From an uncultured Candidatus Saccharibacteria bacterium (GTDB taxonomy: Bacteria > Patescibacteriota > Saccharimonadia > Saccharimonadales > UBA10212): a stretch of DNA of 64,000 nt. The position numbers were made by a program, and so were the translations under genes. A model generated the notes under the pieces. It made no database searches. It was not told the origin of the DNA and saw nothing but the letters and a program-made list of their open reading frames with translations. The stretch is taken from positions 1,351 to 65,350 of the forward strand of contig CAYWQH010000009.1 in assembly GCA_964460855.1 (NCBI GenBank), read 5' to 3'. Of the stretch, positions 1 to 64,000 are shown piece after piece. Numbering within the stretch: the stretch's first letter is position 1; every line of letters begins with the position of its first letter.

Positions 1-1
1 C

Positions 2-472
2 TACAACGATTCGGTTTGCCGGGGGGCGATGAGTGTCGCCGAATTCGACGGCATCTTAGCTTCTGAGCTCAAACTGGATAAAGTGGATTGGGCCAGCTAT
101 TACTTCGCCGCCATTGACCCGATTCCAGAAATGCAGGAAACCCTGCAATGGGCCGCCAGCCATTATAAAGTCGGCTTGCTAAGTAACATCATGCCCGGTT
201 TCGTAGGCGAGATGCTGACCCGCAAACTAATACCCCGGCTCCAATATGACGCGGTGGTCGATTCTTCTTCGGTGGGCGCCGTTAAACCGGAAGCTAAAAT
301 TTATGAGATCGCCCAGGAAAAAGCCGGCGTGCCGGCTAACGAAATTTTATTAATCGACGACGGCCGCACCAACCTGATGGCCGCCGACCAAAATGGCTGG
401 CACGTTTTGTGGTTCGACGGCTACCGCCCGCGCGAGAATGCCGAGCGGGTCCGCGAAACGCTAGCTTTCTGA
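2..472 (+). CDS. HAD-superfamily hydrolase, C-terminal portion (5' end outside window)
   Basis: The frame is open to the window edge. HAD-like 'VGLLSN' and 'LLIDDGRTN' motifs are present, but the N-terminal DxD motif is missing, so the gene is truncated by the window. Confidence 0.6.
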   Translation, partial: YNDSVCRGAMSVAEFDGILASELKLDKVDWASYYFAAIDPIPEMQETLQWAASHYKVGLLSNIMPGFVGEMLTRKLIPRLQYDAVVDSSSVGAVKPEAKIYEIAQEKAGVPANEILLIDDGRTNLMAADQNGWHVLWFDGYRPRENAERVRETLAF

Positions 473-3061
473 TTCTGTTGCCGGCGCCGCGGCCTGGCTG
501 AACTGGGCGATTTCGTTATCGAGGTTATGTAAAATCTGCAACTGCTCTTCCAGTTGCTGCTTGGACTGATGGACCATCTCTTTGGGCGCCTTATGCAGGT
601 AATCTTGGTTATTTAGCCGGTGTTCTAAGCGGCGGATTACCAGCCGGCAGCCCAATTTTTGCTGCTGAAGTTCGGCAATGTAGCTTTCGGCGGTTTGGCG
701 GTCGATATCGAGCCACACGGCGTGCGGCGAGCGGGTTAGGCGTAGCCCCTGCCCCTCTTTAAGCTCGCGGACTTCGCCCAGTTTGCCCAACGCGGCAACC
801 AGGGCTGTATTCTTGCCGATAAAATCAGCGCCGCTGTAATACAGGTTAGGCTTAAAGCTTGGCTTTAGGTTGCGCAGAATATGGCGGCTTTCGGAAATGA
901 TAGTCTTTAGCTCTTCAAATTCCCGGGCCTCACCAATATGTGCTTTGGGCAAGTGCTGCCAGGTCTGGATGGCGAGAATATTTTCCTGGTCGGCAGCCAG
1001 CGTTTGCCAGATGGTTTCAGTAACAAACGGTGCAAATGGATGGGCTAGTTTGAGGGTTTCTTCGGTAACCAGCTTCAGCAACGGTAAATTCAGGTCAATT
1101 TTGCTGGCTTCTATATACCAGTCGGCCAAGTCGTCCCAAACAAAGCGGTACAAACTTTCGTAAGCCTCATTAAGCCGGTAATTATCCAAACTGTGGCTTA
1201 TTTGATCTGTTGTATGTTGTAACTTCGACAATATCCAATGGTCGGCTATGCTATGCGGTTCGGGCTTGGCCTCGCCTATTTTCTGGTCGGCTAACTTTCC
1301 TTCGACGTAGCGGGCGATATTCCAGAGTTTATTGCAGAAATTGCGGCCACCCTCGAACTTGGTCCGGTCGAAGCTGCTGTTTAGCCCGGCGGTCCGGCCG
1401 GCTAAGATACCAAGGCGCAGCGCGTCTGAGCCGAATTGCTCAACTATTTCCATCGGATTGAGCACATTGCCTTTGCTTTTGCTCATTTTTTGGCCGGTTT
1501 CATCTTGGATTAAGCCGTGCAAGTAAACGTTTTTAAACGGCGGCTCCCCTGTTAAGTAAAGCCCCAGGCCAAGCATCCTGGTTACCCACTGGTTTAAGAT
1601 GTCGTAGCCGGTTTCCATTAAGCTTAAGGGGTAAAATTTCCGGAAGTCTTCACTATCCGGGTAGTTGAGCGTGACCAACGGCCAGTGGCCACTGCTAAAC
1701 CAGGTGTCGAAAACGTCGGGGTCGCGGTGGTAGGTTTTACCTTCGCGGTTCAAATACTCTTCGTTTACATCGGCGCTGAATACCCAATCTTCGGGGTCGT
1801 CGATGTTGCGGTAGGCGGGAATTGGAATGCCCCAGGCAATCTGGCGGCTGATATTCCAGTCGCGGATGCCTTCGAGGTAACGGATAGTTTCTTTGAGCTT
1901 GCTTTTGGGATACAGAGCTACTCTGCCCTCTTTGAGGGAGGCAATTGATAGCTTGGCCAGCGGCTGCATTTTAACGAACCACTGCTCGCGCAGCAGCGGC
2001 TCGATAACATTCTTACATTTGTAACAAACCCCAACGGTGTGGGTGTAAGGCTCGATTTTGCGCATCAATCCCTTTTTGTCGATGGCTTTGGCTACGGCTT
2101 CGCGGGCTTCGAGGACGCCCATGCCCCGGAACTGCTCCGGTACATTTTCGCTCATCTTGCCTTCGTGGGTGATTAGCTCCAGTACCGGCAAATTATGGCG
2201 CTGGGCGACTTCGAAATCGTTTATATCATGGCCCGGAGTAACTGTTACTACCCCAGTTCCGAACGCCGGGTCAACATAGTCATCGCCAATAATTTGGATG
2301 GGTACTTCCGGTACCAGCGGCTGGTGGACGATTTTGCCAATCAGGTGCTTATAACGCTCGTCTTTGGGGTTAACCATCAGGGCGGCCTGCCCCAGCTTGG
2401 TTTCCGGCCGGGTGGTGGCGATAACCACTTCCCCGCTGCCATCGGCCAGCGGGTAGGCGATATGCCACAACTTGGTTTTTTCCTCGACGTGTTCGACTTC
2501 GATATCAGAAAAGCTGGTGCCATGGAAAGTACAGAAATTAACTACCCGTTTACCCCTGTAAATGAGGCCTTCGTCCCACATTTTCTGGAAAGTCCCATAG
2601 GCGGCATCAACCACCTTTTGGTCGAGCGTAAAGGTATATCGGGACCAGTCGGCGCTGATGCCTAAGGCCCGCAGCTGCCTTTCGAAGTTTTCCTTGTTTT
2701 GCTGGACGAAATCCCAAACCTGGTCGTAAAGCTCCTGGCGGGTGTAGTCGAAGCGGCTTTTACCCTGCTCTTGCAGCTGGCGCTCATAAACCACCCAGGT
2801 TTCGAAACCGGCGTGGTCGGAGCCCGGTACATAAAGGGTCGGTTTGCCCTGCATGCGGTGGTAGCGTACCAGAGTGTCTTCGATGGCTACTGTTAAGGCA
2901 TGGCCAAGGTGAAGGTCGCCGTTGGCGTTGGGCGGCGGCAAAACAGTACTGAAATAGCCTTCCCCGCCCCTGTTATGCGGCTGGAATACACCGCCCTGCT
3001 CCCACAGTGCGTATATGTTAGCTTCGTAGTGTCCCGGTTCGTAAACGCTAGGTAATTTCAT
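461..3061 (-). CDS. valS: valine--tRNA ligase
   Basis: 866 aa. Class I HIGH-type motif 'PPPNANGDLHLGH', 'KMSKSKGNV' motif, 'TTRPET' editing-domain signature and a C-terminal coiled coil. Confidence 0.95.
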   Translation of the reverse strand: MKLPSVYEPGHYEANIYALWEQGGVFQPHNRGGEGYFSTVLPPPNANGDLHLGHALTVAIEDTLVRYHRMQGKPTLYVPGSDHAGFETWVVYERQLQEQGKSRFDYTRQELYDQVWDFVQQNKENFERQLRALGISADWSRYTFTLDQKVVDAAYGTFQKMWDEGLIYRGKRVVNFCTFHGTSFSDIEVEHVEEKTKLWHIAYPLADGSGEVVIATTRPETKLGQAALMVNPKDERYKHLIGKIVHQPLVPEVPIQIIGDDYVDPAFGTGVVTVTPGHDINDFEVAQRHNLPVLELITHEGKMSENVPEQFRGMGVLEAREAVAKAIDKKGLMRKIEPYTHTVGVCYKCKNVIEPLLREQWFVKMQPLAKLSIASLKEGRVALYPKSKLKETIRYLEGIRDWNISRQIAWGIPIPAYRNIDDPEDWVFSADVNEEYLNREGKTYHRDPDVFDTWFSSGHWPLVTLNYPDSEDFRKFYPLSLMETGYDILNQWVTRMLGLGLYLTGEPPFKNVYLHGLIQDETGQKMSKSKGNVLNPMEIVEQFGSDALRLGILAGRTAGLNSSFDRTKFEGGRNFCNKLWNIARYVEGKLADQKIGEAKPEPHSIADHWILSKLQHTTDQISHSLDNYRLNEAYESLYRFVWDDLADWYIEASKIDLNLPLLKLVTEETLKLAHPFAPFVTETIWQTLAADQENILAIQTWQHLPKAHIGEAREFEELKTIISESRHILRNLKPSFKPNLYYSGADFIGKNTALVAALGKLGEVRELKEGQGLRLTRSPHAVWLDIDRQTAESYIAELQQQKLGCRLVIRRLEHRLNNQDYLHKAPKEMVHQSKQQLEEQLQILHNLDNEIAQFSQAAAPATESES

Positions 3062-3261
3062 GTCTAACCCGTTTTATAAGTGATTTGGCTTAAGTATAAC
3101 AGAAAATTACCCCTGTCTTCACGTGAACAAAGGCCACATAAAACTAGAGATTTGTGGTTAAACCCCGGGTTTCATATGGCCTTACGGCTTTCTACTTTTT
3201 GCGAAACACGTTTTTGTTTTTGGTAAGCTTAAGTGTAATAAGGGTTGGCGGCGGTGTCAAA

Positions 3262-4338
3262 TTACATCTGTAAATTTGGGGCGGGCGAGAGAGTGTAGGG
3301 GTCGGCGGCGGGCTGCTTATGGCTTGCCAGGTAATACCCCAGAGCGGCAACCATGGCGCCGTTATCGGTGCAGAGCTTTATGTCGGTATATAACACCTCT
3401 ATCGGCAAGTTGTTAAGCTCCTGGCGCAGGGCCTGGTTGGCGGCCACGCCGCCGGCGACTACCAGGGAAGCTGGCTGGTACTTATCGATAGCTTTGCGGG
3501 CCGCGCGGAGCAGGGCATCAATGGCGGCGCGCTGGAAACTTGCGGCAATGTTATGCTTTTGGGCTTCGGAGAGCGCCTGTGGCAGCTTTTTGCTGGGGAA
3601 AGCATAATCTTTACCAATTGCTTGCTGGGCGGCCCGTAGCACAGCCGTTTTGAGCCCTGAGAAGCTAAAGTCGTACGGGTTATCCATTTTAGCCAGGGGC
3701 AGGGGAAAAGCGTTGGGGTCGCCCTGGGCGGCAGCCTGGCTGACGCTGGGGCCGCCGGGGTAGGGCAAGCCCAGCATTTTGGCGACTTTATCGAATGCTT
3801 CGCCAACAGCGTCGTCGGCAGTGCGGCCGATTACCTCGTAATCAAAATGGCCCCGGTAAAAAACCAACTGGCTGTGGCCGCCGGAGACAATTAGGGCTAA
3901 AAAGGGAAACTCCGGGACTTTTGCCGGTAGTTTATAACCCGCTAACCCTGTTTTAGTAATGAAATTGGCATAGGGGTGGGCAGCCACGTGGTTGACCGCG
4001 TACAGCGGTTTATCTTTGGCAATCGCTAAAGTGCGGGCGGTTAAAACGCCTATTAACAGGCTGCCGCCCAGGCCGGGGCCATAAGTTACAGCGATGGCGT
4101 CGATTTTAGCCCAGGCTTTTTCGCGCGGCAGGCCGGGGAAGGCGCCGGCCAGGGCCTGGTGGACAACCGGCAGGATAACTTCGATATGGCTGCGGGCGGC
4201 AATTTCTGGCACCACGCCCCCATATTCGGCATGAAGGTCAACGCTGCTGCTAACGGCGTTACTCAGCATTTCGCTGCCATCTTTTACTACGGCCGCAGCA
4301 GTTTCGTCGCAACTAGTTTCAATCCCAAGGATGTTCAT
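3262..4338 (-). CDS. tsaD: tRNA N6-adenosine threonylcarbamoyltransferase
   Basis: N-terminus 'MNILGIETSCDETAAAVV' and 'GGVAAN' are typical of the Kae1/TsaD family; 358 aa. Confidence 0.9.
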   Translation of the reverse strand: MNILGIETSCDETAAAVVKDGSEMLSNAVSSSVDLHAEYGGVVPEIAARSHIEVILPVVHQALAGAFPGLPREKAWAKIDAIAVTYGPGLGGSLLIGVLTARTLAIAKDKPLYAVNHVAAHPYANFITKTGLAGYKLPAKVPEFPFLALIVSGGHSQLVFYRGHFDYEVIGRTADDAVGEAFDKVAKMLGLPYPGGPSVSQAAAQGDPNAFPLPLAKMDNPYDFSFSGLKTAVLRAAQQAIGKDYAFPSKKLPQALSEAQKHNIAASFQRAAIDALLRAARKAIDKYQPASLVVAGGVAANQALRQELNNLPIEVLYTDIKLCTDNGAMVAALGYYLASHKQPAADPYTLSPAPNLQM

Positions 4339-4380
4339 AACTGGTTATTTTAGCAAACTATAAGTGATAAAATTTGAGCA

Positions 4381-5682
4381 ATGAATCCCAGAAAAGTAGT
4401 CAAAAAGGTTATACCAACCAAACTGTTCAAGCAGGTTGAGCCATATGGGCACAAGGGTGAAACCATGCTGTGGCAGGCCAAATACGGTTATCCGGCCAAA
4501 GGGTTGAATGTTATCGGAATTACCGGCACTAACGGTAAGACCTCCACTGCCTTTTTGGCGCACAATATGCTTAATAAAGCCGGCTATAAGGTCGGCCTGA
4601 TGACCACCGTAGCTTACGGGGTGGGCGACAATTTAACGCCCCAAGTGGCCCATATGACCACTGTTTCGCCAAGCACATTGCTGAGCCGCATTAAAGCCAT
4701 GCGGGCCCAGGGAATGGAGTGGCTGGTATTAGAGACCACCAGCCATGCCTTGGCCCAGCACCGGGTGTGGGGCATACCTTATTCCATCGTTGCCATGACA
4801 AATTTAACCCACGAACACCTCGATTATCACGGCTCGTTTGAGAAATACCGCGATGCCAAGCTCCAACTGTTTAAATTGTGCAACGCCAATAAAAACGGCA
4901 GGCAAATCGGCATAGTTAATGCCGACGACCGCTACGGCGAGATGTTTGCCATGGCCATCGCCAACCCGGTTAGCTACGGCCTTAAGCACGGCGATTTACG
5001 GGTCGCAAATCTCAAGTTAACTCCTTCGGGCAGCACGTTTACCGCTAAAACTAACGGCGATGAGTACAATATTGTTTGCCACTTGCCGGGCAGCTTTAAC
5101 GTCAGTAACGCGCTGGCGGCCATAGCTATCGGGCGGGCTGTTGGGCTAAACCGCCAACAGATAGAACAGGGCATTTCAACGCTTAAAGCGGTAGAGGGCC
5201 GGATGAACCGGGTAGACGAGGGGCAGCCGTTTGAAGTTATTATCGACTTTGCCCATACGCCGGACTCCTTCGAAAAGCTATTTAAAGATTTGCGGCCGGT
5301 AGTAAAGGGCAAATTGATCTGCGTGTTTGGCAGCGCCGGGCGCCGCGACCAGGCCAAGCGGCCAATCCAAGGCGGGCTGGCCGGCAAGTACTGTGATGTG
5401 GTTGTAGTTACCGAAGAAGACGACCGAGACATAGACGGCCACAAAATTATGAACGAAATCGCCTCTGGCTCCGAAAAAGCCGGAAAAAAGAAAGACAAAG
5501 ATTTATTCCTGATCCTGGACCGCACCGAAGCTATTAAATTCGCTTTTAGCCAGGCTAAGGCAGGCGATACCGTACTGCTGCTTGGCAAAGGCCACGAAAA
5601 GACTATTGAGCGGGCCGACGGCACCCATGATTGGAACGAAACGGCCACCGCCACAGCCCTACTCAAAAAACTAAAAACATAA
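4381..5682 (+). CDS. murE: Mur ligase family protein (MurE-like UDP-MurNAc-tripeptide synthetase)
   Basis: P-loop 'GITGTNGKTST' with Mur ligase central and C-terminal domain pattern ('DFAHTPDS', 'GSAGRRD'). The N-terminal domain is short. Confidence 0.65.
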   Translation: MNPRKVVKKVIPTKLFKQVEPYGHKGETMLWQAKYGYPAKGLNVIGITGTNGKTSTAFLAHNMLNKAGYKVGLMTTVAYGVGDNLTPQVAHMTTVSPSTLLSRIKAMRAQGMEWLVLETTSHALAQHRVWGIPYSIVAMTNLTHEHLDYHGSFEKYRDAKLQLFKLCNANKNGRQIGIVNADDRYGEMFAMAIANPVSYGLKHGDLRVANLKLTPSGSTFTAKTNGDEYNIVCHLPGSFNVSNALAAIAIGRAVGLNRQQIEQGISTLKAVEGRMNRVDEGQPFEVIIDFAHTPDSFEKLFKDLRPVVKGKLICVFGSAGRRDQAKRPIQGGLAGKYCDVVVVTEEDDRDIDGHKIMNEIASGSEKAGKKKDKDLFLILDRTEAIKFAFSQAKAGDTVLLLGKGHEKTIERADGTHDWNETATATALLKKLKT

Positions 5683-5808
5683 GAGTATTGACAGTTAATA
5701 AAGCTTATGGTTGAATAGGCGGCATTCGAATTGGTTAACCCCTGTTCGAGGTGGTTTTACAAGAAGAGGAAGCCAACTTTCGTGAATGCCAAGAAAGTTT
5801 CTTGATAT

Positions 5809-6603
5809 TTACGACAACTGGAGAGTTAAACACTTAACCCCGCCGCCAGATTTTTGAAACTCGGTTATAGGGGTGGTTATAACATTCATGCCGCGGTTGC
5901 GGTATTCGCCAACCAAATTTTCGGCGCCCTGGGGTATGACTATATTGTGGCCGTCGCTCATGGCATTTAGCCCGTAAGCCATGGCGTCGCCGTAATTCGC
6001 TTCTATAACGTTCGGTACGATTTCCAGTACCGATTGGATACTGGCCGGGGTAAAAGCCGGCGGGTAAAGGGCGACAGTATCGTTAGATACGATGGTTAAA
6101 GCCGTATCTAGGTGGTAAAACCGCGGGTCAGTAAGTTGTAGGCTAACCGCCCGCACGCCTAAAAAGTCGCCCACTTCGCGGTGCGAGGGCTTATCGCTGC
6201 GCCAGGGAAAGCCGCTAAACAGGATGTCGTTAAAAAACAGGGCGTCGCCTTCGCCTTCAAAATCGTACTTTGGTTTATAAAACTCGGTAAAACCGTTACC
6301 GCGGAACCAGGTTTCAAACGCTTCGGTTTCCGGCTGGCGGTCGGGCTGGCGGAAATTGGGCAGCACAACTTTGCTGCCGCGCAATAAACCGCCATTGGCG
6401 GTAAACACCATGTCCGGCAACCCTTGCACTGGATCGACCAGTTTAACTTCCCAGCCTAACTGCTGAGTGTAAATATCGTATAAGCTTTGCCACTGGCGGC
6501 CGGCCTCATCCGGCTGAACCTGGTTGTCGGTATGCATCCAGGGATTGATTTCGTACTCGATATCAAAAAAGTCCGGCCGGCACATCAAAATGTTTTTTGC
6601 CAT
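5809..6603 (-). CDS. amidinotransferase / DDAH / arginine-deiminase superfamily protein
   Basis: 'FYHLDTAL' and the C-terminal catalytic-Cys context 'GGGVKCLTL' are typical of guanidino-group modifying enzymes. Confidence 0.65.
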   Translation of the reverse strand: MAKNILMCRPDFFDIEYEINPWMHTDNQVQPDEAGRQWQSLYDIYTQQLGWEVKLVDPVQGLPDMVFTANGGLLRGSKVVLPNFRQPDRQPETEAFETWFRGNGFTEFYKPKYDFEGEGDALFFNDILFSGFPWRSDKPSHREVGDFLGVRAVSLQLTDPRFYHLDTALTIVSNDTVALYPPAFTPASIQSVLEIVPNVIEANYGDAMAYGLNAMSDGHNIVIPQGAENLVGEYRNRGMNVITTPITEFQKSGGGVKCLTLQLS

Positions 6604-6634
6604 TGGCTTATTTTAACAGCATAAGGGTATTACA

Positions 6635-6663
6635 TTGACAAAAAACTGCAATAAGTGTAAAGT
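6635..6663 (+). promoter_or_regulatory. sigma70-type promoter (TTGACA-17 nt-TAAAGT) with no ORF downstream
   Basis: TTGACA at 6635-6640, a 17-nt spacer, TAAAGT at 6658-6663. Confidence 0.4.
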
Positions 6664-6669
6664 ATATCT

Positions 6670-6813
6670 GTTAACAATCCATTAAATCAGCAATGAAGCT
6701 TATCCCGTAACGGTTGGTCGCTTGGGATAAGTGGAGCCAGTAGCGAACCCACGGCTTAATGAGTCAGTAATTTTTTGATTTTGATAATCCCGGGTTTTCT
6801 GCCCGGGTTTTTT
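6670..6813 (+). ncRNA. candidate small RNA or orphan leader (unclassified)
   Basis: About 145 nt between the promoter at 6635 and the terminator at 6789-6813. It contains the hairpin CTTATCCC...GGGATAAG and has no credible ORF. Confidence 0.25.
6789..6813 (+). terminator. rho-independent terminator
   Basis: CCCGGG-ttttctg-CCCGGG stem-loop followed by TTTTTT. Confidence 0.6.
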
Positions 6814-6829
6814 GTTGTTTTAAGCGGCC

Positions 6830-6850
6830 GATAATATTACTGTTCGAACC
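6830..6850 (+). promoter_or_regulatory. -10 box plus initial transcribed sequence of the promoter-leader module shared with other GC-rich cassettes
   Basis: GATAAT followed by ATTACTGTTCGAACC. The 14-mer ATAATATTACTGTT recurs on the minus strand at 50504-50517. Confidence 0.4.
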
Positions 6851-7018
6851 CGGGATTGGTAGCTTTCCTTACCAGCCCCGGATCCGAACGGTAATCCGGC
6901 TAAAATTGTCGAACCTTAACTTTCGCTGTCTTTTCACTACAGAAAGGAGTGCAGCGACTAGTTTCCTGAACGAGAAAGGTTTGCCCGAAGTACGTCCAAT
7001 CCATTTAAGGAGCAGAAC

Positions 7019-8383
7019 GTGTTCAAAAAGCGAAACCTGGCCATACTTGGCGCCTTGGTTGGCGTCTCGCTGGCCACGGTGCTGGCCATGTCGGCCACTG
7101 CCAGTTCGTCCACCAAGGCCGTCAACACCCCTATGGGGCAGATCATCCCGGCCTCCCAGGCCCTCAAGCTGGTCAAGGCCTCGCGCCTGAACCGCAAGGT
7201 GCCGGTCGGCTTCTGCGCCCGCAACGGCGTGATTCGCTGGCTCTTCGTCGGCGGCGACGCGCAGGACCCCCACATGACGAAGGCGATGTTCATCCGCGAC
7301 TACGGCAACACCGCCGCGATCCCGGCCATGGAACGGGGCTTCGCCTGCATCAGCCATAACGCGGCGGCCATCGCGGCCGTTTCGCGTCAGCTGGTGTGGA
7401 ACATCCACAAGGGCCACGTGTCGTCCTGCAAGGTGCTGTCCGGCACCTACCTGCCCGCGCTCGGCTACCACTACCTCCGCCATCCATCAATCAAGGCGGC
7501 GGTGTGGTCCGGCAAGGGCACGCTGGGCTGCGTGCAGTCGACCGTCAAGGGCGTGCCCTTCGGTCGTACCTGGGAGGCGATGTGCGGCCCGGCCGTTTGC
7601 ACCTACCAGCGCGTCGCCGACGCCACGTTTGCGGCCGTCAACCGCAGGCCCGGCGGCCCCGATGGCAGCGGCTGCGGCAACATGATTCCGAAGATGATTC
7701 GGACTCGCATCGTGCTGGTGCGCAAGCGATTCCCGGTGGCGAACTTCGCTACCAAGGGCTGGAGCTTCGCGGGCCTGCCTTGGCAGATGCCGGCTGGCGC
7801 CGCGCACCTGCTGGTTAAGTTCCGGCCGCTCAACCCCATCAGCCACAAGTTCGGCGCCGTGACGTCCACGGTGGTCGCCACCCACAACGGCGCCATCTCG
7901 CTGGGCAATGCCTGGCCAGGGTCCCAGTACTGGGTCGCCGAGCTCCATCCCAAGCCCGGCACGGTCGTCATCGACCCGACCACCCACGTGTCCTACAACA
8001 TGGACGCCTGGACGGTCGACCCGCGCGTGCTGACCTTCACCGTCGGCGCCCATCCCACCACGGTCCACTTCGGCAACACGGCCGCGCCATGCATGTGCGT
8101 GGAGTGCATGGGCCACGGCAACTTCGCGGCTGGCTACACCTACACCCGGGAGTTCATGATCACCAGCTGGCAGGGCCCGATGGACGCCCACGCCAAGAGC
8201 CTGATCAAGATCTCTTCGACAACGCCGGCTACGGTCCAGTTCGTCTCCTTCACCACGACCCAGCCGAACCAGTTCGGCGACGTCCTGGTCCAGGTGACCT
8301 TCAAGGCCCTCCAGGCCGGCGCCGGCAACTTGCACGTCGCGTTCGGCAGCGTCCACGATGACGCCCCGCTGACCGTCAAGTAG
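7019..8383 (+). CDS. secreted cysteine-containing protein of unknown function (GC-rich cassette)
   Basis: GTG start 6 nt after AAGGAG. N-terminal signal peptide 'MFKKRNLAILGALVGVSLATVLAMSATA'. Third codon positions are almost all G/C, which picks this frame over the overlapping shadow ORFs. Confidence 0.75.
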   Translation: MFKKRNLAILGALVGVSLATVLAMSATASSSTKAVNTPMGQIIPASQALKLVKASRLNRKVPVGFCARNGVIRWLFVGGDAQDPHMTKAMFIRDYGNTAAIPAMERGFACISHNAAAIAAVSRQLVWNIHKGHVSSCKVLSGTYLPALGYHYLRHPSIKAAVWSGKGTLGCVQSTVKGVPFGRTWEAMCGPAVCTYQRVADATFAAVNRRPGGPDGSGCGNMIPKMIRTRIVLVRKRFPVANFATKGWSFAGLPWQMPAGAAHLLVKFRPLNPISHKFGAVTSTVVATHNGAISLGNAWPGSQYWVAELHPKPGTVVIDPTTHVSYNMDAWTVDPRVLTFTVGAHPTTVHFGNTAAPCMCVECMGHGNFAAGYTYTREFMITSWQGPMDAHAKSLIKISSTTPATVQFVSFTTTQPNQFGDVLVQVTFKALQAGAGNLHVAFGSVHDDAPLTVK

Positions 8384-8407
8384 TCCGCTCGTTCGGGGAA
8401 GCACAAC

Positions 8408-8437
8408 GTTCACCCATCCCTACGGGGATGGGTGAAC
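8408..8437 (+). terminator. perfect 13-bp GC-rich hairpin terminator
   Basis: GTTCACCCATCCC-tacg-GGGATGGGTGAAC, 24 nt after the stop codon. Confidence 0.6.
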
Positions 8438-8448
8438 AACCCCACCAA

Positions 8449-8473
8449 CCGCCAAAGTATAGGCGGCTTTTTT
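8449..8473 (+). terminator. second, native-style rho-independent terminator
   Basis: CCGCC-aaagtata-GGCGG followed by CTTTTTT. Confidence 0.55.
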
Positions 8474-8480
8474 ATATCTA

Positions 8481-8508
8481 TTGACAGCCAAATTGGCACT
8501 CGTATATT
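8481..8508 (+). promoter_or_regulatory. groESL promoter
   Basis: TTGACA at 8481-8486 and TATATT at 8503-8508. Confidence 0.6.
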
Positions 8509-8519
8509 ATGAGTGCTAG
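8493..8519 (+). promoter_or_regulatory. CIRCE operator (HrcA binding site)
   Basis: TTGGCACTC-N9-GAGTGCTAG matches the CIRCE consensus TTAGCACTC-N9-GAGTGCTAA and overlaps the groES promoter. Confidence 0.85.
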
Positions 8520-8564
8520 AAATCAGCAAAATAACGCTGGTAAAAAATTATCTTAGGAGGAAGC

Positions 8565-8831
8565 ATGTCGGTGAAATTACAACCGTTAGCGGACTACGTC
8601 GTGGCCGAGCAAGAAGAAGCCGCCACCAAGACAGCCAGTGGGCTGTACTTGCCAGAAAAAGCCGCCGAGAAGCCAAAAGTCGCCAAAGTATTATCAGTAG
8701 GCAAAAACGTCAAAGAAATTAAAGCCGGCGACCGGATAGTTTACAAAAGCTATTCAACTACCGAAGTAAAAGTCGAGAACAAAGAGTACATTTTAGTTAA
8801 AGAAGAAGACGTCCTGGCGACGGTTAAATAA
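8565..8831 (+). CDS. groES: co-chaperonin GroES
   Basis: 'LQPLADYVVAEQEE...ASGLYLPE' mobile-loop pattern; SD AGGAGG upstream; directly precedes groEL. Confidence 0.9.
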   Translation: MSVKLQPLADYVVAEQEEAATKTASGLYLPEKAAEKPKVAKVLSVGKNVKEIKAGDRIVYKSYSTTEVKVENKEYILVKEEDVLATVK

Positions 8832-8851
8832 GCGAAAGGTATCACACAGTT

Positions 8852-10498
8852 ATGGCTAAAAAAGTTTTTTATGACGACGACGCCCGCCGCCGCGTGTTGG
8901 GCGGGGCAAAAGTTTTATACGACGCTGTGAAAACCACTATGGGCCCCAAAGGCCGCAATGTGGTGATCAGCAAAAGTTACGGCAACCCAACTGTTACCCA
9001 CGACGGCGTAACAGTTGCTAAGGGTGTAGACCTGGAAGACGTCGACGACGAAACCCTGGGCTACAAAGTCGGTGCCGAGCTGATCAAGCAGGCCGCCAGC
9101 AAAATGAATGATGTAGCCGGTGACGGCACAACTACCGTAACGGTTTTGACTTACCATATTTTAAGCGAAGCGAATAAGCTGATAGCCGCCGGCCACAGCC
9201 CGATGCTGCTGCGCAAAGGGCTGGAAGCCGCCTCGCACGAAGTATTAACCAAGCTTGGCGGCATGGCCGAAGATATTGCCGGCAATAACAAGCGGGTGGC
9301 CGAAGTTGCCACCATTAGCGCCGGCGACGCCGAAATCGGCAAGCTAATCGCCGACGTCATGGATAAAGTCGGCAAAGACGGCGTAGTTACCGTAGAAGAA
9401 GGCCAGGGCCTGGCCCTGGAGAGTGAAGTCGTCGAAGGTTTCACTTTCGACCGCGGTTACGTCAGCCCTTATATGGTTACCGACACGGCCCGCATGGAAG
9501 CCGTTTACGATAAACCAGCCATCTTAGTTACCGACGCTAAAATCAGCTCCATCCAGGACTTTTTGCCGATGCTCGAAAAACTGGCCCAGTCCGGCAAAAA
9601 AGACCTGGTTATCGTAGCCGAAGACGTCGACGGCGAAGCTTTAGGAACATTAATCCTTAACAAACTCAAAGGCGTTTTCAATACCGTCGCCATAAAAGCC
9701 CCAGCCTTTGGCGACCGCCGCAAAGAAATTTTAGAAGATATCGCCATATTAACGGGCGGCCAGGTCATCAGTGAAGAGCAGGGCACCACGTTCGAAAATG
9801 CCGAGCTGGATATGATCGGCACCGCCCGCCGGGTAATCGCCACTAAAGACGAAACGACGATTATCGAAGGCAATGGCAGCCAATCGGCCATCAAAGAGCG
9901 GATTGCCCAAATCGCCAAGCAAATCGAAGCCGCTACTAGCGAATACGACAAAGAAAACCTCGAAAAGCGCCGGGCCGCTTTGCAGGGCAAGGTTGCTGTA
10001 ATTAAAGTCGGCGGCGCTACCGAAACCGAAATCGAAGAAAAGAAATTCCGCGTCGACGACGCCGTGCACGCCGTTAAAGCCGCATTGGACGAAGGTATTG
10101 TGCCGGGTGGCGGCGTCACGCTGGTAAACCTGATATTCGAAGTCACTCCGCTTACATCCGAACATACTTCGGTACTTGCCGGCCAAAGCTTACTGTTCAG
10201 AAGTTTCGAACAGCCATTCCGCATTTTGCTGGACAACGCCGGTATTAACCCCGACGAATGGTTGCCCCAGGTCCGCAAGGCCAAGCCGGGCCATGGCGTA
10301 GATGTCAGCAATCCGACCAAGCTTGTTGACCTTAAAGCTGCTGGAATTATTGACCCGGCCCGCGTCACTAAAGAAGCAATCCAAAACGCTGTGTCGATTG
10401 CCGGTACAGCTATGACCATGGGCGCTTTAGTTGCAGATGTGCCAGAGCCAAAATCCGCCCCGACTCCCGATATGGGCGCAATGGGCGGAATGATGTAA
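8852..10498 (+). CDS. groEL: chaperonin GroEL
   Basis: 'AGDGTTTVTVL', 'VAVIKVGGATE' and a C-terminal 'GGMM' tail; 548 aa. Confidence 0.97.
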   Translation: MAKKVFYDDDARRRVLGGAKVLYDAVKTTMGPKGRNVVISKSYGNPTVTHDGVTVAKGVDLEDVDDETLGYKVGAELIKQAASKMNDVAGDGTTTVTVLTYHILSEANKLIAAGHSPMLLRKGLEAASHEVLTKLGGMAEDIAGNNKRVAEVATISAGDAEIGKLIADVMDKVGKDGVVTVEEGQGLALESEVVEGFTFDRGYVSPYMVTDTARMEAVYDKPAILVTDAKISSIQDFLPMLEKLAQSGKKDLVIVAEDVDGEALGTLILNKLKGVFNTVAIKAPAFGDRRKEILEDIAILTGGQVISEEQGTTFENAELDMIGTARRVIATKDETTIIEGNGSQSAIKERIAQIAKQIEAATSEYDKENLEKRRAALQGKVAVIKVGGATETEIEEKKFRVDDAVHAVKAALDEGIVPGGGVTLVNLIFEVTPLTSEHTSVLAGQSLLFRSFEQPFRILLDNAGINPDEWLPQVRKAKPGHGVDVSNPTKLVDLKAAGIIDPARVTKEAIQNAVSIAGTAMTMGALVADVPEPKSAPTPDMGAMGGMM

Positions 10499-10502
10499 GA
10501 AA

Positions 10503-10530
10503 ATGAGACACCCGCAAGCGGGTTTCTCAT
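10503..10530 (+). terminator. groEL terminator hairpin
   Basis: ATGAGAcACCCGC-aa-GCGGGTtTCTCAT, immediately after the groEL stop. Confidence 0.55.
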
Positions 10531-10703
10531 CGCGCCGGGCAAAAAGTGTGATTTTTGCTCGGGCTGCTCTTCCCACCAGCTAAGACCGGGTCGAAGTAAA
10601 TTCGACTCGGGCTGTTCACCCGCAAGAGGATAAAAAGATCCCGAAGTAAATTAGGGATCTTCTTTATATATCTTAAAAATTATGCGTGACCTCTGTTATA
10701 TAA

Positions 10704-10732
10704 TTGACATAAAGTAGTAAAAATTGTAGAAT
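10704..10732 (+). promoter_or_regulatory. consensus sigma70 promoter (TTGACA-17 nt-TAGAAT)
   Basis: TTGACA at 10704-10709, a 17-nt spacer, TAGAAT at 10727-10732. Confidence 0.6.
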
Positions 10733-10785
10733 ACTGCCGATCTAAGACTTTGCCGTAGGACCACAGAGGATCTACGGCCTGCCCG

Positions 10786-11643
10786 GTGAAACCGACAGAA
10801 ATGAGGAATATACGGGCGAAGCTAGAGACCTTACAACTGGAATGTACTACGAATAAGGAAGAGGGATTATCTAACAACAAGACCAGTGGCGTTCGCAAGG
10901 CACCGCTCCGCGGGCCGGTCGAGGAAGAGTACGACACTTCGCCGAAGTGGCTGAAGGGTTCGAATCCCCGCGCCAGTAAGCACGCCCCGACCGACAAGCT
11001 CATGCCGACGATCGACGGTGAACTTCTACCGGTCGTGGAGGTGAGGACGGTTGATGGCTACCAGGACGCGGTGGGCACGTATTTCCGCCACATCTACCGC
11101 ATCAAGCGGCAGCCCAAGCTGTGGAGCGGGCCGGCTCATGTCCAGCTGACACACGCGCTGCGCTTCTTCAATATCGCGTCGCGCAAGCTCAGCAACAAGG
11201 CATACCGCCGGGTAGGCCATGAAATCGGCACCCAGGGTAAGATCATGGAAGACCCCGCGGACCTCCTAAAGCGGGCCGGCGCCTCGAAAGCCGTAGCCGA
11301 GAAGATTGTTGTCGACCTGCTGGAGCTCGAACTGCTCCAGCGCCAGCCGAACGGTGTTTACCACGTGCTGGCCAAGCGGCTTGTCGTCATGGCTGGTGAC
11401 TTGCCGTATCCCGAAGAGACCAACGAGCAAGGAGGCACGATCTTGCCTGTCCAAAAGAGCAAGCGCCGCCGCGCCCCCGCGCGCCCTGCGTCGCCGGATT
11501 ACCAGAAGCTACTGGACGAGTTCCAGTTCGCTTCGGAGGAGTTGAGCGAGCACTTCAGGGAGCTCGTCGAACGGAACGCTGAGCTCGAGGCGGAGAACGC
11601 CAGGATGCGCCCTGTCTTCGACATGGCTCACCGCGTCAAGTAG
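10786..11643 (+). CDS. hypothetical protein, GC-rich cassette (possible winged-helix region plus C-terminal coiled coil); start uncertain
   Basis: Longest ORF, with a GTG start. GC3 bias rises from about 10890. An alternative ATG at 11002 lacks an SD. The C-terminus 'ELVERNAELEAENARMR' looks like a coiled coil. Confidence 0.55.
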   Translation: MKPTEMRNIRAKLETLQLECTTNKEEGLSNNKTSGVRKAPLRGPVEEEYDTSPKWLKGSNPRASKHAPTDKLMPTIDGELLPVVEVRTVDGYQDAVGTYFRHIYRIKRQPKLWSGPAHVQLTHALRFFNIASRKLSNKAYRRVGHEIGTQGKIMEDPADLLKRAGASKAVAEKIVVDLLELELLQRQPNGVYHVLAKRLVVMAGDLPYPEETNEQGGTILPVQKSKRRRAPARPASPDYQKLLDEFQFASEELSEHFRELVERNAELEAENARMRPVFDMAHRVK

Positions 11644-11657
11644 TGCATCTAGTGGCC

Positions 11658-11691
11658 GGGCGGGCAGTACTCTATGTGAGTACGCCCGCCC
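11658..11691 (+). terminator. GC-rich hairpin terminator
   Basis: GGGCGGGCaGTACTC-tatgt-GAGTACGCCCGCCC. Confidence 0.55.
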
Positions 11692-11821
11692 TGCGCGGAA
11701 GTCCACGAATAAAAGTCGTGCTGATGAGCCATATTTGGCGAAACTTCCAACAATTAGCAAATCGTTTTTTTGCCAAATAGCCTAAAATGTAGTATTGTAG
11801 AGAAGTTAATGGAGCTAAAAA

Positions 11822-12280
11822 GTGAGGCCATTTTGGCGCCGCGACGAAGTTACACCTTCGGAAGCATCAGACCTAGAACAGTATTATGCCAACCAGCGCG
11901 CGAGTAACAGCTGGTTGTCGATGCTTGCCACTTTGCTGGCTATTGTTTTAATTGGAGTAGCCGTATTCTTCAGTGCCCGCTGGCTGTACAACAAATTCCA
12001 TAGCAATAAACCAGCCAACGCGCCGGTAGCAACCCAAAATGTTGCGCCGCCGCCAACTTCAAATTCGCAGCCGACCAACCCTCAACCGGCCAACCCCCCG
12101 GCTAATACCTACACTACTCCCAGCCCCACCACCACTGCTCCGCCCACCACCCAAACGGCTCCTCCGGCTACCAGCGCTACACCCAATACCGGACCGGGCA
12201 ATACCATCGCCATATTCTTAGGCGCCACAGTATTGGGCGCCGTAGTTTACCAGTTGCGCGCCCGCAGCCAAGCCGAATAA
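11822..12280 (+). CDS. membrane protein with Pro/Thr-rich region and C-terminal hydrophobic anchor
   Basis: An N-terminal TM helix, a P/T/N-rich low-complexity region, and the C-terminus 'TPNTGPGNTIAIFLGATVLGAVVYQLRARSQAE'. Confidence 0.5.
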   Translation: MRPFWRRDEVTPSEASDLEQYYANQRASNSWLSMLATLLAIVLIGVAVFFSARWLYNKFHSNKPANAPVATQNVAPPPTSNSQPTNPQPANPPANTYTTPSPTTTAPPTTQTAPPATSATPNTGPGNTIAIFLGATVLGAVVYQLRARSQAE

Positions 12281-12348
12281 CCCTAACACCTAATTGACTA
12301 CTAAGCATAAGTGTGATAGAGTATTATTGAAATTCACCAAAAACAAAC

Positions 12349-13809
12349 ATGTCCGAACAAATTCAAACACCTCCCGAAATTGTCCCCGAAGATAGCTTGA
12401 AACCAGTTGACCGACAGGTAGCTGATAAATTTTTTGACGGCTTAGCAGCCGAAGGTTTGAGTGAGTTCCAGGATCCGAACAAACTGCAGGCAGCCAAAGA
12501 AGCTGCTGCCGATCTTATCAAGCGCACCAAACTTCAACCGGAATTTTTCGAAAATGGCGGCCGGGCAGTAGTTTTTGCCGGGTTGGCTCATTTGCAAGCC
12601 TCACATAGTGATTCAGACCGCTACGGCCAGCGTTTTGCCTACAAGTCTTTACTGGAACTAGGCAAAACTTTTATAGATGAAAGCTTGAGTCAAAAGAAAG
12701 AGAAATTGGCAGACGAAGAGGAACTGCAAGTTTTTAAAAAGTATCAAAACACTGAGCTAACATCAATGCTTGAGGAATATCTGGAAACTTCAGGCGTACT
12801 TACCGAAACTCACCGATCTTTAGGCGTAACTCCGGATACAGAAGAACCTTTTGAAGTATTAGTTCTGGATATAGCCGATGGCTATACATGGGCAGGAATA
12901 GGCGTAGACATTCCCGAAATAGACGATTATGACGACTCAGAATCTTTTGACGACCCGGCATTTAAAGAAGCCGTCCAGAAAGCAGCGGAACTTCGAGAAG
13001 ATGAATCCAGACTAGAGCAAAACCTTGCACAGATGGCTGCTGAATTGCAGCAAGATGGTTTTCCGCCTGCCTGCGTCGTACAGCTAAACGGCAAAAAATA
13101 TTATGTTTTCCAAAACCCAACCGCCAGAAAATTAATGCAGCGGGTAAGCACCACGTCTTATTACGATGGATATAACGCTGAAGCGGACCAGGCTTTTTTG
13201 CAACATGAGTACGTTCATACCCAGCGGTTTAAAGGCTTAGGCTATAACACGGTTATGGGCATTACGTTGGAAGAAGTCCGGGCCGAAGAACTATCTGGCA
13301 ATAAGCATGGCTATGATGATGCCAAAACTTTTTTGGAGGAATTCAGCGTCATAACTGGCGCGGACATGTATGGCCTTTTAGAAAGTAACGCTACAAAGCC
13401 AGACGCTGGGGATATCTATTTAGAGCTGGCCAAAAAAGCCGGCTTGGAAGTTATGACAGAGGTTGCGTTAGTTTTGCCCAATGCGTATGCCAAACGAAAA
13501 AATGAACCTAATATGACAGATATCCAGACCAGGATTGGCGGCTATGCCAGCATAATTTCCAGACTGGAAAGCCAAGCGCCCAACGATGAAGCCGCAGTTC
13601 GCATCCGTGATTACTCAGAACACAAAGTGCGTCAAATAAGGGAGATAAACCAAAGGGATCGGAAAGAGGGTGGCCGTTTTATTATGACACCAGAACTATG
13701 GGCCAATTACTTTAACTATGGCCCTGAATTATCGGGACTAAAGAAAGAAGTTATCAGGTTGTACCGCGAAAAATACGGCCCGGAACCGGAAGAAGACCAA
13801 GTAGGCTAA
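12349..13809 (+). CDS. hypothetical protein with HExxH motif (putative metallopeptidase)
   Basis: 486 aa. 'LQHEYVHTQ' contains HExxH. I recognise no other family signature. Confidence 0.45.
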   Translation: MSEQIQTPPEIVPEDSLKPVDRQVADKFFDGLAAEGLSEFQDPNKLQAAKEAAADLIKRTKLQPEFFENGGRAVVFAGLAHLQASHSDSDRYGQRFAYKSLLELGKTFIDESLSQKKEKLADEEELQVFKKYQNTELTSMLEEYLETSGVLTETHRSLGVTPDTEEPFEVLVLDIADGYTWAGIGVDIPEIDDYDDSESFDDPAFKEAVQKAAELREDESRLEQNLAQMAAELQQDGFPPACVVQLNGKKYYVFQNPTARKLMQRVSTTSYYDGYNAEADQAFLQHEYVHTQRFKGLGYNTVMGITLEEVRAEELSGNKHGYDDAKTFLEEFSVITGADMYGLLESNATKPDAGDIYLELAKKAGLEVMTEVALVLPNAYAKRKNEPNMTDIQTRIGGYASIISRLESQAPNDEAAVRIRDYSEHKVRQIREINQRDRKEGGRFIMTPELWANYFNYGPELSGLKKEVIRLYREKYGPEPEEDQVG

Positions 13810-14637
13810 TTATTCGGCCGGAGTGTTTTGCGGTGGATGGTTTTGGGTGAAGTAGTTTATTTCGTTGATAACATCTAAAAGGGCTTGGGCCCGGGTTTGT
13901 TCATCGGTGATTTGCTTGGCGGCTTCGTAAGCCGTGCGCACCATCGCCGCGTTATCGGTGGCTTGGATCATCATCATGGTGGTGCGGAATTTTTCTTCGG
14001 GTGTTTGCTCGATGTGGTCTACCAGCGGCGCCAAGTTTGCTAAAGCTTCTTGTTTTACATCTAACAATTCGTCGGTATCTACCGGGCCGGCCGCGGTTGG
14101 GTCGGGCAAGTTCAAGCCCATTGAAGGCGCTTCGGCCGCAGTGGTATCGGCGGCTTCGGGCTCTGGGGCCGGGGAGTCCATAGGCACAGGGTCGGGCATT
14201 GCCGTTGGATCGGGCATGGAGGAGGCGGCATCGGCGGCCGCGCTATCAACCGAGGGTTCGGTGGCTGCCGGTTCAACGGCGGCTGGTTCGGCAGTTGCCG
14301 GGGCGGCTGTACCATAATTTGTAAACGGGCCGGGGCTGGCGGGCACCGCAGCGGGTAAATCAGTTTGGGGCATTTCGGGCGCGCTGGCAACCGATGATGC
14401 GGAGCTGGCAACCGGCGGGGCCGGGCTGGTGACCACCGGGGAGCTGCTCAACTGGGCGGCGACTTCGGCGGCGGTTGGCATAGCGCCTGCTGCCGGGCCG
14501 TTTGTGGCCATGGCATCGTCCATAGCCGGCATAGCCGGCATGGCAGCTCCCGCCGAAGAGTTATCCATAGGCTGGCTGGCGCCCGCTGACGGGTCAGCGC
14601 TGTTTACGGTTCCGAACATTCCACCCCCTGAGTCCAA
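13810..14637 (-). CDS. Ala/Pro-rich low-complexity protein with helical C-terminal domain
   Basis: 275 aa. The N-terminal two thirds are A/P/S/T-rich and the C-terminal roughly 90 aa are ordered and helical. Shadow ORFs on the other strand were rejected. Confidence 0.5.
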   Translation of the reverse strand: MDSGGGMFGTVNSADPSAGASQPMDNSSAGAAMPAMPAMDDAMATNGPAAGAMPTAAEVAAQLSSSPVVTSPAPPVASSASSVASAPEMPQTDLPAAVPASPGPFTNYGTAAPATAEPAAVEPAATEPSVDSAAADAASSMPDPTAMPDPVPMDSPAPEPEAADTTAAEAPSMGLNLPDPTAAGPVDTDELLDVKQEALANLAPLVDHIEQTPEEKFRTTMMMIQATDNAAMVRTAYEAAKQITDEQTRAQALLDVINEINYFTQNHPPQNTPAE

Positions 14638-14697
14638 TTTATATATTTCCTTATGTTAGTTTCATGTTAAGGCATAAGCGTAAAAAAGCCAATATTC

Positions 14698-15744
14698 ATG
14701 TACAATTCCCTTATGCTTGATGACCTCAAATATATCCATCAAAAAGATGGCCAGGATGCCCTGGGTATCGCCGAAAAACAGTTCCAGCAACTGCTGCCGG
14801 CTTATGAATTACCAGCCGCGGAAGGTAATATCGGCAATATAGTTTTTTCAGGTATGGGCGGCTCGGCGCTAGCGGCACTGCTCAGCACTACCTGGCCGGG
14901 TTATAAAGTGCCGTTTGAAATCATCCGCAATTATTCAATTCCAACTTACGTAGGTCCAGAAACTTTATTTATCGCATCCAGCTACTCCGGCAATACCGAA
15001 GAAACCATAGAAGCTTTGGGCCATGCCGAAGGGCAGGGAGCGAAAATAGCAATTATTACGTCGGGCGGCCAATTAGCCGAAACCGCCAAGGCCAAAAACT
15101 ATCCGTTGGCCTTAATACCCGGTGGCCTGCAGCCGCGCTACGCCGTATTACACAGCTTTAAAGCCCTGGCCGACATTTTGGTAAAATACGGCTTGGCCGA
15201 CGCAGCGCTACTAAACGAAGAGCTGCAAAAAGCTTCGGAGTTCTTGCGTACTGCCGTGGAATGGTGGCGGCCCGATGTGCCAACAAAAGACAATTATCCC
15301 AAGCAAATCGCCCTGGAGCTGATGGGCAAAAGCCCGGTGGTTTACGCCGGCCCGCTAATGTTTCCGGCGGCTTACAAATGGAAAATCAGTTTTAACGAAA
15401 ACGCCAAAAACGTTGCCTGGTGCAACCAGCTGCCGGAATTTAATCACAATGAATTCCTGGGCTGGACCAGCCACCCCACCGACAAGCCCTATGCCGTTAT
15501 ATGTTTGCGCAGTTCGTTCGAGCATCCCCGCGTCCAAAAGCGCTTCGAACTAAGTGAAAGAATGCTCAGCGGCATGCGGCCGCGTACCCTCAACATCGAC
15601 TCTCTGGGCGAAAACGTATTGCAGCACCTGCTTTGGCTTGTAGCCTTTGGTGATTTCGTCAGCCTCTACCTAGCACTGTTAAACGGCTTGAATCCCACAC
15701 CGGTAGACCTCATCGAAAAATTCAAACGCGAACTAAACAGCTAA
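14698..15744 (+). CDS. bifunctional phosphoglucose/phosphomannose isomerase (SIS domain)
   Basis: 'GMGGSALAA', 'SYSGNTEET', and a length and architecture typical of the PGI/PMI family. Confidence 0.75.
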   Translation: MYNSLMLDDLKYIHQKDGQDALGIAEKQFQQLLPAYELPAAEGNIGNIVFSGMGGSALAALLSTTWPGYKVPFEIIRNYSIPTYVGPETLFIASSYSGNTEETIEALGHAEGQGAKIAIITSGGQLAETAKAKNYPLALIPGGLQPRYAVLHSFKALADILVKYGLADAALLNEELQKASEFLRTAVEWWRPDVPTKDNYPKQIALELMGKSPVVYAGPLMFPAAYKWKISFNENAKNVAWCNQLPEFNHNEFLGWTSHPTDKPYAVICLRSSFEHPRVQKRFELSERMLSGMRPRTLNIDSLGENVLQHLLWLVAFGDFVSLYLALLNGLNPTPVDLIEKFKRELNS

Positions 15745-15907
15745 AAAATTCTCGCATTTGGATGCGATACAAGGAAGAAGCGAGTAGCGGACTGAAACGT
15801 ATTTAACATACGTTGAAGGAGCAACGCAGCTTCTGACGCCGTAGCGCGCCAAAAGTCCGCCGGGTTACCAGCTTAGCTGGGAAGCAGGGTGGACGGTGCG
15901 GGGATTT

Positions 15908-17137
15908 TTATTCGTTACGCAAAGCTTCGATTGGGTCTTTTTTAGCTGCCTTAAGCGCCGGCGTAATACAAAACAGCACGCCAATAACTATCGAAACCCC
16001 AGTAGCGATAAAGACGATCGGCCAGGTAATTACCGGCTTAAAGTCGGTGGTTATGCGCAACAGCATATTAATTCCAAAAGCGATTAGTACGGCTAAAATA
16101 CCTCCGAAAACTGTTAGTACCAAACCTTCGGTTAAGAATTGGCCGAGAATCTGGCGGTTGGTAGCACCCACGGCTTTGCGGATGCCGATTTCGCGGTTCC
16201 GCTCGCTAACGTTTACCAGCATGATATTCATAATTCCAATGCCGCCCACCAGCAGCGAGATGCCCGCCACTCCCGAAATAAAACCGGTAATGACGTTTAA
16301 TACCGTGCTGGTTATAGACAGTACTTCGGATTGTTTCAGAACCGTAATATTATCGCCGTCTTTATGGTTTACGGCCAAGGCTGCTTGCACGTCTTTAACG
16401 GCCTGGTCGTTATTTGTTCCCTTATTGGTAGCCACTAAAATTTGCTGGATCTGGGCTTTGTCACCGGTTAAGTCTTTGCCGGTGGTGTAAGGAATAAAAA
16501 TCGTGGAATTTAAGTCGGATCCCAATGTAGAAAACGTACCCGTAGGGGTGGCCTCGAACACGCCGCGCACCCTAAATGACTGCCCGTCGATGTTAAGCGA
16601 CCGGCCCACCGGGTTCAGTTCGTTAAACATCTGGGCGGCAATGTTAGGCCCGATAATGGCGTTGAACTGGTTGTTGTCGCTGTCATCAAAGTAAGCGCCG
16701 TAAGCGATTTTTTGGTTGAGTACGTTGGGCGCGTCGTTGCCGGTGCTCAGGACGTAAATGTTAGTTAATTGGTGGTCCTCGTTAGCAGCGCTGTTAGTTA
16801 TGAAGCTGATTGGCACGGCATTAGTTACGAACGGCAACTTTTTGACGGCATCAACGTCCTGGTCGCTTAAGGTACTGGTAGAAAGTACCGCCAACGGGTT
16901 AACGCCGGTTATATTGCCTTTTTTGTCGCGGTTGATGAGCTTGCCGGGCCGCACGGTTAAAACATTGTTGCCCAGTTGGGTAATTTGGTCGCTGACCTGG
17001 TGCTTTAAGCCTTCGCCCAAACTAACAGTAACGATAACCGAGCTAACGCCGATAATTATGCCCAGCATTGTAAGCAAACTGCGCCAGCGGTTAGACCGCA
17101 AATTAGCGATGGCCATTTTGACGTTTACGCCAAACAT
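15908..17137 (-). CDS. ABC transporter permease, MacB/FtsX-like
   Basis: An N-terminal TM helix, a large periplasmic domain and a C-terminal FtsX-type 3-TM bundle ('ERNREIGIRKAVGA'). Confidence 0.85.
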   Translation of the reverse strand: MFGVNVKMAIANLRSNRWRSLLTMLGIIIGVSSVIVTVSLGEGLKHQVSDQITQLGNNVLTVRPGKLINRDKKGNITGVNPLAVLSTSTLSDQDVDAVKKLPFVTNAVPISFITNSAANEDHQLTNIYVLSTGNDAPNVLNQKIAYGAYFDDSDNNQFNAIIGPNIAAQMFNELNPVGRSLNIDGQSFRVRGVFEATPTGTFSTLGSDLNSTIFIPYTTGKDLTGDKAQIQQILVATNKGTNNDQAVKDVQAALAVNHKDGDNITVLKQSEVLSITSTVLNVITGFISGVAGISLLVGGIGIMNIMLVNVSERNREIGIRKAVGATNRQILGQFLTEGLVLTVFGGILAVLIAFGINMLLRITTDFKPVITWPIVFIATGVSIVIGVLFCITPALKAAKKDPIEALRNE

Positions 17138-18018
17138 CAGCGCCGGCTCCGCTTAGCGGCTTTTGGCGGTTTAGCCGGTTTTTTGGTTTTTTGGTTGGCC
17201 CGCCGCTTGGCGTTGGCGGTTACTTCTTTGCCCGGTACTTCTTTTAATAAGCTGGACACGCCTTCGTACAGGTCGTCTTCGGTCGCTTCGTACTTGGTAT
17301 AGTGGCTGCGTTTGGCGCCGCTGGCAATGTCGCCGATGCGGGTGGTTTCGTCCTGGACTATCATGCCGTCGATCATGTAAATAACCCGGCTGGCGTAGCG
17401 GGTTAACTCCGGGTTATGGGTAACCAGTAAAATTGTATTGCCTTGGCGGTGAAGTTCGCTTAATAGCTCCATGACCACCCGGCTGCTGGAGCTGTCTAAG
17501 TTGCCGGTGGGTTCGTCGGCGATGATAATTTGCGGGTTATTTACCAGCGCCCGGGCAATGGCCACCCGCTGCAGCTGGCCGCCACTTAGATGGCGCGGAT
17601 AGTAATGCTCACGGTCGCGCAAACCAACGCGCTCCAGCATGTCGCTGGCCCGCTTAAGCCGCTTGCCCATGCCCATGCCGCTGTAGGCCAGGGGCAGGGC
17701 CACGTTATCCAAAACAGTCATGCGCGGCAACAAATTAAAATTCTGGAAAATAAAACCAATTTTTTCGCGGCGGGTCTTAGCCCGGCGGCTGGACCGTTGG
17801 CGGGCTACGTTATGGCTGTCTAAAAGGAAAATGCCGTGGGTCGGCCGGTCGAGCATGCCAATAATATTCATCATAGTGCTTTTGCCGCTGCCGCTAGGGC
17901 CCATAACCGCCACGAATTCGCCGGCATCCACGCTTAAAAAGACTTCATCCAAAGCCAACGTTGTAGCGTCGCCAAAACCGTAGAGTTTAGAAACTTCGTG
18001 TAGCTCAATAACTGCCAC
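17137..18018 (-). CDS. ABC transporter ATP-binding protein (MacB/LolD-like) with Lys-rich C-terminal tail
   Basis: Walker A 'GPSGSGKST', signature 'LSGGQLQR', Walker B 'IIIADEPT'. Its 3' end overlaps the permease start by 1 nt. Confidence 0.9.
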
Positions 18019-18229
18019 GAAATAACCCCTTTCATTAGGTGCCGTTTAATTACATTAGTGATGTTTGTTTTTGCTTGACGGAGCCTTATATAAAACTCTG
18101 CTAACAGTAGTTTAGACCTAATCCAACAGGTTGTTCAAGGGGTAAATTAATAAAATAGTTGTAAAAAAGTCAAAACTCTTGTTTAAACTTAAAAAGCTAA
18201 CTATTTAATTTTGCTAAAATAGCGCTTAA

Positions 18230-18319
18230 GGAGAGGTCGCATAGTGGCCGAGTGCGCTACCTTGGAAAGGTAGTATAGGGGCAACTCTATCGAGGGTTCG
18301 AATCCCTCTCTCTCCGCCA
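18230..18319 (+). tRNA. tRNA-Ser (anticodon GGA), CCA encoded
   Basis: Acceptor stem GGAGAGG/CTCTCTCC, anticodon stem-loop CTACC-TTGGAAA-GGTAG, a long variable arm, T-arm GAGGG-TTCGAAT-CCCTC, and a terminal GCCA. Confidence 0.9.
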
Positions 18320-18353
18320 ATCTTTTCGCTAAAATCTATTTAGCGAAAAGATT
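18320..18353 (+). terminator. 13-bp hairpin directly after the tRNA
   Basis: AATCTTTTCGCTA-aaatctatt-TAGCGAAAAGATT. Confidence 0.5.
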
Positions 18354-18361
18354 GACCCTGA

Positions 18362-18494
18362 GCGAATCCGCGGGAGCGGATGAGTCGAAGGGCCCTTACT
18401 GCTGCGTTAGCGATCCAAGAAAAAATACTGGTGGGTCGAAATCCCTCCCTGCCGGAAGGCGACGCGTCGAAGGGCCCGAACTGCCGCGTCAGCG
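18362..18494. repeat. two tandem degenerate repeat units containing tRNA 3'-end-like fragments
   Basis: 29-nt cores at 18384-18412 and 18466-18494 (GTCGAAGGGCCC..ACTGCnGCGTnAGCG) match at 25/29. The segment GGGTCGAAATCCCTCCCTGCC at 18430-18455 resembles the tRNA-Ser T-arm/acceptor 3' end. Confidence 0.6.
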
Positions 18495-18511
18495 GCTCAA
18501 CTTTTAAACAT

Positions 18512-18540
18512 TTGCCAAATCCACCAGTTAAGCAGATAAT
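18512..18540 (+). promoter_or_regulatory. promoter TTGCCA-17 nt-GATAAT, 6 nt before the ATG (leaderless-type)
   Basis: Paralogous to 19810-19838. Confidence 0.55.
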
Positions 18541-18546
18541 TTTTTT

Positions 18547-19794
18547 ATGATAGAGCGGGACGGTTACCCAAGTATGGACCGTTCACACCATTTGGAAGAG
18601 ATTGACTTGCCGCCGCCAATGCCGGAAGGGCTTGGCGCGCATGCCAGGCTGGGCGAATTGGCAGTCGCCAGCCTAAGCCCGGCCTCAATAGAAACTGTCC
18701 ATCCGGAATTTGACCTGGAAGCCAGGACGCAGGCCATAAATTTTATAAGGCAAAATTATGCCGGCCACCCAAAAGTAAACTGGCTGGTTAAAAAATATCT
18801 TTGGCAGCAAGACCTGCGCCGCCACCCCGAAATTACCGCCGCCAGCCGCGACCTGCAAAATACCACCCGGATCCGTTTGGGAGTAGAGGCATTTTCGGAC
18901 GGCCAGGAAACACAAGCATTACTCGATGCAGCTGCTGCCTGCGACGTAATTACCCTCCATTACACCGGCCTGGTCCAAAGCTTTGCCCGCCGGTTTAGCA
19001 ACAGTTTCCCTAGTAGTCCAATAACTTTCGAAGATTTCGTGCAGGAAGGTATGGCTGCAATAGCTAATTCAATTAGGCGTTTTGACGATGCAAAGGGCTC
19101 GTTTTTCTACTCCTATGCATCATCCGTCATAACCGGCAGCATGCACCACCTCCAGCGCGACAAAGGCAGTATGGTGTCCATCTCAAGGAATTTAATGGCC
19201 GCGTACAAGAATTTGTCTGTTCTGGAAAATGAGTACTATACCGAGCACCACATATACCCAACTGCCGCTTACCTGGCCGCCGAACTAGGTATTTCAGAAG
19301 AGGACCTGCAAGCTGTTATTGCCGCCAGAAGCTATAAGTCGTTAGAGTGGCAGGCTGAAGACGGCGGTGAACCTTTAATGGACAGCCTGGCCGGCAGCGA
19401 CGCGGTAGATGAGATGGTCGAATCCAAGTTGCTGCGCGATATTTTAGTAAAGTCCATAACTGATTTCTACGAAGCAGGCAGCAATATAGAAAAATGCCAG
19501 ATCGTCCTGTTTTGCGCTTACCACGACTTAAGTTATCCCGAGCTCGGGCATTTTATTTATAAGAGGTCAAAGCGGTCAAAAGAAATCGATTATTCCGCCA
19601 TGCTTGAGCTGGTGCGCGAAGCTGATAGGGAAATTCATAAACCCGGGCCTCGAAGCGCGGCCCGTAACATTACTTCACAAAGGGCTGTAGCTAATGTAAC
19701 TGGATACAGCCAGATGAATATCAGCCGGATTATCCGCAAGGTAGGCTGCCAGCTGGCATTTGAGCTAAGCCAGCAGCACCCCAACCTCGTATAA
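18547..19794 (+). CDS. divergent sigma-70 family protein
   Basis: Region 2-like 'FEDFVQEGMAAIANSIRRFDDAKGSFFYSYASSVITGSMHHLQRD', region 3/4-like segments, and a long N-terminal extension. Confidence 0.6.
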   Translation: MIERDGYPSMDRSHHLEEIDLPPPMPEGLGAHARLGELAVASLSPASIETVHPEFDLEARTQAINFIRQNYAGHPKVNWLVKKYLWQQDLRRHPEITAASRDLQNTTRIRLGVEAFSDGQETQALLDAAAACDVITLHYTGLVQSFARRFSNSFPSSPITFEDFVQEGMAAIANSIRRFDDAKGSFFYSYASSVITGSMHHLQRDKGSMVSISRNLMAAYKNLSVLENEYYTEHHIYPTAAYLAAELGISEEDLQAVIAARSYKSLEWQAEDGGEPLMDSLAGSDAVDEMVESKLLRDILVKSITDFYEAGSNIEKCQIVLFCAYHDLSYPELGHFIYKRSKRSKEIDYSAMLELVREADREIHKPGPRSAARNITSQRAVANVTGYSQMNISRIIRKVGCQLAFELSQQHPNLV

Positions 19795-19809
19795 GCTAAA
19801 AGTTTTAAT

Positions 19810-19838
19810 TTGCCAAAGCAATTGGTTAAGTGGATAAT
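19810..19838 (+). promoter_or_regulatory. promoter TTGCCA-17 nt-GATAAT, 8 nt before the ATG (near-leaderless)
   Basis: Paralogous to 18512-18540. Confidence 0.55.
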
Positions 19839-19846
19839 AAATTTCC

Positions 19847-20980
19847 ATGATAGACCGGGACAGTAATATTGATCTGGGCAGGCCGAAAAAGCTAGAGCAG
19901 TTTGTAAGCTCGCTTCAGTCGTTGAGAGCGCATGCCGGCATGATGGATGTCGGACTGTCATTTTTAGAGCCCGGTGAACTTGATGATCACGCTATCGAAG
20001 TAATAACCCGGCACTTACAGATATTGCATAGCCAGCTTGGCGAATTAGCCCTCAAGGCCGATCTATTATCCGGAGTTCACGAGGCAGCTTCTGTAACGGT
20101 GCTGACGACACTAGACCTCACAACTGAATCAGAACCTGAAGCAACAATTACCGACAAGCCGGAACCCGTCTCTTATATCGAAACGGAGCAATCTATACCG
20201 GCGATAGAACAGCCTGCCGAAAAAGTTGAAACCCCGCCTCTTAACTCAGATGATCTGAACGAAAAGACAAAGAGGGGTATAAAAGTAGAAGTTACCTTGA
20301 CAAATGATGAGGGGATATCCGGCTCAATGCTATTGTCCCGAAGGCAAGCTGAAATTCTTAAAATGATTACGGCAAGTGATAAACCTCTAAAATCAAGTGA
20401 TTTTAAAAGTTTATATGACGCAAAGAATAACCAGGTTTTTTATGCCTGTTTTAGCAGCGACCGGAAAGCGATATTTTTGGAATCCGGGCGGCTTGGCTTC
20501 GCATTTCCAATTGTTTATTCCGGAGCAAAAGGCGGGACCCGCTATTCCAAGCGGCCTGATTTAAGTTTCGAATTCGGTACGAAGGAAATTGATACGGGTC
20601 AGCAAGCTCAAATGCGAAATGTTAGAAGAAGCAAACATACTGATAAAGCCGAGAACAAGGAAGCTGGTATAAGCAGATTAAATTTAATGGCCAATGGAGA
20701 AGCGGTAAGCATAGAAGCCGACGACACACTCCGGCACATCATAAGCAAACTTTCTAAAAACCAGCAGGGCATAACGGTAGCAAAATTACGCGAAGGTTTT
20801 GAGCAAGACCCCAAAGGGCAAAATCAACTGGAATGGATGAGGTGCAAAAACGCATTGCAATATCTTGAAGGGGAATTAGCCGAAGAGATAGGTTTTAAAT
20901 TAATAAGCCATACGATATTAACTATTAGGGGCGAAGAAGACGTATTGTACTTTCTTGCCGACGGTGTTTCTCTGGCCTAA
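19847..20980 (+). CDS. hypothetical protein (lower-GC island gene)
   Basis: 377-aa ORF. It shares its promoter and first codons (MIDRD vs MIERD) with the preceding sigma-like gene. No family recognised. Confidence 0.55.
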   Translation: MIDRDSNIDLGRPKKLEQFVSSLQSLRAHAGMMDVGLSFLEPGELDDHAIEVITRHLQILHSQLGELALKADLLSGVHEAASVTVLTTLDLTTESEPEATITDKPEPVSYIETEQSIPAIEQPAEKVETPPLNSDDLNEKTKRGIKVEVTLTNDEGISGSMLLSRRQAEILKMITASDKPLKSSDFKSLYDAKNNQVFYACFSSDRKAIFLESGRLGFAFPIVYSGAKGGTRYSKRPDLSFEFGTKEIDTGQQAQMRNVRRSKHTDKAENKEAGISRLNLMANGEAVSIEADDTLRHIISKLSKNQQGITVAKLREGFEQDPKGQNQLEWMRCKNALQYLEGELAEEIGFKLISHTILTIRGEEDVLYFLADGVSLA

Positions 20981-20996
20981 GTCGAAAATTAAGGGT

Positions 20997-21107
20997 AGTG
21001 TAAGCTAGCGTTTTTACAAAAGAAAAGATGGCCCACCTCCCAGTAAGCCATCCCTCTAGCGAATGCTATTTTTGCGGATAACGAAAACCGTATCGCTAGC
21101 TTACACT
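20997..21107. repeat. 14-bp inverted repeat enclosing a hairpin with an anti-SD-like loop
   Basis: AGTGTAAGCTAGCG at 20997-21010 pairs with CGCTAGCTTACACT at 21094-21107. The inner hairpin GATGGC-ccacctcccagtaa-GCCATC lies at 21028-21052. Confidence 0.5.
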
Positions 21108-21656
21108 CGCTATCGAAATTATAGCATGTATGGTAAATAGCAATTACAACGTCGTATTATTTATAGCGCTTTTGCTTAAAACTACCTGTTAAAACTTCAG
21201 CTATATTTAAGCTTTGGCACTTATGTTTGAAGAGTGCTAAGCATAAATGCTAGACTAAAAGTACGATGCGCAGCAGATTTACTCGCAAAGCTGGCGCGGC
21301 GTCCAAACTTCGGATTCAGCGCCGCAAGCAATATCTGGAAATATACCGGACCTTCTCTTCGCAGTGTAACGCCTGCATCAAATTTATAGCCCGGCCCTGC
21401 ATCAAACTGGCCAGCCGGCGCAAAAAATTGCAGCGTAGAGCACTGCGCGCCATTGCGCTTTTAGTAAGTATGCAATTGAGCTTAGCCCGCAGGCGGGCAT
21501 CGGTGCGCGAACACTTGCGTATCAAACGTTTAGCCCACGAGCTGGACGTATATTGGCTGCATGGAACCGATCCTCGTACTGATTATGTTTGTCCGTGAGT
21601 TATCTCACAGTAGCACAAGATAAATAACAGTACTTTTAGTACGGAGGAATTCCAAA

Positions 21657-22097
21657 ATGAACGATAAAGATCAGATTAAAGATGTAGTTGAAGCTGTCGC
21701 CCAATTGCAGGATATGAAGCAGTGGGAACGGTTAGAATCATATTTCGTAGAAAAGCCATACGTGGACGCCAAAGAGCTGAGCGGCGAAAGCCCGGCTATC
21801 ATGCCTAAAAAGCGGTTGATAGAAAGCTGGCGGCGCGAAATTGGCGCTTACTTTTACGCCACCCGGCACTTCATTAAGCGCCTGGCCATCCGCATGCAGA
21901 ATTCGCGCAAGGCAAGGGTAACCACGTCGGTCGAGCACGTCCACTACGTTGCCGACAAAGGCGAGCGTTATGCCTGGACAGTTAAAGGAACCATTGAGTA
22001 CATCGTCATTAAGACGAGTACCGGCAGCTGGAAGATCAGCCAGATGATCTTTAAGATCACCGACCAGGCAGTCCGCCCGGTTGGCGCTGCCGCGTAA
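21657..22097 (+). CDS. SnoaL-like / NTF2-family protein
   Basis: 146 aa with an alpha+beta cone-type pattern ('WERLESYF', 'W.ISQM'); SD GGAGGAA upstream. Confidence 0.5.
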   Translation: MNDKDQIKDVVEAVAQLQDMKQWERLESYFVEKPYVDAKELSGESPAIMPKKRLIESWRREIGAYFYATRHFIKRLAIRMQNSRKARVTTSVEHVHYVADKGERYAWTVKGTIEYIVIKTSTGSWKISQMIFKITDQAVRPVGAAA

Positions 22098-22262
22098 ATA
22101 TTTCCAGCTTTTTTAGGGTGTATTAGAGCTGTTAAACGTTAAACTAGAAACTACTTTGTAACTTGTTCAGGTCGTATTTAGGCCTCGAACCAAGAAACAA
22201 AGTAGTTTTTTAGTAGCCTAAATTCATCAAGCTAATGCTTTTTAAAGTATAATTAAGCACTG

Positions 22263-22934
22263 ATGAACGTGTTGATTGTTTATGCCCACCACGAGCCGAG
22301 TTCTTTTACGTCTGCATTGAAAAACGAGGTGTTCCGGATCATGAAAGACCAGGGCCATGCGATTGCTATCAGCGATTTGTACGCCCAGGGCTTTAACCCG
22401 GTAGCCCAAAAGTGGGACTTTACCACGCTGTCGGGCACGCATGTGAACTACATGCTCGAGCAAAAGCACGCCAGCTTAAACGACTGGGCATTTTCGCCGG
22501 ATATCGTTAACGAACTGCAAAAGATCAAGCAAGCTGACCTGCTATTTATTGTTTCACCCATCTGGTGGTTTGGCGTGCCCGCCATATTAAAAGGCTGGTT
22601 CGACCGGGTACTGGCCATGGGCGTGGCCTGGGACGGCGGCAAAACTTACGAAAAAGGCCTGATGCACGGCAAGCAGGCCATGGTAGTGGCTGCGGCCGGC
22701 CACCCGGATTATTACTACAAAAAAGAGAACCAGAATAAAGCGACTATTTTAGACGTACTGCACCCGGTTAACCACGGTACGCTAGCCTTTTGCGGCTTTA
22801 ACGTGCACGAACCATTCGTAGCCCTAAATGTACTAGGGCTCGACCAAAAAGGGCTCGAAAACCAGCTCAAAGAACTGGAATTCCGGCTTCAAAACATTAC
22901 CGGCAGCCCCAACTGGTTAATCAATTACATATAA
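22263..22934 (+). CDS. NAD(P)H dehydrogenase (quinone) / flavodoxin-like fold family protein
   Basis: 'MNVLIVYAHHEPSSFTSAL' and 'PIWWFGVPAILKGWFDRV' are typical of the Flavodoxin_2/NQO1-like family. Confidence 0.75.
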   Translation: MNVLIVYAHHEPSSFTSALKNEVFRIMKDQGHAIAISDLYAQGFNPVAQKWDFTTLSGTHVNYMLEQKHASLNDWAFSPDIVNELQKIKQADLLFIVSPIWWFGVPAILKGWFDRVLAMGVAWDGGKTYEKGLMHGKQAMVVAAAGHPDYYYKKENQNKATILDVLHPVNHGTLAFCGFNVHEPFVALNVLGLDQKGLENQLKELEFRLQNITGSPNWLINYI

Positions 22935-22956
22935 GTTGACGTATAATCTAAGCATT

Positions 22957-23640
22957 ATGGGCTTACGCATGAGCCAGGAGCTGCGGCGGATAGTCGAGGC
23001 TGTTTTGATCCTCAACCTGTTGAGCCTGGTAATGCTGTCGCTGCGGGTAATTGCCACAAGCAGTACCCGGCACGGCTATATCCCTTGGAATTTGTTGCTG
23101 ACCTGGGTGCCTTTTGGCTTGTCGCTAGCCCTTGTGCAATTGCTGCAAAGCAAGCAGTGGCGTCACTGGAAAACTTTGCTGGCTGGCATTTTATGGCTAA
23201 TCTTTTTGCCCAATACCTGGTACGTGCTGAGCGATTACATCCATGTTTATCCGACCGGCGAAGTCAGCCAGCTTTACGACATCATCTTAATATCTACGTT
23301 GGTAATCAGCGGTTTTACGCTGGGCTTTACCAGCCTGTACATCGTCCATAAACAGTTTATAAAGCGGTTCGGCCTGCGCCGGGCCCATGTGATGATCGCG
23401 CTGACCCTTTTGATAAGCAGTTTTGCCATTTACCTGGGTCGCGACCTGCGCTGGAATACTTGGGACGTTTTAACCGACCCGGCCGGATTAATTGTCAACG
23501 TTTCGGACCGCATCATCGACCCGTTGGGCCACCCGAGGGCCTTAACGGTTACCGGTTTGTTCTTTTCGTTGTTGAGCGTAATGTACCTGGTGATTTACCG
23601 GGTAATCAGCGTGGCGGATAGTTCCCGCCGCGGCAATTAG
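22957..23640 (+). CDS. polytopic membrane protein (DUF1361-like)
   Basis: Multiple TM helices. TATAAT at 22942-22947 sits just upstream of the ATG at 22957. The longest ORF starts at a TTG at 22936. Confidence 0.5.
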   Translation: MGLRMSQELRRIVEAVLILNLLSLVMLSLRVIATSSTRHGYIPWNLLLTWVPFGLSLALVQLLQSKQWRHWKTLLAGILWLIFLPNTWYVLSDYIHVYPTGEVSQLYDIILISTLVISGFTLGFTSLYIVHKQFIKRFGLRRAHVMIALTLLISSFAIYLGRDLRWNTWDVLTDPAGLIVNVSDRIIDPLGHPRALTVTGLFFSLLSVMYLVIYRVISVADSSRRGN

Positions 23641-23662
23641 GTTGCTATACTAAAGCCATCTT

Positions 23663-25351
23663 ATGGAGCAGCAATTTTCTGATGCGGTTAAACGGGCGGC
23701 CGACGAAGTGCACGGCAGCGATTTACGGCCCGAACTAACGCGGCCGGACTCCCAATTTGGCGACTTTGCCACTAATATTGCCATGCGCCTGGCGTCGCAA
23801 GCCGGGCAGAACCCGCGGCAACTGGCAGAAGCGATTGCCGAAAAACTACGGTCCAATCCTGACCTGGCTGAAGTTAGCGTGGCCGGGCCGGGATTTATAA
23901 ACCTAAAAGTACAAGGCCAGGTTTTAACCGCGGAGCTTGATAATATCTTGCAGGCCGGCGAAAATTACGGCCGCCGCCAGGACCTGGCCGGCCAAACAGT
24001 GGTAGCCGAGTATTCCGACCCCAACCCTTTTAAGATTTTGCATGCCGGCCATCTTTATACCAGCATAGTAGGCGAAGCCATCGCTAATTTATTTGAAGCC
24101 AACGGCGCGACCGTCCACCGGGTGAACTTTGGCGGCGATGTTGGCATGCATGCCGCCAAAACCATGTGGGCCATACTTAACTTTTTAGCCGGCGAAAATC
24201 CAGACGGGCTGAATACTATCCCCGTAGAACAGCGCCCGCAGTGGCTGGCTGACCGGTATATTGAAGGCAACATAGCTTACGAAGAAAACCCCGAAATTAA
24301 ACCGCAGGTCCAAAGCTTAAACCAAAGGCTGTATGCCATTTCCGGCCAAAACGACCGCGACACGCCGCTGGCCAAAATTTACTGGACCACCCGCCAATGG
24401 AGCTATGAGTATTTTGAAGAATTTTACCGGCGCATCGGCAGCAAATTCGAAAAATATTATCCAGAAAGTGAAGTGGCCGATTTAGGTTTGCAGACTGTTA
24501 AAGAGCATATAGGCAGCGTATTCACCGAATCTGACGGCGCCGTTATATTCCGCGGCGACAATTTTGGCTTGCACGCCCGGGTGTTTATTAACAGCGAAGG
24601 CTTGCCGACCTACGAGGCCAAAGACGTCGGCTTAATTCTTAAGAAATACGAGGACTACCACTTTGACAAATCCATAGTAATTACCGGCAATGAACAAGCG
24701 CAATATATGGCTGTGGTGCTGAAAGCCGTAGAGCAGTTTAAGCCACAGCTGGTGCAAGCCACCCGCCATATCACCCATGGCTTGGTTAAGTTGGCCGGCG
24801 GCCAGAAGATGAGCAGCCGCAAAGGCAATATCTTAAAAGCTACCGATGTACTAGACACCGCCGCCGAAGCCAACCGGGCGGCCAGCGGCAGCCACGACGA
24901 ACTGGTTACGCTTGGCGCTGTTAAATATTCATTCCTCAAGCACCGGATTGGCGCCGATATAATTTATGACCCTAAAGAATCAGTGAGCATTCACGGTAAC
25001 AGCGGGCCTTATTTGCAGTACGCCCTGGTGCGGGCCAAAAACATCCTGGCCAAAGCGCCAGGCGGGGAAGGCGGCCCGGCAGTAGGCGAGCTGGATGCCG
25101 CCGAACGGAGCCTGGTGTTCAAGCTAACCGCGTACCCCGAAGTAATAAGTTTAGCTACAGCCGAATTGATGCCCCACCATGTGGCTAATTATTTATACGA
25201 GTTGGCCCAGGTTTTTAACCAGTTTTACGAGACTAACCAGGTAATCGGCAGCGAGAAACAGGCTTTTCGTTTGAGGCTGGTCAAGGCTTACGCCCAAACA
25301 CTGTCCAACGGCTTAGGCTTGCTGGGCATCCAAAATCCGGACCGTATGTAA
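23663..25351 (+). CDS. argS: arginine--tRNA ligase
   Basis: 562 aa. 'SDPNPFKILHAGHLYTSIVGEAI' (HIGH region), 'KMSSRKGN', and a C-terminal anticodon-binding domain ending in RM. Confidence 0.9.
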   Translation: MEQQFSDAVKRAADEVHGSDLRPELTRPDSQFGDFATNIAMRLASQAGQNPRQLAEAIAEKLRSNPDLAEVSVAGPGFINLKVQGQVLTAELDNILQAGENYGRRQDLAGQTVVAEYSDPNPFKILHAGHLYTSIVGEAIANLFEANGATVHRVNFGGDVGMHAAKTMWAILNFLAGENPDGLNTIPVEQRPQWLADRYIEGNIAYEENPEIKPQVQSLNQRLYAISGQNDRDTPLAKIYWTTRQWSYEYFEEFYRRIGSKFEKYYPESEVADLGLQTVKEHIGSVFTESDGAVIFRGDNFGLHARVFINSEGLPTYEAKDVGLILKKYEDYHFDKSIVITGNEQAQYMAVVLKAVEQFKPQLVQATRHITHGLVKLAGGQKMSSRKGNILKATDVLDTAAEANRAASGSHDELVTLGAVKYSFLKHRIGADIIYDPKESVSIHGNSGPYLQYALVRAKNILAKAPGGEGGPAVGELDAAERSLVFKLTAYPEVISLATAELMPHHVANYLYELAQVFNQFYETNQVIGSEKQAFRLRLVKAYAQTLSNGLGLLGIQNPDRM

Positions 25352-25446
25352 TACCTTTCACCTTGGAAGTTGAATTTTGGCACTTAATTCGCTACAATTC
25401 TGGGAACGGGTGTGTTTTAACAGCACAATATAAGGTGGGCTGAACT

Positions 25447-26124
25447 ATGAGAAGTAGGCCAGGAATTTTTATCACCATCGTCGCGGCAATTACTATAGCC
25501 GTTTCTGGGCTTGGCTTCGTCGTGGTTAAGCAAAGCCAAAAAGCCGAGCCGCGCGTCAAACAAGAAACTGCCCGCTACGAACAGCAAAAAGCCGCCACCC
25601 AGAACTCGCCGGTGACCACCGACAGCAGCAACCAATCAACCTTACCCCAACAGCCGGCGCAACCGCAGCCGACCGCTACTGATAACCAGCAAAATACTTC
25701 GGTGCAACCGGTTAGCACGGTGCAGGTATTTTTCACTAAAAACCCCGATAGTGGGGACAGCGACCAGGTATTTCCGGTTAGCCGCAACGTAGACCAAGGC
25801 CAGGATGCCGGCGTAGTAGCTATTAACGCATTAATTGCCGGCCCTACCAACGACGAAGTTAACCAAGGATACGTAGGCGGCCTGGAATTAACCGGCAGCA
25901 GTAACTGCGACGGCAAAGACTACACTCTAACTATTACTAACGGCACGGCTACTTTGAGGCTTTGCCGCAAGTTAGTCGGTTCCGAAACTTTAAGCGACAA
26001 CCAAACGGCGGCCCAGATCCGGGCCACACTGCTTAGTTTGCCCGGCGCCAGCCAAGCCTCCATTTTAAACAGGGCCGGCAATTGCATGTTCGCCAACTTG
26101 GGCGACAGCGTCTGCCAACAATAA
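25447..26124 (+). CDS. GerMN domain-containing membrane-anchored protein
   Basis: An N-terminal TM helix, a Q/P-rich linker, and 'VQVFFTKNP...VFPVSRNV...AINALIAGPTNDE', typical of GerMN. Confidence 0.6.
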   Translation: MRSRPGIFITIVAAITIAVSGLGFVVVKQSQKAEPRVKQETARYEQQKAATQNSPVTTDSSNQSTLPQQPAQPQPTATDNQQNTSVQPVSTVQVFFTKNPDSGDSDQVFPVSRNVDQGQDAGVVAINALIAGPTNDEVNQGYVGGLELTGSSNCDGKDYTLTITNGTATLRLCRKLVGSETLSDNQTAAQIRATLLSLPGASQASILNRAGNCMFANLGDSVCQQ

Positions 26125-26159
26125 ATCTCTTGTATACTAATTGGTAAACAAGGAGGCTT

Positions 26160-27359
26160 ATGTTAGACACGGCACAATCGATTATTCGGCGCGTGGGAAA
26201 ACAAATTGGATTGAGCGATGACGCAATCGAAAAACTGCTAAAGGCCGAGGCCGAACACGAGTTCGAAATCGAATTGTCTAACGGCAAAAAGCATAAAGCC
26301 TACCGGGTCCAGCACAACAGTAAATTGGGGCCATATAAAGGCGGTATCCGCTTCCACGAAAACGTTAATCTCGACGAAGTCCGGGCCCTGGCTACTTTAA
26401 TGAGCCTCAAAACGGCAGCCGTTGGCCTGCCGCTGGGCGGCGGCAAAGGCGGCGTAGCCGTTAACCCAAAACACTTAACCGAAGATGAGCTGGAAGAACT
26501 CAGCCGCAAATTCGTAGCCCATTTATACACGCATATCGGGCCGGACAAAGACATCCCGGCGCCCGATGTAAACACCGACGCGAAAATTATCGACTGGATG
26601 GTTGATGAGTACGAAAAGCTGACCGGCGATACTTCCAAAGCCAGCTTTACCGGCAAGTCGGTGGGCAAGGGCGGCAGCGCCGGCCGCGAAGCGGCTACCG
26701 GGCGGGGCGGGGTAATCGTTACGCGCGAACTTCTCAAAAAAATGAATAACCACCAAGAGGAACTGACTTATGCCGTGCAAGGTTTTGGCAACGTCGGGGC
26801 ATTCTTCGCAATGGTTGCCGAACAAGACCAGCACAACTGGCAGCTGCTGGGCGCAACAGATACCAGCGGCGGCGTCTATTTGCCAACCGGCTTAAGCGCC
26901 AAACACCTTTTCGATTTCAAAAAGAAGGGCGGCAAATTATCTAATTTCGGGCAGGGCGAAACTATCGATAATGAAGAATTGCTAGGCCTGGATGTCGATA
27001 TCCTGGTGCTGGCCGCCCTCGAAGATTCCGTTACGGCGGCCAATGCCGAAAACATCAAAGCCCGCTACATAATCGAAATGGCCAACGGGCCGGTAAACGA
27101 TAACGCCAACCGCACGCTTGATATGCACGATACGGTAGTTATACCCGACGTTTTAGCCAACGCCGGCGGGGTAATCGTCAGCTACCTGGAGTGGCAGCAA
27201 AACCGCCTGGGCGAAGAATGGGACGAATCTAAAGTAAACCAGGAACTGGAAAATTACCTGGTTAACGCCACCGGTACCATTTACGAGCAGGCCCGCAAAA
27301 GCCACACCAACCTTAAAGAAGCGGCTTTTGAAGTAGCTTTGCGCCGCCTAACCGCCTAA
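26160..27359 (+). CDS. gdh: Glu/Leu/Phe/Val dehydrogenase (glutamate dehydrogenase-like)
   Basis: 'KGGIRFH' and 'LPLGGGKGG' catalytic motifs and a 'GFGNVG' Rossmann motif. Confidence 0.85.
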   Translation: MLDTAQSIIRRVGKQIGLSDDAIEKLLKAEAEHEFEIELSNGKKHKAYRVQHNSKLGPYKGGIRFHENVNLDEVRALATLMSLKTAAVGLPLGGGKGGVAVNPKHLTEDELEELSRKFVAHLYTHIGPDKDIPAPDVNTDAKIIDWMVDEYEKLTGDTSKASFTGKSVGKGGSAGREAATGRGGVIVTRELLKKMNNHQEELTYAVQGFGNVGAFFAMVAEQDQHNWQLLGATDTSGGVYLPTGLSAKHLFDFKKKGGKLSNFGQGETIDNEELLGLDVDILVLAALEDSVTAANAENIKARYIIEMANGPVNDNANRTLDMHDTVVIPDVLANAGGVIVSYLEWQQNRLGEEWDESKVNQELENYLVNATGTIYEQARKSHTNLKEAAFEVALRRLTA

Positions 27360-27452
27360 ATTTACATTTATCAGGTATCATTGCTCATTTATTTATCATT
27401 TTATAATTGGTAAATGTTAAATAAATTGTGAAATGCTAAATGATAAATGATA
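27360..27452. repeat. AT-rich imperfect palindromic module (TCATTTA/TAAATGA repeats), an empty paralog of the module around 56829-57240
   Basis: The left arm ATTTACATTTA... (27360-27400) and right arm AAATGCTAAATGATAAAT (27431-27448) match the flanks of the four-helix-bundle gene. Confidence 0.6.
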
Positions 27453-27475
27453 ATTGTCTCAAAAGGAGACATCTT

Positions 27476-27832
27476 ATGAGCGAAGTAAAAGAACCAAAGC
27501 GTAATTTTATGTATTTCGTCCGCACCCAGGGGGTAGTGGGCTTGGCCGTTGGTTTAGCCATTGGCACCCAGGTGGGCAAAGTGGTAGAAGCCATAGTTAC
27601 CGGTTTTATTAACCCCTTGGTAGCGTTTATTATCGGCAACCAATCCGGTTTGCAAGCGGCCAAATGGACAATATATAAGAATAACCATCCTGGCGGGCGC
27701 GTGCTGATTATCAGTTGGGGGCAGGTTTTTTCGGCAGTCATAACGCTATTAGCGGTGTCGGCGGTTATTTATTATATTGTGCACGGCTTGCGCCTCGACC
27801 GGGTAGACTCCAAAAAAGACGAAGCCAAATAG
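27476..27832 (+). CDS. mscL: large-conductance mechanosensitive channel
   Basis: 'FVRTQGVVGLAVGLAIGTQVGKVVEAIVTGFINPL'; SD AAGGAG 7 nt upstream of the ATG at 27476. Confidence 0.85.
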   Translation: MSEVKEPKRNFMYFVRTQGVVGLAVGLAIGTQVGKVVEAIVTGFINPLVAFIIGNQSGLQAAKWTIYKNNHPGGRVLIISWGQVFSAVITLLAVSAVIYYIVHGLRLDRVDSKKDEAK

Positions 27833-27847
27833 TAGTAAAATAATATT

Positions 27848-28138
27848 ATGGCCGAAGGTAAACAGTTGTGGTTTAGAGCCCGCCGCTACGGTTGGGGCTG
27901 GATGCCGGTTACCTGGCAAGGCTGGACAATATTTACGGTTTACATTTTAGCCGTAGCGGTTAGCGCTATATTGCTGTTGCCTTCCAATGCCGATACCGTA
28001 AAACATACTGTCCATGTAGTATCATTCTGCTTATTATTTTTATCAGCCACCTTGATATTTATCGGTATCTGTTACGCCAAAGGCGAGTATCCCCGCTGGC
28101 AGTGGGGCAAAAAGGAGAAAAAACATGGTAAAAGCTAA
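27848..28138 (+). CDS. small membrane protein
   Basis: 96 aa with two predicted TM helices. Confidence 0.5.
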
Positions 28139-28535
28139 CTTAACTGACGACCAATGGAAAAAGATGCTGACGCCGGAGCAGTATAAAATACTGCGCGAAA
28201 AAGGCACCGAAGCGCCGTTTACCGGCGAGCTATTACATAACAAAGACAACGGCATGTATTTATGCGGCGCCTGCAAGTCACCGCTGTTTAGCAGCAACAC
28301 CAAATTCGATAGCGGCAGCGGCTGGCCCAGCTTTTTCGACGTCGCCACCAAGGGCGCGGTCAATTTACACGAAGACACCACGCTAGGCATGAGCCGGGTA
28401 GAAGTAACCTGTGCAAACTGTGGCAGCCACCTCGGCCATGTGTTTAACGACGCACCGGACCAGCCGACCGGCATGCGTTTTTGTATTAACTCGGCCGCCC
28501 TCGAATTCCTGAACAACAAAGATAAAAAAAATTAA
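28125..28535 (+). CDS. msrB: peptide-methionine (R)-S-oxide reductase
   Basis: Two CxxC pairs ('CGACKSPLF', '[12 protein letters not shown]'), 'GWPSF', and the catalytic 'RFCINS'. Confidence 0.92.
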
Positions 28536-28536
28536 T

Positions 28537-29715
28537 ATGAAATTTCCCCGGTGGCGTTACATATTAGCGCTGGGGATAGTGCTGGTAACCGGGGCAGTGG
28601 TTTGGCATGTAAACACCGCCACCGCTCCGTCAACAAATAAATTACCTGCGGCAATACTGCCGGCCAAACAAGCCAAAGCCGTGGCCGGTTCTTATTTGTT
28701 TAACGGCACAATTTTTTGGGCCAGGCGGGTCCAGACTTGGTCCGTTAAGGCTGATGGTACTCTGGATTATAATTATCCGTTCAGCCAGTTGGACACTTTT
28801 GACCGCCAAAAATACGATGCCTGGGTAGCGGACTTAGAGTGTCCCACTACTAAAACCGATGTGCCGATGGACCAGCAGGAAAACCAGCTAAAATTTAACT
28901 GCAAACCGGAATATCTGCCTTATGCCGCCAAATATTTCAACATTATTGATTTAGCTAACAACCATTCGGATAACATGGGTCCTACCGGTTTAACAGAGAC
29001 CCGGCAAGCTTTAGAAGCAAACGGCATCCAGCATTATGGTAATTACGAACCGGGTAATTTAGGTGATACTTGCGAAGTAATTTCTTTACCGGTGCGGGTT
29101 AGCTACTCCGATAACTCCATCAAAAAAGCTGGCCTGCCGGTCGCGTTTTGCGCCTGGCACTATTTTTACCGCAAGCCGCTACCCGGGGAAATAGAGAACA
29201 TGCAAAAGTATGCCGCCGTAATGCCGGTGTTCGCTTTTATCCATATGGGCGTTGAATATAAGGCCAAGGCTGACCCGGTACAACAGGAAATCGCCCACAA
29301 AGTTGCCGACCAAGGCTCGGAATTTGTTGTAGCTAATAACCCGCACTGGGTACAAAACAGCGAAGTTTATAAAGGCAAATTAATTGTTTATAGCACCGGC
29401 AATTTTATATTTGACCAGCAAGGCGATGCCGAAGTTACCCGCAGCGACAGTTTGCGGGCCGACGTTGAATTAAACTACGATTCAAATATCCAAAAATGGC
29501 TGGATCTGGCGCCGCAATGTGCCGGTTTTCACGATGATTGCTTGGCCAAAGCCAAAGCCCTCGGCCTGCAAAAACCCAAGCTAAGTTATAAATTCAGCAT
29601 TGTCGCCGGCGATAACAGCAATAAAATAACAAAAAAGGCCGGGCCGGATATCCAGAAAGCAGTAGAAGAGCGGCTCAACTGGGCGGCAACTTTGCAAGCT
29701 TTGCGCCAAAATTAA
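28537..29715 (+). CDS. CapA/PGA_cap family metallophosphatase-like protein
   Basis: An N-terminal TM helix, 'LANNHSDNMG' and 'GNFIFDQ' motifs. Confidence 0.7.
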   Translation: MKFPRWRYILALGIVLVTGAVVWHVNTATAPSTNKLPAAILPAKQAKAVAGSYLFNGTIFWARRVQTWSVKADGTLDYNYPFSQLDTFDRQKYDAWVADLECPTTKTDVPMDQQENQLKFNCKPEYLPYAAKYFNIIDLANNHSDNMGPTGLTETRQALEANGIQHYGNYEPGNLGDTCEVISLPVRVSYSDNSIKKAGLPVAFCAWHYFYRKPLPGEIENMQKYAAVMPVFAFIHMGVEYKAKADPVQQEIAHKVADQGSEFVVANNPHWVQNSEVYKGKLIVYSTGNFIFDQQGDAEVTRSDSLRADVELNYDSNIQKWLDLAPQCAGFHDDCLAKAKALGLQKPKLSYKFSIVAGDNSNKITKKAGPDIQKAVEERLNWAATLQALRQN

Positions 29716-29749
29716 AGCGCAAGCTTCCTACCTCTGTTAAAATGAGGGT

Positions 29750-30325
29750 ATGAAGCGAAACGAACGGCCGGCAAAATTTTTGTGGCTGGATATGGAATTT
29801 AGCGGCTTGGAACCGGCCGATAACAGGATTTTAGAAGTGGCCGTAATTATTACCGATGCCAACCTTAAGGAGCTGGCTACCTACCACTCGTCTATTTCGC
29901 ACGCCGAAGCGACCATCCGCAAATTATTAAAGAAATCACCTTTTTGGTCGCAGCGGCCCGAAGAAGTAGAAAAAGTAATTACCGATATGCACAGCGGCCT
30001 GCCGGAAAAGCAGGTCGAAAAAGACCTAATAACTCTTGTAGAAAAATATTATATGCCGGGCGAGGCGGTTTACCTGGCCGGCAATACCATCCGCATGGAC
30101 CGGAAATTTGTCGATTACTGGCTGAAAGATTTCGCCAAGCTGCTGCATTACCGGATGCTGGACGTCACGGCTTTTAAGTTGTGGTGGCTGGGGCAGGGCA
30201 ACAAAGAGTTCAACCCGCCCAAAGCCCACCGGGCTTTAGACGACATCCGGCGTTCGATCACCGAACTTAAATATTACCTGGAACATATTGAGGGCTTTAA
30301 CCGTGCGGCACCTGGTAAGCCATAA
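29750..30325 (+). CDS. orn: oligoribonuclease
   Basis: DEDDh exonuclease motifs 'LWLDMEFSGL', 'AGNTIRMDRKF' and 'HRALDDIRRS'. Confidence 0.88.
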   Translation: MKRNERPAKFLWLDMEFSGLEPADNRILEVAVIITDANLKELATYHSSISHAEATIRKLLKKSPFWSQRPEEVEKVITDMHSGLPEKQVEKDLITLVEKYYMPGEAVYLAGNTIRMDRKFVDYWLKDFAKLLHYRMLDVTAFKLWWLGQGNKEFNPPKAHRALDDIRRSITELKYYLEHIEGFNRAAPGKP

Positions 30326-30656
30326 ACAAGTCGAAGAATATCTGCTGGGCATGCCTAATGCTTTTTTGGATTACCCGTTTGGCGAAAATGTGGCCGTTTA
30401 TAAAGTTAAGGTTAAAGGCCAGGATAAAATGTTCGCCCTGGTCAGCGAAAAATCGGCTCCGGTACAGATCAGCCTGAAGTGCGAACCCCAGCTGGCCGAA
30501 GTGCTCCGCGAGCGTTACGAAAGCGTTTTGCCGGGCTACCATCTCAATAAAAAACACTGGAACACCGTAATATTAAGCGGCCAGCTAGCCTGGGAAGAAG
30601 TCCAAGACTTAATTAAGCACAGCTATAACTTAGTGACTAACCGTTTAGCGCTTTAG
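30303..30656 (+). CDS. MmcQ/YjbR family DNA-binding protein
   Basis: 'VEEYLLGMPNAFLDYPFGENVAVYKV...KMFAL...HLNKKHWNTV'. The GTG at 30303 has GAGGG 8 nt upstream; the longest ORF starts at a TTG at 30288. The gene overlaps the orn 3' end. Confidence 0.7.
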   Translation: MRHLVSHKQVEEYLLGMPNAFLDYPFGENVAVYKVKVKGQDKMFALVSEKSAPVQISLKCEPQLAEVLRERYESVLPGYHLNKKHWNTVILSGQLAWEEVQDLIKHSYNLVTNRLAL

Positions 30657-31260
30657 CGGTACTGCCCAGGATATCAATACTGGCGTTTGCGTCAAATAAT
30701 ATGCTGCGCAGCTTTAAGCTTTTAGCGTTTGTATAAAGCTGCGACATGTTTTTTTGGTAAACGGCGCTATTAACGGCCAGGTAATCGATATAGGCCGCGT
30801 CGTATTTATTATTCTGGGCGGCTTCGGCGAAAGCGGCGTCGGTAGCCGCGCTTTTTTTGGCCGCTAATAATTTGGGGTTAACTTTAATATGTTTGGATTT
30901 AAGATAAATTACCAGGTCGTTCTGTTCGCTTTGGACGGTTGCGGCTGTGTTGGCGGCCAAAGTTTTGGCGGTGGGGCCTTTGGCGTTAATGTTGGCGTTA
31001 GTGCTGACCCTGATTATTTCCTGCTGGGTGGCCGCTAAGTCTAACAGCTGCTGTTTACTATCACCCTTGCCGCTGGTCGCAATTACAGCTATAACCGATA
31101 GAATCATGCCCACCACTACCACCAGTCCAAGCACCATTAGCGCTTTGTTGCGAAAGCCGGGGCCGCTGGCTTTAGGCTGAGTCTGCGGTTTAAGTATAAA
31201 ATCAAACTGGCCGTTGGCGGCATTAGCTTTTTCACCTTTGTCTTCTGGCGGCATAAGCAA
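30637..31260 (-). CDS. membrane-anchored hypothetical protein
   Basis: 207 aa with a single TM helix near the N-terminus and an Ala/Lys/Asn-rich helical ectodomain. Confidence 0.5.
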   Translation of the reverse strand: MLMPPEDKGEKANAANGQFDFILKPQTQPKASGPGFRNKALMVLGLVVVVGMILSVIAVIATSGKGDSKQQLLDLAATQQEIIRVSTNANINAKGPTAKTLAANTAATVQSEQNDLVIYLKSKHIKVNPKLLAAKKSAATDAAFAEAAQNNKYDAAYIDYLAVNSAVYQKNMSQLYTNAKSLKLRSILFDANASIDILGSTAKALNG

Positions 31261-31329
31261 TATTGTAACTTGTTGTTAGTATTTTTACCGAATTTGTTAG
31301 CTGGTTACGGTAGACTGTACACTTAAGAG

Positions 31330-33075
31330 ATGGATGGCGTAGAGGAAGTTAAAAGCCGCCTCAATATTGAGGATGTCATTGGCGAATACGTGGAGTTAAA
31401 GCGCGCGGGCCGCAATTATAAGGGCTTGAGCCCATTTAGTAATGAGCGGACGCCGAGCTTTATGGTCAGCCCCGAAAAGCAGATTTGGCACGACTTCAGC
31501 AGCGGCAAAGGCGGCAACATGTTTGGCTTTATCATGGAAATGGAAGGCCTGGATTTTAAAGCCGCGCTGCAATACCTGGCCCGCAAAGCCGGCGTTGAAC
31601 TTGCCCAATACAGCGGCGGCAATAACTACCAGGCCAAGCTAAAAGAGCGGCTGGAGCAGGCCAGCGATAAAGCCGCCAACTTTTACCAGCGCCAACTCAC
31701 CGCCAACCGCCAGGCCCTGACATATCTGCGCACCGAGCGCGGTTTTAGCAAAGAAACTATTTTACAGTGGCGGCTGGGTTACTCGCCGGCCGACGGCCGG
31801 GTGCTGTCAGATTATTTGACCAAACAAGGCTTTACCGCCGAAGAAATGAAGCGCAGCGGGCTGGTTACCGAACGCCGCCACGGGGTAGGCGACATGTTCC
31901 GCGGCCGCATTATGGTTCCTTTGAGCGACCCGTTTGGCAAACCAATCGGCTTTACGGCCCGCATATTAAACGACGAGCCGGGGCCAAAATATATCAATAC
32001 GCCATCGACGCCAATTTACGATAAAAGCCGCCATATCTTCGGGCTATTTTTAGCAAAAGAAGCTATCCGCACTTCCGGCTACGTGGTGGTGGCCGAAGGC
32101 AACATGGACGTCATCAGCAGCCACCAGGCCGGCGTCAAAAACGTGGTGGCCACCGCCGGCACGGCCATGACCGAAATGCAGATTAAAGCCCTAAGCCGCT
32201 TTACGGGCGATATCCGCATCTGTTTTGACGCCGACGCCGCCGGCCTGGCGGCTACCGAGCGGGTAATTCCCATTGCCCAGAAAGTAGGCGTTAATTTAAG
32301 CGTAGTAGTGCTGCCATCCGGCAAAGATCCCGACGAACTGGTACGCAAACAGCCGGCCGCCTGGCAAAAAGCTATCGAAGGCAGCGTTTACGCCCTCGAT
32401 TGGCTGCTTAACCATTACGCCCGCCAATCGGACTTAAACTCGGTGCAGGGCAAAAAAGCGTTTACCGACGCCATGCTTACAGTTATCCGCCAATTGCGCG
32501 ACCCGGTAGAACGCGAGCATTATGTACGCCGGGCCGCCGAACTGGCCGGCACATCGGTTTCGGCCGTGCAGGACAAGCTCCGCCGCCAGGGCGAGAACCA
32601 GCCAACTGCCCGCCGCAAAGTCCGCCAACCGGCGCCGCTAACCGATAAAGATGCGGCCGACCGCCGCAAGCTGCAAAACCACTTTTTGGCGATGGTTTTA
32701 ATGCAGCCCGCATTACGCAACTTGCTGCACACCTGCAAAACAGACTTCTTTGACGAAGGCGATCCGCGCACGCTTTTTCAGTTTTTACGGCTCAACCCGG
32801 AATTTTCCGGCGACCCGCAAGCCGCTAAAGGCTTGCATTCTATCGCCGATTATGTCAAAATCATTTCGTTACAGTTTGAAGAACTTTATCAGGGATTATC
32901 AATAGAGCAATTGCAGACGCAAGCTAACCGCCTAAGGGCGCGCCTGATAGACAGTTACGTAAAAAACCAAAAACACCGCCTGGCCGCCGCCATGCAGCAA
33001 ACAACAGATGAAAGCGAAATGGCAGACTTGATTAAACAAGTGAATGCCTTAAACCAATTAATTAAACAACCGTAA
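31330..33075 (+). CDS. dnaG: DNA primase
   Basis: A CHC2-type region ('[22 protein letters not shown]'), the TOPRIM '[12 protein letters not shown]' and 'CFDADAAG'. It precedes rpoD, as in the classical operon. Confidence 0.9.
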
Positions 33076-33088
33076 CAGGGGGATATTA

Positions 33089-34222
33089 ATGTCTGATAAA
33101 AAAACCGTCGTGGCCCAAAGCCCGGCAGCCAATACTTTTGATAAAGAGCGTAAGCAAATTATCGATAAAGCTAAAAAAGACGGCAAAATTGACCAGCGCG
33201 ACATTTTCGCGCTGATTCCGGATACGCCGGCTAATATTGATGTGCTCGATTCGCTGTACGGCGAACTGAGCGACCTAGGTTTCGAAATTATCGGCGCCAC
33301 CGAACCCGACCCAACGTCTTTTAGCGACGAATGGGTCGCCGAAGACACCGAAGAAGAAATCGTGCTCGACGAAAGTACTTATATGGATGACATTGCCGAT
33401 GACTCGGTGCGGCTATACCTGCGCGAAATCGGCAAAATTCCGCTATTAAATGCCGAAGAAGAATTAGCTTTGGCCCAGCGGGTCGTAGCCGGCGACAAAG
33501 ACGCCAAAGATAAAATGGCCGAAGCCAACATGCGCTTAGTGGTTAGTATTGCCAAGCGTTATGTCGGCCGCGGTCTCGACTTACTGGACTTAATCCAAGA
33601 GGGCAACACCGGTTTATTACGCGCCGTCGAGAAATTTGATCCCGACAAGGGCTTTAAATTCTCGACCTACGCCACCTGGTGGATCCGCCAAGCCATTACC
33701 CGGGCCATCGCCGACCAGGCCCGCACCATCCGTATTCCGGTGCATATGGTGGAAACTATTAACAAGCTGCTGCGCACCCAGCGCCGCCTGACCCAAGAGC
33801 TTAACCGTGAGCCAACCAACGAAGAAATCGCCGTGGCCATGGAAATGGATGTCGATAAAGTCGAGCACATCATGAAAATCAAACAGGATATTTCCAGCCT
33901 TGATGCCAGCGTCCGTGACGACGAAGAAGACAGCGTACTGGGCGACTTTATTGAAGACGAGGACACCGTTAGTCCCGAAGAGTCGGCCACCGGCCAGCTG
34001 CTGAAAGAGCAAGTTAAGCAAATTCTCGGAACTTTAACCGAACGCGAGCAGAAAATTCTGAAACTGCGCTTTGGCCTGGAAGACGGCAAAAGCCACACGC
34101 TCGAAGAAGTCGGCCAGGAGTTCAGCGTTACCCGCGAGCGCATCCGCCAGATCGAAGCCAAAGCCCTGGCTAAGCTGCGCAAGCACAAAGACGCCAAAAA
34201 ACTTCACGACTATATCCAGTAA
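33089..34222 (+). CDS. rpoD: RNA polymerase sigma factor RpoD (primary-type)
   Basis: Region 1.2 '[16 protein letters not shown]', region 2 '[37 protein letters not shown]', region 4.2 '[24 protein letters not shown]'. Confidence 0.92.
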
Positions 34223-34243
34223 AAACTGTATAATACACCCCCT

Positions 34244-35275
34244 ATGGCAGTCGACAGGGACGATTATTACAGCCCGATAGAACCGGAACAAAAGCCCGCG
34301 CCAGAGGGTGAAACCCCATGGGCTAATTTAGGCGCTGTTTTAGGCTTTGAAGTTGTTACGGAAGAGGCCGAGCCCGACGATCCGCAGCCCGATGAAAATG
34401 ACGAAGAGCATCTCGATCCGCGGCATGAAGAGTCGATGGACAGCACGCTGATTTATTTAAGGCAAATCGGCCAATACCCTTTGCTGACCCACAGCCAGGA
34501 AATAGCCCTGGCCAAGCGTATCGAACGCGGCGATATGGCCGCAAAACATAAAATGGTTACCTCAAATTTACGCCTGTCTGTAAGTGTCGCTAAAAGATAC
34601 CGCAACCGCGGCTTATCGTTTTTGGACCTTATCCAAGAAGGCAATTTGGGGCTTTACCGGGCCACCGAAAAATATGATTGGCGCCGGGGGTATAAGTTCA
34701 GTACGTACGCCACCTGGTGGATCCGCCAGGGCATAACCCGGGGCATCGCCTTAAATGCGCTTACCATCCGTTTACCAATTCATATCGTAGAAGACGTATA
34801 TAAGATTTACCGGGCCACGCAAGATCTTATTAGTGCCACTGATAACCTGAACCCGAGTGACGAGGAAATTGCTGCCGCAGCCCGCTTATCCCCCGAAAGG
34901 GTGGCTTTCATAAAACAAAATACCGTGGCGCCCGTTAGCTTGGATGTGCGGCAACCGCAGGGTGACGGACGGGAAGGCGATTCTTTAGGCGAATTGCAAG
35001 AAGATATATCATCGCCCGATCCGGTTACCGAAACGAATAATAGCGTAACGCAGAGCTTGTTATACGAGTTAATTGCGATACTACCCGAGCGCGAAGCACG
35101 TGTAATTGCCGAACGTTACGGCTTAATCGACGGTGTGCCGAAAACCCTTGATGAAGTCGGGCTAATATTCGGGTTAACCCGCGAGCGCATCCGCCAAATT
35201 GAGGGCCGGGCTATTATTAGGCTGCGGGATTCGGCTAAATCTGAGCCGCTGCGGTTGCGCAATTTTAACGGCTGA
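34244..35275 (+). CDS. second RpoD-like (group 1/2) sigma-70 factor
   Basis: '[37 protein letters not shown]' and '[24 protein letters not shown]'. It lies 21 nt after rpoD. Confidence 0.85.
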   Translation: MAVDRDDYYSPIEPEQKPAPEGETPWANLGAVLGFEVVTEEAEPDDPQPDENDEEHLDPRHEESMDSTLIYLRQIGQYPLLTHSQEIALAKRIERGDMAAKHKMVTSNLRLSVSVAKRYRNRGLSFLDLIQEGNLGLYRATEKYDWRRGYKFSTYATWWIRQGITRGIALNALTIRLPIHIVEDVYKIYRATQDLISATDNLNPSDEEIAAAARLSPERVAFIKQNTVAPVSLDVRQPQGDGREGDSLGELQEDISSPDPVTETNNSVTQSLLYELIAILPEREARVIAERYGLIDGVPKTLDEVGLIFGLTRERIRQIEGRAIIRLRDSAKSEPLRLRNFNG

Positions 35276-35296
35276 TATATATACTAAACCCAAGAT

Positions 35297-35878
35297 ATGA
35301 TTATCATCGGATTATCCGGAACCGGCGGCAGCGGCAAAGATACAGTCGGGCATCTACTCGCCAGTGACTTTAACTTTTTGTTTGTGTCCGTTAGCGATTT
35401 GCTCCGGCAAGAAGCAACCAAACGAGGTGAGCCGATAGAAAGGGCTGTGCTTAAAAGTATCAGTGAAGAGTGGCGGCGCGACTACGGGCTTGGCGTATTA
35501 GTAGATAAAGCCCTGAAACATTTTCACGAACAAGGCCGGGGTAAGCAGGGCTTAGCCCTGGCCAGTTTGCGCAATACCGGCGAAGCCGACCGTGTACATA
35601 AACTAGGCGGGAAAGTTATCTGGTTGGATGCTGACCCGCGGCTGCGGTACGACCGTATTCATACCAGGTTACGGTCGCCCGAAGATATGAAGACCTACGA
35701 ACAGTTCCTGGCCGAAGAGCAGGCTGAAATGGAGCGCGCCGAAGGTGCAGACTCCACTACGCTAAATATGGGAGCCATTAAAGATTTAGCCGATTTTACT
35801 TTTATTAATAACTCCAGTGATATAGACGAGTTCAAACTCAACGCTAAAACTTTTATAGAAGCTAATCTGCTAAGCTGA
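35297..35878 (+). CDS. P-loop nucleotide/nucleoside kinase-like protein
   Basis: Walker A 'GLSGTGGSGKDTV'; size and layout resemble dNMP/dephospho-CoA kinase-type NTPases. Specificity unknown. Confidence 0.5.
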   Translation: MIIIGLSGTGGSGKDTVGHLLASDFNFLFVSVSDLLRQEATKRGEPIERAVLKSISEEWRRDYGLGVLVDKALKHFHEQGRGKQGLALASLRNTGEADRVHKLGGKVIWLDADPRLRYDRIHTRLRSPEDMKTYEQFLAEEQAEMERAEGADSTTLNMGAIKDLADFTFINNSSDIDEFKLNAKTFIEANLLS

Positions 35879-38615
35879 TTTTGAAATTTATTAACCAGCG
35901 CCCAAAAATATAAATAAAGGCCGCGCCCAAGGCTAACAGCCAATCGGTAAGGCCTAAGGGTCCGCTGCCCAGGTAGTTTTGGGCAATGGGAGCGTAGGCA
36001 ATTATCAAGATACCGGCAAACGAAAGTAAAAACGCCGCCAGCAAGTGCTTATTGCTCCATAAATAACTGCTTAGCAGCGAGCGGCGGAAAGAATGGGTGC
36101 GGCGGATCAGGATATTAGCGAATTGGCAGGTAACTATGGTCAAGTACGTTAAGGTTACGGCACTGGCGTATAAGGCCGGTTGGTGTTTGTCAAAATGAGT
36201 GGCCTGGCCTCCATGCCTTTCTATAAAAAATAAGAAATTAGCGTAAGCCAAACCGCCCATTAAAATGCCGCACAGCGCCAGGTCTGTAATCCGCTTCCAA
36301 TTTAAAATATGGTCTTGCTGCCGGCGCGGTTGTTCGTCCATTAGCTCGCCATAGGCCGGGTCCCAGCCCAATGAGGCAATCGGGAACAGCTCGGCCATCA
36401 AATCGATTAGTAAAATCAGCACGGCCGGGATAGCGATTGGTATATCCCATAAACTAAAAGCCGCTAAGCTAACCAGCACTGTAAACAGTTCGCCGGAATT
36501 GCTTGTTAAAGCTGATATGGCGGCTTTGCGGATATTTTGGAAGATTACCCGGCCTTCCTGGATGGCGCTAACCAGCGTATGAAAACTATCGTCCAATAAA
36601 ATTATGTCGGCCGATTGCTTGGCCACATCGGTACCGGTAATTCCCATGGCCACGCCAATGTCGGCCCGTTTGAGGGCGGGGGCGTCGTTAATGCCGTCGC
36701 CGGTTACTGCTACGACTTTTCTGGCCGATTTAGCTAACTCCACAATTCGCAGCTTATCTTCCGGCGCCACCCGGCTGAATATTACATTGCCATCAGTTAG
36801 AGCGCTTATTACCTGGCTGTTTTCCATTGTTTGAAGTTGCTCGCCGGTAATAATGCGTAAGTCCTGGGCGGTAGCGGCCAGGCCGGTTTTTACGGCAATG
36901 GCGCTGGCTGTTAAAGCGTTGTCGCCGGTTACAATGCAAACCGGAATGTGGGCCTTAATTGCCGCGGCCATGGCTTCGGGAATTTCATCGCGCGGCGGGT
37001 CGATCATGCTTACCAGGCCCAGGAAAATAAGGTCCGATTCGGCTTCGGCCATGGTCAGTTTTTCTTCATCGGCAGTTTCTTTATAGGCATAGGCCAAGTT
37101 GCGCATGGCGCTTTGGGCCAGCAGGCTGTCGCGGGCCATTATGCTTTCTCGGTCTTTTACGGTAAGCTTACGTATTATGTTGCCGTCTAAAATCCGGTTG
37201 CAAACAGCCAGTACGCTGTCCGGCGCGCCTTTGCAAAATATTTTCGGGCCGTGGTAATTGCGGATTGAGCTCATCCGCTTGCGGGCCGAGTCAAAAGTAA
37301 ACTCGTAAATTTCCGGGTAGCGGGTGTGCAGTTCGGTATCGTTAATGCCGGCTTTATGGGCCAGGGTGATTAATGAGCCTTCGGTTGGGTCGCCCAGCGT
37401 GTACCAGTTGCCGTGCTGCTCGTCCGGCGGGCGGATGATGGCGTTACTGGCAAATACGCCGGTAGCAAAAAATAATTCGTATTGCCCGAGCTCGGATTTT
37501 TTTAACGGCTTATGTAACTGGTCGCAAATTTGGCCGTTAGCCTGGTAGCCGGTGCCGGTAACCCACAACGCCCGCCCGCCAATTAATATTTGCTCGACTG
37601 TCATCTGGTTTTTGGTTAACGTGCCGGTTTTATCGGTAAGGATAATGCTGGTGCTGCCCAGGGTTTCGACGGCGCTGAGTTTTTTTACAAGGGCTTTGGC
37701 TTTGGCTAAGCGGTTGGCGGCGCTGCTCAGCGCCGTGCTTACCTCAGCCGGCAGGCCCTGCGGGATCATGGCGCTGGCAATGCCAATGGCAAAAACGAAC
37801 GACTCTTTAATGCCCAAAGATTCCTTAAAAGCTATCAGCGCTAAAATGGCGCCTAAAATTACCGTGCCTTTGGTTATAGTGGCGGCCAGGTGGTTCATCT
37901 CTTTTTGCAGCGGGCTTAAATCCTGTTTGGTGCTTTGGCTTAAGTTGGCAATGCGGCCTAACTCTGTTTGCATGCCGGTACCGATAACCACGCAATGGCC
38001 GTCGCCGGTTGCTACGGTTGTGCCCATAAACACCAGGTTGTGCCGCCGGCCCAGGGTAACTTCGCCCTTAATGGCGTGCTGGAATTTACGGCTGGGGTTG
38101 CTTTCGCCGGTTAGGGCGAAATCGTTGGTGCTAAAAATATTTTCGGTAAGTATGCGGGCATCGGCCGGCACGCTGTCGCCCTCCGCCAGGTAAATAACAT
38201 CGCCGGGTACCAGTTGGGCCGTGGGTATTTCTATTAAACTGCCGTCGCGCATTACCCGCGATTTAGCTACCACCAGTTTTTCTAAACTGGCCATTATATT
38301 TTCGGCTTTATGTTCCTGCCAAAAACCAATGGTGGCGTTAACAATTACGATCACGAACAAGATGGCAGCCGTGCGGTACTCCTGCAGGTAAATCGAAATG
38401 CCGGCGCTGGCCAGCAACAGGATAATCATCAGGTCCTGGAACTGCCGCAGCAATTTATATATAAGAGGTTCTTTATTTATCTGTTGAAGTTCGTTAAAGC
38501 CAAACTTGTTAAGCCTTTTAGCCGCCTCGCCGGCAGGCAAGCCTTCGGCCCGGCTGCCGTAAAGCTCAAGTACGCGGCTGCCGCTTAATTGGTAAGCTGG
38601 CTTATCGTGCTTCAT
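35862..38615 (-). CDS. cation-transporting P-type ATPase (type II, Ca2+/Mg2+-like)
   Basis: 917 aa. 'DKTGTLT' phosphorylation site, 'TGES', 'TGDN', 'GDGINDAPAL' and 10-TM topology. Confidence 0.9.
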   Translation of the reverse strand: MKHDKPAYQLSGSRVLELYGSRAEGLPAGEAAKRLNKFGFNELQQINKEPLIYKLLRQFQDLMIILLLASAGISIYLQEYRTAAILFVIVIVNATIGFWQEHKAENIMASLEKLVVAKSRVMRDGSLIEIPTAQLVPGDVIYLAEGDSVPADARILTENIFSTNDFALTGESNPSRKFQHAIKGEVTLGRRHNLVFMGTTVATGDGHCVVIGTGMQTELGRIANLSQSTKQDLSPLQKEMNHLAATITKGTVILGAILALIAFKESLGIKESFVFAIGIASAMIPQGLPAEVSTALSSAANRLAKAKALVKKLSAVETLGSTSIILTDKTGTLTKNQMTVEQILIGGRALWVTGTGYQANGQICDQLHKPLKKSELGQYELFFATGVFASNAIIRPPDEQHGNWYTLGDPTEGSLITLAHKAGINDTELHTRYPEIYEFTFDSARKRMSSIRNYHGPKIFCKGAPDSVLAVCNRILDGNIIRKLTVKDRESIMARDSLLAQSAMRNLAYAYKETADEEKLTMAEAESDLIFLGLVSMIDPPRDEIPEAMAAAIKAHIPVCIVTGDNALTASAIAVKTGLAATAQDLRIITGEQLQTMENSQVISALTDGNVIFSRVAPEDKLRIVELAKSARKVVAVTGDGINDAPALKRADIGVAMGITGTDVAKQSADIILLDDSFHTLVSAIQEGRVIFQNIRKAAISALTSNSGELFTVLVSLAAFSLWDIPIAIPAVLILLIDLMAELFPIASLGWDPAYGELMDEQPRRQQDHILNWKRITDLALCGILMGGLAYANFLFFIERHGGQATHFDKHQPALYASAVTLTYLTIVTCQFANILIRRTHSFRRSLLSSYLWSNKHLLAAFLLSFAGILIIAYAPIAQNYLGSGPLGLTDWLLALGAAFIYIFGRWLINFKISLAD

Positions 38616-38775
38616 TCATAAGCATTATAGCTATTATTCGTAGCTATTAAGTCTACAAGTTGTTTTTTTAATCTGTTACAAAACGTTGTATAACTTCCGT
38701 TGCTTTAACTACCTTGCCGCTTCGCTAAATCGCACCCATAATCGATGGTGTATCACTAAATAAAGAGGAGGGTGT

Positions 38776-39309
38776 ATGTTAGGTATCAGAAAAATCAGTC
38801 CAATGGCCCGCGCCATCGGCACAATGGGAGTGGTCGCAACACTCGTCGGTGCAGTAACATTCGCAGCAGTAACATCAAATACAGTAGCCTTAACAGATAA
38901 CAATTTAACTAGTGGAACTCCCATGCTCCAAATTGGGACCGCTGTAGATCCTTTTGGAAATAGTGCAACTGGATTAACTGCAACGCTAAAACCAAATATT
39001 CCCAAGTCATTTACTTTCTTTTTGCAAAATAACGATACAAGCCCGCTTACAATAACAGCAAGTATACCGAGCAGTTTTGCAGGTTCTCAAATTCCGCCTA
39101 GCGCAGTTACTATGGCTTTAGATTGTGGTAGCGGCAGTGTTAGTTTCCCCATTAGTTCATGGGCAGGAGGCAGCGCGCCAATTCCAGGTACGGTAGCAGC
39201 AAATGGTGGTATTGCAACCTGTACTGAAACTGTAACATTGGACGCATCCTATAGTCCAAGTGGTAACACGCTAAATTCTTACACTATAAATTTTGTAGGT
39301 AACGAATAA
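38776..39309 (+). CDS. TasA/camelysin-like secreted protein with SipW-cognate-type signal peptide
   Basis: The N-terminus 'ARAIGTMGVVATLVGAVTFAAVTSN' resembles SipW-dependent signal peptides. It is immediately followed by a SipW-type peptidase gene. Low-GC locus. Confidence 0.55.
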   Translation: MLGIRKISPMARAIGTMGVVATLVGAVTFAAVTSNTVALTDNNLTSGTPMLQIGTAVDPFGNSATGLTATLKPNIPKSFTFFLQNNDTSPLTITASIPSSFAGSQIPPSAVTMALDCGSGSVSFPISSWAGGSAPIPGTVAANGGIATCTETVTLDASYSPSGNTLNSYTINFVGNE

Positions 39310-39326
39310 TAAAATAGTAGTTACTA

Positions 39327-40601
39327 ATGAAGTGGCCAAAAAGACTTTTCATTAGTATTTGCATTACTTTCCTATTGATATGTTGCGGCGTAATGCTGCT
39401 ATTTAATTTGTCGGTTACTGGCTGGAAAGCTTTAACCGTACAAACTGGCAGCATGCGCCCGATTATTCCTAAGGGATCTTTGGTATTGATGCACCGAGTC
39501 CCCGAAAAAACTTTAAAAATCGGGGATGTAATCACCTATGCCAACCCAAGAAAATTGAATACGACTATTACACACAGGGTAATAAATAAATATGAAAAAC
39601 AAAATGTAACTTACTACGTAACTAAGGGCGATGCTAATTCTACTGCAGATCAACCGATTACTTCAGGACTTGTTAGAGGGCAGGCGGTTTATCATATGCC
39701 ATATATTGGCGGTTTTCTAAATTGGTCCAAAAAACCAATTGGCTTAATGTCTATGATTTATATTCCAGCATTAATAATAATGATTACCGAAACAATAAAA
39801 CTTGCTCAATATTACAAGAAAAAACAACCGTATCGTTTACGCAGGGCAACAGTCATTAGTAAGGCAGAAAATAACATTGCATTACCAATGACATTATTTA
39901 CTATTTCATTTATTTTAGTTTTCTCGTTTACTGGTGCTACTGTCAAGGCTTTACTACATAGCAATACTGTAGCTTTAGCAAATAATCATATTACTTCTGA
40001 GTCAGCTAATAATTCTGGGATATTGTTCAATAAAGTTATTTTCAGGTGTTCAGACGATAACACGCCAACCGCCAGTAAGCGCCCACTGATAGAAATAAAC
40101 AACCCGACCAAGCAGGATGTAAACATCACCGGCTGGCAAATTAAGGATAACAACGGGGTGATTGTTACATTTTCTAGTTCAACTATTATCCATAAACATA
40201 AAAAGCTGCAAGTCACGCCGCTGCTGAGTAACGGATTGCAGTATGCCGGTGACCGTTTGGGTTTGTATAACACCCAAAATGTACTCGTCGACGGGCTAAG
40301 CTGGGGCAGCGACCATACTTACCTCAACCCGGCGATTACTGGAGTTGGAGCCGGCACCCGCCTCAAACGCGTTCCGCCCAAAAAAGATACCGACACTAAA
40401 AACGATTGGAACGTTACCGGCCATAAGTGCGCAAAAGATGACGACGGCCACGGGCACCACGACGACGGCGACCACGAGAGTGACGGCGACCGGGACGGAG
40501 ATAAAGGCGACCAAGACGAGCACTGCTTCGACAGCCGCGACGAAACCGACCGCGTCCACGTTACGGGCATGTACCACTTCTTAGAATTAAACGAAGACTA
40601 A
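39327..40601 (+). CDS. signal peptidase I, SipW/archaeal type, fused to a lamin-tail-like domain and an Asp/His-rich tail
   Basis: 'TGSMRP', 'ITHRV' and 'TKGDAN' peptidase motifs. An LTD-like segment 'INNPTKQDVNITGWQIKDNNG...GDRLGLYN...VDGLSWG'. A C-terminal 'DDDGHGHHDDGDHESDGDRDGDKGDQDEH' tail in GC-rich DNA. Confidence 0.7.
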   Translation: MKWPKRLFISICITFLLICCGVMLLFNLSVTGWKALTVQTGSMRPIIPKGSLVLMHRVPEKTLKIGDVITYANPRKLNTTITHRVINKYEKQNVTYYVTKGDANSTADQPITSGLVRGQAVYHMPYIGGFLNWSKKPIGLMSMIYIPALIIMITETIKLAQYYKKKQPYRLRRATVISKAENNIALPMTLFTISFILVFSFTGATVKALLHSNTVALANNHITSESANNSGILFNKVIFRCSDDNTPTASKRPLIEINNPTKQDVNITGWQIKDNNGVIVTFSSSTIIHKHKKLQVTPLLSNGLQYAGDRLGLYNTQNVLVDGLSWGSDHTYLNPAITGVGAGTRLKRVPPKKDTDTKNDWNVTGHKCAKDDDGHGHHDDGDHESDGDRDGDKGDQDEHCFDSRDETDRVHVTGMYHFLELNED

Positions 40602-40665
40602 TTAATTAACCGCAAACTTTGAATTTCAAAATCTCTGGTTAATGTTTGACCGGATATAGGGGGGC

Positions 40666-40691
40666 GCCCCGGGGTCGGTTGACCCCGGGGC
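40666..40691. terminator. perfect 11-bp GC hairpin between convergent genes
   Basis: GCCCCGGGGTC-ggtt-GACCCCGGGGC. Confidence 0.55.
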
Positions 40692-40721
40692 AAGCTGCTG
40701 CTACCCGCCGCTGAACTCCGC

Positions 40722-41381
40722 CTACAGGCCGAAGTTGCGGTGGAAGTTCTCGTACGCCGACAGCGGCGCCGGCTCCCGCTCGGGCTCCGGCTCGCTCTCC
40801 AGCTCCGGCTCGCTCTCCAGTTCGAAGATCGAGTCGAGGGTGTCGACGTAGAAGTCCTGCATCCGATGGTGGTTGGCCCGGATCAGCGGTTCCAGAGCCA
40901 GACGGATGCCGTACCAGTCGCTCGAGTCGTACCTCCTGATGAAGTTGAGGTGGTACGGCACGTCGAGATCGTCGACGACGCCCAGCGTCCGGCGCAGCGC
41001 CTCATCGAGGAGGCGCTTCTCGGACAGGAAGGTGCCGCGGTTGTTAGTGATCCGCAGCACGAGGGCGTCCAGCGCCGGTATGTCGCCGGCGACATCGGTG
41101 CAGACGACGAACGGCACGCGCTCGACCTTGTACACCGGGTTGCAGGCATGCCGGAACTCGGTCTCGAAGATGTCAGCCAGGTCGCTGGCCGAGTAGTAGC
41201 CGGCAGCGCGGGCCATCCACATGAACTCCTCGCGGCCGGGTTGGCCGGCCACGGAGGGCCAGTTGAACGCGATGGCCAGGATGGGCAGGTCGTTGTCGCC
41301 ACTGGCATCACGCACGGTGAGCCAGCAGCCAACGACTTGAACGATGCCGGACGCGATATCATCGCTGAAATCAGACATCAT
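40722..41381 (-). CDS. hypothetical protein, GC-rich cassette (acidic ELESEPE repeat tail)
   Basis: High GC3 in this frame. Tandem ATG ATG directly after GAAGGAGG (either 41381 or 41378 could be the start). C-terminal 'ELESEPELESEPEPEREP'. Confidence 0.65.
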   Translation of the reverse strand: MMSDFSDDIASGIVQVVGCWLTVRDASGDNDLPILAIAFNWPSVAGQPGREEFMWMARAAGYYSASDLADIFETEFRHACNPVYKVERVPFVVCTDVAGDIPALDALVLRITNNRGTFLSEKRLLDEALRRTLGVVDDLDVPYHLNFIRRYDSSDWYGIRLALEPLIRANHHRMQDFYVDTLDSIFELESEPELESEPEPEREPAPLSAYENFHRNFGL

Positions 41382-41452
41382 CCTCCTTCGGGTAGTGGGT
41401 TTACACCCGGTCAAACTGCGTTGCCGCAGCCTAACCGCGACAATCTAAGATT

Positions 41453-41481
41453 ATTATATAATAATTAGCAAACTTAAGCAA
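41453..41481 (-). promoter_or_regulatory. promoter TTGCTT-17 nt-TATAAT for the 40722-41381 cassette
   Basis: Minus strand: -35 at 41481-41476 and -10 at 41458-41453. Confidence 0.6.
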
Positions 41482-41567
41482 TTAGTTTAAATAGATAATT
41501 GCTAATCACAAAGCTCAAAAAGTTTAAGCATTATGATTAGTGTTTGACAGAGTATGTGTCGGGCGCG

Positions 41568-41594
41568 CCCGCCGGTTCGTTGAACACCGGCGGG
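41568..41594 (-). terminator. GC hairpin after the 41616-42071 gene
   Basis: CCCGCCGGT-N9-ACCGGCGGG. Confidence 0.5.
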
Positions 41595-41615
41595 CTTGGA
41601 GCAGGCTGGGGAGGC

Positions 41616-42071
41616 CTACTCTTGTTCCATGTCGATGTCATACCTGGTGAAGAATTCTCTGAACTCATCCACCAGGGCCCAGCGCCGATCTAGCCCTTCC
41701 TTGTAGCCGACGATCTCGCTTTCGACCATCGCGATCAGCATGAGCTCGGCCGCGTCCTTGTCGGTATGGTCATCGAGCGGGCCAGTCGATGCGTACAGTT
41801 CGGCCGGAAATATGAGCTTCACGTCAGCCAGCAGGATACTGGCCAGTTTCTTTTCGAGTTTATTGTACATCTCGAATGTCATCCGGTAGGGCCGGCCGGT
41901 ACGGTGTTCCACTCCCCAGTGGAACATTTGCCGGCAGGCCTCTTCTACGGCCTTTTCGGAGTCGTAGACCCGGGGTACCAGGTACTCCGGGTGGTGGAAC
42001 CGCTGGGCGAATAGCTGCTTGGCGATGTCCACTATCTGCCGGGCGAGCGTACCTTCGAAACTGCTTTCCAT
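41616..42071 (-). CDS. hypothetical protein, GC-rich cassette
   Basis: 151-aa ORF with a GC3-biased frame. No family recognised. Confidence 0.6.
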   Translation of the reverse strand: MESSFEGTLARQIVDIAKQLFAQRFHHPEYLVPRVYDSEKAVEEACRQMFHWGVEHRTGRPYRMTFEMYNKLEKKLASILLADVKLIFPAELYASTGPLDDHTDKDAAELMLIAMVESEIVGYKEGLDRRWALVDEFREFFTRYDIDMEQE

Positions 42072-42145
42072 GGCATCTCATTTCTCGAATGAAGGGTTAC
42101 TCTGTCAAACTGCGAATCCGCAGTCAGACAGCGGAAATCGACAAT

Positions 42146-42174
42146 ATTATAAAATAATTAATAGATATAAGCAA
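42146..42174 (-). promoter_or_regulatory. promoter TTGCTT-17 nt-TATAAT for the 41616-42071 cassette
   Basis: Minus strand: -35 at 42174-42169 and -10 at 42151-42146. Paralogous to 41453-41481. Confidence 0.6.
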
Positions 42175-42182
42175 TAAGTATA

Positions 42183-42914
42183 TCAGATTAGAGCCACGGC
42201 GAAGCCGTTGCGGCCTTCGGGCTCGCCGGTCAGCCGGCTGCGGCGGTGCGAATAATAATGCGGGTCGCCGCCGGTATCAATTTTATTGATTTCGATATTT
42301 TTTGGATTCATTCCGTTTTGGGTAAATTCGTTGAGCACATAACCGGGCAAATCTATGTGCCAGCCATCTGTTTCGTTGGTTATGTAGGGCTCCCACGAAC
42401 CATCTAATTTCTTCTCCTCAATACTTTCAAAACGGTAAGATTTTTTCTTAACCGACGGGCCGATATAACATTTTAAGTCGGCTGGGTCAGCCTGGTACTC
42501 ATTTTTTAACAGCCGCAGCATTTTAGCCGGGAACTCCAGCGCGGCGTTAGAGGTAGCTATGTGCATGAAAGCCAGCAGCGGGTGGCCGGGAATATATAAC
42601 ACGGCCGGCAGGCAATCACCGGCAAATAAGCCTATAACTATGTCGGTTCTCGAAGTAATAAAGCCGTCGCCTTTTACCCAGGCCGGTAGGCGGCCAAACT
42701 CCAAGCTGTCTAGATGGGCGATATCTATCCCGGCATTGGTATCCATCAAAACTAAGTGCTTGCCTTTAAAAGGCGCGAATAACCTTTTGCGGTTTTGTTC
42801 TACATCTGCGGCCGGACTGTATTTTTCACTCAAATTACCGAGCTTTTTGCCGGAATAGGCGATTAAGATGTTGGACGCCGGTTTGATTAGCGTAGGTTCG
42901 GTGTTTTGGGCCAT
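42183..42914 (-). CDS. pgeF: YfiH/PgeF-like (DUF152, polyphenol oxidase family) protein
   Basis: 'AGDCLPAVLY', 'FMHIATSN' and the C-terminal 'YYSHRRSRLTGEPEGRN' match the His/Cys/His and YRR..TGR signatures of the family. Confidence 0.65.
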   Translation of the reverse strand: MAQNTEPTLIKPASNILIAYSGKKLGNLSEKYSPAADVEQNRKRLFAPFKGKHLVLMDTNAGIDIAHLDSLEFGRLPAWVKGDGFITSRTDIVIGLFAGDCLPAVLYIPGHPLLAFMHIATSNAALEFPAKMLRLLKNEYQADPADLKCYIGPSVKKKSYRFESIEEKKLDGSWEPYITNETDGWHIDLPGYVLNEFTQNGMNPKNIEINKIDTGGDPHYYSHRRSRLTGEPEGRNGFAVALI

Positions 42915-43039
42915 ATATTAATTATAGCCAGGCAGGGAATTTAAGCTTAAATATATTGTAAAATAGGGCTAATAATGATATAATATGAGTTCAATGCGGA
43001 AATCGGTCCGCATGTACCTGTAGTAAGGAGGTGAGTATC

Positions 43040-43918
43040 TTGCGTGTCCCGACCGACGGGTGGCTGAATGGTGGCTGGAACAACAAGCGCCAGCAGTTCT
43101 ACCTACTGGGCGAGACGGTGGGCCTCGAGCCTAACCCGTCTCCGGAACAGTTGCAGGATACGCTTCGCCGGGTTAGCTCGGCGAAGGTCTTCGCGGAGTC
43201 CATCGCGGACTTCGTGGAGGCGACTGGTATGACCACCAAGCAGGTGGCAGACCGTCTGAAGACGGTCAACCACCAGCTGGGGGTCATGGATCCGCTGCCG
43301 TTCATGTCGCTCAAGGGTCACTGCGACCCGAAGAGCTTCCGCGGCACGGCCATCTGGCCCGCCGGTACGGTTGCCTGGATGCAGCTCCGCTGGGAGCAGA
43401 TCCAGCTGGCCGAGCTGGCCGGCGCGACTTTCGAGCGCGTCATCGTGCTCGGAAGTTCGCGCCAGTGCAACGCTCCGGCCGACCGCCGGCATCCCTACGT
43501 CAACGGGGTCTTCCCCGAGGGCAAGGAGCCGACCGAGCTCGAGCTCATGAAGCAGTGGGTGTTCGCATCCGGCCGAAACACCGGCCAGTATTTGTTCCCC
43601 GAGCTGGACGAGCACAACGAGCAGGGCAAACCGCTCTCGCTGGAGCAGATGCTCCGGCAGTACGGCGAGCGGTACGAGCCCTTCGCGCCTGACTCCCAGG
43701 TGTACGTTCCGGCCAACCCGAACGCATTGTACGTGCCACTGCACGTGCGCCGTGTACTCGGCCTGGACGATGTCTGGCTCAGCCAGGGCGGAGCCCGTCT
43801 GTACAGCGAGATGCCGCCGTACTGGTGGCCCAGCTGCCAGGACCTGATGACGACGCCTTCGGGCATCTTCAGGCTCTGGATCGAGCTGATCCGCAACGGC
43901 TGCATCAACAGCCGGTAA
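43040..43918 (+). CDS. hypothetical protein, GC-rich cassette
   Basis: GC3-biased frame. A TTG at 43040 lies 8 nt after AAGGAGG; the longest ORF begins at a GTG at 43031, abutting the SD. Confidence 0.6.
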   Translation: MRVPTDGWLNGGWNNKRQQFYLLGETVGLEPNPSPEQLQDTLRRVSSAKVFAESIADFVEATGMTTKQVADRLKTVNHQLGVMDPLPFMSLKGHCDPKSFRGTAIWPAGTVAWMQLRWEQIQLAELAGATFERVIVLGSSRQCNAPADRRHPYVNGVFPEGKEPTELELMKQWVFASGRNTGQYLFPELDEHNEQGKPLSLEQMLRQYGERYEPFAPDSQVYVPANPNALYVPLHVRRVLGLDDVWLSQGGARLYSEMPPYWWPSCQDLMTTPSGIFRLWIELIRNGCINSR

Positions 43919-43933
43919 ACCCTCTAACTGCAG

Positions 43934-43974
43934 GAACCCCTCGCGCGCTTCGGCGCCGGGGGGTTCTTCATTTT
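43934..43974 (+). terminator. imperfect GC hairpin plus T-rich tract
   Basis: GAACCCCTCGCGC...GCGCCGGGGGGTTC followed by TTCATTTT. Confidence 0.5.
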
Positions 43975-44024
43975 GAGCATAAGCAATCGGAATAACAGGG
44001 ATAACAGAGTATAATTGCTAGGTA

Positions 44025-46667
44025 ATGGCAGAGCGTAAAAAATTAGCTATCATTGACGGTAAGAGTGTATTTTACCGGGGTTATTACGCCATGCCCAATT
44101 TGAGCACAAAAGATGGTACGCCCACCGGCGGAGTACACGGCTTCGCGGCCATGGCGCTGGAGCTTGTTAAGCGGCTCAAGCCGGATTACGTGTGCGTGGC
44201 CTGGGACAAGCCCAAAACCAATATCCGCAAGCGCCTGGCGCTGTACGCCGACTATAAAGCCGGCCGCAAACCGGCGCCGCCCGATTTTTACGCCCAGATC
44301 CCGATTCTGCATGAACTGTTAGAAGCCTTCCACTGGCCGCTGTACGAACTGGATGATTACGAAGCCGACGACATTATGGGTACGCTGGCTTGCGCCGCCG
44401 CCAAAAAAGACATCGAAACCATGCTGATTACATCCGATTTGGACGTGCTGCAGCTGGTGGACCCGCACATCCACGTTTACGCCCTCAAGCGCGGTTTTAC
44501 GGATATAGATATCTTTAAACCGGAAAGCTTCGAACAAAAATACGGCATCAAAACCACCCAGTTTTTGGATTTAAAAGCACTGAAAGGCGACAGTTCCGAT
44601 AATATCCCTGGCGTGCCCGGCATTGGTGAAAAAACTGCCCTGGATTTGCTCAAACAATATAATGATCTCGATAACATCTACGATAACCTCGATTTAATTA
44701 AAAATAGTGTGCAGGCCAAGCTCAAAGCCGGCAAAGATCTGGCTTATTTAAGCCGCGAGCTGGCCGAAATCTGGACCGACGCGCCAATTGAGCTGAACCT
44801 CAGCGAAATGGACGGCAGCAAAATGGACACCGCCCATTTGCAGAATATTTTGCAGCGGCTGGAGTTCCGCAGTTTGTTGAGGCAACTGCCCGAAAATATG
44901 CGCTCCGAAACTCCTACCAACGACTTAGTAGGCGGGGTAGAACTGACACTACCAAAATTAACCATGGTCGAATCAGACAAAGTGTTAAACGCCTTGGACT
45001 TTAGCCAGGCCAAACAGCTATATATCCATTCGCGCTCGGCCGGCAAGCACGGCCGCGAGCCGCTGGTTTTAATGATTGGTACCGGCGAACACGCCTACGT
45101 TTTAAATATCAAAAAAATTAGTTCAGCGGCCATCCGCGACAAGCTAAGCCCGATATTCGAAAACAAAGAAATTGGCAAAATCGGCTACGAGATCAAAAAC
45201 GACATTAAATTTTTAAAGAGCATGGGTATTGGCTTTGAATGCGTTGAGCACGACGTATTGGTTGGCGCTTTCTTGATAAACCCCTTGGGCCGCATCCGAA
45301 CCATAACCGAGCTGGCCAGCGACACGATCAGTTTCGAAGGCGCGGCTTTTGAAGATTTGCCTACCGAAGACTTTATGGCCCGGGCGCCGGAATTTATAGC
45401 GGTCATTAAAGAGCTGTATAACCAACAATTGGTTACCTTAAAAGATATGCCTAAAGTGCTTCAGCTGGCTAAAGATATCGAATGGCCGGTTATACCGGTA
45501 CTGGCCGGTATGGAATACGAGGGCATCAAACTCGACGTGCCTTATTTACATAAATTTGCCAAGCAATTAGACGACGCCATATCAGATGTTGAACAAAAAA
45601 TTTACGGCCATGCCGACCAGGAATTTAATATCAGCTCGCCTAGCCAATTAGCCGATGTGCTGTTTACCAAGCTGCTGCTGCCGACGCAGAACATCAAGAA
45701 GTTAAAAACCGGCTATAGCACTGCCGCCAGCGAACTGGATAAGCTGCGCGGCATCCACCCGGTCATCGACCTGATTACCCAATACCGAGAAGTTACCAAG
45801 CTAAAAAACACTTATGTAGATACTTTGCCTAACCAGGTAGACGATAACAGCCGGGTGCACACTACTTTTAACATGACCATGGCCCAAACCGGCCGGCTAA
45901 GCAGCATCGACCCTAATTTGCAGAACATTCCGGTACGTACCGAGCTTGGTAAAAAAATCCGCACGGCTTTTGTAGCCGATAAAGGCAACGTTTTGGTCAG
46001 CGCCGACTATAGCCAGCAGGAGTTGAGAATCGCGGCGGTGATTGCCGGCGACAAAGGCATGCTCGAAGCGTTTAACCGCGACGAAGACATCCATATATTA
46101 ACGGCCGCAGCCGTGCGGGGCATTAAGCCCGAAGAAGTTACTAAAGATATGCGCTACCAGGCCAAGGCCGTTAACTTTGGCATTTTGTACGGGCAGGGGC
46201 CGCACGCCCTGGCGCTGCAAACCGGCCTGACTTTTGCCGAAGCGAAGGAGTTTATCGATAAGTATTTTGAAGTCCGTCCGAAGCTGCGCGAATATATCGA
46301 CGAAACCCGCAAAAAAGCCGTAGAAGTCGGTTATGTCGAAACCATTATGGGCCGCCGCCGGCCGACGCCGGACGCCCACAGCAGTAACTTTGTTGTCCGC
46401 GAAGCAGCCTTGCGCGCCGCCGTTAATATGCCTATCCAAGGTACAGCCGCCGACCTGAGCAAACTGGCAATGATAGAAGTGAATAAAAAAATGGGCGATA
46501 AATGCACAATGTTATTACAAATCCACGACAGCATTTTGGTTGAGTGTCCGGAAAAAGAAGCCGACTCAGTTAGTAAAATGCTGCAAGAAACCATGGAAGG
46601 CGTTTACGAACTGCCAGTAAAGCTCAAAGTTGATATTTCTATCGGCAAAAACTGGGGCGAGCTTTGA
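44025..46667 (+). CDS. polA: DNA polymerase I
   Basis: 880 aa with a 5'-nuclease N-terminal domain, a 3'-5' exo-like middle domain and pol motifs 'DYSQQELR', 'KAVNFGILYG' and 'QIHDS'. Confidence 0.95.
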   Translation: MAERKKLAIIDGKSVFYRGYYAMPNLSTKDGTPTGGVHGFAAMALELVKRLKPDYVCVAWDKPKTNIRKRLALYADYKAGRKPAPPDFYAQIPILHELLEAFHWPLYELDDYEADDIMGTLACAAAKKDIETMLITSDLDVLQLVDPHIHVYALKRGFTDIDIFKPESFEQKYGIKTTQFLDLKALKGDSSDNIPGVPGIGEKTALDLLKQYNDLDNIYDNLDLIKNSVQAKLKAGKDLAYLSRELAEIWTDAPIELNLSEMDGSKMDTAHLQNILQRLEFRSLLRQLPENMRSETPTNDLVGGVELTLPKLTMVESDKVLNALDFSQAKQLYIHSRSAGKHGREPLVLMIGTGEHAYVLNIKKISSAAIRDKLSPIFENKEIGKIGYEIKNDIKFLKSMGIGFECVEHDVLVGAFLINPLGRIRTITELASDTISFEGAAFEDLPTEDFMARAPEFIAVIKELYNQQLVTLKDMPKVLQLAKDIEWPVIPVLAGMEYEGIKLDVPYLHKFAKQLDDAISDVEQKIYGHADQEFNISSPSQLADVLFTKLLLPTQNIKKLKTGYSTAASELDKLRGIHPVIDLITQYREVTKLKNTYVDTLPNQVDDNSRVHTTFNMTMAQTGRLSSIDPNLQNIPVRTELGKKIRTAFVADKGNVLVSADYSQQELRIAAVIAGDKGMLEAFNRDEDIHILTAAAVRGIKPEEVTKDMRYQAKAVNFGILYGQGPHALALQTGLTFAEAKEFIDKYFEVRPKLREYIDETRKKAVEVGYVETIMGRRRPTPDAHSSNFVVREAALRAAVNMPIQGTAADLSKLAMIEVNKKMGDKCTMLLQIHDSILVECPEKEADSVSKMLQETMEGVYELPVKLKVDISIGKNWGEL

Positions 46668-47224
46668 CCGAATTATTTGATATCGTAGACCAAAACGACC
46701 AACCAACAGGTAAAACTACAGATAAGGTGGCTGCTCATCGGGACGGTATATTACATCGGGTTGCTGCAATATTAGTTTTTACGGACAGTGGTGAGTTACT
46801 GATTCAAGAACACAAATCTCACGGCAGGTTATGGGACCATTCGGTAGGGGGCCATGTGCAGGCAGGTGAATCATATTCTGCAGCAGCCAAGAGGGAATTG
46901 GACGAAGAGTTGGGGTTGGATTTGCCGTTAGAAGAGATTAAAACCGGAGTTCCAACTTTAAATATTGATCCGCGGCCGCAGTATAAAAACGGAAAACATT
47001 TTTATGGGGTTTATACGTGCAGCGTACCCAGCGATTGGGTGCATAAAGAAACGGAAGAAGTAGACCGGTTAATAGCTATGCCGGTCGCCGAAGTAGTTAA
47101 AATAATGAATTCTGAACCGGAAAAGTTTTTGAACGGTTTTTTTATTACGCTTAGCACTTACTTAAACAGTATTAACTCGGATCTAAAAATTAAAGCCTTT
47201 GGCCAGAACTGGGGCGAACTTTAA
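46664..47224 (+). CDS. NUDIX hydrolase (lower-GC insertion)
   Basis: NUDIX box 'GGHVQAGESYSAAAKRELDEELGL'. The TTG start overlaps the polA stop. The C-terminus GQNWGEL copies the polA C-terminus GKNWGEL. Confidence 0.8.
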   Translation: MTELFDIVDQNDQPTGKTTDKVAAHRDGILHRVAAILVFTDSGELLIQEHKSHGRLWDHSVGGHVQAGESYSAAAKRELDEELGLDLPLEEIKTGVPTLNIDPRPQYKNGKHFYGVYTCSVPSDWVHKETEEVDRLIAMPVAEVVKIMNSEPEKFLNGFFITLSTYLNSINSDLKIKAFGQNWGEL

Positions 47225-47664
47225 TGCTTGGGAATAAAAAGGACTCATATTATGTAGCGTTTAAATTGTTGCTGCGGAATGGTGACAAGTTGCTGATTAC
47301 CCATGATATTTTTGGCGCCTGGGATATTCCCGGCGGCCGGATCCGGCAGGATGAATTCGACAAGCCCATCGAACAAGTTATTGAGCGCAAAATGAAAGAA
47401 GAGCTGGGCGGCGATGTTAAGTACGAAGTTGGCCCGCCGGTAACTTTCTTTAGGGTAGAGCGGGCCGAACATGACCAGGGCGGGGAGTTGGTACGGATTT
47501 TCGCGGTGGGCTACGACGCCAAATTCCTGGGCGGTAAAGTTAAACTGGGCAAGCACCATGACCAAATGGAATGGGTAGATGTAAAAACTTTCCAGCCAGA
47601 AAAGTATTTTACCGGCGGCTGGCTAACCGGCATCCAAGAATATTTAGCCAAAGTCCGCGGCTAA
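47224..47664 (+). CDS. NUDIX hydrolase
   Basis: 'PGGRIRQDE...IERKMKEELGG' NUDIX-like box. The start overlaps the previous stop (TAATG). Confidence 0.7.
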   Translation: MLGNKKDSYYVAFKLLLRNGDKLLITHDIFGAWDIPGGRIRQDEFDKPIEQVIERKMKEELGGDVKYEVGPPVTFFRVERAEHDQGGELVRIFAVGYDAKFLGGKVKLGKHHDQMEWVDVKTFQPEKYFTGGWLTGIQEYLAKVRG

Positions 47665-47729
47665 TTTTTTAACCTTTTTTACTGTAAAATAAACTTAAGC
47701 ATTTAATCTTAACCAGCTAAAGGAAGCTA

Positions 47730-49469
47730 ATGGTGGGCATGAGCCTGAAATCGGTATACTCGCTGCCGGTCAAGATTATTCTTGGGCGCAAAATTGATGA
47801 TTTGTCCGATGCTTTATATAAACGGCTGCGCTTTTTGTGCGTCATTTACGCCGTAGGCTTCGCGTTTACGCTTTTGCTGTTGTCGATAGATACGGCCAAG
47901 CGTTTTCCGGTTGGCATGCTGCTGGACTTTACCATTTTAGCCGGCATCGTGGTTATTTGCATTAAGCTGCGCTCGGCTAAAACCTACCGCTGGGCTTTTC
48001 ATGCCACGGTGGCCGTGCTGGCGGCCGTCATACAGTTTACTTATTTCTTGGCGATCGGCACGCCGCAGGCACTGCTGTTGATGCCGATGGTGTTAATCCT
48101 GGCATATTTTTTGCTGGGCCAGCGCTCCGGCTTGCTTTGGAGCATCGCCGTAATATGCGGCAATATCGCGGCTTTGGCTATCGGCCAGCTGGGTTGGGCC
48201 TATTTACCGATAACCACCCACGTAATGGTTTATTCGATTATGAACTTGGCCGTAATTTCGGCGTTTTTGTACGTGTACGAAGGGGTAAACAAAGATAATG
48301 AAGAACGGATAGCCGTCCGCGACCGCAAACTCAAAACACTTAATGGCCAGCTGGCTGACGAAAAAGCCCATGTCGAGCACCTGGTAGAAGTCCGCACCCA
48401 CCAGCTGCACGAAGAAGAGGCCCGCCTGCAGGCTTCAATTATGGCCCTGGAGCTGGGCTTTATTATGGTGCTGCGCGACTGGAGCGTGGCCCGTTATAAC
48501 CCGGCATTGCTGCATATCGTGGACGGCCTAGTGGAGAACTCCAACGTATCGCTGGTTTGGCAGCTTATAGAAAAAGTCCACCGCTCGTACCATCTCGATA
48601 AGGCTATCGAGAAATGCCTCAAAAACGGCAAGTCGTTTTCGAAAACCGACATCCCGGTTGGCGACAAGTTCGTGCGGATTATCGGCTCGGCTATCCATAA
48701 CGGCCATAGTGGTAAGGTTATCGGCGTGGTGCTGCTGGTAGAGGATATGACCGAAGAAAAAATGCTGGAGCGCCGAGAGGACGAGTTCGTATCGATCGCC
48801 TCGCACGAGCTGCGCACGCCGCTGACAGTTATAGAAGGCAACTTATCGATTATCGAGGACGAATTCGGCAGCGAAATAAAAGACGAGGCGCTTAAACATA
48901 TGCTGGGCAACGTTAAAGACTCATCCGGCCGGCTGATCCAAATCGTTAACCAGTTCTTAAACATGACCCGCCTGGAGCAAAATAAAACCGTGTTTAACCT
49001 CACCAGGGCGGACATAAATTCGATTGTACGGCAGGTAGCTTCGGAGCTGGGGCCGATTGCCCATAAGAAAGGCCTGGAAGTAAAAATGGAGCTGGCTACC
49101 GAAAACGTCTGCGTAACGGCCGACGTCCGGCGGCTGCAGGAAATCGTATCGAATATGTTCGATAACGCCATCAAATACACCGATAAAGGCAGCATCATAT
49201 TGCGCACGGTGCACACCGGTAACGATGTTATTTTCCAGGTCGAAGATACGGGCAAGGGCATCGAGCCTAAAAACCAAAAGCACCTGTTTTATAAATTCCA
49301 CCAAGCGACGAATAATATTCTGACGCGCGACGACAGCCGCAGCACCGGCCTTGGCTTATACATATCCCGCTTGCTGGCCGAGCAAATGGGCGGCCGGGTG
49401 GAACTGACCCGTTCGGTGCCGGGCAAAGGCTCTTTGTTTACGCTGACACTGCGCAAGTACGAAAAATAA
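47730..49469 (+). CDS. sensor histidine kinase (membrane, PAS-like, HisKA/HATPase_c); no adjacent response regulator
   Basis: About 6 TM helices, H-box 'SHELRTPL', N-box 'DNAIKYT', G1 'EDTGKGI' and G2 'GLGLYISR'. Confidence 0.88.
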   Translation: MVGMSLKSVYSLPVKIILGRKIDDLSDALYKRLRFLCVIYAVGFAFTLLLLSIDTAKRFPVGMLLDFTILAGIVVICIKLRSAKTYRWAFHATVAVLAAVIQFTYFLAIGTPQALLLMPMVLILAYFLLGQRSGLLWSIAVICGNIAALAIGQLGWAYLPITTHVMVYSIMNLAVISAFLYVYEGVNKDNEERIAVRDRKLKTLNGQLADEKAHVEHLVEVRTHQLHEEEARLQASIMALELGFIMVLRDWSVARYNPALLHIVDGLVENSNVSLVWQLIEKVHRSYHLDKAIEKCLKNGKSFSKTDIPVGDKFVRIIGSAIHNGHSGKVIGVVLLVEDMTEEKMLERREDEFVSIASHELRTPLTVIEGNLSIIEDEFGSEIKDEALKHMLGNVKDSSGRLIQIVNQFLNMTRLEQNKTVFNLTRADINSIVRQVASELGPIAHKKGLEVKMELATENVCVTADVRRLQEIVSNMFDNAIKYTDKGSIILRTVHTGNDVIFQVEDTGKGIEPKNQKHLFYKFHQATNNILTRDDSRSTGLGLYISRLLAEQMGGRVELTRSVPGKGSLFTLTLRKYEK

Positions 49470-49472
49470 TAA

Positions 49473-49527
49473 GTGATAATCACGGGGCTCCCCGCACGGA
49501 TCCGAAGATCCGCGCGGGGAATACCCC
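49473..49527. repeat. 55-nt GC-rich palindromic repeat, copy A
   Basis: GTGATAATCACGGGGCTCCCCGCACGGATC-cgaa-GATCCGCGCGGGGAATACCCC. It pairs with copy B at 50072-50127. Confidence 0.85.
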
Positions 49528-49556
49528 TTCTGCCTATTGTCCGGGCCGGGTCCGCG

Positions 49557-50015
49557 CTAGGCGGCGCGCCGGAAATCGATTTCCGGCAGCTCGTCCTCGA
49601 GACTGAGCTGGCCGCTCCGGCGGTTCGGATGCCGCAGGGTCGGATGTTCGACCACCTGGGCTTCGCGCTGCCGTTGGGCCGTGTTGCGCAGCAGCCGGAG
49701 GACTTCGGCCTTGCCGTACGTGTCGCTCCATGCCATCAGGATGGCGAGGAGTTCGACGCCGCCTTTGGCCAGCGTGGTGAAGTACTTGTCGCGCCTACGG
49801 CGCAGCTCGTCAGCCAGCGCCTCCGCCAGGTCGGCCGGGATGATATCGTCGACGTTGTCGTCGTTGACCTCGTCGTAGCCGAGGGCCTGGCCGATGGCCG
49901 TCAGCTGGCAGCCACCGAGGCCGCAGTTGCCGGTGCCCCAGCCGCGCCGCCAGCCGTAGATCTCGATGTTGTAGGCCGCTCGGCATAACACATCCGCGTA
50001 CACTGGACCTCCCAT
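49557..50015 (-). CDS. hypothetical protein, GC-rich cassette
   Basis: 152 aa with a GC3-biased frame. The start is the ATG at 50015, or the GTG at 50003 if GGGAGG serves as the SD. Confidence 0.6.
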   Translation of the reverse strand: MGGPVYADVLCRAAYNIEIYGWRRGWGTGNCGLGGCQLTAIGQALGYDEVNDDNVDDIIPADLAEALADELRRRRDKYFTTLAKGGVELLAILMAWSDTYGKAEVLRLLRNTAQRQREAQVVEHPTLRHPNRRSGQLSLEDELPEIDFRRAA

Positions 50016-50071
50016 TTCGGGGATTTGCAGAATAAGCTTAAAGTAACCTAATTTATAATTTTTAGCAATTC

Positions 50072-50127
50072 GTGATAATCGCGGGGCACCCCGCGCGGAC
50101 CTTGTGAGTCCGCGCGGGGAAGGCCCC
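50072..50127. repeat. 56-nt GC-rich palindromic repeat, copy B
   Basis: GTGATAATCGCGGGGCACCCCGCGCGGAC-cttgtga-GTCCGCGCGGGGAAGGCCCC, with a perfect 12-bp stem. Confidence 0.85.
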
Positions 50128-50135
50128 GGGTGCCG

Positions 50136-50255
50136 TCAGAAGATTAGTGAGACCAGCTTGGCGAACATCCAGCCACCTACCACGTAGGCGGGCGAAAGAA
50201 AGATGAGCGCCCACAGAATCTGCTGCCACGGCTCGAGCTGCTTGTCCTGCTTCAT
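50136..50255 (-). CDS. 39-aa single-TM micro-protein
   Basis: ATG preceded by GGAAGGAGGTGATCC, a near-perfect anti-16S-tail SD. Sequence 'MKQDKQLEPWQQILWALIFLSPAYVVGGWMFAKLVSLIF'. Confidence 0.55.
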   Translation of the reverse strand: MKQDKQLEPWQQILWALIFLSPAYVVGGWMFAKLVSLIF

Positions 50256-50278
50256 GCGCGGATCACCTCCTTCCATTG

Positions 50279-50476
50279 TCAGGGTGAGGTAGTGGTCGTG
50301 CCGGGCTGCGGGTGTATGAAGCCTTGGTGTCCGGCGCCGGGGATCGGCCAGCCATTGCGTAGTGCCAGGATCCCATAGGTGATGTATAGGACCATAAACA
50401 CTATGAGCGCAACGATTGCCCATCTGTTAACGCGCTCCCCTTCGTAATGCTCTTCTGGGTCGATCTGTTCCGGCAT
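50279..50476 (-). CDS. 65-aa single-TM micro-protein
   Basis: ATG 5 nt after GAGGAGG. A TGGTATAAT promoter lies just upstream. It corresponds to the last 65 codons of the 231-aa track ORF. Confidence 0.55.
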   Translation of the reverse strand: MPEQIDPEEHYEGERVNRWAIVALIVFMVLYITYGILALRNGWPIPGAGHQGFIHPQPGTTTTSP

Positions 50477-50541
50477 GCTAACCTCCTCGGTTCGCCGACA
50501 GATAACAGTAATATTATACCATAAACATAATAAATTAACAA

Positions 50542-51843
50542 TCAATCTTCGCCGTTTTGGTAGAGGTCGATGAGGTCTTTGACCGAGCCGAAAGCGATGC
50601 GGTCGAGGATGAAATTGTCCATGTTGACCACCAGCGCCGAAGCGACGGTTAAGTCTCCGTAAGTGTCGTTTATTTCGTCGAGGGCCCGGGCCAGGGCGTG
50701 GCTGTCCAGCCGGGTGCCGTCGTCGAGGCTGAGCTGCAGCGGCTCGTACGGCACCAGGTCGTAAACGGTAATGGCCAGGTGGGCGACCACTTTGGCTGCC
50801 GGCTGTTGGTCTAGGAGACGCGTGGCATGGACATAGATATCCTGCGTCGTGAACAGCCGGCCGCCAATGCGTTCGCCGTGGTGCCACATGGTGCGGTCGT
50901 CGTAAATGCAGCTGACGTGGATGGCTTCGGCGAAGAACCCGTGGCGGCGCAGCCGCCGGCCGGTTTTTTCGCACAGCTTCATCATCAGCCGGTTGAGGTG
51001 GTCGCGGTCGGCGGTTTTTTGGCCGAGCGCGTAAGTGTGGCCGATGCTGCGGCGCTTGAAGTCGACGCCGTCGATCTCCCAGCCCCGCAGCCGTAAATAC
51101 CAGTAGTAGCCATTGATTGATTCGAACACGATCTTTTTAAGCACGTGCATCGGGGCATTAAAGAACTCTAGGGGCGTGGTGATTCCGGCCCGGTAAAGTC
51201 GTCGTCGATTTCGAATATTAATGCCGCAAATATCGAGTAGGTCCATGTGTTGGTATACATCTTGTAAATTCTCCTTGGTTATTACATCTAAGCCGTCGGG
51301 CTTGTGCAGGCCGGCGGCCGTTTTTGCTAAAAAGCGGTTGGTGCCGAGGCCGACATTTACGGTAACGTAACTGCCGACTTCGTCGCGCACCCGCCGCTTA
51401 ATTTCTTTGCCTATTTCAATTAGCGACCGCTCGTCTTTGATGGCCGCGTCGTTAAAGTCGATGATCATTTCGTCGATCGATTTGGGTGTGACCCGGCTGG
51501 TGTAGCTTTCGAATATCCGCTTAAAGCGGATGTGGGCGTCGCGGTACTTGGGCGGGTCGGGCGGCAGCACTATCATATCGGGGCAGAGCTTGAGGCCGTC
51601 CATCACCCGCATGCCGGTTTTAACGCCGCAGCGCTTGGCTTCGTAGCTGGGCGCCAATATGCAGCCGCGGGGGCTAACGTAGGCCGCCACGGCCACCGGC
51701 TTGCCGCGCAGCAGGGGGTTGGCCTGCTGCTCCATGATGGCGAAGCAGCTGTTCATATCGATGTGCATTACCAGCGGCCGGGCGGTGTTAACCGGCATTT
51801 CGATGAAACCCAGCGGGTAGTTAGGCTTCAAACTGTTGGCCAC
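50542..51843 (-). CDS. dinB: Y-family DNA polymerase (DinB/UmuC-like)
   Basis: 'MHIDMNSCFAIMEQ', 'SIDEMIIDF' and little-finger domain length. The GTG start overlaps the upstream stop by 1 nt. Confidence 0.85.
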   Translation of the reverse strand: MANSLKPNYPLGFIEMPVNTARPLVMHIDMNSCFAIMEQQANPLLRGKPVAVAAYVSPRGCILAPSYEAKRCGVKTGMRVMDGLKLCPDMIVLPPDPPKYRDAHIRFKRIFESYTSRVTPKSIDEMIIDFNDAAIKDERSLIEIGKEIKRRVRDEVGSYVTVNVGLGTNRFLAKTAAGLHKPDGLDVITKENLQDVYQHMDLLDICGINIRNRRRLYRAGITTPLEFFNAPMHVLKKIVFESINGYYWYLRLRGWEIDGVDFKRRSIGHTYALGQKTADRDHLNRLMMKLCEKTGRRLRRHGFFAEAIHVSCIYDDRTMWHHGERIGGRLFTTQDIYVHATRLLDQQPAAKVVAHLAITVYDLVPYEPLQLSLDDGTRLDSHALARALDEINDTYGDLTVASALVVNMDNFILDRIAFGSVKDLIDLYQNGED

Positions 51844-52118
51844 TAGTTAACCTCACTACTGCCCAATTTTCCGAGCAGCCACGTTAAATCTTCAGTATTG
51901 AACTTGAGCTCGAAAAAGTGGACGCCGTCGGTGGCCGAAAAAACGTGGATGGTGGCCCGGCCCTGCTTGTATTTATGGTGGTAGCCCAGCTCTTTAATTA
52001 CGTACTCCCGGCCGTGCCATTCCAGCCGGAAGGGGGACAGGTCTTTGTAGGTATCTTTGGGGAAGCGGGCTATCACCGCAACCCTCTCATTAATCGTTTC
52101 ATACATTGGTTTCTCCAA
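51843..52118 (-). CDS. small protein translationally coupled to the Y-family polymerase (possible accessory factor)
   Basis: 91 aa. The stop TAG overlaps the dinB GTG (TAGTG). Confidence 0.5.
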   Translation of the reverse strand: MEKPMYETINERVAVIARFPKDTYKDLSPFRLEWHGREYVIKELGYHHKYKQGRATIHVFSATDGVHFFELKFNTEDLTWLLGKLGSSEVN

Positions 52119-52180
52119 TTGAAGTTTTAGTTGTTAATTTTTTGCTTTATAGGTTCGCTAAATTCATTCACAATATAGGT

Positions 52181-52867
52181 ATGTGCGGAAGATACACCTT
52201 ACATGCCCAGGCCGAGGAAATTGCCGAACGGTTCGGCGTGGACGATATTCTGCAGGGTTACCGCGAGAACTATAACGTCGCTCCCGGGCAAATCATGCCG
52301 GTGATTACCGAAGACGAATCGGGCCATAGGCATTTGGAGCTGATGAAGTGGGGCCTGATACCGTTTTGGGCCAAAGACCCTAAAATCGGTTACAAGCTCA
52401 TCAACGCCCGCGACGATACGATCTTCGACAAGCCGATGTGGCGCAACGTGGTGTTAAAGAAACGGGCTTTGATACCGGCCGACGGGTTTTACGAATGGAA
52501 GAAGCCGGAAGACCCCAAAGGCCGCAAACAGCCTTTTTATATTCATCCCAAACGAGAAAACTTGTTTGCCTTTGCCGGGGTTTGGGAAACCTGGAAAGAC
52601 GTTGAAGGCAAAGAGATTAAAACCTATTCGATTATTACGACCGACCCTAATAAAGAGATGCGGGGCGTGCATAACCGTATGCCTGTGATATTGGACCAAA
52701 AAGACGAAGCTTCGTGGTTGGAGCCGTCGCACACCAGCCGGGAAGACGTTGAGCCTTTCCTGCACCCGTATGACGATAATGGCTTGGATATGTTTGAGGT
52801 CAGCAGTGACGTGAATGTTACCCGGAATAACGAGGAAAAACTCATTTATCCGCTTAACTCCCAGTGA
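52181..52867 (+). CDS. SOS response-associated peptidase (SRAP/YedK family)
   Basis: It begins 'MCGRYTL' with the catalytic Cys2, and has 'NARDDT' and 'FYEW'. The longest track ORF (from 52106) adds 25 implausible residues. Confidence 0.85.
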   Translation: MCGRYTLHAQAEEIAERFGVDDILQGYRENYNVAPGQIMPVITEDESGHRHLELMKWGLIPFWAKDPKIGYKLINARDDTIFDKPMWRNVVLKKRALIPADGFYEWKKPEDPKGRKQPFYIHPKRENLFAFAGVWETWKDVEGKEIKTYSIITTDPNKEMRGVHNRMPVILDQKDEASWLEPSHTSREDVEPFLHPYDDNGLDMFEVSSDVNVTRNNEEKLIYPLNSQ

Positions 52868-53032
52868 GTTTGCAAACCTTGGTTGTGATAAAAGCCTGGA
52901 GGTAGGAATCCGCCCTAAGGCAAAAGCACTTCCATAGCGTAAGAACCATTATTCATCCAAGCGGCTAGCCGCGTCAAGCAGTTAATTAACATTTGGCTCT
53001 TATTTAAGGTATATGCTAAATAAGGAGTAGCT

Positions 53033-53902
53033 ATGGCGACAAATCCCGAACAATTGCAAAACCAGGGCGATGCCTTAAGAGATAAAGGCTTAGGCGACGA
53101 TGCCGCCCTGAGGTATGCGGATGCCGCCCGGCAGTTCGAACAAGCGGGAGACTTATTAAGCGCTGCATCCAGCTGGCACATGGCCGGTGTCAGTATGAAG
53201 CACGACCAGGCCAAAGCCATGGAGCTTTTTAAAGCGGCTATCACTTTTTACGAAGAAGCAGGCGATGAAGTGGGGGTAGGGCGGGTGTACCGCGACCAGG
53301 CCGTTACTTATGCCTACCGGGCCGAGCATGAAGAAGCATTAAAACTTTTAGAAGAAAGCCGGGAAGTTTTAGCTAAAACCAAAGCTAAAGACGAATTAGG
53401 TATTACTATCGCCAAAATCGGCAACGTCTTAACCCATCAGGGCGAATACGACGAAGCCGCCGCCAAACTTTACGAAGGCCTGGCGCTCATTAAACAGCAG
53501 CCTAACGCTTTTTATGAGGGCACCGCCTATATGCATTTAGCCCAGTTGCGCCTGCGCCAAAAAGAATTTAAGTCGGCCCTGGTATATTCCCATACTGCCG
53601 CTAAAACCCTCGCGCGGCAAAACCCGGAAATGGATTTTAACCAGGCCATGGATTATTTTGGGCGGCGTTCGGCCCAAATTTACGGCATTATGGCCCAAAG
53701 CTACCTTGGTTTAGGTAATACCAAGCTAGCCGGAGATTATTTTGTAAAAAGCCTCGACTATATAAAGCCGTTGGCCGCCGATGCCGCCGAAGTTTTATTA
53801 CAAGATATCGGTGCCGGGGATTTTGTGGAGTCAATCAAATCGTCAGACCCGAATTTAAATAGGAAATTAGCCAAACACCCGGTTTTTAAACGCCTGCGGT
53901 AA
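53033..53902 (+). CDS. tetratricopeptide repeat protein
   Basis: Repeated about 34-aa A/Y/L-patterned helical pairs throughout the 289 aa. Confidence 0.65.
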   Translation: MATNPEQLQNQGDALRDKGLGDDAALRYADAARQFEQAGDLLSAASSWHMAGVSMKHDQAKAMELFKAAITFYEEAGDEVGVGRVYRDQAVTYAYRAEHEEALKLLEESREVLAKTKAKDELGITIAKIGNVLTHQGEYDEAAAKLYEGLALIKQQPNAFYEGTAYMHLAQLRLRQKEFKSALVYSHTAAKTLARQNPEMDFNQAMDYFGRRSAQIYGIMAQSYLGLGNTKLAGDYFVKSLDYIKPLAADAAEVLLQDIGAGDFVESIKSSDPNLNRKLAKHPVFKRLR

Positions 53903-53924
53903 CCAGCCGATGTAAAATAGAAGT

Positions 53925-54551
53925 ATGTGGAGAGACAGGGTGGAGGCCGGCCGGGAGCTGGCCCAGAAGCTGAAAATCTACCGCGACAGCCACGCGGTAG
54001 TGTACGCTTTGCCGCGCGGCGGGGTAGTAGTGGGCGCCGAGGTGGCCCGCGAACTTGGCGTGCCGCTGGATTTGGTTATCGCCCGTAAAATCGGCCACCC
54101 GAGCCATGCCGAATACGCCATTGCCGCCGTCACCGAAACCGGCCAGCCGGTGGTTAACGAATTCGAGTTGTTACAAGTAAGCGAAGAATGGTTCGACCGC
54201 GAATTGGACCGCCAGCGGACCGAAGCCAAACGCCGCCGCGAAAAATACTTTGGCGACTTGCCGCATACAAAAGCCACCCACCGGACGGCCATTATTATCG
54301 ACGACGGCATCGCCACCGGCCTAACTCTTAAAGCCGCCATTGTACGCATCAAAGACGAAAACCCGGCCAAAATTGTCGTAGCCGTACCGGTTACGCCGGA
54401 TGATACGGCGGCCGAGCTAGAGAAGCTGGTAGACGAATTCGTATGCCTGCACCGCGAGCAGGGCTTTTTTGGCGCCGTCGGCAGTTATTACCGCTATTTC
54501 GACCAAACGGCTGACGACGAAGTGGTCAATTTGCTGCACGAGCTCGAATAA
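53925..54551 (+). CDS. phosphoribosyltransferase family protein
   Basis: 'VVYALPRGGVVVGAEVA' and the PRPP loop 'AIIIDDGIATGLT'. Confidence 0.75.
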   Translation: MWRDRVEAGRELAQKLKIYRDSHAVVYALPRGGVVVGAEVARELGVPLDLVIARKIGHPSHAEYAIAAVTETGQPVVNEFELLQVSEEWFDRELDRQRTEAKRRREKYFGDLPHTKATHRTAIIIDDGIATGLTLKAAIVRIKDENPAKIVVAVPVTPDDTAAELEKLVDEFVCLHREQGFFGAVGSYYRYFDQTADDEVVNLLHELE

Positions 54552-54580
54552 TCGCCGTACTTTAGTGGCATAATAGCAAT

Positions 54581-55159
54581 ATGACCATATCGATAAAGGC
54601 CATAATTTTTGATTTCTTTGGCGTAATTTGCTCGGACGAATACTGGAATTTTGTCAGCGTCGATAAAAATTACAGCTCCGAATTCCATAAACTGGCCGAC
54701 GAAGTCAATTTGGGTAAACTCGGTTGGCAGGAATTTTTGACGGACGTTGCCGAAATGACCGGCCAGACTTACCGGCAGGTGGAAAGGCTATATAAGCAGG
54801 AAAAAATCAACCCGGAATTTATCGGCTACATCCAGCAACTTCACAAACGCTACAAAACGGCACTGCTTACCAACGCCCACTATGAATTTTTGGAACCGTT
54901 AGCAGAAAAAGCCCATTTAAATACGGTGTTCGACGAAATTATTATGTCTTCGCGGGTGGGCGCTACCAAACCCTCGCCTCAAATTTACCAATATGCTTTA
55001 GATAAGCTCGGGCTGCAGCCCCACGAAGTAATTTTTGTCGATGACCTTAAAGTTAATACCGACGCCGCCGAAAAGCTGGGAATAAAATCTATCCTTTATG
55101 AATCTTTCGAACAGTGTAAATTCGAACTGCGCCAACTGCTAGCTGATACGGATAATTAA
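54581..55159 (+). CDS. HAD family hydrolase
   Basis: Motif I 'IIFDFFGVI', motif II 'LLTNA', motif III/IV 'K...FVDD'. Confidence 0.75.
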   Translation: MTISIKAIIFDFFGVICSDEYWNFVSVDKNYSSEFHKLADEVNLGKLGWQEFLTDVAEMTGQTYRQVERLYKQEKINPEFIGYIQQLHKRYKTALLTNAHYEFLEPLAEKAHLNTVFDEIIMSSRVGATKPSPQIYQYALDKLGLQPHEVIFVDDLKVNTDAAEKLGIKSILYESFEQCKFELRQLLADTDN

Positions 55160-55375
55160 AGGCTTAGTCAGCTTGCAGGCTTCGACTAAGCGGTTTTTTT
55201 CCATTTGGATGGAGCTGGCTAAAGAAGAGTTAGAAACAATAAGCATAATATTGCCGTTACTATGCTGTACGCGGCATTTGCTTTTATAGCGCCGCAACAC
55301 ATAGTCTTTAATCATTTCAATTTCGGTGGGCGGCGTAAAATCGCGGCTGCCCAGAATGTGTTGCAAGCTTTCCAT
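55139..55375 (-). CDS. small DUF721/DciA-like protein (tentative)
   Basis: 78 aa. The pattern 'IMLIVSNSSLASSIQMEKNRL' resembles the DciA family. The assignment is weak. Confidence 0.35.
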   Translation of the reverse strand: MESLQHILGSRDFTPPTEIEMIKDYVLRRYKSKCRVQHSNGNIMLIVSNSSLASSIQMEKNRLVEACKLTKPLIIRIS

Positions 55376-55429
55376 GTTTAAAGTATAACGAAAATACCAA
55401 ATAGAAGTGAGTTGCCGGAAGGAGATAAT

Positions 55430-55927
55430 TTGGGATCACCCGAAAATTTACAATTTGACGAGCCTTCTGAACCGCTGCCGGAAGAATTTTTAACCATTAA
55501 CTGGCCGCCGGTAGGAGACTGGGAACTTTCCGGCGAATTAACTTATGCGTCCGTTAATTTGGGTACGGTAGAAGTAGAGTTATTGCACGACGAAGAACTG
55601 ATGGACGCCGCTTTTGAATTTAATATTGAATATCTAAACAGCGTTTGGCCGGCCACCACGTTTCGCTACTATATAGAGAGCTATTCGGAACTTTTCCCCA
55701 AACTTAAAGCCATTCGGTTTTCCACTACGCAATCGCTGGCGGCTATTAGTTTTATAAAAGCGGCCGTACCGGAAGGTTGGCAGCGCCGGATGGCACTTTA
55801 CGACTTAAAAGACGAACTTAACCCGGGATTATTACTGGCTTGTGACGTTACCGACCCCGAAGTAATAGATAGTTGTGTCATTCTAGACGCCGTTGCGTCT
55901 GCCATTGTAAGCCGCGATAATCAGTAA
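55430..55927 (+). CDS. acidic hypothetical protein
   Basis: A TTG at 55430 lies 5 nt after GGAAGGAG; the longest ORF starts at 55412. Confidence 0.5.
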   Translation: MGSPENLQFDEPSEPLPEEFLTINWPPVGDWELSGELTYASVNLGTVEVELLHDEELMDAAFEFNIEYLNSVWPATTFRYYIESYSELFPKLKAIRFSTTQSLAAISFIKAAVPEGWQRRMALYDLKDELNPGLLLACDVTDPEVIDSCVILDAVASAIVSRDNQ

Positions 55928-55949
55928 CCAATAAGGATATAATTACTTT

Positions 55950-56825
55950 ATGCCCGAACTGCCCGAGGTAGAAACGGTTAAGCGCGGCCTGAGCAAGCTG
56001 TTGCCGGGTTTAGCTATTGCCGACGTCCACCACGACTGGGCCAAGTCTTTTCCTAACGCGCCTCATGATGTGATGCGGTTTATGATTAAGGCCAAAGTTT
56101 TAAGCGTACGGCGGCGGGCCAAAGTATTAATTATCGATTTAAGTACCAAACACAGTTTAATTATCCACCTTAAAATGACCGGCCAGCTGGTGTTTGTGGG
56201 CCAGGAGCGGTTCGGCGCCGGCCATCCCAGCGATTCTTTGGTAAATAAACTGCCTGATAAATCTACCCGCGTCACCATCGATTTTAAAGACGGCAGCAAG
56301 CTGTTTTTTAACGACCAGCGTAAGTTCGGCTGGATGCGTTTGATACCGACTATCGAAATACCGGAAATCGACTTTTTCAAAAAAGTCGGCCCCGAGCCGC
56401 TAGACGATAACTTTAGCGTTACGGCTTTTTCAAAGCAGTTAATGCGACGCCAAAACAGCGGTATTAAAGCGGTGCTTTTAGACCAGACAGTGATAGCCGG
56501 CGTCGGCAATATTTATGCCGATGAATCGCTGTGGATGGCCAAAATCCATCCTGAAACACTCGTAAAAAACATTCCTAAAAGTAAAATCGTGGCTTTGTTT
56601 AGCGACCTTCGAGAAGTATTACTACTTAGTATTAAAAAAGGCGGCAGCTCCGACCGTAATTACGTAAATGCCGAGGGCAAAAAGGGCAGCTATATAAGTT
56701 TCGCCAAAGTATTCCGGCGTGAAGGCCAGCCTTGCCAGCGCTGCGGCAACACAATAATAAAGACACGCGTCGCCGGCAGAGGCACCCATCTTTGCCCAAT
56801 TTGCCAAAAACTCAAGAAACCTTGA
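55950..56825 (+). CDS. mutM: formamidopyrimidine-DNA glycosylase
   Basis: N-terminal 'MPELPEVETV' and a C-terminal zinc finger 'CQRCGNTI...CPICQ'. Confidence 0.92.
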   Translation: MPELPEVETVKRGLSKLLPGLAIADVHHDWAKSFPNAPHDVMRFMIKAKVLSVRRRAKVLIIDLSTKHSLIIHLKMTGQLVFVGQERFGAGHPSDSLVNKLPDKSTRVTIDFKDGSKLFFNDQRKFGWMRLIPTIEIPEIDFFKKVGPEPLDDNFSVTAFSKQLMRRQNSGIKAVLLDQTVIAGVGNIYADESLWMAKIHPETLVKNIPKSKIVALFSDLREVLLLSIKKGGSSDRNYVNAEGKKGSYISFAKVFRREGQPCQRCGNTIIKTRVAGRGTHLCPICQKLKKP

Positions 56826-56868
56826 GCAATTTACATTTAACACTTATCAATCCACAATTTATTTAACA

Positions 56869-57231
56869 ATGAACATTTCTCAAGTGCGAGCTATGGAACT
56901 TGAAGAGCGTATGTCGGATTTTGCTCTTTCATGTATTAATTTATCCAGAGAATATTCAACAAACATGGAAAATAAAATAATACTAAATCAATTAGTAAGG
57001 TCATCTGCATCAATAGGTGCAAATTATGCAGAAGCAAATAATGCCGGGTCTCGAGCTGATTTTAGAAATAAATTGTATTTAAGTAAAAAAGAAGCATCTG
57101 AAACAAGGTATTGGTTAAAATTATTAGGCAGGGCGAATATAAGTATCAGCACTATTAAATTAGTTGATGAATGCACTGAATTAATACTAATCTTACAAAA
57201 ATCAATTAACACTTTGAAAAATGCTAAATGA
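56869..57231 (+). CDS. four-helix-bundle protein (23S rRNA intervening-sequence protein family)
   Basis: 'QLVRSSASIGANYAEANNAGSRADFRNKLYLSKKEASETRYWLKLL' is the family signature. The gene is very AT-rich. Confidence 0.8.
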   Translation: MNISQVRAMELEERMSDFALSCINLSREYSTNMENKIILNQLVRSSASIGANYAEANNAGSRADFRNKLYLSKKEASETRYWLKLLGRANISISTIKLVDECTELILILQKSINTLKNAK

Positions 57232-57266
57232 TAAATAAATGATTAATGACAAATGGTAAATGACCA

Positions 57267-58187
57267 GTGGTAACGACATTAACGGGAAATAATGCTTTTG
57301 GGCTGCGCGCCGAACTGAATAAGCTAATTTCTGGATTTACAGATCAGTTTGGCGACTTGGCATTGGAAAAATTCGACGGCGATGAGGCTTCGGTGGAACA
57401 AATATTTGATGCCGTGCAAGCCTTACCGTTTTTATCGCCAAAGAAAATGGTGGTGGTACGCAACGTTAGCTCACTGCCGGAGGCAAATGAAAAAATCGGC
57501 GAGTTGGTTGCTTTGGCCGGCGAAACGGACCTGGTGCTTTACGAGCCCAAACTGGATAAGCGCACCAGCCTATATAAAACCCTAAAAACCAAATCCGATT
57601 TTAAAGAATTAAACGAACTGGAGGGCGGGCAGCTTTCGAGATGGCTGGTGGATGAGGCTAAAAAAGAGGGGGCAGAGCTTTCATTTTCCGATGCCTCTTA
57701 CTTAATAAGCCGGGGCGGCCATAACCAGATGATGCTATCGCAAGAAATTGCCAAGCTGGCGCTGTATGAGCCTAAAATCACCCGGCAAAATATCGACCTG
57801 TTGGTAGAGCCGGTTCCGCAGAGCCGGATTTTTGACCTGCTGGACGCGGCTTTTGCCGGGCAAGCACTCAGGGCATTGGAATTATACGAAGACCAGCGCG
57901 CCCAAAAAGCTGAGCCCCAGCAAATACTGGCCATGATAACCTGGCAGCTGGGCGTACTGGCAACGGTAATCGCCGCCGGCAACCGGCCGGCCGACGAAAT
58001 TGCCCGGCAGGCCCGGATCAGCCCGTACTCGGTGCGTAAATGCATGGATTTAAAACGAAAGATTACTTTAACAAAATTAAAACAACTGGTGGCCGATTTG
58101 CTGGAAATTGATATTAAATCTAAAACGTCGTCATACAGTTTAGATGACGGCCTGCGGCATTTTATTATCTCGATAAACCAGGCTTAA
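57267..58187 (+). CDS. holA: DNA polymerase III subunit delta
   Basis: 306 aa with a GTG start, 'LPFLSPKKMVVVRN', and a HolA-like three-domain length and pattern. Confidence 0.75.
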   Translation: MVTTLTGNNAFGLRAELNKLISGFTDQFGDLALEKFDGDEASVEQIFDAVQALPFLSPKKMVVVRNVSSLPEANEKIGELVALAGETDLVLYEPKLDKRTSLYKTLKTKSDFKELNELEGGQLSRWLVDEAKKEGAELSFSDASYLISRGGHNQMMLSQEIAKLALYEPKITRQNIDLLVEPVPQSRIFDLLDAAFAGQALRALELYEDQRAQKAEPQQILAMITWQLGVLATVIAAGNRPADEIARQARISPYSVRKCMDLKRKITLTKLKQLVADLLEIDIKSKTSSYSLDDGLRHFIISINQA

Positions 58188-58190
58188 AAT

Positions 58191-58243
58191 GACGAACGCC
58201 CCGCGCCGGATCTGGGTAGATCCAGGCGCGGGGCGGTTCGTTC
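58191..58243. terminator. long GC-rich compound hairpin
   Basis: GACGAACGCCCCGCGCC-GGATCTgggtAGATCC-aGGCGCGGGGCGgTTCGTtC. Its core is related to the 49.5/50.1 kb repeats. Confidence 0.55.
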
Positions 58244-58254
58244 CGAGTGCGCCG

Positions 58255-58527
58255 TCAGTCGACAGGCAGCTCCTTGAGCTTGACGCCCACGCAGGACAGC
58301 GAGGTGGCGAAGCCGACGCCGGCGACGATGGACAGACCGAGAGCGTCGGCCCAGTACAGGTGCCTTACCGAGATCGGGGTGTGCCACGGGCCGATGACCA
58401 GCCACGTCATAAACGCGGCCGTGACGCCGGCGGCGGCCAGGAACACGTAGAACGCGCCCTCGTCGAAGCAGATGCAAACGAGGAGAGCCGACACGATGAT
58501 CAGCGCCGACACGATGAAGAACAACAC
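58255..58527 (-). CDS. 90-aa three-TM membrane protein, GC-rich cassette
   Basis: GTG start 6 nt after AGGAGG, with TATAAT at 58567-58562 (minus strand). The frame is GC3-biased and hydrophobic. Confidence 0.55.
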   Translation of the reverse strand: MLFFIVSALIIVSALLVCICFDEGAFYVFLAAAGVTAAFMTWLVIGPWHTPISVRHLYWADALGLSIVAGVGFATSLSCVGVKLKELPVD

Positions 58528-58597
58528 GTACTTCCTCCTAGCTCGGGAACGGAACTGGAATATTATACAATAATAAGATTAAAACGTAAAGTTAAAG

Positions 58598-58996
58598 CTA
58601 TTTCTTAGCGGCGGGTTTTTTAGCGGCTGGCTTCTTGGCGGCAGCTTTTTTTGGCGCGGCTTTTTTAGCAACCGGCTTTTTAGCCGCGGTTTTCTTAACG
58701 GGGGCGGCTTTTTTAGCGGCAGCGGTTGGTTTAACACCGTGGGCTTTGGCCTTTGCGGCCACTTGGGCTTTTTTGCGGGCAGCCTTGTTTTTATGGATAA
58801 CGTCTTTTTTAGCGGCTGTATCAATGGCGCTGATAGCTTCTTTTTCGGTCTTGGCGATGTCGGCGCTTTTGCCGGCGGCCAAAGCTTTGTTAAAAGCCTT
58901 TAAAGCCTCGCGCAAGTTGCGGCGGGTGCGGGCGTTGCGGACAGTGGCTTTGCGGGCGACTTTAACGCGCTTTTTAGCAGATTTGATAATTGGCAT
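58598..58996 (-). CDS. rpsT: 30S ribosomal protein S20 with Lys/Ala/Pro-rich C-terminal extension
   Basis: 'MPIIKSAKKRVKVARKATVRNARTRRNLREALK' followed by about 45 aa of AKKPAAKK repeats. Confidence 0.88.
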   Translation of the reverse strand: MPIIKSAKKRVKVARKATVRNARTRRNLREALKAFNKALAAGKSADIAKTEKEAISAIDTAAKKDVIHKNKAARKKAQVAAKAKAHGVKPTAAAKKAAPVKKTAAKKPVAKKAAPKKAAAKKPAAKKPAAKK

Positions 58997-59279
58997 TAAA
59001 TAAAAATTTCCTGATTAACTTCCGAATTTAGTCAAAACATAACTATACAGAGGTAGGCGCTGTTTGTAAAGAGAGAGGGTAATTTACAATTCACAGCTTT
59101 CAAATCACAACAAGCTTTCAGCTTTCAACGTTCAGCTGAGAATTGAATGCTGCTAATTTGAATGTTTGTTGATCATTGAAAGTTGCGCGCTGAAAGCTTA
59201 ACCATGCTTGTGCTTACTTCTTATATATGTTACATTCAACCTATCTGTTCCCAAGAAACCAAAACTATAAAATATATAT

Positions 59280-61058
59280 ATGGATCCGACCGCCAAACAA
59301 CAAATTGTTGAGCGCCTCAAACAGGCTAATAATGTGCTGGTTACGGTTAGCAACAACCCCAGCGTCGACCAGCTTGCAGCCTGCATTGGCTTTACGCTGC
59401 TGCTCAATAAAATGAATAAGCACGGTACAGCGGTGTTTAGCGGCCAGATACCCAGCACCCTGGAATTTTTACAGCCCGATAAAACCATCGAGCAAAATAC
59501 CGACAGCCTGCGAGATTTTATAATCAGCCTCGACAAAAGCAAAGCCGACAAACTGCGCTATAAGGTCGAAGACCAGGTCGTGCGGATATTTATTACTCCT
59601 TACCGCACCAGCTTATCGGAGGCCGATTTAGTCTTTAGCCAGGGCGACTTTAACGTTGAAGTCGTTATTGGGCTTGGCGTGAAAGAACGCGACCAGCTGG
59701 ACGCGGCCATTACGGCCCACGGCCGGATACTGCACGACGCAACCGTTATATCGGTAAATTCCGGCGAAGGCCAGCCCGCCAACCTCGGTTCGCTTAACTG
59801 GCAAGACCCCCAGTCCAGTAGCCTATGCGAAATGCTGGTAAGCATGAGCGAAGCATTTGGCAGCGGCTTGATAGACAACCAGATGGCTACCGCTTTCTTA
59901 ACAGGCATTGTGGCCGAAACCGAACGCTTCAGTAACAAAAAGACCAGCCCCAAAGTTATGACCATGAGCGCCCAGCTAATGGCTGCCGGCGCTAACCAGC
60001 AATTAATTGCTAATAAACTGGCCGATCCGGTAGCCGCCGCGCCTCCGCTGTCTGGCGGAGCAGCCACTTCGCCGGGAGAAACGCTTGGCGGCCAACAGGC
60101 TAAGCCTGCCGCAGACGGCGGCCTTAACATTGCCCATAACGAAAAAGCCGAAGTGCCAAACCCCGACGCAATCCACATCGACGAACACGGCAATATGAAT
60201 AAACACGATCTCCAGAAGCAACAAGAAGAAGCTGCCCAAAAAGAAGACAACGGGCTGATTGACCCTTTGATAAACCACGATGAAAATGCTCCCGGGCGGC
60301 AGTCGCTAGACCCGGCCGGCCAACCTTCTAGGGGAGGCACGCTAAGCGCCAATACCACACCGGAAGAATACGGCGGCACCAGCGACCCGATGAGCCAGCC
60401 AACCAAAAACGGACCGATGCTCAAGCGGGATTCCGAAAAACGGCCGCCGGCCCCCGATATGCCCATTGCCGATTTAATCGAACCGCAGATTCAGCAGTCG
60501 CCGGACCCACCTCCGCCTAAGGCGGAAATGGCCGAGCCCAAAAAGGAGCCAGCCGCCGCACCCCCTCCTCCGGAAAATACGCCGCCGCCATTAGCTGTGC
60601 CAGATCCGCCTAAGGTAGAGCCTAAAGCCGAAGCTCCGGCTCCGCCGCCGCCGGCCCCCGACCACCATGCCGCCGGCACTATGCTGGTTCCGCCGGAATT
60701 AAGCGAAATCGCCAAAGAAGTAGAAGCCGCCGACGAAAAAGGCGCTTTCGACCCGCTAGCCAACCCCGAAAAGAATGAAACCGATTCGGCCCGCAGCAAA
60801 GTTAACTCGGCGATAAATTCAGTGCCATTTGACCCGGCAGGGCATCCTACTTTATCCCATGGAAGTGCCGGCTTAGACCATGGCACGGCCCATCAGATCA
60901 CACCACCTCCGGATCATGGACTGGCTGTATCTGCCGAAGCGCCGGCCCCGGCCGACAAGCCACCGGCTGATAGCCCGGCGCCCCCACCGGTACCGCCGCC
61001 TTTGCCAATAGATAATTTACCCGGCCTAAATTTGCCGCCGCCCCAACCGCCTAAATAA
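59280..61058 (+). CDS. DHH/DHHA1-like (NrnA-like, apparently degenerate) domain protein with long Pro-rich C-terminal region
   Basis: The N-terminal roughly 250 aa have NrnA-like spacing ('VLVTVSNNPSVDQLAACIG', 'FLTGIVAETERF') but lack the DHH residues. The C-terminal roughly 340 aa are P/A/E-rich. Confidence 0.4.
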   Translation: MDPTAKQQIVERLKQANNVLVTVSNNPSVDQLAACIGFTLLLNKMNKHGTAVFSGQIPSTLEFLQPDKTIEQNTDSLRDFIISLDKSKADKLRYKVEDQVVRIFITPYRTSLSEADLVFSQGDFNVEVVIGLGVKERDQLDAAITAHGRILHDATVISVNSGEGQPANLGSLNWQDPQSSSLCEMLVSMSEAFGSGLIDNQMATAFLTGIVAETERFSNKKTSPKVMTMSAQLMAAGANQQLIANKLADPVAAAPPLSGGAATSPGETLGGQQAKPAADGGLNIAHNEKAEVPNPDAIHIDEHGNMNKHDLQKQQEEAAQKEDNGLIDPLINHDENAPGRQSLDPAGQPSRGGTLSANTTPEEYGGTSDPMSQPTKNGPMLKRDSEKRPPAPDMPIADLIEPQIQQSPDPPPPKAEMAEPKKEPAAAPPPPENTPPPLAVPDPPKVEPKAEAPAPPPPAPDHHAAGTMLVPPELSEIAKEVEAADEKGAFDPLANPEKNETDSARSKVNSAINSVPFDPAGHPTLSHGSAGLDHGTAHQITPPPDHGLAVSAEAPAPADKPPADSPAPPPVPPPLPIDNLPGLNLPPPQPPK

Positions 61059-61109
61059 ATTCAAATAAATAAACCGCTCGAGTAACCAAGCGGTTAATTT
61101 ATATAGTTT

Positions 61110-62408
61110 TTACTGCTTTGGAGGCTGGTTTGGGTTTATAACGTTATTTGGCGGTTCGGGGTTGTTATTTTCGGTTCCCTGGGGCGATATAACCTGGCCG
61201 GCGCTGGGATTTTGCGGGCCGCTTAGTTGTTGCAGCGTGCCGTCCGGTTTGGCGGGCGGGGGAGTGGAGCTGGAAATGTCATGGTGGCCGGCAAATTGGT
61301 GCCTGGAACTAAGTTGGCGGAAAACCAGCCAGCCCAGTACTGCCAGCAGTAAAATTCCGGCACCGGCTGCTACCGGCACTACTGGTACGGATTTAAAGGT
61401 GCTGGAAGACTCGGGCGTGGTTGCGGCTTTAGCCGGAGCAGCGGCTGGCGGCGTAGTAAACGTAGCTTCTTTGCTGGTAGCGGCATTGCCAGCAGCGTCG
61501 GCACTTTTTACCTGGTAATAAAACATTGTTCCGGGCTGCAATAAACCCTTGCTAGTTATATCTACTTTATGCGAGGTAGCCAGCCCGTTAACCGTAATGG
61601 CTTCATATTTGCTGCTGGACAAACCAACAAGTGCCGTAGAAGTTGCCGGTTCTGAAGTTGTCCAGGTTATAGTCGCGCTGCTAGCGGTAATATTGCTGAC
61701 GTTAACTTTTGTAATAACCGGCGGTGTTTTATCCGGGGCGGGCGCAGTGGTTTTAGCCGGGGTGCTGGTTTTTTTGGTAGGCGTGGCGCTGCCGCTGGTA
61801 GAGCCAGTGCTGCCCGTACTGCCGGTGCTTCCGGTGCCGCCGGTTCCACCCGTGCCGCCCGTTCCTCCGGTTCCACCGGTACCGCCAGTTGACGGCGCGT
61901 TAATGGTGTAGCTGGCAGTGCCTTTAGTGCTTGGAATTTCGACTGCGGCGGTGTTAAGTACTTTAGAATTGCTGTCTAAGCTCAAATTTGCCGTGCCGGC
62001 AGCGCTAGCCGTAAAGGTAATAGTGGCGACCAGCTGGTTGCCGGTGATGCCGCCGGGAGTTGTAGTGCCAACAGCTACTTTTACGGTCCTAAAACCGCTG
62101 CCAGGCGTGGCGTTGTCGGAATTTTCAGCTTGCACCTGCCAGGCCGAAGCGGTCGTAGAGCTAACATAAGTTAACAGCGTAGACGGGTAAACGACATTGG
62201 CTTGCACGGCATTGGCGTTATCGCCGGTAATATCGGCGTGCACCTGGACCGAAAAATTATTGCCTTTTGTTATCGTCGAGCTGGAGGGCGTAAACGTCAG
62301 GGTGGCCGTGCCGGCGGCCGTGGCCCTCAATGACGGCAAAGTTAACGCAGCAACTAATCCGGCCGCCAATACCAGAACAATTACTTTTCTTAAATGCTTT
62401 TTAATCAT
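61110..62408 (-). CDS. membrane-anchored cohesin domain / FN3 domain protein
   Basis: A signal peptide, a cohesin-like about 140-aa beta domain ('LTFTPSSSTITKGNNFSVQV...ATITFTASAAGTANLSL'), a (GGT)n/(GST)n linker, an FN3-like domain ('PPVITKVNVSNITASSATITWTTSEPATS') and a C-terminal TM helix. Confidence 0.65.
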   Translation of the reverse strand: MIKKHLRKVIVLVLAAGLVAALTLPSLRATAAGTATLTFTPSSSTITKGNNFSVQVHADITGDNANAVQANVVYPSTLLTYVSSTTASAWQVQAENSDNATPGSGFRTVKVAVGTTTPGGITGNQLVATITFTASAAGTANLSLDSNSKVLNTAAVEIPSTKGTASYTINAPSTGGTGGTGGTGGTGGTGGTGSTGSTGSTGSTSGSATPTKKTSTPAKTTAPAPDKTPPVITKVNVSNITASSATITWTTSEPATSTALVGLSSSKYEAITVNGLATSHKVDITSKGLLQPGTMFYYQVKSADAAGNAATSKEATFTTPPAAAPAKAATTPESSSTFKSVPVVPVAAGAGILLLAVLGWLVFRQLSSRHQFAGHHDISSSTPPPAKPDGTLQQLSGPQNPSAGQVISPQGTENNNPEPPNNVINPNQPPKQ

Positions 62409-62413
62409 ATCTG

Positions 62414-64000
62414 TTAAGTACCATAATGGCTTAATAAAATGCTTAAGTCAAATATGTCAACGGTGTTGTCATTATTGATATCAGCGGTAGCGTCCGACGT
62501 GCCATATTTAGACAATAATAGTGACAAGTCAAATATATCTACATGGCCGCTGTTATTCAAGTCGCCGGGTATGGGGCTGCCGGCCGGAACAAATTCTTTG
62601 GCCCCGGCATCAGGGGCGGAGCCGCAATATGATGTTAATGCACCGCTGCAGCCGGAGGTGAGCGTGCCGGTTGCCGGGTTGGCCACGCCAAAATCTATGG
62701 CCGGGCTGCTGGAAGTCAAGGTAGCGTCCGGGCTGGTGGCCACAATGGAAGTAAGCAATGGGTTAGTTATTGACGAGCCGCTTTCACCGGGGAAGGAAGC
62801 CAAGGCTACACTGGAGCCGCGAAACGAAAACGTCGTGCCACCACTGGTATCAAAGTACATGTTATTGCGGCCAGTGTAGCTGCCTGTGGCACTGCCGCTA
62901 AAAACTTGGAGGGCGGTGTTTGTGCCCATATTGCCGACTATAATGTTATTTTCAAAGTTTACATTTGTCGTTAAACCGGCGGCATCCGGGCCGCGGATAT
63001 CGACACCCTGTTTAATTGCCCCACTAACAGTGTTGGTGATAAAGGTGTTATTGCTGAAATTGAAATTCATAGTGTGGCCGTTAACATTCAATGGATTGCC
63101 GCTGGGGTTATTGGATGTGAAGTCGATGTACATTCCGGCCGTGGAAACGTCATAAACCAAGTTATGATCGACATTTAATGTCTGGCTGGCCGCCCGGGTG
63201 TAGTCGAACCAGCCTACTCCGGCAGAGCAGGCGTGCAAAACGTTATTCTGGATCAAACCGCCTTCGCGGGGAGAAGTACAGCTGCCGCCGGTTATATCGT
63301 ATATCGTGGAATTCTTAATCGTAATTTGCGGGCCTTTGGCGTAAATACCGTGCTTGCCAACGCTAATAGTGGCGTCTATGCCGCAATGGTGCACGGTAAC
63401 GTTATCGTAAGTAGAAAATCCGGCTTCGTCGATGATGCAGCTGTCGCCGTTATTACTCATATCATCGTTCTGATATAGCCAGCCGGTAGAGCCATGGTGG
63501 GCCATTTCGATGCTCTGGCTGCCGGTTGTCAGGCCGGTAATCGTCGTGTTTTTAACCGTCGTATTCGTATCGCCGGTACCAGAAGCCGAAGTAATAATGC
63601 CGGTGCCATTGTTGTGGATGTAAAGGTTATCGAAAGTCACATGGTCGCTACCCACCATGTAGACGCCATCGCCGCTGGTCCAGTTGGCCAGTTCCAGGTT
63701 ACTAAACGTTACGTAACTATTGCTAAAAGCCACCTGCAGCCCGGCGAAACCGCTGCCGCCGCCGGCAAATATTGGCCGGTTGCTGCCGGTACAGCTGCCG
63801 TACTGGGTAACGGTAAGCGGCGAAGTGGAGTTGCCGCTATTGCGCAAAGTCAGCATTTCGTTCCAAGTTGAGCCGCACTTAAAGCTGATGGTGTCGCCAG
63901 GCTGGAAAATGCTTTGGGCGTTAACCTTAGCCAGGGTTTTCCATGGCGTAGACGAACTGGTGCCATTGTTAGAATCACTGCCGGCAGCCGAATCTACGAA
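62414..64000 (-). CDS. right-handed beta-helix (pectate-lyase-fold) protein with C-terminal dockerin; 5' end outside window
   Basis: The frame stays open to the window edge upstream of the first Met. Parallel beta-helix repeats ('NNTFITN', 'NNIIVGN'). Dockerin duplicate 'DLNNSGHVDIFDLSLLL...DINNDNTVDIFDLSILL'. Confidence 0.7.
   Translation of the reverse strand, partial: FVDSAAGSDSNNGTSSSTPWKTLAKVNAQSIFQPGDTISFKCGSTWNEMLTLRNSGNSTSPLTVTQYGSCTGSNRPIFAGGGSGFAGLQVAFSNSYVTFSNLELANWTSGDGVYMVGSDHVTFDNLYIHNNGTGIITSASGTGDTNTTVKNTTITGLTTGSQSIEMAHHGSTGWLYQNDDMSNNGDSCIIDEAGFSTYDNVTVHHCGIDATISVGKHGIYAKGPQITIKNSTIYDITGGSCTSPREGGLIQNNVLHACSAGVGWFDYTRAASQTLNVDHNLVYDVSTAGMYIDFTSNNPSGNPLNVNGHTMNFNFSNNTFITNTVSGAIKQGVDIRGPDAAGLTTNVNFENNIIVGNMGTNTALQVFSGSATGSYTGRNNMYFDTSGGTTFSFRGSSVALASFPGESGSSITNPLLTSIVATSPDATLTSSSPAIDFGVANPATGTLTSGCSGALTSYCGSAPDAGAKEFVPAGSPIPGDLNNSGHVDIFDLSLLLSKYGTSDATADINNDNTVDIFDLSILLSHYGT

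Follow-up and report, generated by a model that had tools for sequence, protein, structure and literature searches.

Genes for adhesins, surface-anchor proteins and type IV pili are among the targets of canonical c-di-GMP-II riboswitches (PMC11477304; PMC9481103). In Clostridioides difficile, riboswitches of this class precede CD2831, CD3246, cmrRST and the type IV pilus operon, and high c-di-GMP stimulates both adhesins, CD2831 and CD3246, as well as type IV pili (PMC11477304). Tandem c-di-GMP-II riboswitches have been described upstream of surface-anchor protein genes (PMC9481103). In Bacillus thuringiensis, the c-di-GMP-I riboswitch Bc2 is associated with a collagen adhesion protein (PMC4933901), and the c-di-GMP-I riboswitch Bc1 has two terminators within a long expression platform (PMC11218506). 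Ultra-small groundwater lineages are reported to have diguanylate cyclases (PMC9938205). In the literature searched, we found no paper linking the c-di-GMP-II riboswitch class to Saccharibacteria and none that refers to the sequencing runs, and the papers searched contained no report of an experimentally established ligand for its GCG variant.

The locus analysed here belongs to a Candidatus Saccharibacteria genome, of which a continuous stretch of 64 kb (the window) was available. It occupies the slot that separates groES-groEL from an amidinotransferase gene transcribed divergently. The flanking order Mur ligase, amidinotransferase, groES, groEL matches that of Saccharibacteria genomes at 46-82% amino acid identity. 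The amidinotransferase-groES spacer measures 1962 bp here; in 5 relatives it is 141-166 bp long, and in 7 more it spans 690-1160 bp and holds unrelated ORFs. As a whole, the locus is best explained, with a probability that we place somewhat above even, as one riboswitch-controlled transcription unit (~6635-8473) in this variable intergenic slot. All features described below are on the + strand unless stated otherwise. The boundary marker at the downstream end, outside the unit, is the groES promoter (TTGACA-16 nt-TATATT) with a CIRCE-like repeat (8481-8519), the only intergenic part conserved in relatives; the CIRCE-like inverted repeat, TTGGCACTC-N9-GAGTGCTAG, covers 8493-8519. BLAST with 8481-8528 gave matches to L004, L006, L007, L011, L012, L015 and L016, and to the empty-site sequences.

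A sigma-70-like promoter, TTGACA-17 nt-TAAAGT, was found at 6635-6663 with 10 of 12 consensus matches. Four promoter sites were detected in the region, vs 0.9 expected from shuffles, and this is the only consensus-like one upstream of the ORF at 7019-8383 on the + strand. The 82 nt at 6680-6761 aligned with model positions 1-84 of 84 of RF01786, scoring 37.2 bits (E-value 1.5e-6 locally, 2.2e-4 window-wide). This score is below the gathering score of 53.5, and the other models of clan CL00127 scored lower still; the window aptamer thus reached the gathering score of no model in the clan. Its P1 helix pairs 6680-6688 with 6753-6761 (9 bp, one mismatch), the P3 hairpin pairs 6698-6706 with 6724-6732, and a pseudoknot joins 6716-6722 to 6742-6749 with one bulged A. 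Two pairs of the pseudoknot differ from the Rfam consensus in a compensatory way: the loop reads GGUCGC for GGGCAC, and its partner GCGA for GUGC. Direct reading of the 3' junction at 6740-6751 showed that AGUAGCGAACC replaces the canonical GUGCAACC, the GCG-type arrangement. Given the Rfam match and the covariation described below, we assign the element to the c-di-GMP-II clan as a putative 'GCG'-type variant, an assignment that rests on our own comparative set.

An intrinsic terminator follows at 6789-6813 (CCCGGGT-TTTCT-GCCCGGG, then TTTTTT; 7 pairs, 6 of them G-C) and forms in both the minimum free energy and centroid folds. Promoter, aptamer, terminator, ribosome-binding site and ORF therefore lie on one strand in the order of a riboswitch layout, with an atypical 205-nt gap after the terminator. 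An earlier sequence-only reading had placed the start of the cassette at 6816. That position cuts the transcription unit, as promoter, aptamer and terminator (6635-6813) lie upstream of it; the transcript most likely starts ~150 nt upstream of 6816 and takes in the riboswitch and terminator (6680-6813). A whole-window Rfam scan at relaxed threshold detected no other riboswitch-like element, and an Rfam scan at relaxed threshold detected no group I intron in the leader. With our own covariance model, no second aptamer turned up in the 64-kb window, nor any in 16 Saccharibacteria amidinotransferase loci. A motif scan of the window gave no GGDEF motif in frames of at least 100 aa; EAL-like strings in the window were confined to unrelated GC-rich frames, with no convincing EAL domain.

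An exact pattern derived from the window's pseudoknot strands retrieved 58 metagenome loci, with ~1 expected by chance according to our own estimate. In these 58 loci, a covariance model identified 65 related aptamers, 51 of them distinct. The alignment used for covariation was fitted to the model, and in this light 93.2% of helix cells were paired, vs 35-41% (or 32-46%) in slid controls. Double changes were seen at all 19 helix pairs (304 double-change cells), and the covariation score was 0.70, vs 0.07-0.10 in slid controls. None of 500 shuffles reached the observed values on four of five covariation measures; on the fifth (pairs with both sides changed), 7 of 500 were as high. The predicted secondary structure of P1, P2 and P3 is thus backed by covariation among homologues. 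In the pseudoknot, 98.6% of cells pair across the family and one pair covaries (UA in 47, CG in 3); the remaining positions, set by the search pattern itself, carry no information on covariation.

GC-rich members of the family reached the Rfam gathering scores for RF03170, RF01786 or RF03169. The RF03170 gathering score was reached by L098 (twice), L108, L116 and L119, which share the GCG-type junction. The window copy and other low-GC copies, including those of L097, were below all three scores, and routine annotation would therefore miss them. L097 is a Saccharibacteria contig, with a RarA 85% identical to an NCBI Saccharibacteria RarA, and it carries two aptamer copies, each ahead of a small secreted protein gene. 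Tandem aptamer copies are present in L086, L099, L131 and L098. The aptamer-terminator layout recurs in 19 of 49 distinct family members, and the order aptamer, terminator, ribosome-binding site, ORF also recurs. The genes downstream encode type IV pilin-like proteins (L136, L102), family-2 glycosyltransferase-like proteins, and small proteins with a signal peptide or N-terminal membrane segment (L097 and L098, two each; L104, L105, L106, L125, L129, L088 and L139). N-terminal hydrophobic segments were found in 38% of cases downstream of the riboswitch vs 25%, a borderline difference (p = 0.054) obtained with crude ORF calls. One speculative reading, to which we give a low probability, is a small regulon of episymbiotic Saccharibacteria in which c-di-GMP-II-like GCG riboswitches, responding to c-di-GMP or to another ligand, control secreted and pilus-type proteins; in this genome, the native switch would have captured an orphan of foreign composition.

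The ORF at 7019-8383 encodes 454 aa from a GTG start codon, with an AAGGAG ribosome-binding site at 7007-7012, 6 nt ahead of the start. The sequence-only reading had claimed a GC-rich ORF of this length and a compositionally foreign coding sequence, and both claims held. GC content is 67%, and GC1/GC2/GC3 are 0.58/0.51/0.91. GC3 in 36 native ORFs was 0.567 ± 0.071 with a maximum of 0.69, which places this ORF at z = 4.8. By this codon-position signal, the ORF is a genuine coding sequence in the stated frame. The overlapping ORFs (308, 204, 140 and 126 aa), read in other frames or from the complementary strand, were rejected as by-products, since their GC peak falls on another codon position or they lie out of frame with the 7019-8383 ORF.

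The N-terminus of the 454-aa protein reads MFKKRNLAILGALVGVSLATVLAMSATA|SSS, and codons 1-28 (7019-7102) form the predicted signal peptide. The n-region has three basic residues (K3, K4, R5), and the h-region is an 18-residue hydrophobic core (residues 7-24) that contains the protein's most hydrophobic window (Kyte-Doolittle mean 2.36 over 15 residues). An A-x-A cleavage site follows (A26-T-A28|S), and sequence inspection revealed no twin-arginine motif or N-terminal lipobox. By inspection, this N-terminus looks like a Sec (SPase I) signal peptide, in agreement with the sequence-only reading, which had also held it to be exclusive to this GC-rich gene. The latter point stands as well: the three other translated GC3-rich ORFs, at 40722-41414 (- strand), 43031-43918 (+ strand) and 49557-50015 (- strand), have no signal-peptide-like N-terminus. 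The mature part has a mass of ~45.6 kDa, a pI of ~9.9 and 10 Cys. The abundance of Cys, including the motif CMCVECMGH, had been pointed out before; the residues are at positions 66, 110, 137, 171, 189, 194, 219, 358, 360 and 363. The C-terminus ends in ...GSVHDDAPLTVK, and no LPXTG or LPXT[GAS] motif was found in the protein, which on its sequence would not be classed as a sortase substrate (cell-wall-anchored adhesin). No internal repeats were found in it.

The protein is an orphan. Homologue searches covered ~15 billion proteins; the word-indexed search (5.8 billion clusters) and the exhaustive phmmer search (1.84 billion representatives) together returned only the protein itself and one spurious match. 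This match, P0002 (E 2.4e-9), was rejected: it is the translation of a tandem repeat, aligned eight times over ~60 residues at 28-38% identity. No family match was obtained in Pfam, NCBIfam, PHROGs or PADLOC, a PDB sequence search gave nothing below E 0.1, and none of 50,697 phage genomes matched by tblastn. AlphaFold2 run without an alignment gave a pLDDT of 37.7 on the complete sequence; residues 340-454 scored 57.8. The fold check proposed in the sequence-only reading yielded no structural match: with these low-confidence models, a Foldseek search against PDB returned nothing below E 0.2. The beta-rich C-terminal half that it had described is seen only in the low-confidence single-sequence model (pLDDT 55-78 over residues 360-445).

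How the aptamer might act on this gene is suggested by fold energies. An antiterminator was predicted at 6736-6808, in which GCCAGUAGCGAACCC (6736-6750) pairs with GGGUUUUCUGCCCGG of the terminator. Folded freely, 6736-6816 adopted the antiterminator pairing at -20.2 kcal/mol; with the aptamer nucleotides blocked, the terminator state gave -17.1 kcal/mol. The antiterminator was also present in the fold of 6676-6801, prior to the terminator 3' arm. Its duplex energy was -13.0, vs -8.1 ± 2.5 for shuffles, 4% of which were as good. The closest relatives, L101, L099, L131 and L120, showed the same complementarity with z values of -2.6 to -3.5; across relatives the mean z was -0.95 and 21% were beyond -1.64, so that the complementarity is significant in a subset only. 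In the fold of the whole stretch 6670-6820 the terminator forms regardless, and the ON/OFF direction is therefore a kinetic argument. The overlap between aptamer and terminator pairing suggests a ligand-induced OFF switch.

Under this model, the promoter at 6635-6663 would start transcription, and the nascent RNA would fold into the c-di-GMP-II-clan 'GCG' aptamer at 6680-6761. With ligand bound, the pseudoknot and P1 would keep AGUAGCGAACCC within the aptamer, the hairpin at 6789-6807 and its U-tract would then form, and transcription would stop at ~6813. With no ligand, AGUAGCGAACCC would pair with the terminator 5' arm, allowing readthrough across the 205-nt leader into the ORF. The gene at 7019-8383 is probably switched by a small signalling molecule. 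Its product would be exported by the Sec pathway, with the signal peptide cut at ~A28|S29, to give a disulfide-capable basic protein of ~46 kDa outside the cell. By analogy, its role would most likely be that of a surface-interaction or adhesion-type factor, proposed because of what the c-di-GMP-II clan controls elsewhere.

The leader between the first terminator and the start codon (6814-7018, 205 nt) is structured and of native composition (GC 0.44-0.49). The region 6816-7030 folds with z = -3.9, and 0 of 200 shuffles were as good. The minimum-energy fold has a long hairpin at 6826-6900 and a second one at 6910-6983. Of the hairpins named in the sequence-only reading, CGCTG/CAGCG was found at 6924-6928/6952-6956; CCGGAT/ATCCGG is present at 6878-6883/6894-6899, but the minimum-energy fold prefers the longer 6826-6900 hairpin. 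That reading had given a leader of ~175 nt belonging to the GC-rich cassette. The distance from 6816 to the start codon measures 203 nt, and the leader, which has native composition, is best read as the tail of the riboswitch 5' UTR. No repeat copies of leader or tail were found elsewhere in the window or loci, and an 18-nt direct repeat (6675-6692/6997-7014) was within chance expectation.

Past the terminator, the leader has no homology to the leaders of related loci, and the terminator-to-start gap of 205 nt compares with 0-40 nt in most low-GC family members. Together with the fast turnover of the slot among relatives, these features would also fit an orphaned riboswitch, in which promoter, aptamer and terminator would be left over from a gene that the riboswitch once controlled here, or would form a stand-alone small RNA, and the GC-rich ORF, having replaced that gene or been inserted behind it, would be silent or driven by an unrecognised promoter in the leader. 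GC3 is 0.64 in codons 1-14 of the ORF and 0.92 in the remainder (P ~4e-4), which is compatible with a recombination junction in the signal-peptide region; however, genes in general have low GC3 at their start, so the difference is no proof of a junction. Further points argue against an orphaned element. Leaders of ~200-240 nt follow the same terminator type in L086, L093, L099 and L131, no consensus promoter was found between 6814 and 7018 that could serve as an alternative, and the locus has retained a strong ribosome-binding site, an intact 454-codon frame and two terminators. We consider this explanation rather unlikely.

In the preferred reading, the riboswitch-controlled unit ends with two stacked 3' elements, and both were found as the sequence-only reading had described them. 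A perfect 13-bp hairpin with a 4-nt loop (8408-8420/8425-8437, 100% complementary, no T-tail) lies 24 nt past the stop codon, inside the GC-rich block, where GC stays high to ~8440. A T-tailed terminator (CCGCC-N8-GGCGG, then CTTTTTT; 8449-8473) of native composition follows 11 nt on; it folds with z = -4.9 (stem 8449-8466 plus T-run) and stops 7 nt short of the groES promoter. As GC-rich stem-loops with a U-tract, 6789-6813 and 8449-8473 are intrinsic terminators; 8408-8437, with no T-tract on the + strand, is not.

Promoter, riboswitch, leader and T-tailed terminator are of native composition. The GC step spans ~7040 to ~8440 (0.62-0.71 inside vs ~0.36-0.57 in the flanks), and the coding block in this span, 13-bp hairpin included, is foreign in codon usage and probably came in by horizontal transfer. 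The observations bearing on transfer are the atypical composition, empty sites in distant relatives only, and the absence of donor homologues. No donor homologue, flanking mobility gene or target-site duplication was found for 7019-8383, and there were no flanking repeats beyond chance around the unit. For the Actinomycetota origin suggested in the sequence-only reading, no homologue was found in any lineage. Another GC3-rich gene in the window is a member of a family that other Saccharibacteria also carry, and in them, too, it has a higher GC content than its neighbours. Because that family is GC-rich in several genomes, GC-richness alone is no pointer to an actinobacterial donor.

A foreign Actinomycetota cassette (6816-8440) with its own leader and hairpin could have landed upstream of a resident terminator and be expressed independently of the upstream RNA. 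The sharp GC/GC3 step is in line with this, as is the position of the tail-less hairpin inside and the T-tailed terminator outside the GC-rich block. An even number of Cys in exported proteins and tail-less hairpin terminators are common in Actinomycetota, and both traits are seen here. However, the leader (6816-7018) has native GC and lies outside the foreign block, the region 6814-7018 offers no consensus promoter, and the ~15 billion proteins and the phage genomes contain no homologue. A site retaining only the 8449-8473 terminator was looked for among relatives; the empty spacers of five Saccharibacteria relatives contain no terminator, and nothing but the groES promoter and CIRCE. The idea of a pre-existing terminator thus finds no support in the sequences of the available relatives, which are distant (46-71% amino acid identity in the flanking gene) and leave room for a pre-existing native unit that was later re-filled in the slot. 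We regard the cassette explanation as improbable, more so than an orphaned riboswitch. An artefact, either a chance ORF in GC-rich DNA, which yields long spurious ORFs such as those overlapping here, or a chimeric assembly with a high-GC organism, is very improbable in view of the GC3/GC2 contrast (0.91/0.51) specific to the 7019-8383 frame, a 454-codon stop-free run at 67% GC with a probability of ~3e-5 by our own estimate, the presence of ribosome-binding site, signal peptide and terminators, and the recovery at 100% identity of both junctions in Logan assembly L001 (another sequencing run, spanning the Mur ligase gene to groES) and of the upstream junction in a second Logan assembly, L002, which ends within the 3' hairpin.

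Saccharibacteria live attached to other bacteria; how they control the surface and secreted proteins behind this attachment is, to our knowledge, poorly understood. The riboswitch ahead of secreted-protein genes, here and twice on L097, would provide a testable regulatory handle in Saccharibacteria that comprises an 82-nt RNA, a termination read-out and a defined downstream gene set. If the speculative regulon reading is true, a second-messenger circuit has gained a host-interaction effector from a GC-rich gene pool. The 454-aa orphan, with a strong coding signal as well as foreign codon usage, adds to the evidence for a circulating GC-rich accessory gene pool in Saccharibacteria. To judge from its sequence, the locus would add a known kind of regulation, the riboswitch, in control of an orphan protein.

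Among known elements, the window aptamer most resembles Rfam c-di-GMP-II-GCG (RF03170), which shares clan CL00127 with RF01786 and c-di-GMP-II-GAG (RF03169). Both have the helix order P1, short P2, P3, conserved UGAA and GGAG junctions, a pseudoknot that joins the P3 loop to the 3' junction, and AGUAGCGAACC for GUGCAACC; moreover, GC-rich sequences retrieved with the window's pseudoknot strands pass the RF03170 gathering score. The window copy differs in falling under all three gathering scores and in its shorter P1 (9 bp, one mismatch). As in C. difficile, a 5'-UTR aptamer of the same clan precedes the gene of a putative exported or surface protein, and tandem copies, as described upstream of surface-anchor protein genes, occur in the family of this variant. 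In contrast to the stimulation seen in C. difficile, the architecture here suggests an OFF switch; the 454-aa protein has no sortase motif or recognisable adhesin domain, and the host belongs to an ultrasmall episymbiont lineage rather than the Firmicutes.

Like Bc1 and Bc2 of B. thuringiensis, this locus would combine a second-messenger riboswitch and transcription termination ahead of a secreted or surface protein gene with a long structured platform or leader. The aptamers of Bc1 and Bc2 are of another class, GEMM-I, and Bc1 has both of its terminators in the expression platform; at this locus, the second and third hairpins come after the ORF. Orphan secreted proteins specific to a lineage resemble the 454-aa product in the lack of homologues, the hypervariable intergenic slot, the signal peptide and the atypical composition. 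The present protein differs from these in its large size (454 aa), its strong codon-position structure and its apparent wiring to a conserved riboswitch.

An Rfam scan at relaxed threshold, run on the intergenic region upstream of the 454-aa ORF (7019-8383, + strand), revealed a full-length match to the c-di-GMP-II riboswitch model at 6680-6761 (+), the sole such element within the window. The match scored 37.2 bits (E 1.5e-6 locally, 2.2e-4 for the whole window) and did not reach the gathering score of 53.5. The Rfam alignment showed that the aptamer retains the conserved junctions UGAA, GGAG, and AGU; its pseudoknot strands carry two compensatory pair changes relative to the consensus (loop GGGCAC to GGUCGC, partner GUGC to GCGA). 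A good sigma-70-like promoter (6635-6663, +) lies 5' of the aptamer and an intrinsic terminator (6789-6813, +) lies 27 nt 3' of it; no other consensus promoter was found upstream of the ORF. The sequence-only reading had placed the start of the unit at 6816, and missed these upstream elements (6635-6813).

A metagenome collection was scanned with the exact pseudoknot pattern TGGTCGC-N8-16-GGAGNNAGTAGCGAACC, which matched 58 stretches vs about one expected by chance. A covariance model made from the window copy identified 65 aptamers in the 58 stretches, several in tandem. Stem sequences differed entirely between members. In the family alignment, whose fitting to the covariance model favours pairing, double changes occurred in 19 of 19 helix pairs, 93.2% of helix cells were paired (vs 35-41% with slid partners), and double-change cells numbered 304 (vs about 95 in shuffles); pseudoknot cells were 98.6% paired, and one pseudoknot pair covaries. 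GC-rich members reached Rfam gathering scores for c-di-GMP-II-GCG (RF03170), c-di-GMP-II, or c-di-GMP-II-GAG; low-GC members scored below. The covariation and the scores of the GC-rich members indicate that the window aptamer is a genuine GCG-type member of this clan, missed by the curated thresholds. Metagenome contig L097, which carries two copies, encodes a RarA 85% identical to a Saccharibacteria RarA; the GCG-type aptamer is therefore native to this phylum. Tandem or multiple copies were located on contigs L086 (1541-1770), L099 (1377-1598), L131 (125-346), L098 (2999-5191), L097 (1484-2313), and L106 (3858 and 6872). Tandem doublets were ~148 nt apart, each copy having its own terminator; where a contig carried several separate copies (three on L098, two on L097), each lay 5' of a gene for a small signal-peptide protein.

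Low-GC relatives share the order aptamer, 10-30 nt, intrinsic terminator, ribosome-binding site, ORF; a terminator could be identified in 19 of the 49 distinct family members. In the window, the aptamer 3' nucleotides GCCAGUAGCGAACCC are complementary to the 5' arm and loop of the terminator. The free fold of 6736-6816 was an antiterminator (-20.2 kcal/mol), vs -17.1 for the terminator state with the aptamer nucleotides blocked. This antiterminator was also present in the 6676-6801 intermediate fold, and its duplex beat 96% of shuffles; the complementarity was shared with the closest relatives, not with every relative. Ligand binding would lock the pseudoknot strand inside the aptamer; terminator 6789-6813 would then form, and the gene would be off. 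Such a three-element design would be that of a classical OFF switch, a direction that we infer, because the full-length minimum-energy fold contains the terminator regardless. The presumed ligand is c-di-GMP or a related molecule. No experimental ligand assignment for the GCG variant was found in the searchable literature, and no GGDEF or EAL genes were seen within the 64-kb window.

The ORF begins with GTG, 6 nt downstream of an AAGGAG box, and occupies a GC-rich block (GC content 0.62-0.71 across 7040-8440, in a window of ~51% GC overall). Its GC1/GC2/GC3 values are 0.58/0.51/0.91; GC3 of 36 ordinary window ORFs was 0.567 +/- 0.071 (maximum 0.69). Overlapping ORFs in other frames or on the other strand had the GC peak at another codon position or lay in a different frame, indicating that the frame of 7019-8383 is the coding one. 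The N-terminus of the product, MFKKRN-LAILGALVGVSLATVLAM-SATA|SSS, is built like a Sec signal peptide, and there are 10 cysteines, including CMCVECMGH, as the sequence-only reading had described. A motif check revealed no lipobox, twin-arginine motif, or sortase motif, and no recognisable anchor or known domain was found. The protein is predicted to be exported; it is basic (pI about 9.9), has a mass of about 46 kDa, and its cysteine count is even. A word-indexed protein search returned only the protein itself, and an exhaustive HMMER search over 1.84 billion representatives yielded one further database protein, P0002, a spurious match to a translated tandem repeat. No match was found in Pfam, NCBIfam, PHROGs, PADLOC, PDB sequences, or phage genomes. 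Alignment-free structure prediction was poor. Of the beta-rich C-terminal half proposed previously, a small beta-rich domain at residues ~360-445 was modelled, the only part with moderate confidence; fold searches with the models were uninformative.

The leader (6816-7030; z = -3.9) and the 3' tail of the unit (z = -4.9) fold unusually well. Every hairpin listed previously is present, and the stacked 3' elements, a perfect tail-less 13-bp hairpin (8408-8437, +) and a T-tailed terminator (8449-8473, +), are as described. The GC-rich cassette for a predicted secreted protein is real, and more structured than it first appeared. A long imperfect leader hairpin (6826-6900, +; arms ~25-30 nt), with no further copies within the window, includes CCCGGG for a third time; both terminator arms carry this palindrome. 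An 18-nt direct repeat of 83% identity (6675-6692 CAATCCATTAAATCAGCA and 6997-7014 CAATCCATTTAAGGAGCA, +) has one copy at the aptamer 5' edge and the other in the ribosome-binding region. Chance alone would account for its exact 9-nt core in 2 kb of sequence, so the repeat is probably meaningless.

Around the ORF lie a gene of the Mur ligase family, an amidinotransferase/DDAH-like gene transcribed divergently, and groES-groEL. The best matches of an amidinotransferase probe were Candidatus Saccharibacteria MAGs (up to 71% identity), in which the surrounding gene order is kept. The amidinotransferase-groES spacer was 141-166 bp in five empty sites (loci L008, L009, L011, L016, and L017), which contain nothing beyond the groES promoter and a CIRCE inverted repeat. 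It was 690-1160 bp in seven genomes (L003, L004/L006, L007, L012, L013, and L015), which carry mutually unrelated ORFs of 120-317 aa, and 1962 bp in the window. Across loci L003-L018, this spacer is a gene-turnover hot spot. The only part of the window spacer matching relatives was the groES promoter/CIRCE segment (8481-8528), in which the promoter TTGACA-16 nt-TATATT (8481-8519, +) overlaps the CIRCE-like repeat TTGGCACTC-N9-GAGTGCTAG. An equivalent element was present in all Saccharibacteria empty sites examined, implying HrcA-type heat-shock control. None of the five empty sites had a terminator upstream of the groES promoter; the predicted empty site retaining only the T-tailed terminator was thus unsupported by the available relatives, all of them distant.

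A chimeric assembly is unlikely, since Logan assemblies of other runs reproduced both junctions at 100% identity (L001) or the upstream junction (L002). GC-richness in this host genome does not by itself mean an Actinomycetota donor, because other GC3-rich genes occur in Saccharibacteria. The L015 slot holds another, unrelated GC3-rich ORF (122 aa, GC3 0.84; spacer GC 0.59 vs 0.49 for the whole locus). For a second window ORF, 43031-43918 (+; GC3 0.87; no Pfam family), 94 homologues were found, of which one or more are named Candidatus Saccharibacteria. In each of the four other contigs examined (L141-L144), with differing gene contexts, the homologue was GC3-richer than its neighbours (0.88 vs 0.40-0.54; 0.83 vs 0.41; 0.79 vs 0.53-0.65; 0.61 vs 0.37-0.45); this family is either kept GC-rich or repeatedly re-imported in these genomes. 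Also GC3-rich are ORFs 40722-41414 (-; GC3 0.88, no family) and 49557-50015 (-; DUF6197 match, E 3e-8, and weakly PHROG 112), whose products lack a signal peptide; phage tblastn with the latter gave no match. GC3 is moderately raised (0.76) in a Y-family DNA polymerase gene with IMS/IMS_C domains (50542-51843, -), whose product shares 46% identity with an ORF on riboswitch-bearing contig L104. The sole tRNA of the window is tRNA-Ser (GGA) (18230-18319, +). The GC-rich block extends from about codon 15 to just beyond the 13-bp hairpin; the composition of the promoter, the aptamer, the leader, and the T-tailed terminator is native. On the simplest reading, a native unit under riboswitch control, located in a slot with rapid gene turnover, now contains a foreign coding block that may have brought its own tail-less hairpin.

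In this variable Saccharibacteria slot, a riboswitch probably gates the gene for a predicted secreted orphan protein. The regulatory element is newly found and sub-threshold; the riboswitch clan is already known, and nothing here is categorically new. Through this element, a connection between RNA sensing of the second-messenger type and secreted factors can be tested directly in an episymbiotic lineage. Genes 3' of the variant encode type IV pilin-like proteins, many small proteins with a signal peptide or N-terminal membrane segment, and glycosyltransferase-like proteins. N-terminal hydrophobic segments occurred in 38% of downstream ORFs vs 25%, a borderline difference (p = 0.054) based on crude ORF calls. 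Pilin-like N-termini (KGFTLIELLI...) 3' of the aptamer on metagenome contigs L136 (1884-1943, -) and L102 (507-566, +) connect the variant with pilus genes, a link that canonical c-di-GMP-II shares. The gene set 3' of the GCG variant resembles the targets of canonical c-di-GMP-II riboswitches, which are adhesins, surface-anchor proteins, and pili (PMC11477304, PMC9481103); the predicted secreted orphan of the window would fit the same surface/pilus regulon theme.

Follow-up and report, generated by a model that had tools for sequence, protein, structure and literature searches.

The question raised by this locus is whether a single promoter-leader module has been placed in front of several unrelated GC-rich genes, as an initial annotation proposed for five sites, designated here A (6830), B (50518), C (58567), D (42151) and E (41458); a further site, F (42956-43030), was absent from that list. 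The window, by which we mean the whole 64-kb stretch analysed, is a chromosomal piece of 51% GC from a member of the Saccharimonadales (Patescibacteria/CPR) and encodes ValRS, TsaD, a Mur ligase, GroES/EL, PolA, a P-type ATPase, S20, Fpg and HolA. The best matches of its GroEL are Saccharimonadales MAGs, with at most 83% identity, and its closest PolA relative is 73% identical (closest relatives 70-73%), so that the lineage must be regarded as poorly sampled. The best-supported answer is one of promoter reuse, not of a new regulatory RNA, and it is less general than had been claimed. On balance we favour, with modest confidence, the view that the sites are the expression signals of accessory GC3-rich genes, the non-coding frames of which have been copied and reused.

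Nine ORFs stand apart in composition: their GC3 is 0.67-0.91 as against about 0.6 elsewhere in the window, and across GC1, GC2 and GC3 they show the profile that genuine coding frames should have. Among the GC-rich genes of the window are ORF A (7019-8383, plus strand), encoding a secreted protein of 454 aa; ORF G (10786-11643); ORF E (40722-41381, minus strand; 219 aa, GC3 0.89), which carries the Shine-Dalgarno (SD) sequence AAGGAGG and is unrelated to D; ORF D (41616-42071, minus strand; 151 aa, GC3 0.75), which matches no family; ORF F (43031-43918, plus strand); ORF H (49557-50015), a DUF6197 protein; DinB (50542-51843); and ORF C (58527-58255, minus strand), a 90-aa membrane ORF with a GC3 of 0.91. 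Site B precedes two small membrane ORFs on the minus strand (50476-50279 and 50255-50136), the first of which is the GC-rich ORF B. The cassette ORFs have GC3 values of 0.75-0.91, and the products of D and E are acidic soluble proteins. Most of the atypical ORFs gave no Pfam or PHROG family; in PHROGs DinB was matched, with weak matches for the DUF6197 protein and nothing else. Among 5.8 billion proteins none is related to ORF A, an absence of relatives that is shown for A alone. A phage origin of the GC-rich ORFs was considered and rejected, as a tblastn search of 50,697 phage records with eight of them returned no match. The idea that all are recent imports was also rejected: orthologues of F adjoin polA in the same position in other lineages, where their GC3 is likewise raised, by about 0.27, and where each is preceded by a TTGACA-17-TATAAT promoter, a leader and an SD of its own. 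The promoter of F has thus been inherited along with the gene, next to polA, and high GC3 is not simply a mark of recent import, because the F orthologues are GC3-elevated too. Where relatives have GC-rich ORFs near groES, most of these are not related among themselves. Beside dinB, an informal look for a LexA/SOS box (TACTGT or CGAAC) noticed no palindromic operator with the known spacing, and the idea was dropped.

The promoters of these genes differ from those of their neighbours. When the sequence upstream of every ORF was read, many ordinary and housekeeping genes of the window proved to have their ATG only 6-11 nt behind a -10 box (TATAAT or TAAAAT). Counting boxes 4-12 nt before the start gives 19 of 54 ordinary genes in the window as against none of eight GC-rich ones, and the same count over 84 related loci gives 336 of 1375 ordinary genes versus one of 39 that are GC-rich (Fisher p=4e-4). 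Roughly a third of the window's remaining genes have only a -10 box near the ATG, which suggests, at the level of sequence, that they yield leaderless transcripts. Because the cassettes have a full promoter and a 5'UTR instead of the bare -10 box of that third, they form a separate class, and on predicted promoters and predicted 5' and 3' ends they stand out as promoter-leader units apart from the leaderless-type genes. A core common to B, C, D, E and F, TTGnnn-17(AT-rich)-TATAAT-A(T/A)T, is lacking from native promoters (permutation p<0.0002). On the minus strand, the site D promoter (42146-42174) has a -35 element TTGCTT (42174-42169), a 17-nt AT-rich spacer and the -10 element TATAAT (42151-42146), and is homologous to that of site E (41453-41481; TTGCTT-17-TATAAT). 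Site B (50477-50541, minus strand) combines TTGTTA-17-TATAAT (50541-50513) with a 36-nt leader, ATTACTGTT..CGAACC..GAGGAGG; site C (58528-58597, minus strand) reads TTTACG-17-TATAAT-ATTCCAGTT followed by AGGAGG; and site F (42956-43030, plus strand) presents TTGTAA-17-TATAAT-ATG.., a leader hairpin and the SD TAAGGAGGTGA. The F leader hairpin is predicted to be stable (z -2.3), while the leaders of B and C, of about 30 nt, are unstructured when folded (z -0.4 and -1.1). When compared in fixed register, six cassette promoters agree with one another better than 17 native promoters do, both upstream (5.8 vs 3.3 of 12 nt) and downstream (4.3 vs 3.1 of 9 nt), a difference reached in none of 5000 permutations. 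Around the -10 element B and C match at 14 of 15 positions and C and D at 15 of 16. Native genes that were checked for the promoter-leader sequence of the cassettes do not carry it.

The strongest evidence for reuse comes from sites D and E. Their promoter and leader sequences (42072-42182 and 41382-41500, both minus strand) give a local alignment with z=17.8 against shuffled sequences; identity by local alignment is 72% over 93 columns, blastn reports 73% over 85 nt (E 1e-11) and a MAFFT alignment has a mean column identity of 79%, so the homologous stretch measures about 85-95 nt, within which sub-blocks such as CTGCGG...CGCAGTTTGAC exceed 80% identity. The non-coding flanks behind the two ORFs hold a second homologous block (blastn, E 0.005). 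The coding bodies between these homologous ends are unrelated: no significant match was found at the nucleotide level, and the two proteins give a BLASTP E-value of 0.83 and an alignment score that lies within the range of shuffled sequences (137 of 300 reach it). The claim that leaders are shared by non-homologous GC-rich ORFs is therefore unambiguous for D and E, but the matches at the other sites are weaker and shorter. Six identities in the first 17 residues (p ~0.002, post hoc) hint that the D/E homology extends, by a few codons, beyond the start of the ORFs; on the same identities D and E could be extremely diverged paralogues, with no swap of cargo. A covariance model of the D/E leader, R1, scores D at 74 bits and E at 65 bits; in the window it finds D and E only, the second half of site A not being recognized, and in 1.46 Mb of related genomes it finds no further copy. 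The clear copies of the frame in the window and in these relatives thus number two, and they are adjacent. The D leader sequence is identical in assemblies from three samples (SRR9179560, SRR9179561 and SRR9179563), all of which contain this strain, and neither an empty platform nor an alternative cargo was seen in these three identical samples or in the closest relatives (PolA 70-73%), which lack the cassettes.

Both leaders fold into a 13-bp hairpin, CUGUCUGACUGCG-GAUU-CGCAGUUUGACAG in D (42102-42131, minus strand), where it takes in GCTGTCT and GTTTGACAG, and its homologue CGGUUAGGCUGCG-GCAA-CGCAGUUUGACCG in E (41408-41437, minus strand). The D leader fold has an energy of -21.2 kcal/mol, with a centroid that displays the hairpin, and that of E an energy of -27 kcal/mol (z -2.3); one pair differs between the two in a fully compensatory way, T-A to G-C. 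An attenuator had been proposed at D on the grounds of two mutually exclusive hairpins, CCGC/GCGG and CTGCG/CGCAG; minimum free energy and centroid structures instead give the single 13-bp hairpin in both D and E, the 4-bp alternative being marginal. A different alternative pairing is predicted when the full-length transcripts are folded. The D 5' arm (42098-42110, minus strand; GTTTGACAGAGTA), which overlaps the descending strand of the hairpin, is complementary at 13 of 13 positions to a 3' arm (41542-41554, minus strand; TACTCTGTCAAAC) that lies 61 nt after the stop codon, between a GC hairpin (41568-41594) and an AT-rich hairpin (41502-41541), with a pairing probability of 0.98-0.99. In E the 5' arm (41402-41416, minus strand; GTTTGACCGGGTGTA) and the 3' arm (40644-40658, minus strand; TATATCCGGTCAAAC), which follows a GC hairpin (40666-40691), form 13 Watson-Crick and two G.U pairs on the sense RNA (pairing probability 0.91-0.99). 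From D to E the 5' arm changes in sequence, and its partner arm carries the matching changes. The 3' strand of the hairpin and a gene-specific arm of 13-15 nt are accordingly modelled as a predicted clamp between 5'UTR and 3'UTR, of which there are two to four examples. If the GC hairpins of D and E terminate transcription, the 3' arms would lie outside the mRNA, because these hairpins precede the arms.

How far such arms extend beyond D and E was assessed in the window and in relatives. Ranking of 62 genes by complementarity of their 5' and 3' flanks places GC-rich ORFs in the top four positions; one of the four, H, is explained by a direct repeat of a terminator element of about 60 nt on both of its sides. 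A possible 5' arm at site A (6962-6974) pairs with 8388-8400 with a probability of 0.83, and among control genes the best arm pair exceeds 0.9 in one of 34. A look-alike in another Saccharimonadales genome (locus L029, 946-1608) pairs over 17 bp with two G.U (probability 0.98), and in E, A and L029 alike every position that departs from Watson-Crick pairing is a G.U on the sense strand. As a general trait of GC-rich ORFs the arms were rejected: in 86 related loci L029 is a clear case and L034 and L006 are partial ones, and about three of 64 GC-rich ORFs of relatives have 5'/3' complementarity with z of at least 3.

Site 6830 had been read as a promoter of the same kind, an assignment that does not hold, since its GATAAT has no -35 element, is absent from the output of a promoter scan and lies inside a stable hairpin. 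The first part of the site (6826-6901, plus strand), GATAAT-ATTACTGTT-CGAAC, is the 5' strand of a long 5'UTR hairpin (-38.2 kcal/mol, z -5.1). The second part (6905-7018, plus strand) comprises ATTGTCGAACC, TTTCGCTGTCT, GTTTGCCCG and the SD AAGGAG (7007-7012); it resembles the D leader in short blocks only and its fold is not unusual (z -0.8). Further upstream lies a control region of ORF A (6635-6813, plus strand) made up of a promoter, TTGACA-17-TAAAGT (6635-6663), a c-di-GMP-II-like aptamer (6680-6761) and, 28 nt downstream of the aptamer, an intrinsic terminator (6789-6813). The aptamer match spans the full RF01786 model and scores 37.2 bits, short of the 53.5 set as gathering score, at an E-value of 1.7e-6 for 501 nt, or roughly 2e-4 when scaled to the window. 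It keeps the cores AUGAA and GGAGCCAGU..AACC, and two double changes (GCAC/GUGC to UCGC/GCGA), which the model does not score and of which this is a single example, preserve its pseudoknot pairing. This candidate region resembles c-di-GMP-II riboswitches in its full match, cores, pseudoknot, terminator and downstream gene for a secreted protein, whereas it differs from them in its score below gathering level, in lacking 3 nt close to the beginning of the match and in the 205 nt and large hairpin that separate the terminator from the start codon. The blocks of site 6830 are predicted to be part of the long 5'UTR of the secreted 454-aa protein, with control by a c-di-GMP-II-like riboswitch; the aptamer lies upstream of the shared blocks and is unrelated to them.

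Elements behind the genes also recur. A terminator-type GC hairpin element at 49473-49521 (minus strand) recurs in direct orientation on the other side of the DUF6197 gene, at 50072-50121; the copies are 82% identical over 50 nt (blastn, E 6e-7), and the terminator of gene C (58191-58243) is similar to them. The genes holA and rpsT abut in the two closest relatives, where cassette C (58188-58597, comprising promoter, ORF and terminator) is absent. By this comparison of gene order cassette C is extra sequence in the present genome.

Three other explanations have to be weighed against reuse. The likeliest of them, though one to which we give much less credence, is that generic promoter context and chance have produced the pattern, the sites being the -10 boxes, AT-rich spacers, SDs and short words that any 64-kb window holds. 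All strings quoted for the five sites are present there, and the 14-mer common to 6830 and 50518, ATAATATTACTGTT, is exact at 6831 and 50517 and ranks among the best matches between intergenic regions (E 0.001-0.01), with CGAACC following at once in the first copy and 9 nt later in the second. The window, however, holds 121 exact pairs of 14-mers (about 40 in shuffles), so this 14-mer alone is weak evidence. Most of the words said to make up the module are generic: ATTGTCG occurs 8 times for 7.0 expected and GTTTGAC 5 times for 5.6; CGAACC has 45 copies, mostly within genes; CGCTGTCT occurs 4 times for 1.4 expected, which we count as at or near expectation; and ATTACTGTT occurs twice for 0.43 expected, a count attained in 9 of 100 shuffles. 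The site-6830 string is also matched, at 20/24 positions, inside a native ORF (16339-16362). A metagenome-wide scan for CTGCGGNNNCGCAGTTTGAC gave, among the matches listed, chance or coding occurrences, largely of one conserved human-gut gene and none in a TATAAT context, and a scan of viral sequences for patterns of this type did likewise; ACGTCC(G)AAT, a candidate cross-species leader motif prompted by locus L219, was dropped after 10 chance occurrences in 1.5 Mb. The blocks were also said to keep their distance to the SD. A consensus SD is present at four of the five listed sites and the GTTTG block precedes the start codon by 40 nt (A), 39 nt (D) and 35 nt (E), but the claim fails at D, which lacks a clear SD. 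That R1 misses site A points the same way. For D and E, in contrast, chance is refuted by homology that reaches the 3' flank; native TATAAT promoters do not have this flanking sequence in common, and three of the eight ATTGTCG and four of the five GTTTGAC copies lie in or around the cassette flanks (~1 kb). What survives of the recurring module is therefore the true homology of D and E and the promoter class of B to F, while CGAACC, ATTGTCG and GTTTGAC are generic words.

It is less probable again, and in our judgement improbable, that the pattern stems from DNA recombination, the GTTTGAC inverted repeats marking integron-like cassettes, the termini of a non-autonomous element or sites of ON/OFF inversion. 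The four GTTTGAC copies stand in inverted pairs on either side of D and of E, with the outer 7 bp in common and an inner sequence particular to each cassette; the repeats enclose the SD and ORF but not the promoter; similar sequence, GTCAAACAYTAAYCA, is found just past the right repeat; and GTTTGAC is one base off the integron core GTTRRRY. On the other hand, no integrase, invertase or transposase was detected among the 41 ORFs scanned with Pfam (about 20 ORFs, mostly at 21-35 kb, were outside the scan), the repeat partners stand a whole ORF apart and form no compact attC, each cassette is served by a promoter of its own, target-site duplications are lacking and the assemblies of the three samples present one orientation only. 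The mismatches of E, A and L029, being G.U on the sense RNA, fit RNA pairing and not protein-bound DNA. The initial suggestion of a common integration platform thus finds neither a recombinase in the scanned ORFs nor attC-like sites, target duplications or copies in the 1.46 Mb of relatives. A MITE or transposon was also rejected, as direct duplications are absent beside the repeats, the units number two and the inner repeat differs between them. Slightly less probable still is a shared cis-regulatory RNA, be it a riboswitch or the site of a protein or small RNA, that would co-regulate the GC-rich genes. The conserved D/E hairpin with its compensatory pair, the mutually exclusive alternative pairings, the F leader hairpin and the riboswitch-like aptamer that precedes site A all speak for it. 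Against it, no Rfam family is present at D, E or F, the D/E hairpin is a simple stem without conserved internal loops, there are two copies only and none in relatives, the B and C leaders are unstructured and the site A aptamer has no bearing on the blocks. The riboswitch-like element that had been suggested could not be substantiated: 41350-43060 gave no meaningful Rfam match at E-values up to 10, and the D, E and F leaders had none at gathering level, a tRNA being the one exception in the scan. Co-regulation by one factor is possible for D and E only.

The closest known concept to the reuse of expression signals that we favour is that of putative mobile promoters, which are homologous upstream regions of 50-100 nt that include the promoter, share at least 80% identity and stand before non-homologous genes in one genome (PMC3488235). 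Such regions have been read as recycled stretches of regulatory DNA by which new or silent genes become active (Matus-Garcia, Nijveen & van Passel 2012, PMC3488235; PMC3575422). D and E fit this concept in their non-homologous downstream genes, while their 73% identity is under the 80% threshold; here, moreover, the 3' flank and the terminator element are reused too, the copies are adjacent, and the genes are compositionally atypical, putative orphans in a setting where many other genes look leaderless.

The predicted clamp invites comparison with hok mRNA, where tac and fbi mediate 5'-3' pairing and metastable 5' hairpins form, and with the 5'UTR-3'UTR interaction of icaR. As in hok fold-back, the D/E 5'UTR can form in silico either a local hairpin, in the isolated leader, or a long-range 3' helix, in the full-length fold, where this helix is predicted to prevail; the ORFs here are of 151-454 aa, however, and not small toxins, the SD is not sequestered, and the case is a purely computational one of two to four examples. 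To our knowledge there is no antisense RNA for the cassette ORFs. Integron cassettes have attC sites with RYYYAAC and GTTRRRY cores and are generally promoterless. D and E share with them tandem unrelated ORFs, short inverted repeats, a 7-bp core and cassette-specific inner sequence, but differ in that no intI is found in the scanned ORFs, no compact attC follows the ORF, the repeat partners lie on either side of the ORF, each cassette has its own TTGnnn-17-TATAAT promoter and the core departs by one base from consensus. The 143-nt stretch from the GTCAAAC of D to the GTTTGAC of E pairs through the 7-bp core only and contains a promoter. The resemblance to an inverton lies in repeats (13/13 nt in D, 13/15 nt in E) that bracket SD and ORF with the promoter outside; the three assemblies are of one orientation and no invertase was detected among the scanned ORFs of the window.

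Reuse of expression signals would then work as follows. Each cassette would provide a lineage-specific, GC3-rich accessory gene with a sigma-70-type promoter (TTGnnn, a 17-nt AT-rich spacer and TATAAT), a 5'UTR of 30-80 nt and, mostly, an SD. In D and E the promoter, 5'UTR, start region and 3' flank would have been reused, and around H the terminator element. We infer, as the most likely history, that a cassette or an allelic cassette was duplicated locally and then had its coding body replaced by recombination in the conserved flanks; the shorter matches among B, C, D and 6830 may be older copies or may reflect convergence on the same strong promoter. The 13-bp 5' hairpin of D and E is probably an mRNA stabilizer, and its descending strand would alternatively pair with the arm behind the ORF to give the clamp. 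A bolder extension, to which we attach a low probability, is that the lineage keeps a small set of interchangeable expression frames made up of strong promoter, 5' hairpin, SD, terminator and gene-specific clamp, into which unrelated GC-rich orphans, possibly acquired from high-GC hosts by natural transformation, are slotted by flank recombination, the clamp controlling the stability or the translation of the foreign mRNA among native mRNAs of which many look leaderless; this would amount to integrase-free gene capture and expression.

In practical and more modest terms, the cassette promoters and leaders are candidates for strong expression parts in the new genetic systems for Saccharibacteria. 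If confirmed, the clamp would be a rare bacterial instance of end-to-end mRNA pairing on genes of ordinary size. The c-di-GMP-II-like aptamer would suggest that in this phylum a secreted protein is controlled by a second messenger. Should the reuse be real, this reduced-genome member of the Patescibacteria would express newly acquired or newly arisen genes by copying whole non-coding frames, with promoter, 5'UTR and terminator, instead of evolving their signals afresh.

The region upstream of ORF A, a GC-rich ORF at 7019-8383 (+), contains a candidate c-di-GMP-II riboswitch from a Saccharimonadales genome at 6635-6813 (+), comprising a promoter (TTGACA-17-TAAAGT), a putative aptamer at 6680-6761 (+) that matches RF01786 at 37.2 bits, which is below the gathering threshold, and an intrinsic terminator at 6789-6813 (+) on its 3' side. 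The pseudoknot of the aptamer is kept through two double substitutions. The gene downstream of the candidate riboswitch encodes a secreted orphan protein of 454 aa. A regular-expression search for the core motif in 86 related loci returned no second c-di-GMP-II candidate. An imperfect, very stable hairpin (6826-6901, +; -38 kcal/mol, z -5.1) separates the terminator of the candidate riboswitch from the ORF A start; neither an Rfam match nor a further copy of this hairpin within the window was found.

The DUF6197 gene is bracketed by two directly repeated copies, at 49473-49521 (-) and 50072-50121 (-), of a GC-rich hairpin element of the terminator type (CCCCGCGCGGA..GCCCCGYGATTATCAC), and a related version is located at 58191-58243 (-), 3' of gene C, which encodes a small membrane protein. 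Since the element is found both around the DUF6197 gene and, in this related form, behind gene C, terminators seem to be reused alongside promoters. The layout of D and E, the adjacent GC-rich ORFs with predicted pairing between a 5' arm in the leader and a 3' arm behind the ORF, is also seen at a GC-rich ORF of another Patescibacteria MAG (L029, JBBTTS010000013.1, 946-1608). There the 5' arm, CGTTGAGATTATGGTTA, is placed 40 nt upstream of the ORF start and the 3' arm, TAGCTATAATCTCAACG, 79 nt past the stop behind a GC hairpin, with a predicted pairing probability of 0.98.

Several further repeats and gene arrangements were observed in the window. AT-rich repeats (AAATGATAAATGATAA and similar) are present at 27359-27456, upstream of 27440, and at 56827-57262, where they flank both sides of a '23S rRNA intervening sequence protein' gene (56869-57231, 30% GC). 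The 25-nt direct-repeat family D1 arises because ribosomal protein S20 (58598-58996, -) carries a long Lys/Ala-rich C-terminal tail with AAKKPAAKK repeats. Within 18230-20980, tRNA-Ser (GGA) is followed by a hairpin with 27-nt arms (18307-18365), a tandem pair of 42-nt repeats (18371-18412, 18453-18494) and two adjoining ORFs with near-identical starts (ATGATAGA[GC]CGGGAC), the first matching sigma-70 region 2 and the second being without a Pfam match. An SOS-type cluster occupies 50542-52867, in which a GC-rich gene for the Y-family polymerase DinB and a 91-aa upstream ORF are oriented divergently to a gene for an SRAP (YedK-like) peptidase; as annotated, the divergent genes overlap at their starts by 13 nt.

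Short GC-rich ORFs lie immediately upstream of groES in many Saccharimonadales genomes (loci L003-L082, ~7-9.6 kb in locus coordinates), and clustering of 76 of them across all loci gave only three small homologous groups. In the related loci a leaderless-type -10 box precedes only one of 39 GC-rich ORFs, as against 24% of ordinary ORFs. At L219 (ENA ERZ28567886 scaffold_9295, 300-1612), two paralogues of the gene F family stand in tandem, and both have an AT-rich TTATAAT promoter upstream, with a leader that ends in ACGTCCGAAT ahead of the SD; tandem gene duplication accounts for the shared leader in this case. Gene F itself (43031-43918) and its orthologues in related genomes (L217, 2887-3810; L216, 1972-2895) represent three lineages of differing background GC, with polA directly downstream in two of the three, and have a GC3 about 0.27 above that of their neighbours. 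In the gene F family, local GC enrichment persists in a vertically inherited gene.

Follow-up and report, generated by a model that had tools for sequence, protein, structure and literature searches.

A region that includes a GC-rich block at positions 10876 to 11700 of the 64,000-nucleotide stretch of DNA analysed here (hereafter the window) very probably carries one acquired protein-coding gene, a member of a rare winged-helix and coiled-coil family, in which a 23-nucleotide sequence resembling the 3′ end of a tRNA simply forms codons 57 to 65. The 3′ ends of tRNA genes are attachment (att) sites for tyrosine-integrase islands and prophages, and the initial annotation had proposed that an integrase left this 23-mer behind as a relic att site or tRNA 3′ end. 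Our analysis indicates instead that its bases are normal codons specifying a conserved motif, and that it is neither a tRNA fragment nor an att site.

The open reading frame (ORF) lies on the forward strand, where its frame is open for 294 codons and closes with a stop codon at 11641 to 11643. It encodes 285 amino acids if translation begins at a GTG at 10786 (10786 to 11643) or 280 amino acids if it begins at an ATG at 10801, and the public gene call (P0001, 280 amino acids) corresponds to residues 6 to 285. Only weak, badly spaced Shine-Dalgarno-like sequences are seen on direct reading near these two candidate starts. The initial annotation had considered the start unclear and the frame open from 10786. 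The open frame stands, but the downstream ATG at 11002 (Met73) that had been offered as a start is excluded by homology, because related proteins align from residues 32 to 57 of the query onward. Moreover, coding sequence with donor-type composition, which encloses the 23-mer, begins 126 nucleotides upstream of this ATG. A predicted sigma-70-type promoter, TTGACA-17-TAGAAT, is located at 10704 to 10732 and matches the consensus at 11 of 12 positions, in agreement with the earlier description of this site. The gene would thus be a single unit with its own promoter and a start at GTG 10786 or ATG 10801. Following the stop codon and still within the GC-rich block, an inverted repeat at 11655 to 11694 on the same strand (GC-rich, 11-nt arms, 18-nt gap, no T-run) might form a hairpin at the end of the transcript, and it was not called as a terminator by our scan.

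The base composition of the locus changes sharply within the ORF. GC content climbs from approximately 0.45 to 0.62–0.65 at about 10876 to 10890, close to the switch noted at the outset near 10890, ranges from 0.57 to 0.73 in 60-nt windows across the block, and drops after about 11700. In the ORF frame, GC at third codon positions (GC3) is 0.8 from 10876 and then stays between 0.7 and 0.95 to the stop codon, with GC3 > GC1 > GC2. For the ORF as a whole, GC3 is 0.77 as compared with a genome mean of 0.557 (SD 0.084, 836 ORFs), such that values of 0.77 to 0.8 are about 2.6 standard deviations above the mean, and the foreign composition first suspected for this block is borne out. Furthermore, searches of 60 relatives for the window protein and of 400 other genomes belonging to the class for its N-terminal domain gave 0 matches each. 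On these sequence comparisons, a higher-GC organism is the most likely source of the gene. The promoter and the first 30 or so codons have a native-like GC content of 0.42 to 0.55, and the acquired DNA may therefore begin inside the ORF, in which case the N terminus would be a fusion. This 0.98-Mb genome has 19 ORFs with high GC3, the window gene among them, and most are orphans. These GC-rich orphans form a distinct class and may be a trace of genes captured by a bacterium with a reduced genome.

An exhaustive phmmer search of 1.84 billion representative sequences with the window protein recovered nine homologues besides the query itself (E values of 2e-7 to 1.9e-4). A profile search with alignment A2 yielded five proteins, two of which were new (P0011 and P0012), and a search with the N-terminal domain of P0006, a full-length homologue, gave two proteins and no new ones. 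A word-indexed search with the window protein returned only the protein itself, and a narrow search of species-representative genomes with a single peptide pattern produced 15 matches, none of which was confirmed. The homologues, 11 in all, are uncharacterised and share 23 to 29% identity with the window protein. No family match was found in Pfam, NCBIfam, or PHROG, with nothing meaningful emerging from NCBIfam, and PDB sequences searched with a profile yielded just coiled-coil and ArsR-type winged helix-turn-helix hints (E of 0.005 or weaker). A feature search of the ESM Atlas with the P0006 N-terminal domain gave best scores of 0.89 to 0.91, mostly to unnamed clusters, which is within the range for shuffled proteins. 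As judged from these comparisons, the window protein is short for its family, which is very rare and unnamed, comprises approximately 12 metagenome singletons, and has no Pfam entry.

An AF2 model of the window protein based on the family alignment (mean pLDDT of 64) predicts beta strands between residues 69 and 106, a helix at 117 to 132, a winged helix at 152 to 200, and a long helix at 237 to 274. Together with the alignment, the model defines a family-specific N-terminal domain (residues ~43 to 132; 10912 to 11181) that includes the beta strands and the first helix and carries the motifs G-(S)-N-P-R/K..H.P and LW.GP.H..LTHALR. The region that follows (residues 114 to 203; 11125 to 11394) has a core modelled with pLDDT values of 74 to 94, wherein a helix-turn-helix (helices 157 to 163 and 168 to 180) precedes a beta-hairpin wing (strands 184 to 186 and 192 to 194), as expected for a winged helix. 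At the C terminus, residues 237 to 274 (11494 to 11607) form a single helix (pLDDT of 83 to 89) that aligns to the C-terminal helices of the homologues and gives weak TSC22 and YabA matches, consistent with a coiled coil. The modelled structure shows this domain architecture, and it agrees with the winged-helix segment and coiled coil that had been suggested from the translation.

Superposition of residues 114 to 203 by VIA-align gave CooA as a match (Z of 7.0, rmsd of 2.9, 75 residues aligned), with the winged-helix domains of CRP, LexA, MarR, and IdeR at Z values of 6 to 6.8, although Z values of 6 to 7 are at a level common for unrelated models according to the notes of the tool itself. The window protein thus resembles the winged helices of bacterial regulators (CooA, the C-terminal domains of CRP/FNR, the N-terminal domain of LexA, MarR, and IdeR), with rmsd values of 2.1 to 3.4 Å over 58 to 79 residues. 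Unlike these regulators, however, it has the family-specific N-terminal domain, and a C-terminal coiled coil is present in place of the usual dimerisation elements. Whole Crp/Fnr chains match the model poorly by Foldseek (E of 0.1 to 0.4, TM of 0.17 to 0.32, rmsd above 11 Å) and the protein has no Pfam match; only the winged-helix part superposes. A Foldseek search of the PDB with the window model gave no match at E < 0.1. The product has a single predicted winged-helix DNA-binding module between the family-specific N-terminal domain and the C-terminal coiled coil, and we infer that it would dimerise through the coiled coil and bind DNA, serving either as a regulator or in the manner of replicon-initiator or organizer proteins.

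The predicted structure of P0006 contains two winged-helix modules and a long coiled coil. Foldseek matched this model to entries in the PDB (E of 3e-5 to 3e-2) and in BFVD (E of 8e-6 to 1e-3). The matched tandem-winged-helix binders include RepA_N-type initiators (4pql, 4pt7, and 5kbj; E of 2.6e-3 to 2.7e-2, TMt of 0.34 to 0.44), phage proteins named “replisome organizer” or “replication initiator” in BFVD (E of 4e-4 to 3e-3, TM below 0.3), and TFIIIC tauB. These likenesses come with TM values of only 0.1 to 0.45, high rmsd, and no sequence-family match. In addition, the window copy differs from the tandem-winged-helix binders in that it retains the first winged helix only.

The loss of a module could mean that the ORF is a decaying, pseudogene-like remnant, left by internal deletion from a longer tandem-winged-helix gene and now without function. 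Indeed, the window protein has 285 amino acids whereas eight of the nine aligned homologues have 352 to 551, the whole second winged-helix module (alignment columns ~225 to 400) is missing, and another family copy, at locus L073, seems to be split into overlapping ORFs (639 to 1697 and 1543 to 2184). We nevertheless consider this explanation unlikely. All 285 codons lie in an uninterrupted frame and show the donor-type pattern of codon-position GC, the N-terminal domain, winged helix, and coiled coil are all kept and confidently modelled, and a near-consensus promoter-like site lies upstream. Contigs of four DNA runs, all from one study, also carry the locus unchanged, with 0 differences over 10544 to 12613 in X1. 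None of these contigs joins across the cassette in a manner that skips it.

Locus L073 provides the only homologue whose genomic context could be recovered. There, as in the window, the family gene is located directly downstream of the 3′ end of groEL, and at both loci some 260 nucleotides of spacer, along with a hairpin, separate the two genes. In the window, an array of hairpins close to groEL spans 10496 to 10680. The window therefore supplies both an additional member and a second groEL-adjacent context for this very rare, uncharacterised winged-helix, coiled-coil family. The promoter scan of L073 gave only one 9/12 site, which overlaps the groEL stop codon. By eye, we noted TTGACC-17-TATAAA at 520 to 548 of L073, a string that the scanner rule (T at position 6) excludes.

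Two further histories for the gene can be weighed against this context. In the first, the undescribed tandem-winged-helix, coiled-coil family would act in the replication or maintenance of a minimal mobile unit that lands repeatedly just downstream of groEL, and the window gene would be one of about 19 mostly orphan high-GC3 genes captured by a small-genome soil bacterium from high-GC donors, such as a host organism. We regard this scenario as quite unlikely. In contrast to tandem-winged-helix replication proteins, the family was not found in the phage, plasmid, and viral-contig records searched. More specifically, neither the window protein nor P0010 had a tblastn match among 50,697 phage records, and P0006 had none among 72,556 plasmids. 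Family peptide patterns matched viral contigs 30 and 12 times with none confirmed, and PHROGs gave no match below an E of 0.09. A mobile-element origin thus draws no support from these searches.

The second is that the gene is native, an ancestral and fast-evolving gene fixed downstream of groEL and lost in most relatives, whose high GC content arises from its own constraints. The shared position, hairpin, and spacer at L073 favour this idea. However, the GroEL C-termini of L073 and the window are only 55% identical and the organisms are therefore distant, gene content after groEL varies (the large gene that comes next, at 12349 to 13809, was found in only 3 of 40 relatives), and both the elevated GC3 and the failure to find the N-terminal domain in the 60 relatives and 400 genomes of the class speak against it. 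We judge native descent to be very unlikely, and acquisition from a higher-GC organism remains our preferred explanation.

The 23-mer, GGGTTCGAATCCCCGCGCCAGTA, is present at 10956 to 10978 on the forward strand as first described and occurs once in the window. It comprises the last base of codon K57, codons G58, S59, N60, P61, R62, A63, and S64, and the first base of K65. Because ORF-frame GC3 rises abruptly to 0.8 at 10876 and remains high up to the stop codon, the 23-mer resides within donor-type coding sequence. Its codons GGT-TCG-AAT-CCC-CGC specify the G-(S)-N-P-R/K motif of the family and coincide with the T-loop consensus GGTTCGAATCC. In a 10-sequence alignment, P61, P68, L112, W113, G115, A124, L125, R126, P157, L160, L161, and G165 are invariant, and G58 is nearly so (kept in at least 90%). 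The motif region reads KGSNPRASKHAP in the window protein as compared with PGSNPRYQDHGP in P0010 and PGNPSYTRHEP in P0009. At L073, the same motif is encoded by CCC GGG AAT CCC, which is not T-loop-like. Since G58, N60, and P61 are conserved in homologues from other organisms, the motif predates any insertion at this site.

An ARAGORN scan confirmed that the tRNA 5′ half is missing, as had been stated, and called only one tRNA in the window, a tRNA-Ser at 18230 to 18319. Rfam cmscan (E ≤ 10, 10400 to 11900) gave no tRNA or tmRNA match; its four weak matches are to unrelated families (E of 0.62 to 4.1), all far below gathering scores. Read directly, GAAGG, which precedes the T-loop, could form pairs at only three of five positions with CCCCG, the proposed 3′ strand of the T-stem. 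The generic T-loop part is the sole testable signal within the 23-mer, and for this 11-mer the naive chance expectation is 0.47 copies in the 0.98-Mb genome. Three copies exist outside called tRNAs; two are at contig ends and the third is the 23-mer site.

We also searched for a tRNA from which the 23-mer might derive. Among the 39 tRNA sequences called by ARAGORN in this genome, the closest are those of tRNA-Gly (gcc and ccc), with 6 of 23 mismatches. Across 400 genomes from its phylum, only one tRNA is within three mismatches, a tRNA-Arg(TCG) of genome G588 that aligns in register and has the same discriminator A followed by three bases (presumably CCA). Approximately nine such tRNAs would be expected by chance, an estimate obtained by multiplying the ~15% that have the exact 13-mer by 0.0035 for the remaining 10 nucleotides and by ~18,000 tRNAs. 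Likewise, 300 genomes of a high-GC phylum (that of G824) gave 0 matches within two mismatches. The near matches in these two samples of genomes do not exceed chance. Thus, tRNAs of the host genome match the 23-mer no further than the generic T-loop, and those of the sampled possible donors give no match beyond chance, the outcome that the initial annotation had named as contrary to its proposal. As far as these sequence searches indicate, the tRNA resemblance of the 23-mer is no greater than expected by chance.

Other marks of integration were sought as well. A search of the whole genome for tyrosine recombinases (PF00589) found only C8:38050-38577 and none on the contig of the window (C9), and no direct repeat of at least 10 nucleotides brackets the GC-rich block. 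A flanking 8-mer, ACGAATAA (10849 to 10856 and 11705 to 11712), was evaluated as a target-site duplication or second att copy and dismissed as chance-level, because an exact 8-mer or longer is common to 13% of random, equally spaced pairs of 81-nt windows in the genome. Like tRNA 3′-end att sites, the window has an exact T-loop consensus, GGTTCGAATCC(C), within DNA of foreign composition. Unlike such sites, its 23-mer is read in frame as part of a conserved protein motif, and no source tRNA, second att copy, or tyrosine integrase on the same contig was found. The proposal that the 23-mer is a genuine tRNA 3′-end relic or att site, brought with or used by the foreign DNA and later read through by the ORF, is therefore extremely unlikely and close to refuted, with the in-register tRNA-Arg(TCG) of G588 and the formally conceivable diverged copy of an unsampled tRNA set against the older conserved motif, its different DNA at L073, and the searches above.

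Codons alone can generate strings of this kind. A 20-mer identical to that in the window, TTCGAATCCCCGCGCCAGTA, occurs at 66 loci among 185,579 species genomes and overlaps a tRNA at none of them. All 66 are antisense in thrS, where the opposite strand reads ...YWRGDS... (64 fit YWRGDS..R[IV]YG and 2 have RLYG). This T-loop-like string is independent and coding-driven, and it serves as a control only, being in an unrelated gene, on the opposite strand, and in another reading frame as compared with the window gene. An exact T-loop consensus with acceptor-like bases can therefore come from codons such as those for G-S-N-P-R, and because this occurs both in the window gene and in thrS antisense of 66 species, isolated look-alikes of a tRNA 3′ half should be read as integrase footprints only when a source tRNA, a second att copy, and a recombinase accompany them. 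The one 20-mer-bearing ORF that was examined has TGS, tRNA_SAD, class II core, and anticodon-binding domains, as in threonyl-tRNA synthetase. A tRNA-Val(GAC) was observed near 24 of the 60 such loci that were inspected.

The open reading frame (ORF) at 10786-11643, encoding 285 aa, lies behind a near-consensus promoter at 10704-10732 (TTGACA-17-TAGAAT, 11 of 12 consensus positions), and the GC content changes from ~0.45 to 0.62-0.65 near 10880 before it drops past ~11700. Both the promoter and the GC switch had been recognized in the initial annotation and are borne out here, as is the 23-mer GGGTTCGAATCCCCGCGCCAGTA at 10956-10978, of which this is the sole copy in the window even when three mismatches are allowed. 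An assembly chimera is rejected, as a 2,070-nt contig from one metagenome run (X1) is identical to the window over 10544-12613 (0 differences), and the promoter-to-ORF junction is covered by contigs of 4/4 runs, all soil metagenomes containing the window DNA that come from one study and of which two may be the source sample.

The 23-mer had been read as the 3′ end of a tRNA and possibly a relic att site. ARAGORN predicts a single tRNA in the window, a tRNA-Ser at 18230-18319, and detects none in the cassette region. Likewise, a search of Rfam over 10400-11900 at E ≤ 10 yields no tRNA or tmRNA match, and the four weak matches obtained belong to unrelated families (E 0.62-4.1) and fall far under the gathering scores. 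On direct reading, the proposed T-stem would pair GAAGG, located 5′ of the T-loop, with CCCCG at three positions only. Among the 39 tRNA sequences that ARAGORN identifies in this genome, the closest (tRNA-Gly gcc and ccc) still differ from the 23-mer at 6 of 23 positions. The generic 11-mer GGTTCGAATCC, for which the naive chance expectation in the genome is 0.47, is found 11 times inside tRNAs and three times outside them; two of the outside copies sit at the ends of contigs and probably represent truncated tRNA genes, and the third is the cassette copy.

Searches of other genomes likewise failed to reveal a source. In 400 other genomes of the same phylum, two sites are within three mismatches of the 23-mer, one in register with the 3′ end of a tRNA-Arg(TCG) and the other antisense within a tRNA-Ser. 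Given that the 13-mer is present without mismatch in ~15% of tRNAs (6/39 here), that ~18,000 tRNAs were sampled, and that the remaining 10 nt match within three mismatches with p = 0.0035, ~9 near-matching tRNAs are expected by chance, and therefore the single tRNA-Arg match is no signal. No site within two mismatches was present in 300 other genomes of the high-GC phylum to which G824, a Solirubrobacterales record, belongs. The genome has a single PF00589 match, which is located on C8 and not on the window contig (C9), and no direct repeats of at least 10 nt were found bracketing the GC-rich block. With no source tRNA found in the genomes searched, no PF00589 integrase on the contig and no bracketing repeat, the interpretation as a tRNA 3′ end or att relic is rejected, and by the reasoning of the initial annotation itself it is refuted. 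The tRNA-like resemblance is real, yet not beyond chance.

The same string is encountered elsewhere in protein-coding DNA. A search for the exact 20-mer TTCGAATCCCCGCGCCAGTA in 185,579 species, each represented by one genome, returned 66 loci, none of which (0/66) overlaps a tRNA or tmRNA according to ARAGORN. The opposite strand of all 66 reads ...AGAYWRGDS..., and 64 fit YWRGDS..R[IV]YG, with RLYG in the other two. The one ORF scanned among these loci (L032:2292-4394) has the domain architecture of a threonyl-tRNA synthetase, with TGS, tRNA_SAD, tRNA-synt_2b and HGTP_anticodon. Because the 66 loci are antisense within coding sequence and none is a tRNA, the string arises there purely from coding. 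We also observed that a tRNA-Val(GAC) shares the locus (up to 8 kb long) with the thrS match in 24 of 60 scanned loci, usually 0.6-1.4 kb away. This pairing spans Solirubrobacterales, Proteobacteria and other groups, and the thrS/tRNA-Val(GAC) neighborhood is therefore widespread.

In the window, the 23-mer is itself coding sequence. In the frame of the ORF, GC3 is 0.45-0.55 as far as ~10875 and 0.70-0.95 between 10876 and the stop codon, with GC1 below it and GC2 lower still, and this order (GC3 > GC1 > GC2) is the hallmark of coding DNA of high GC content. This signal spans the 23-mer and 126 nt upstream of the ATG at 11002. The 23-mer supplies the last base of K57, the codons for G58-S59-N60-P61-R62-A63-S64, and the first base of K65, and the corresponding segment, KGSNPRASKHAP, aligns with PGSNPRYQDHGP, PGNPRYTDHAP and PGNPSYTRHEP of three distant homologues (P0010, P0002 and P0009, respectively). 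In the sole homologue with readable DNA, this motif is encoded by TTG CCC GGG AAT CCC AGC. The T-loop appearance stems from the codons GGT-TCG-AAT-CCC.

These data also bear on the start codon, which had been considered unclear. The use of the open frame upstream of ATG 11002 is indicated by the high-GC coding signal and by homologue alignment from residue 32, and ATG 11002 is an internal codon for Met73. Direct reading reveals only GTG 10786 and ATG 10801 as in-frame ATG, GTG or TTG codons upstream of the motif, and because there is no other common start codon, one of these two must be the start.

The ORF is an orphan-like gene whose product, with a winged helix and a coiled coil, belongs to a rare family that has no name. 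The product reaches no family in Pfam, PHROG or NCBIfam. An exhaustive phmmer search of 1.84 billion representatives recovered the public gene call (P0001, 280 aa, residues 6-285) and nine homologues of 166-551 aa (E 2e-7 to 1.9e-4), which align over their first 130-175 residues to positions 32-191 of the query. The invariant columns are P61, P68, G78, L112, W113, G115, A124, L125, R126, P157, L160, L161 and G165, and those at least 90% conserved include G58, H118, L121, T122 and Q129. The family totals 11 homologues, each a singleton wherever cluster size is reported. A protein search of 60 relatives did not find the product. With a family profile in 401 genomes of the class, the N-domain matches this genome only; five other genomes match at profile positions 267-415 only (E 2e-5 to 5e-4).

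Modeling by AF2 from the family alignment gave a mean pLDDT of 64. Confidently modeled are the beta strands at 69-106 together with a helix at 117-132, a winged helix made up of two helices (157-163 and 168-180) and two strands (184-186 and 192-194), and a single long helix at 237-274, and thus the model agrees with the winged helix and C-terminal coiled coil that had been proposed. With VIA-align against 48,161 chains, residues 114-203 superpose on the winged-helix domains of CooA (Z 7.0), CRP (6.8), LexA (6.7), and MarR and IdeR (6.5-6.6), a Z level flagged as common; Foldseek gives no match at E ≤ 0.001. A full-length model of the homologue P0006 (pLDDT 73) has the same N-domain and winged helix, a second winged-helix module at 239-314 and a coiled coil of ~50 residues. 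In Foldseek this model weakly matches DNA binders with tandem winged helices, namely TFIIIC tauB (E 3e-5) and three RepA_N initiators (4pql, 4pt7 and 5kbj), as well as models of phage proteins annotated "replisome organizer" and "replication initiator"; TM-scores are low throughout. The ORF product aligns to the N-domain, first winged helix, Pro/Ala/Arg linker and coiled coil, without the second module. From this modeled architecture, we propose that the protein forms a coiled-coil dimer that would bind DNA via its winged helices.

The gene was probably acquired. The genome (975,715 bp in 13 contigs, GC 48-52%, with the window at C9:1351-65350; relatives 0.4-2.1 Mb) suggests a Patescibacteria-type lineage with reduced genomes, and its mean GC3 is 0.557. 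The ORF, with a GC3 of 0.77, belongs to a separate tail of 19 among 836 ORFs with GC3 of at least 0.72, consistent with the foreign composition noted earlier. Excluding the ORF itself and one scanned separately, 15 of 17 members lack a Pfam family, the exceptions being an SLT transglycosylase and a Y-family polymerase. Only one tandem pair in the set is related (paralogous at 40% identity), and several members start with signal peptides. The 19 ORFs, examples of which are at C2:19612-21583, C5:71980-76235, C6:73114-74952 and C9:44381-45268, may be a cohort captured from high-GC donors. The promoter and first ~30 codons have native-like GC, and the 5′ boundary is either the naturally AT-richer 5′ end of a gene or a junction of acquired DNA inside the ORF.

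The ORF follows groES (8565-8831) and groEL (8852-10498). L073, a metagenome contig of 2,186 nt that is the sole recovered homologue locus (GC 0.55-0.65 in genes), has the same order as the window: groEL 3′ end, hairpin, ~260-nt spacer and family gene. The GroEL C-termini of the two loci share 55% identity, and these two cases of adjacency may reflect either a conserved position or a recurrent landing site. The L073 gene is split into overlapping ORFs at 639-1697 and 1543-2184 (3′-open), the second of which continues through the later modules and coiled coil; the split is due to a frameshift, which is either genuine or an artifact of assembly. Directly upstream of groES is the separately scanned ORF, at 7019-8383 (+), which encodes 454 aa with a signal-peptide-like N-terminus, has no Pfam or PHROG family, and is GC-richer than the cassette ORF (GC 0.67, GC3 0.91). 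GC-rich orphans therefore lie on either side of the chaperonin operon.

The spacer after groEL (10496-10680) forms four consecutive predicted hairpins (MFE -71.5 kcal/mol, z -6.0). The second, at ~10523-10571, recurs at C2:1807-1855 (49 nt, 96% identical) and, over 31 nt, on C5, and in the metagenome runs 10503-10575 exhibits a depth pile-up with many clustered loose ends from other contexts. These observations point to a short hairpin element repeated in the genome and in other community members. The whole flank downstream of groEL is variable, and the genes beyond the cassette are poorly conserved: 11822-12280 encodes a small membrane protein whose tail is rich in Pro and Thr, 12349-13809 encodes a protein of 486 aa that reaches no Pfam family and was found in only 3 of 40 relatives, and 13810-14637 is a minus-strand ORF rich in Ala and Pro.
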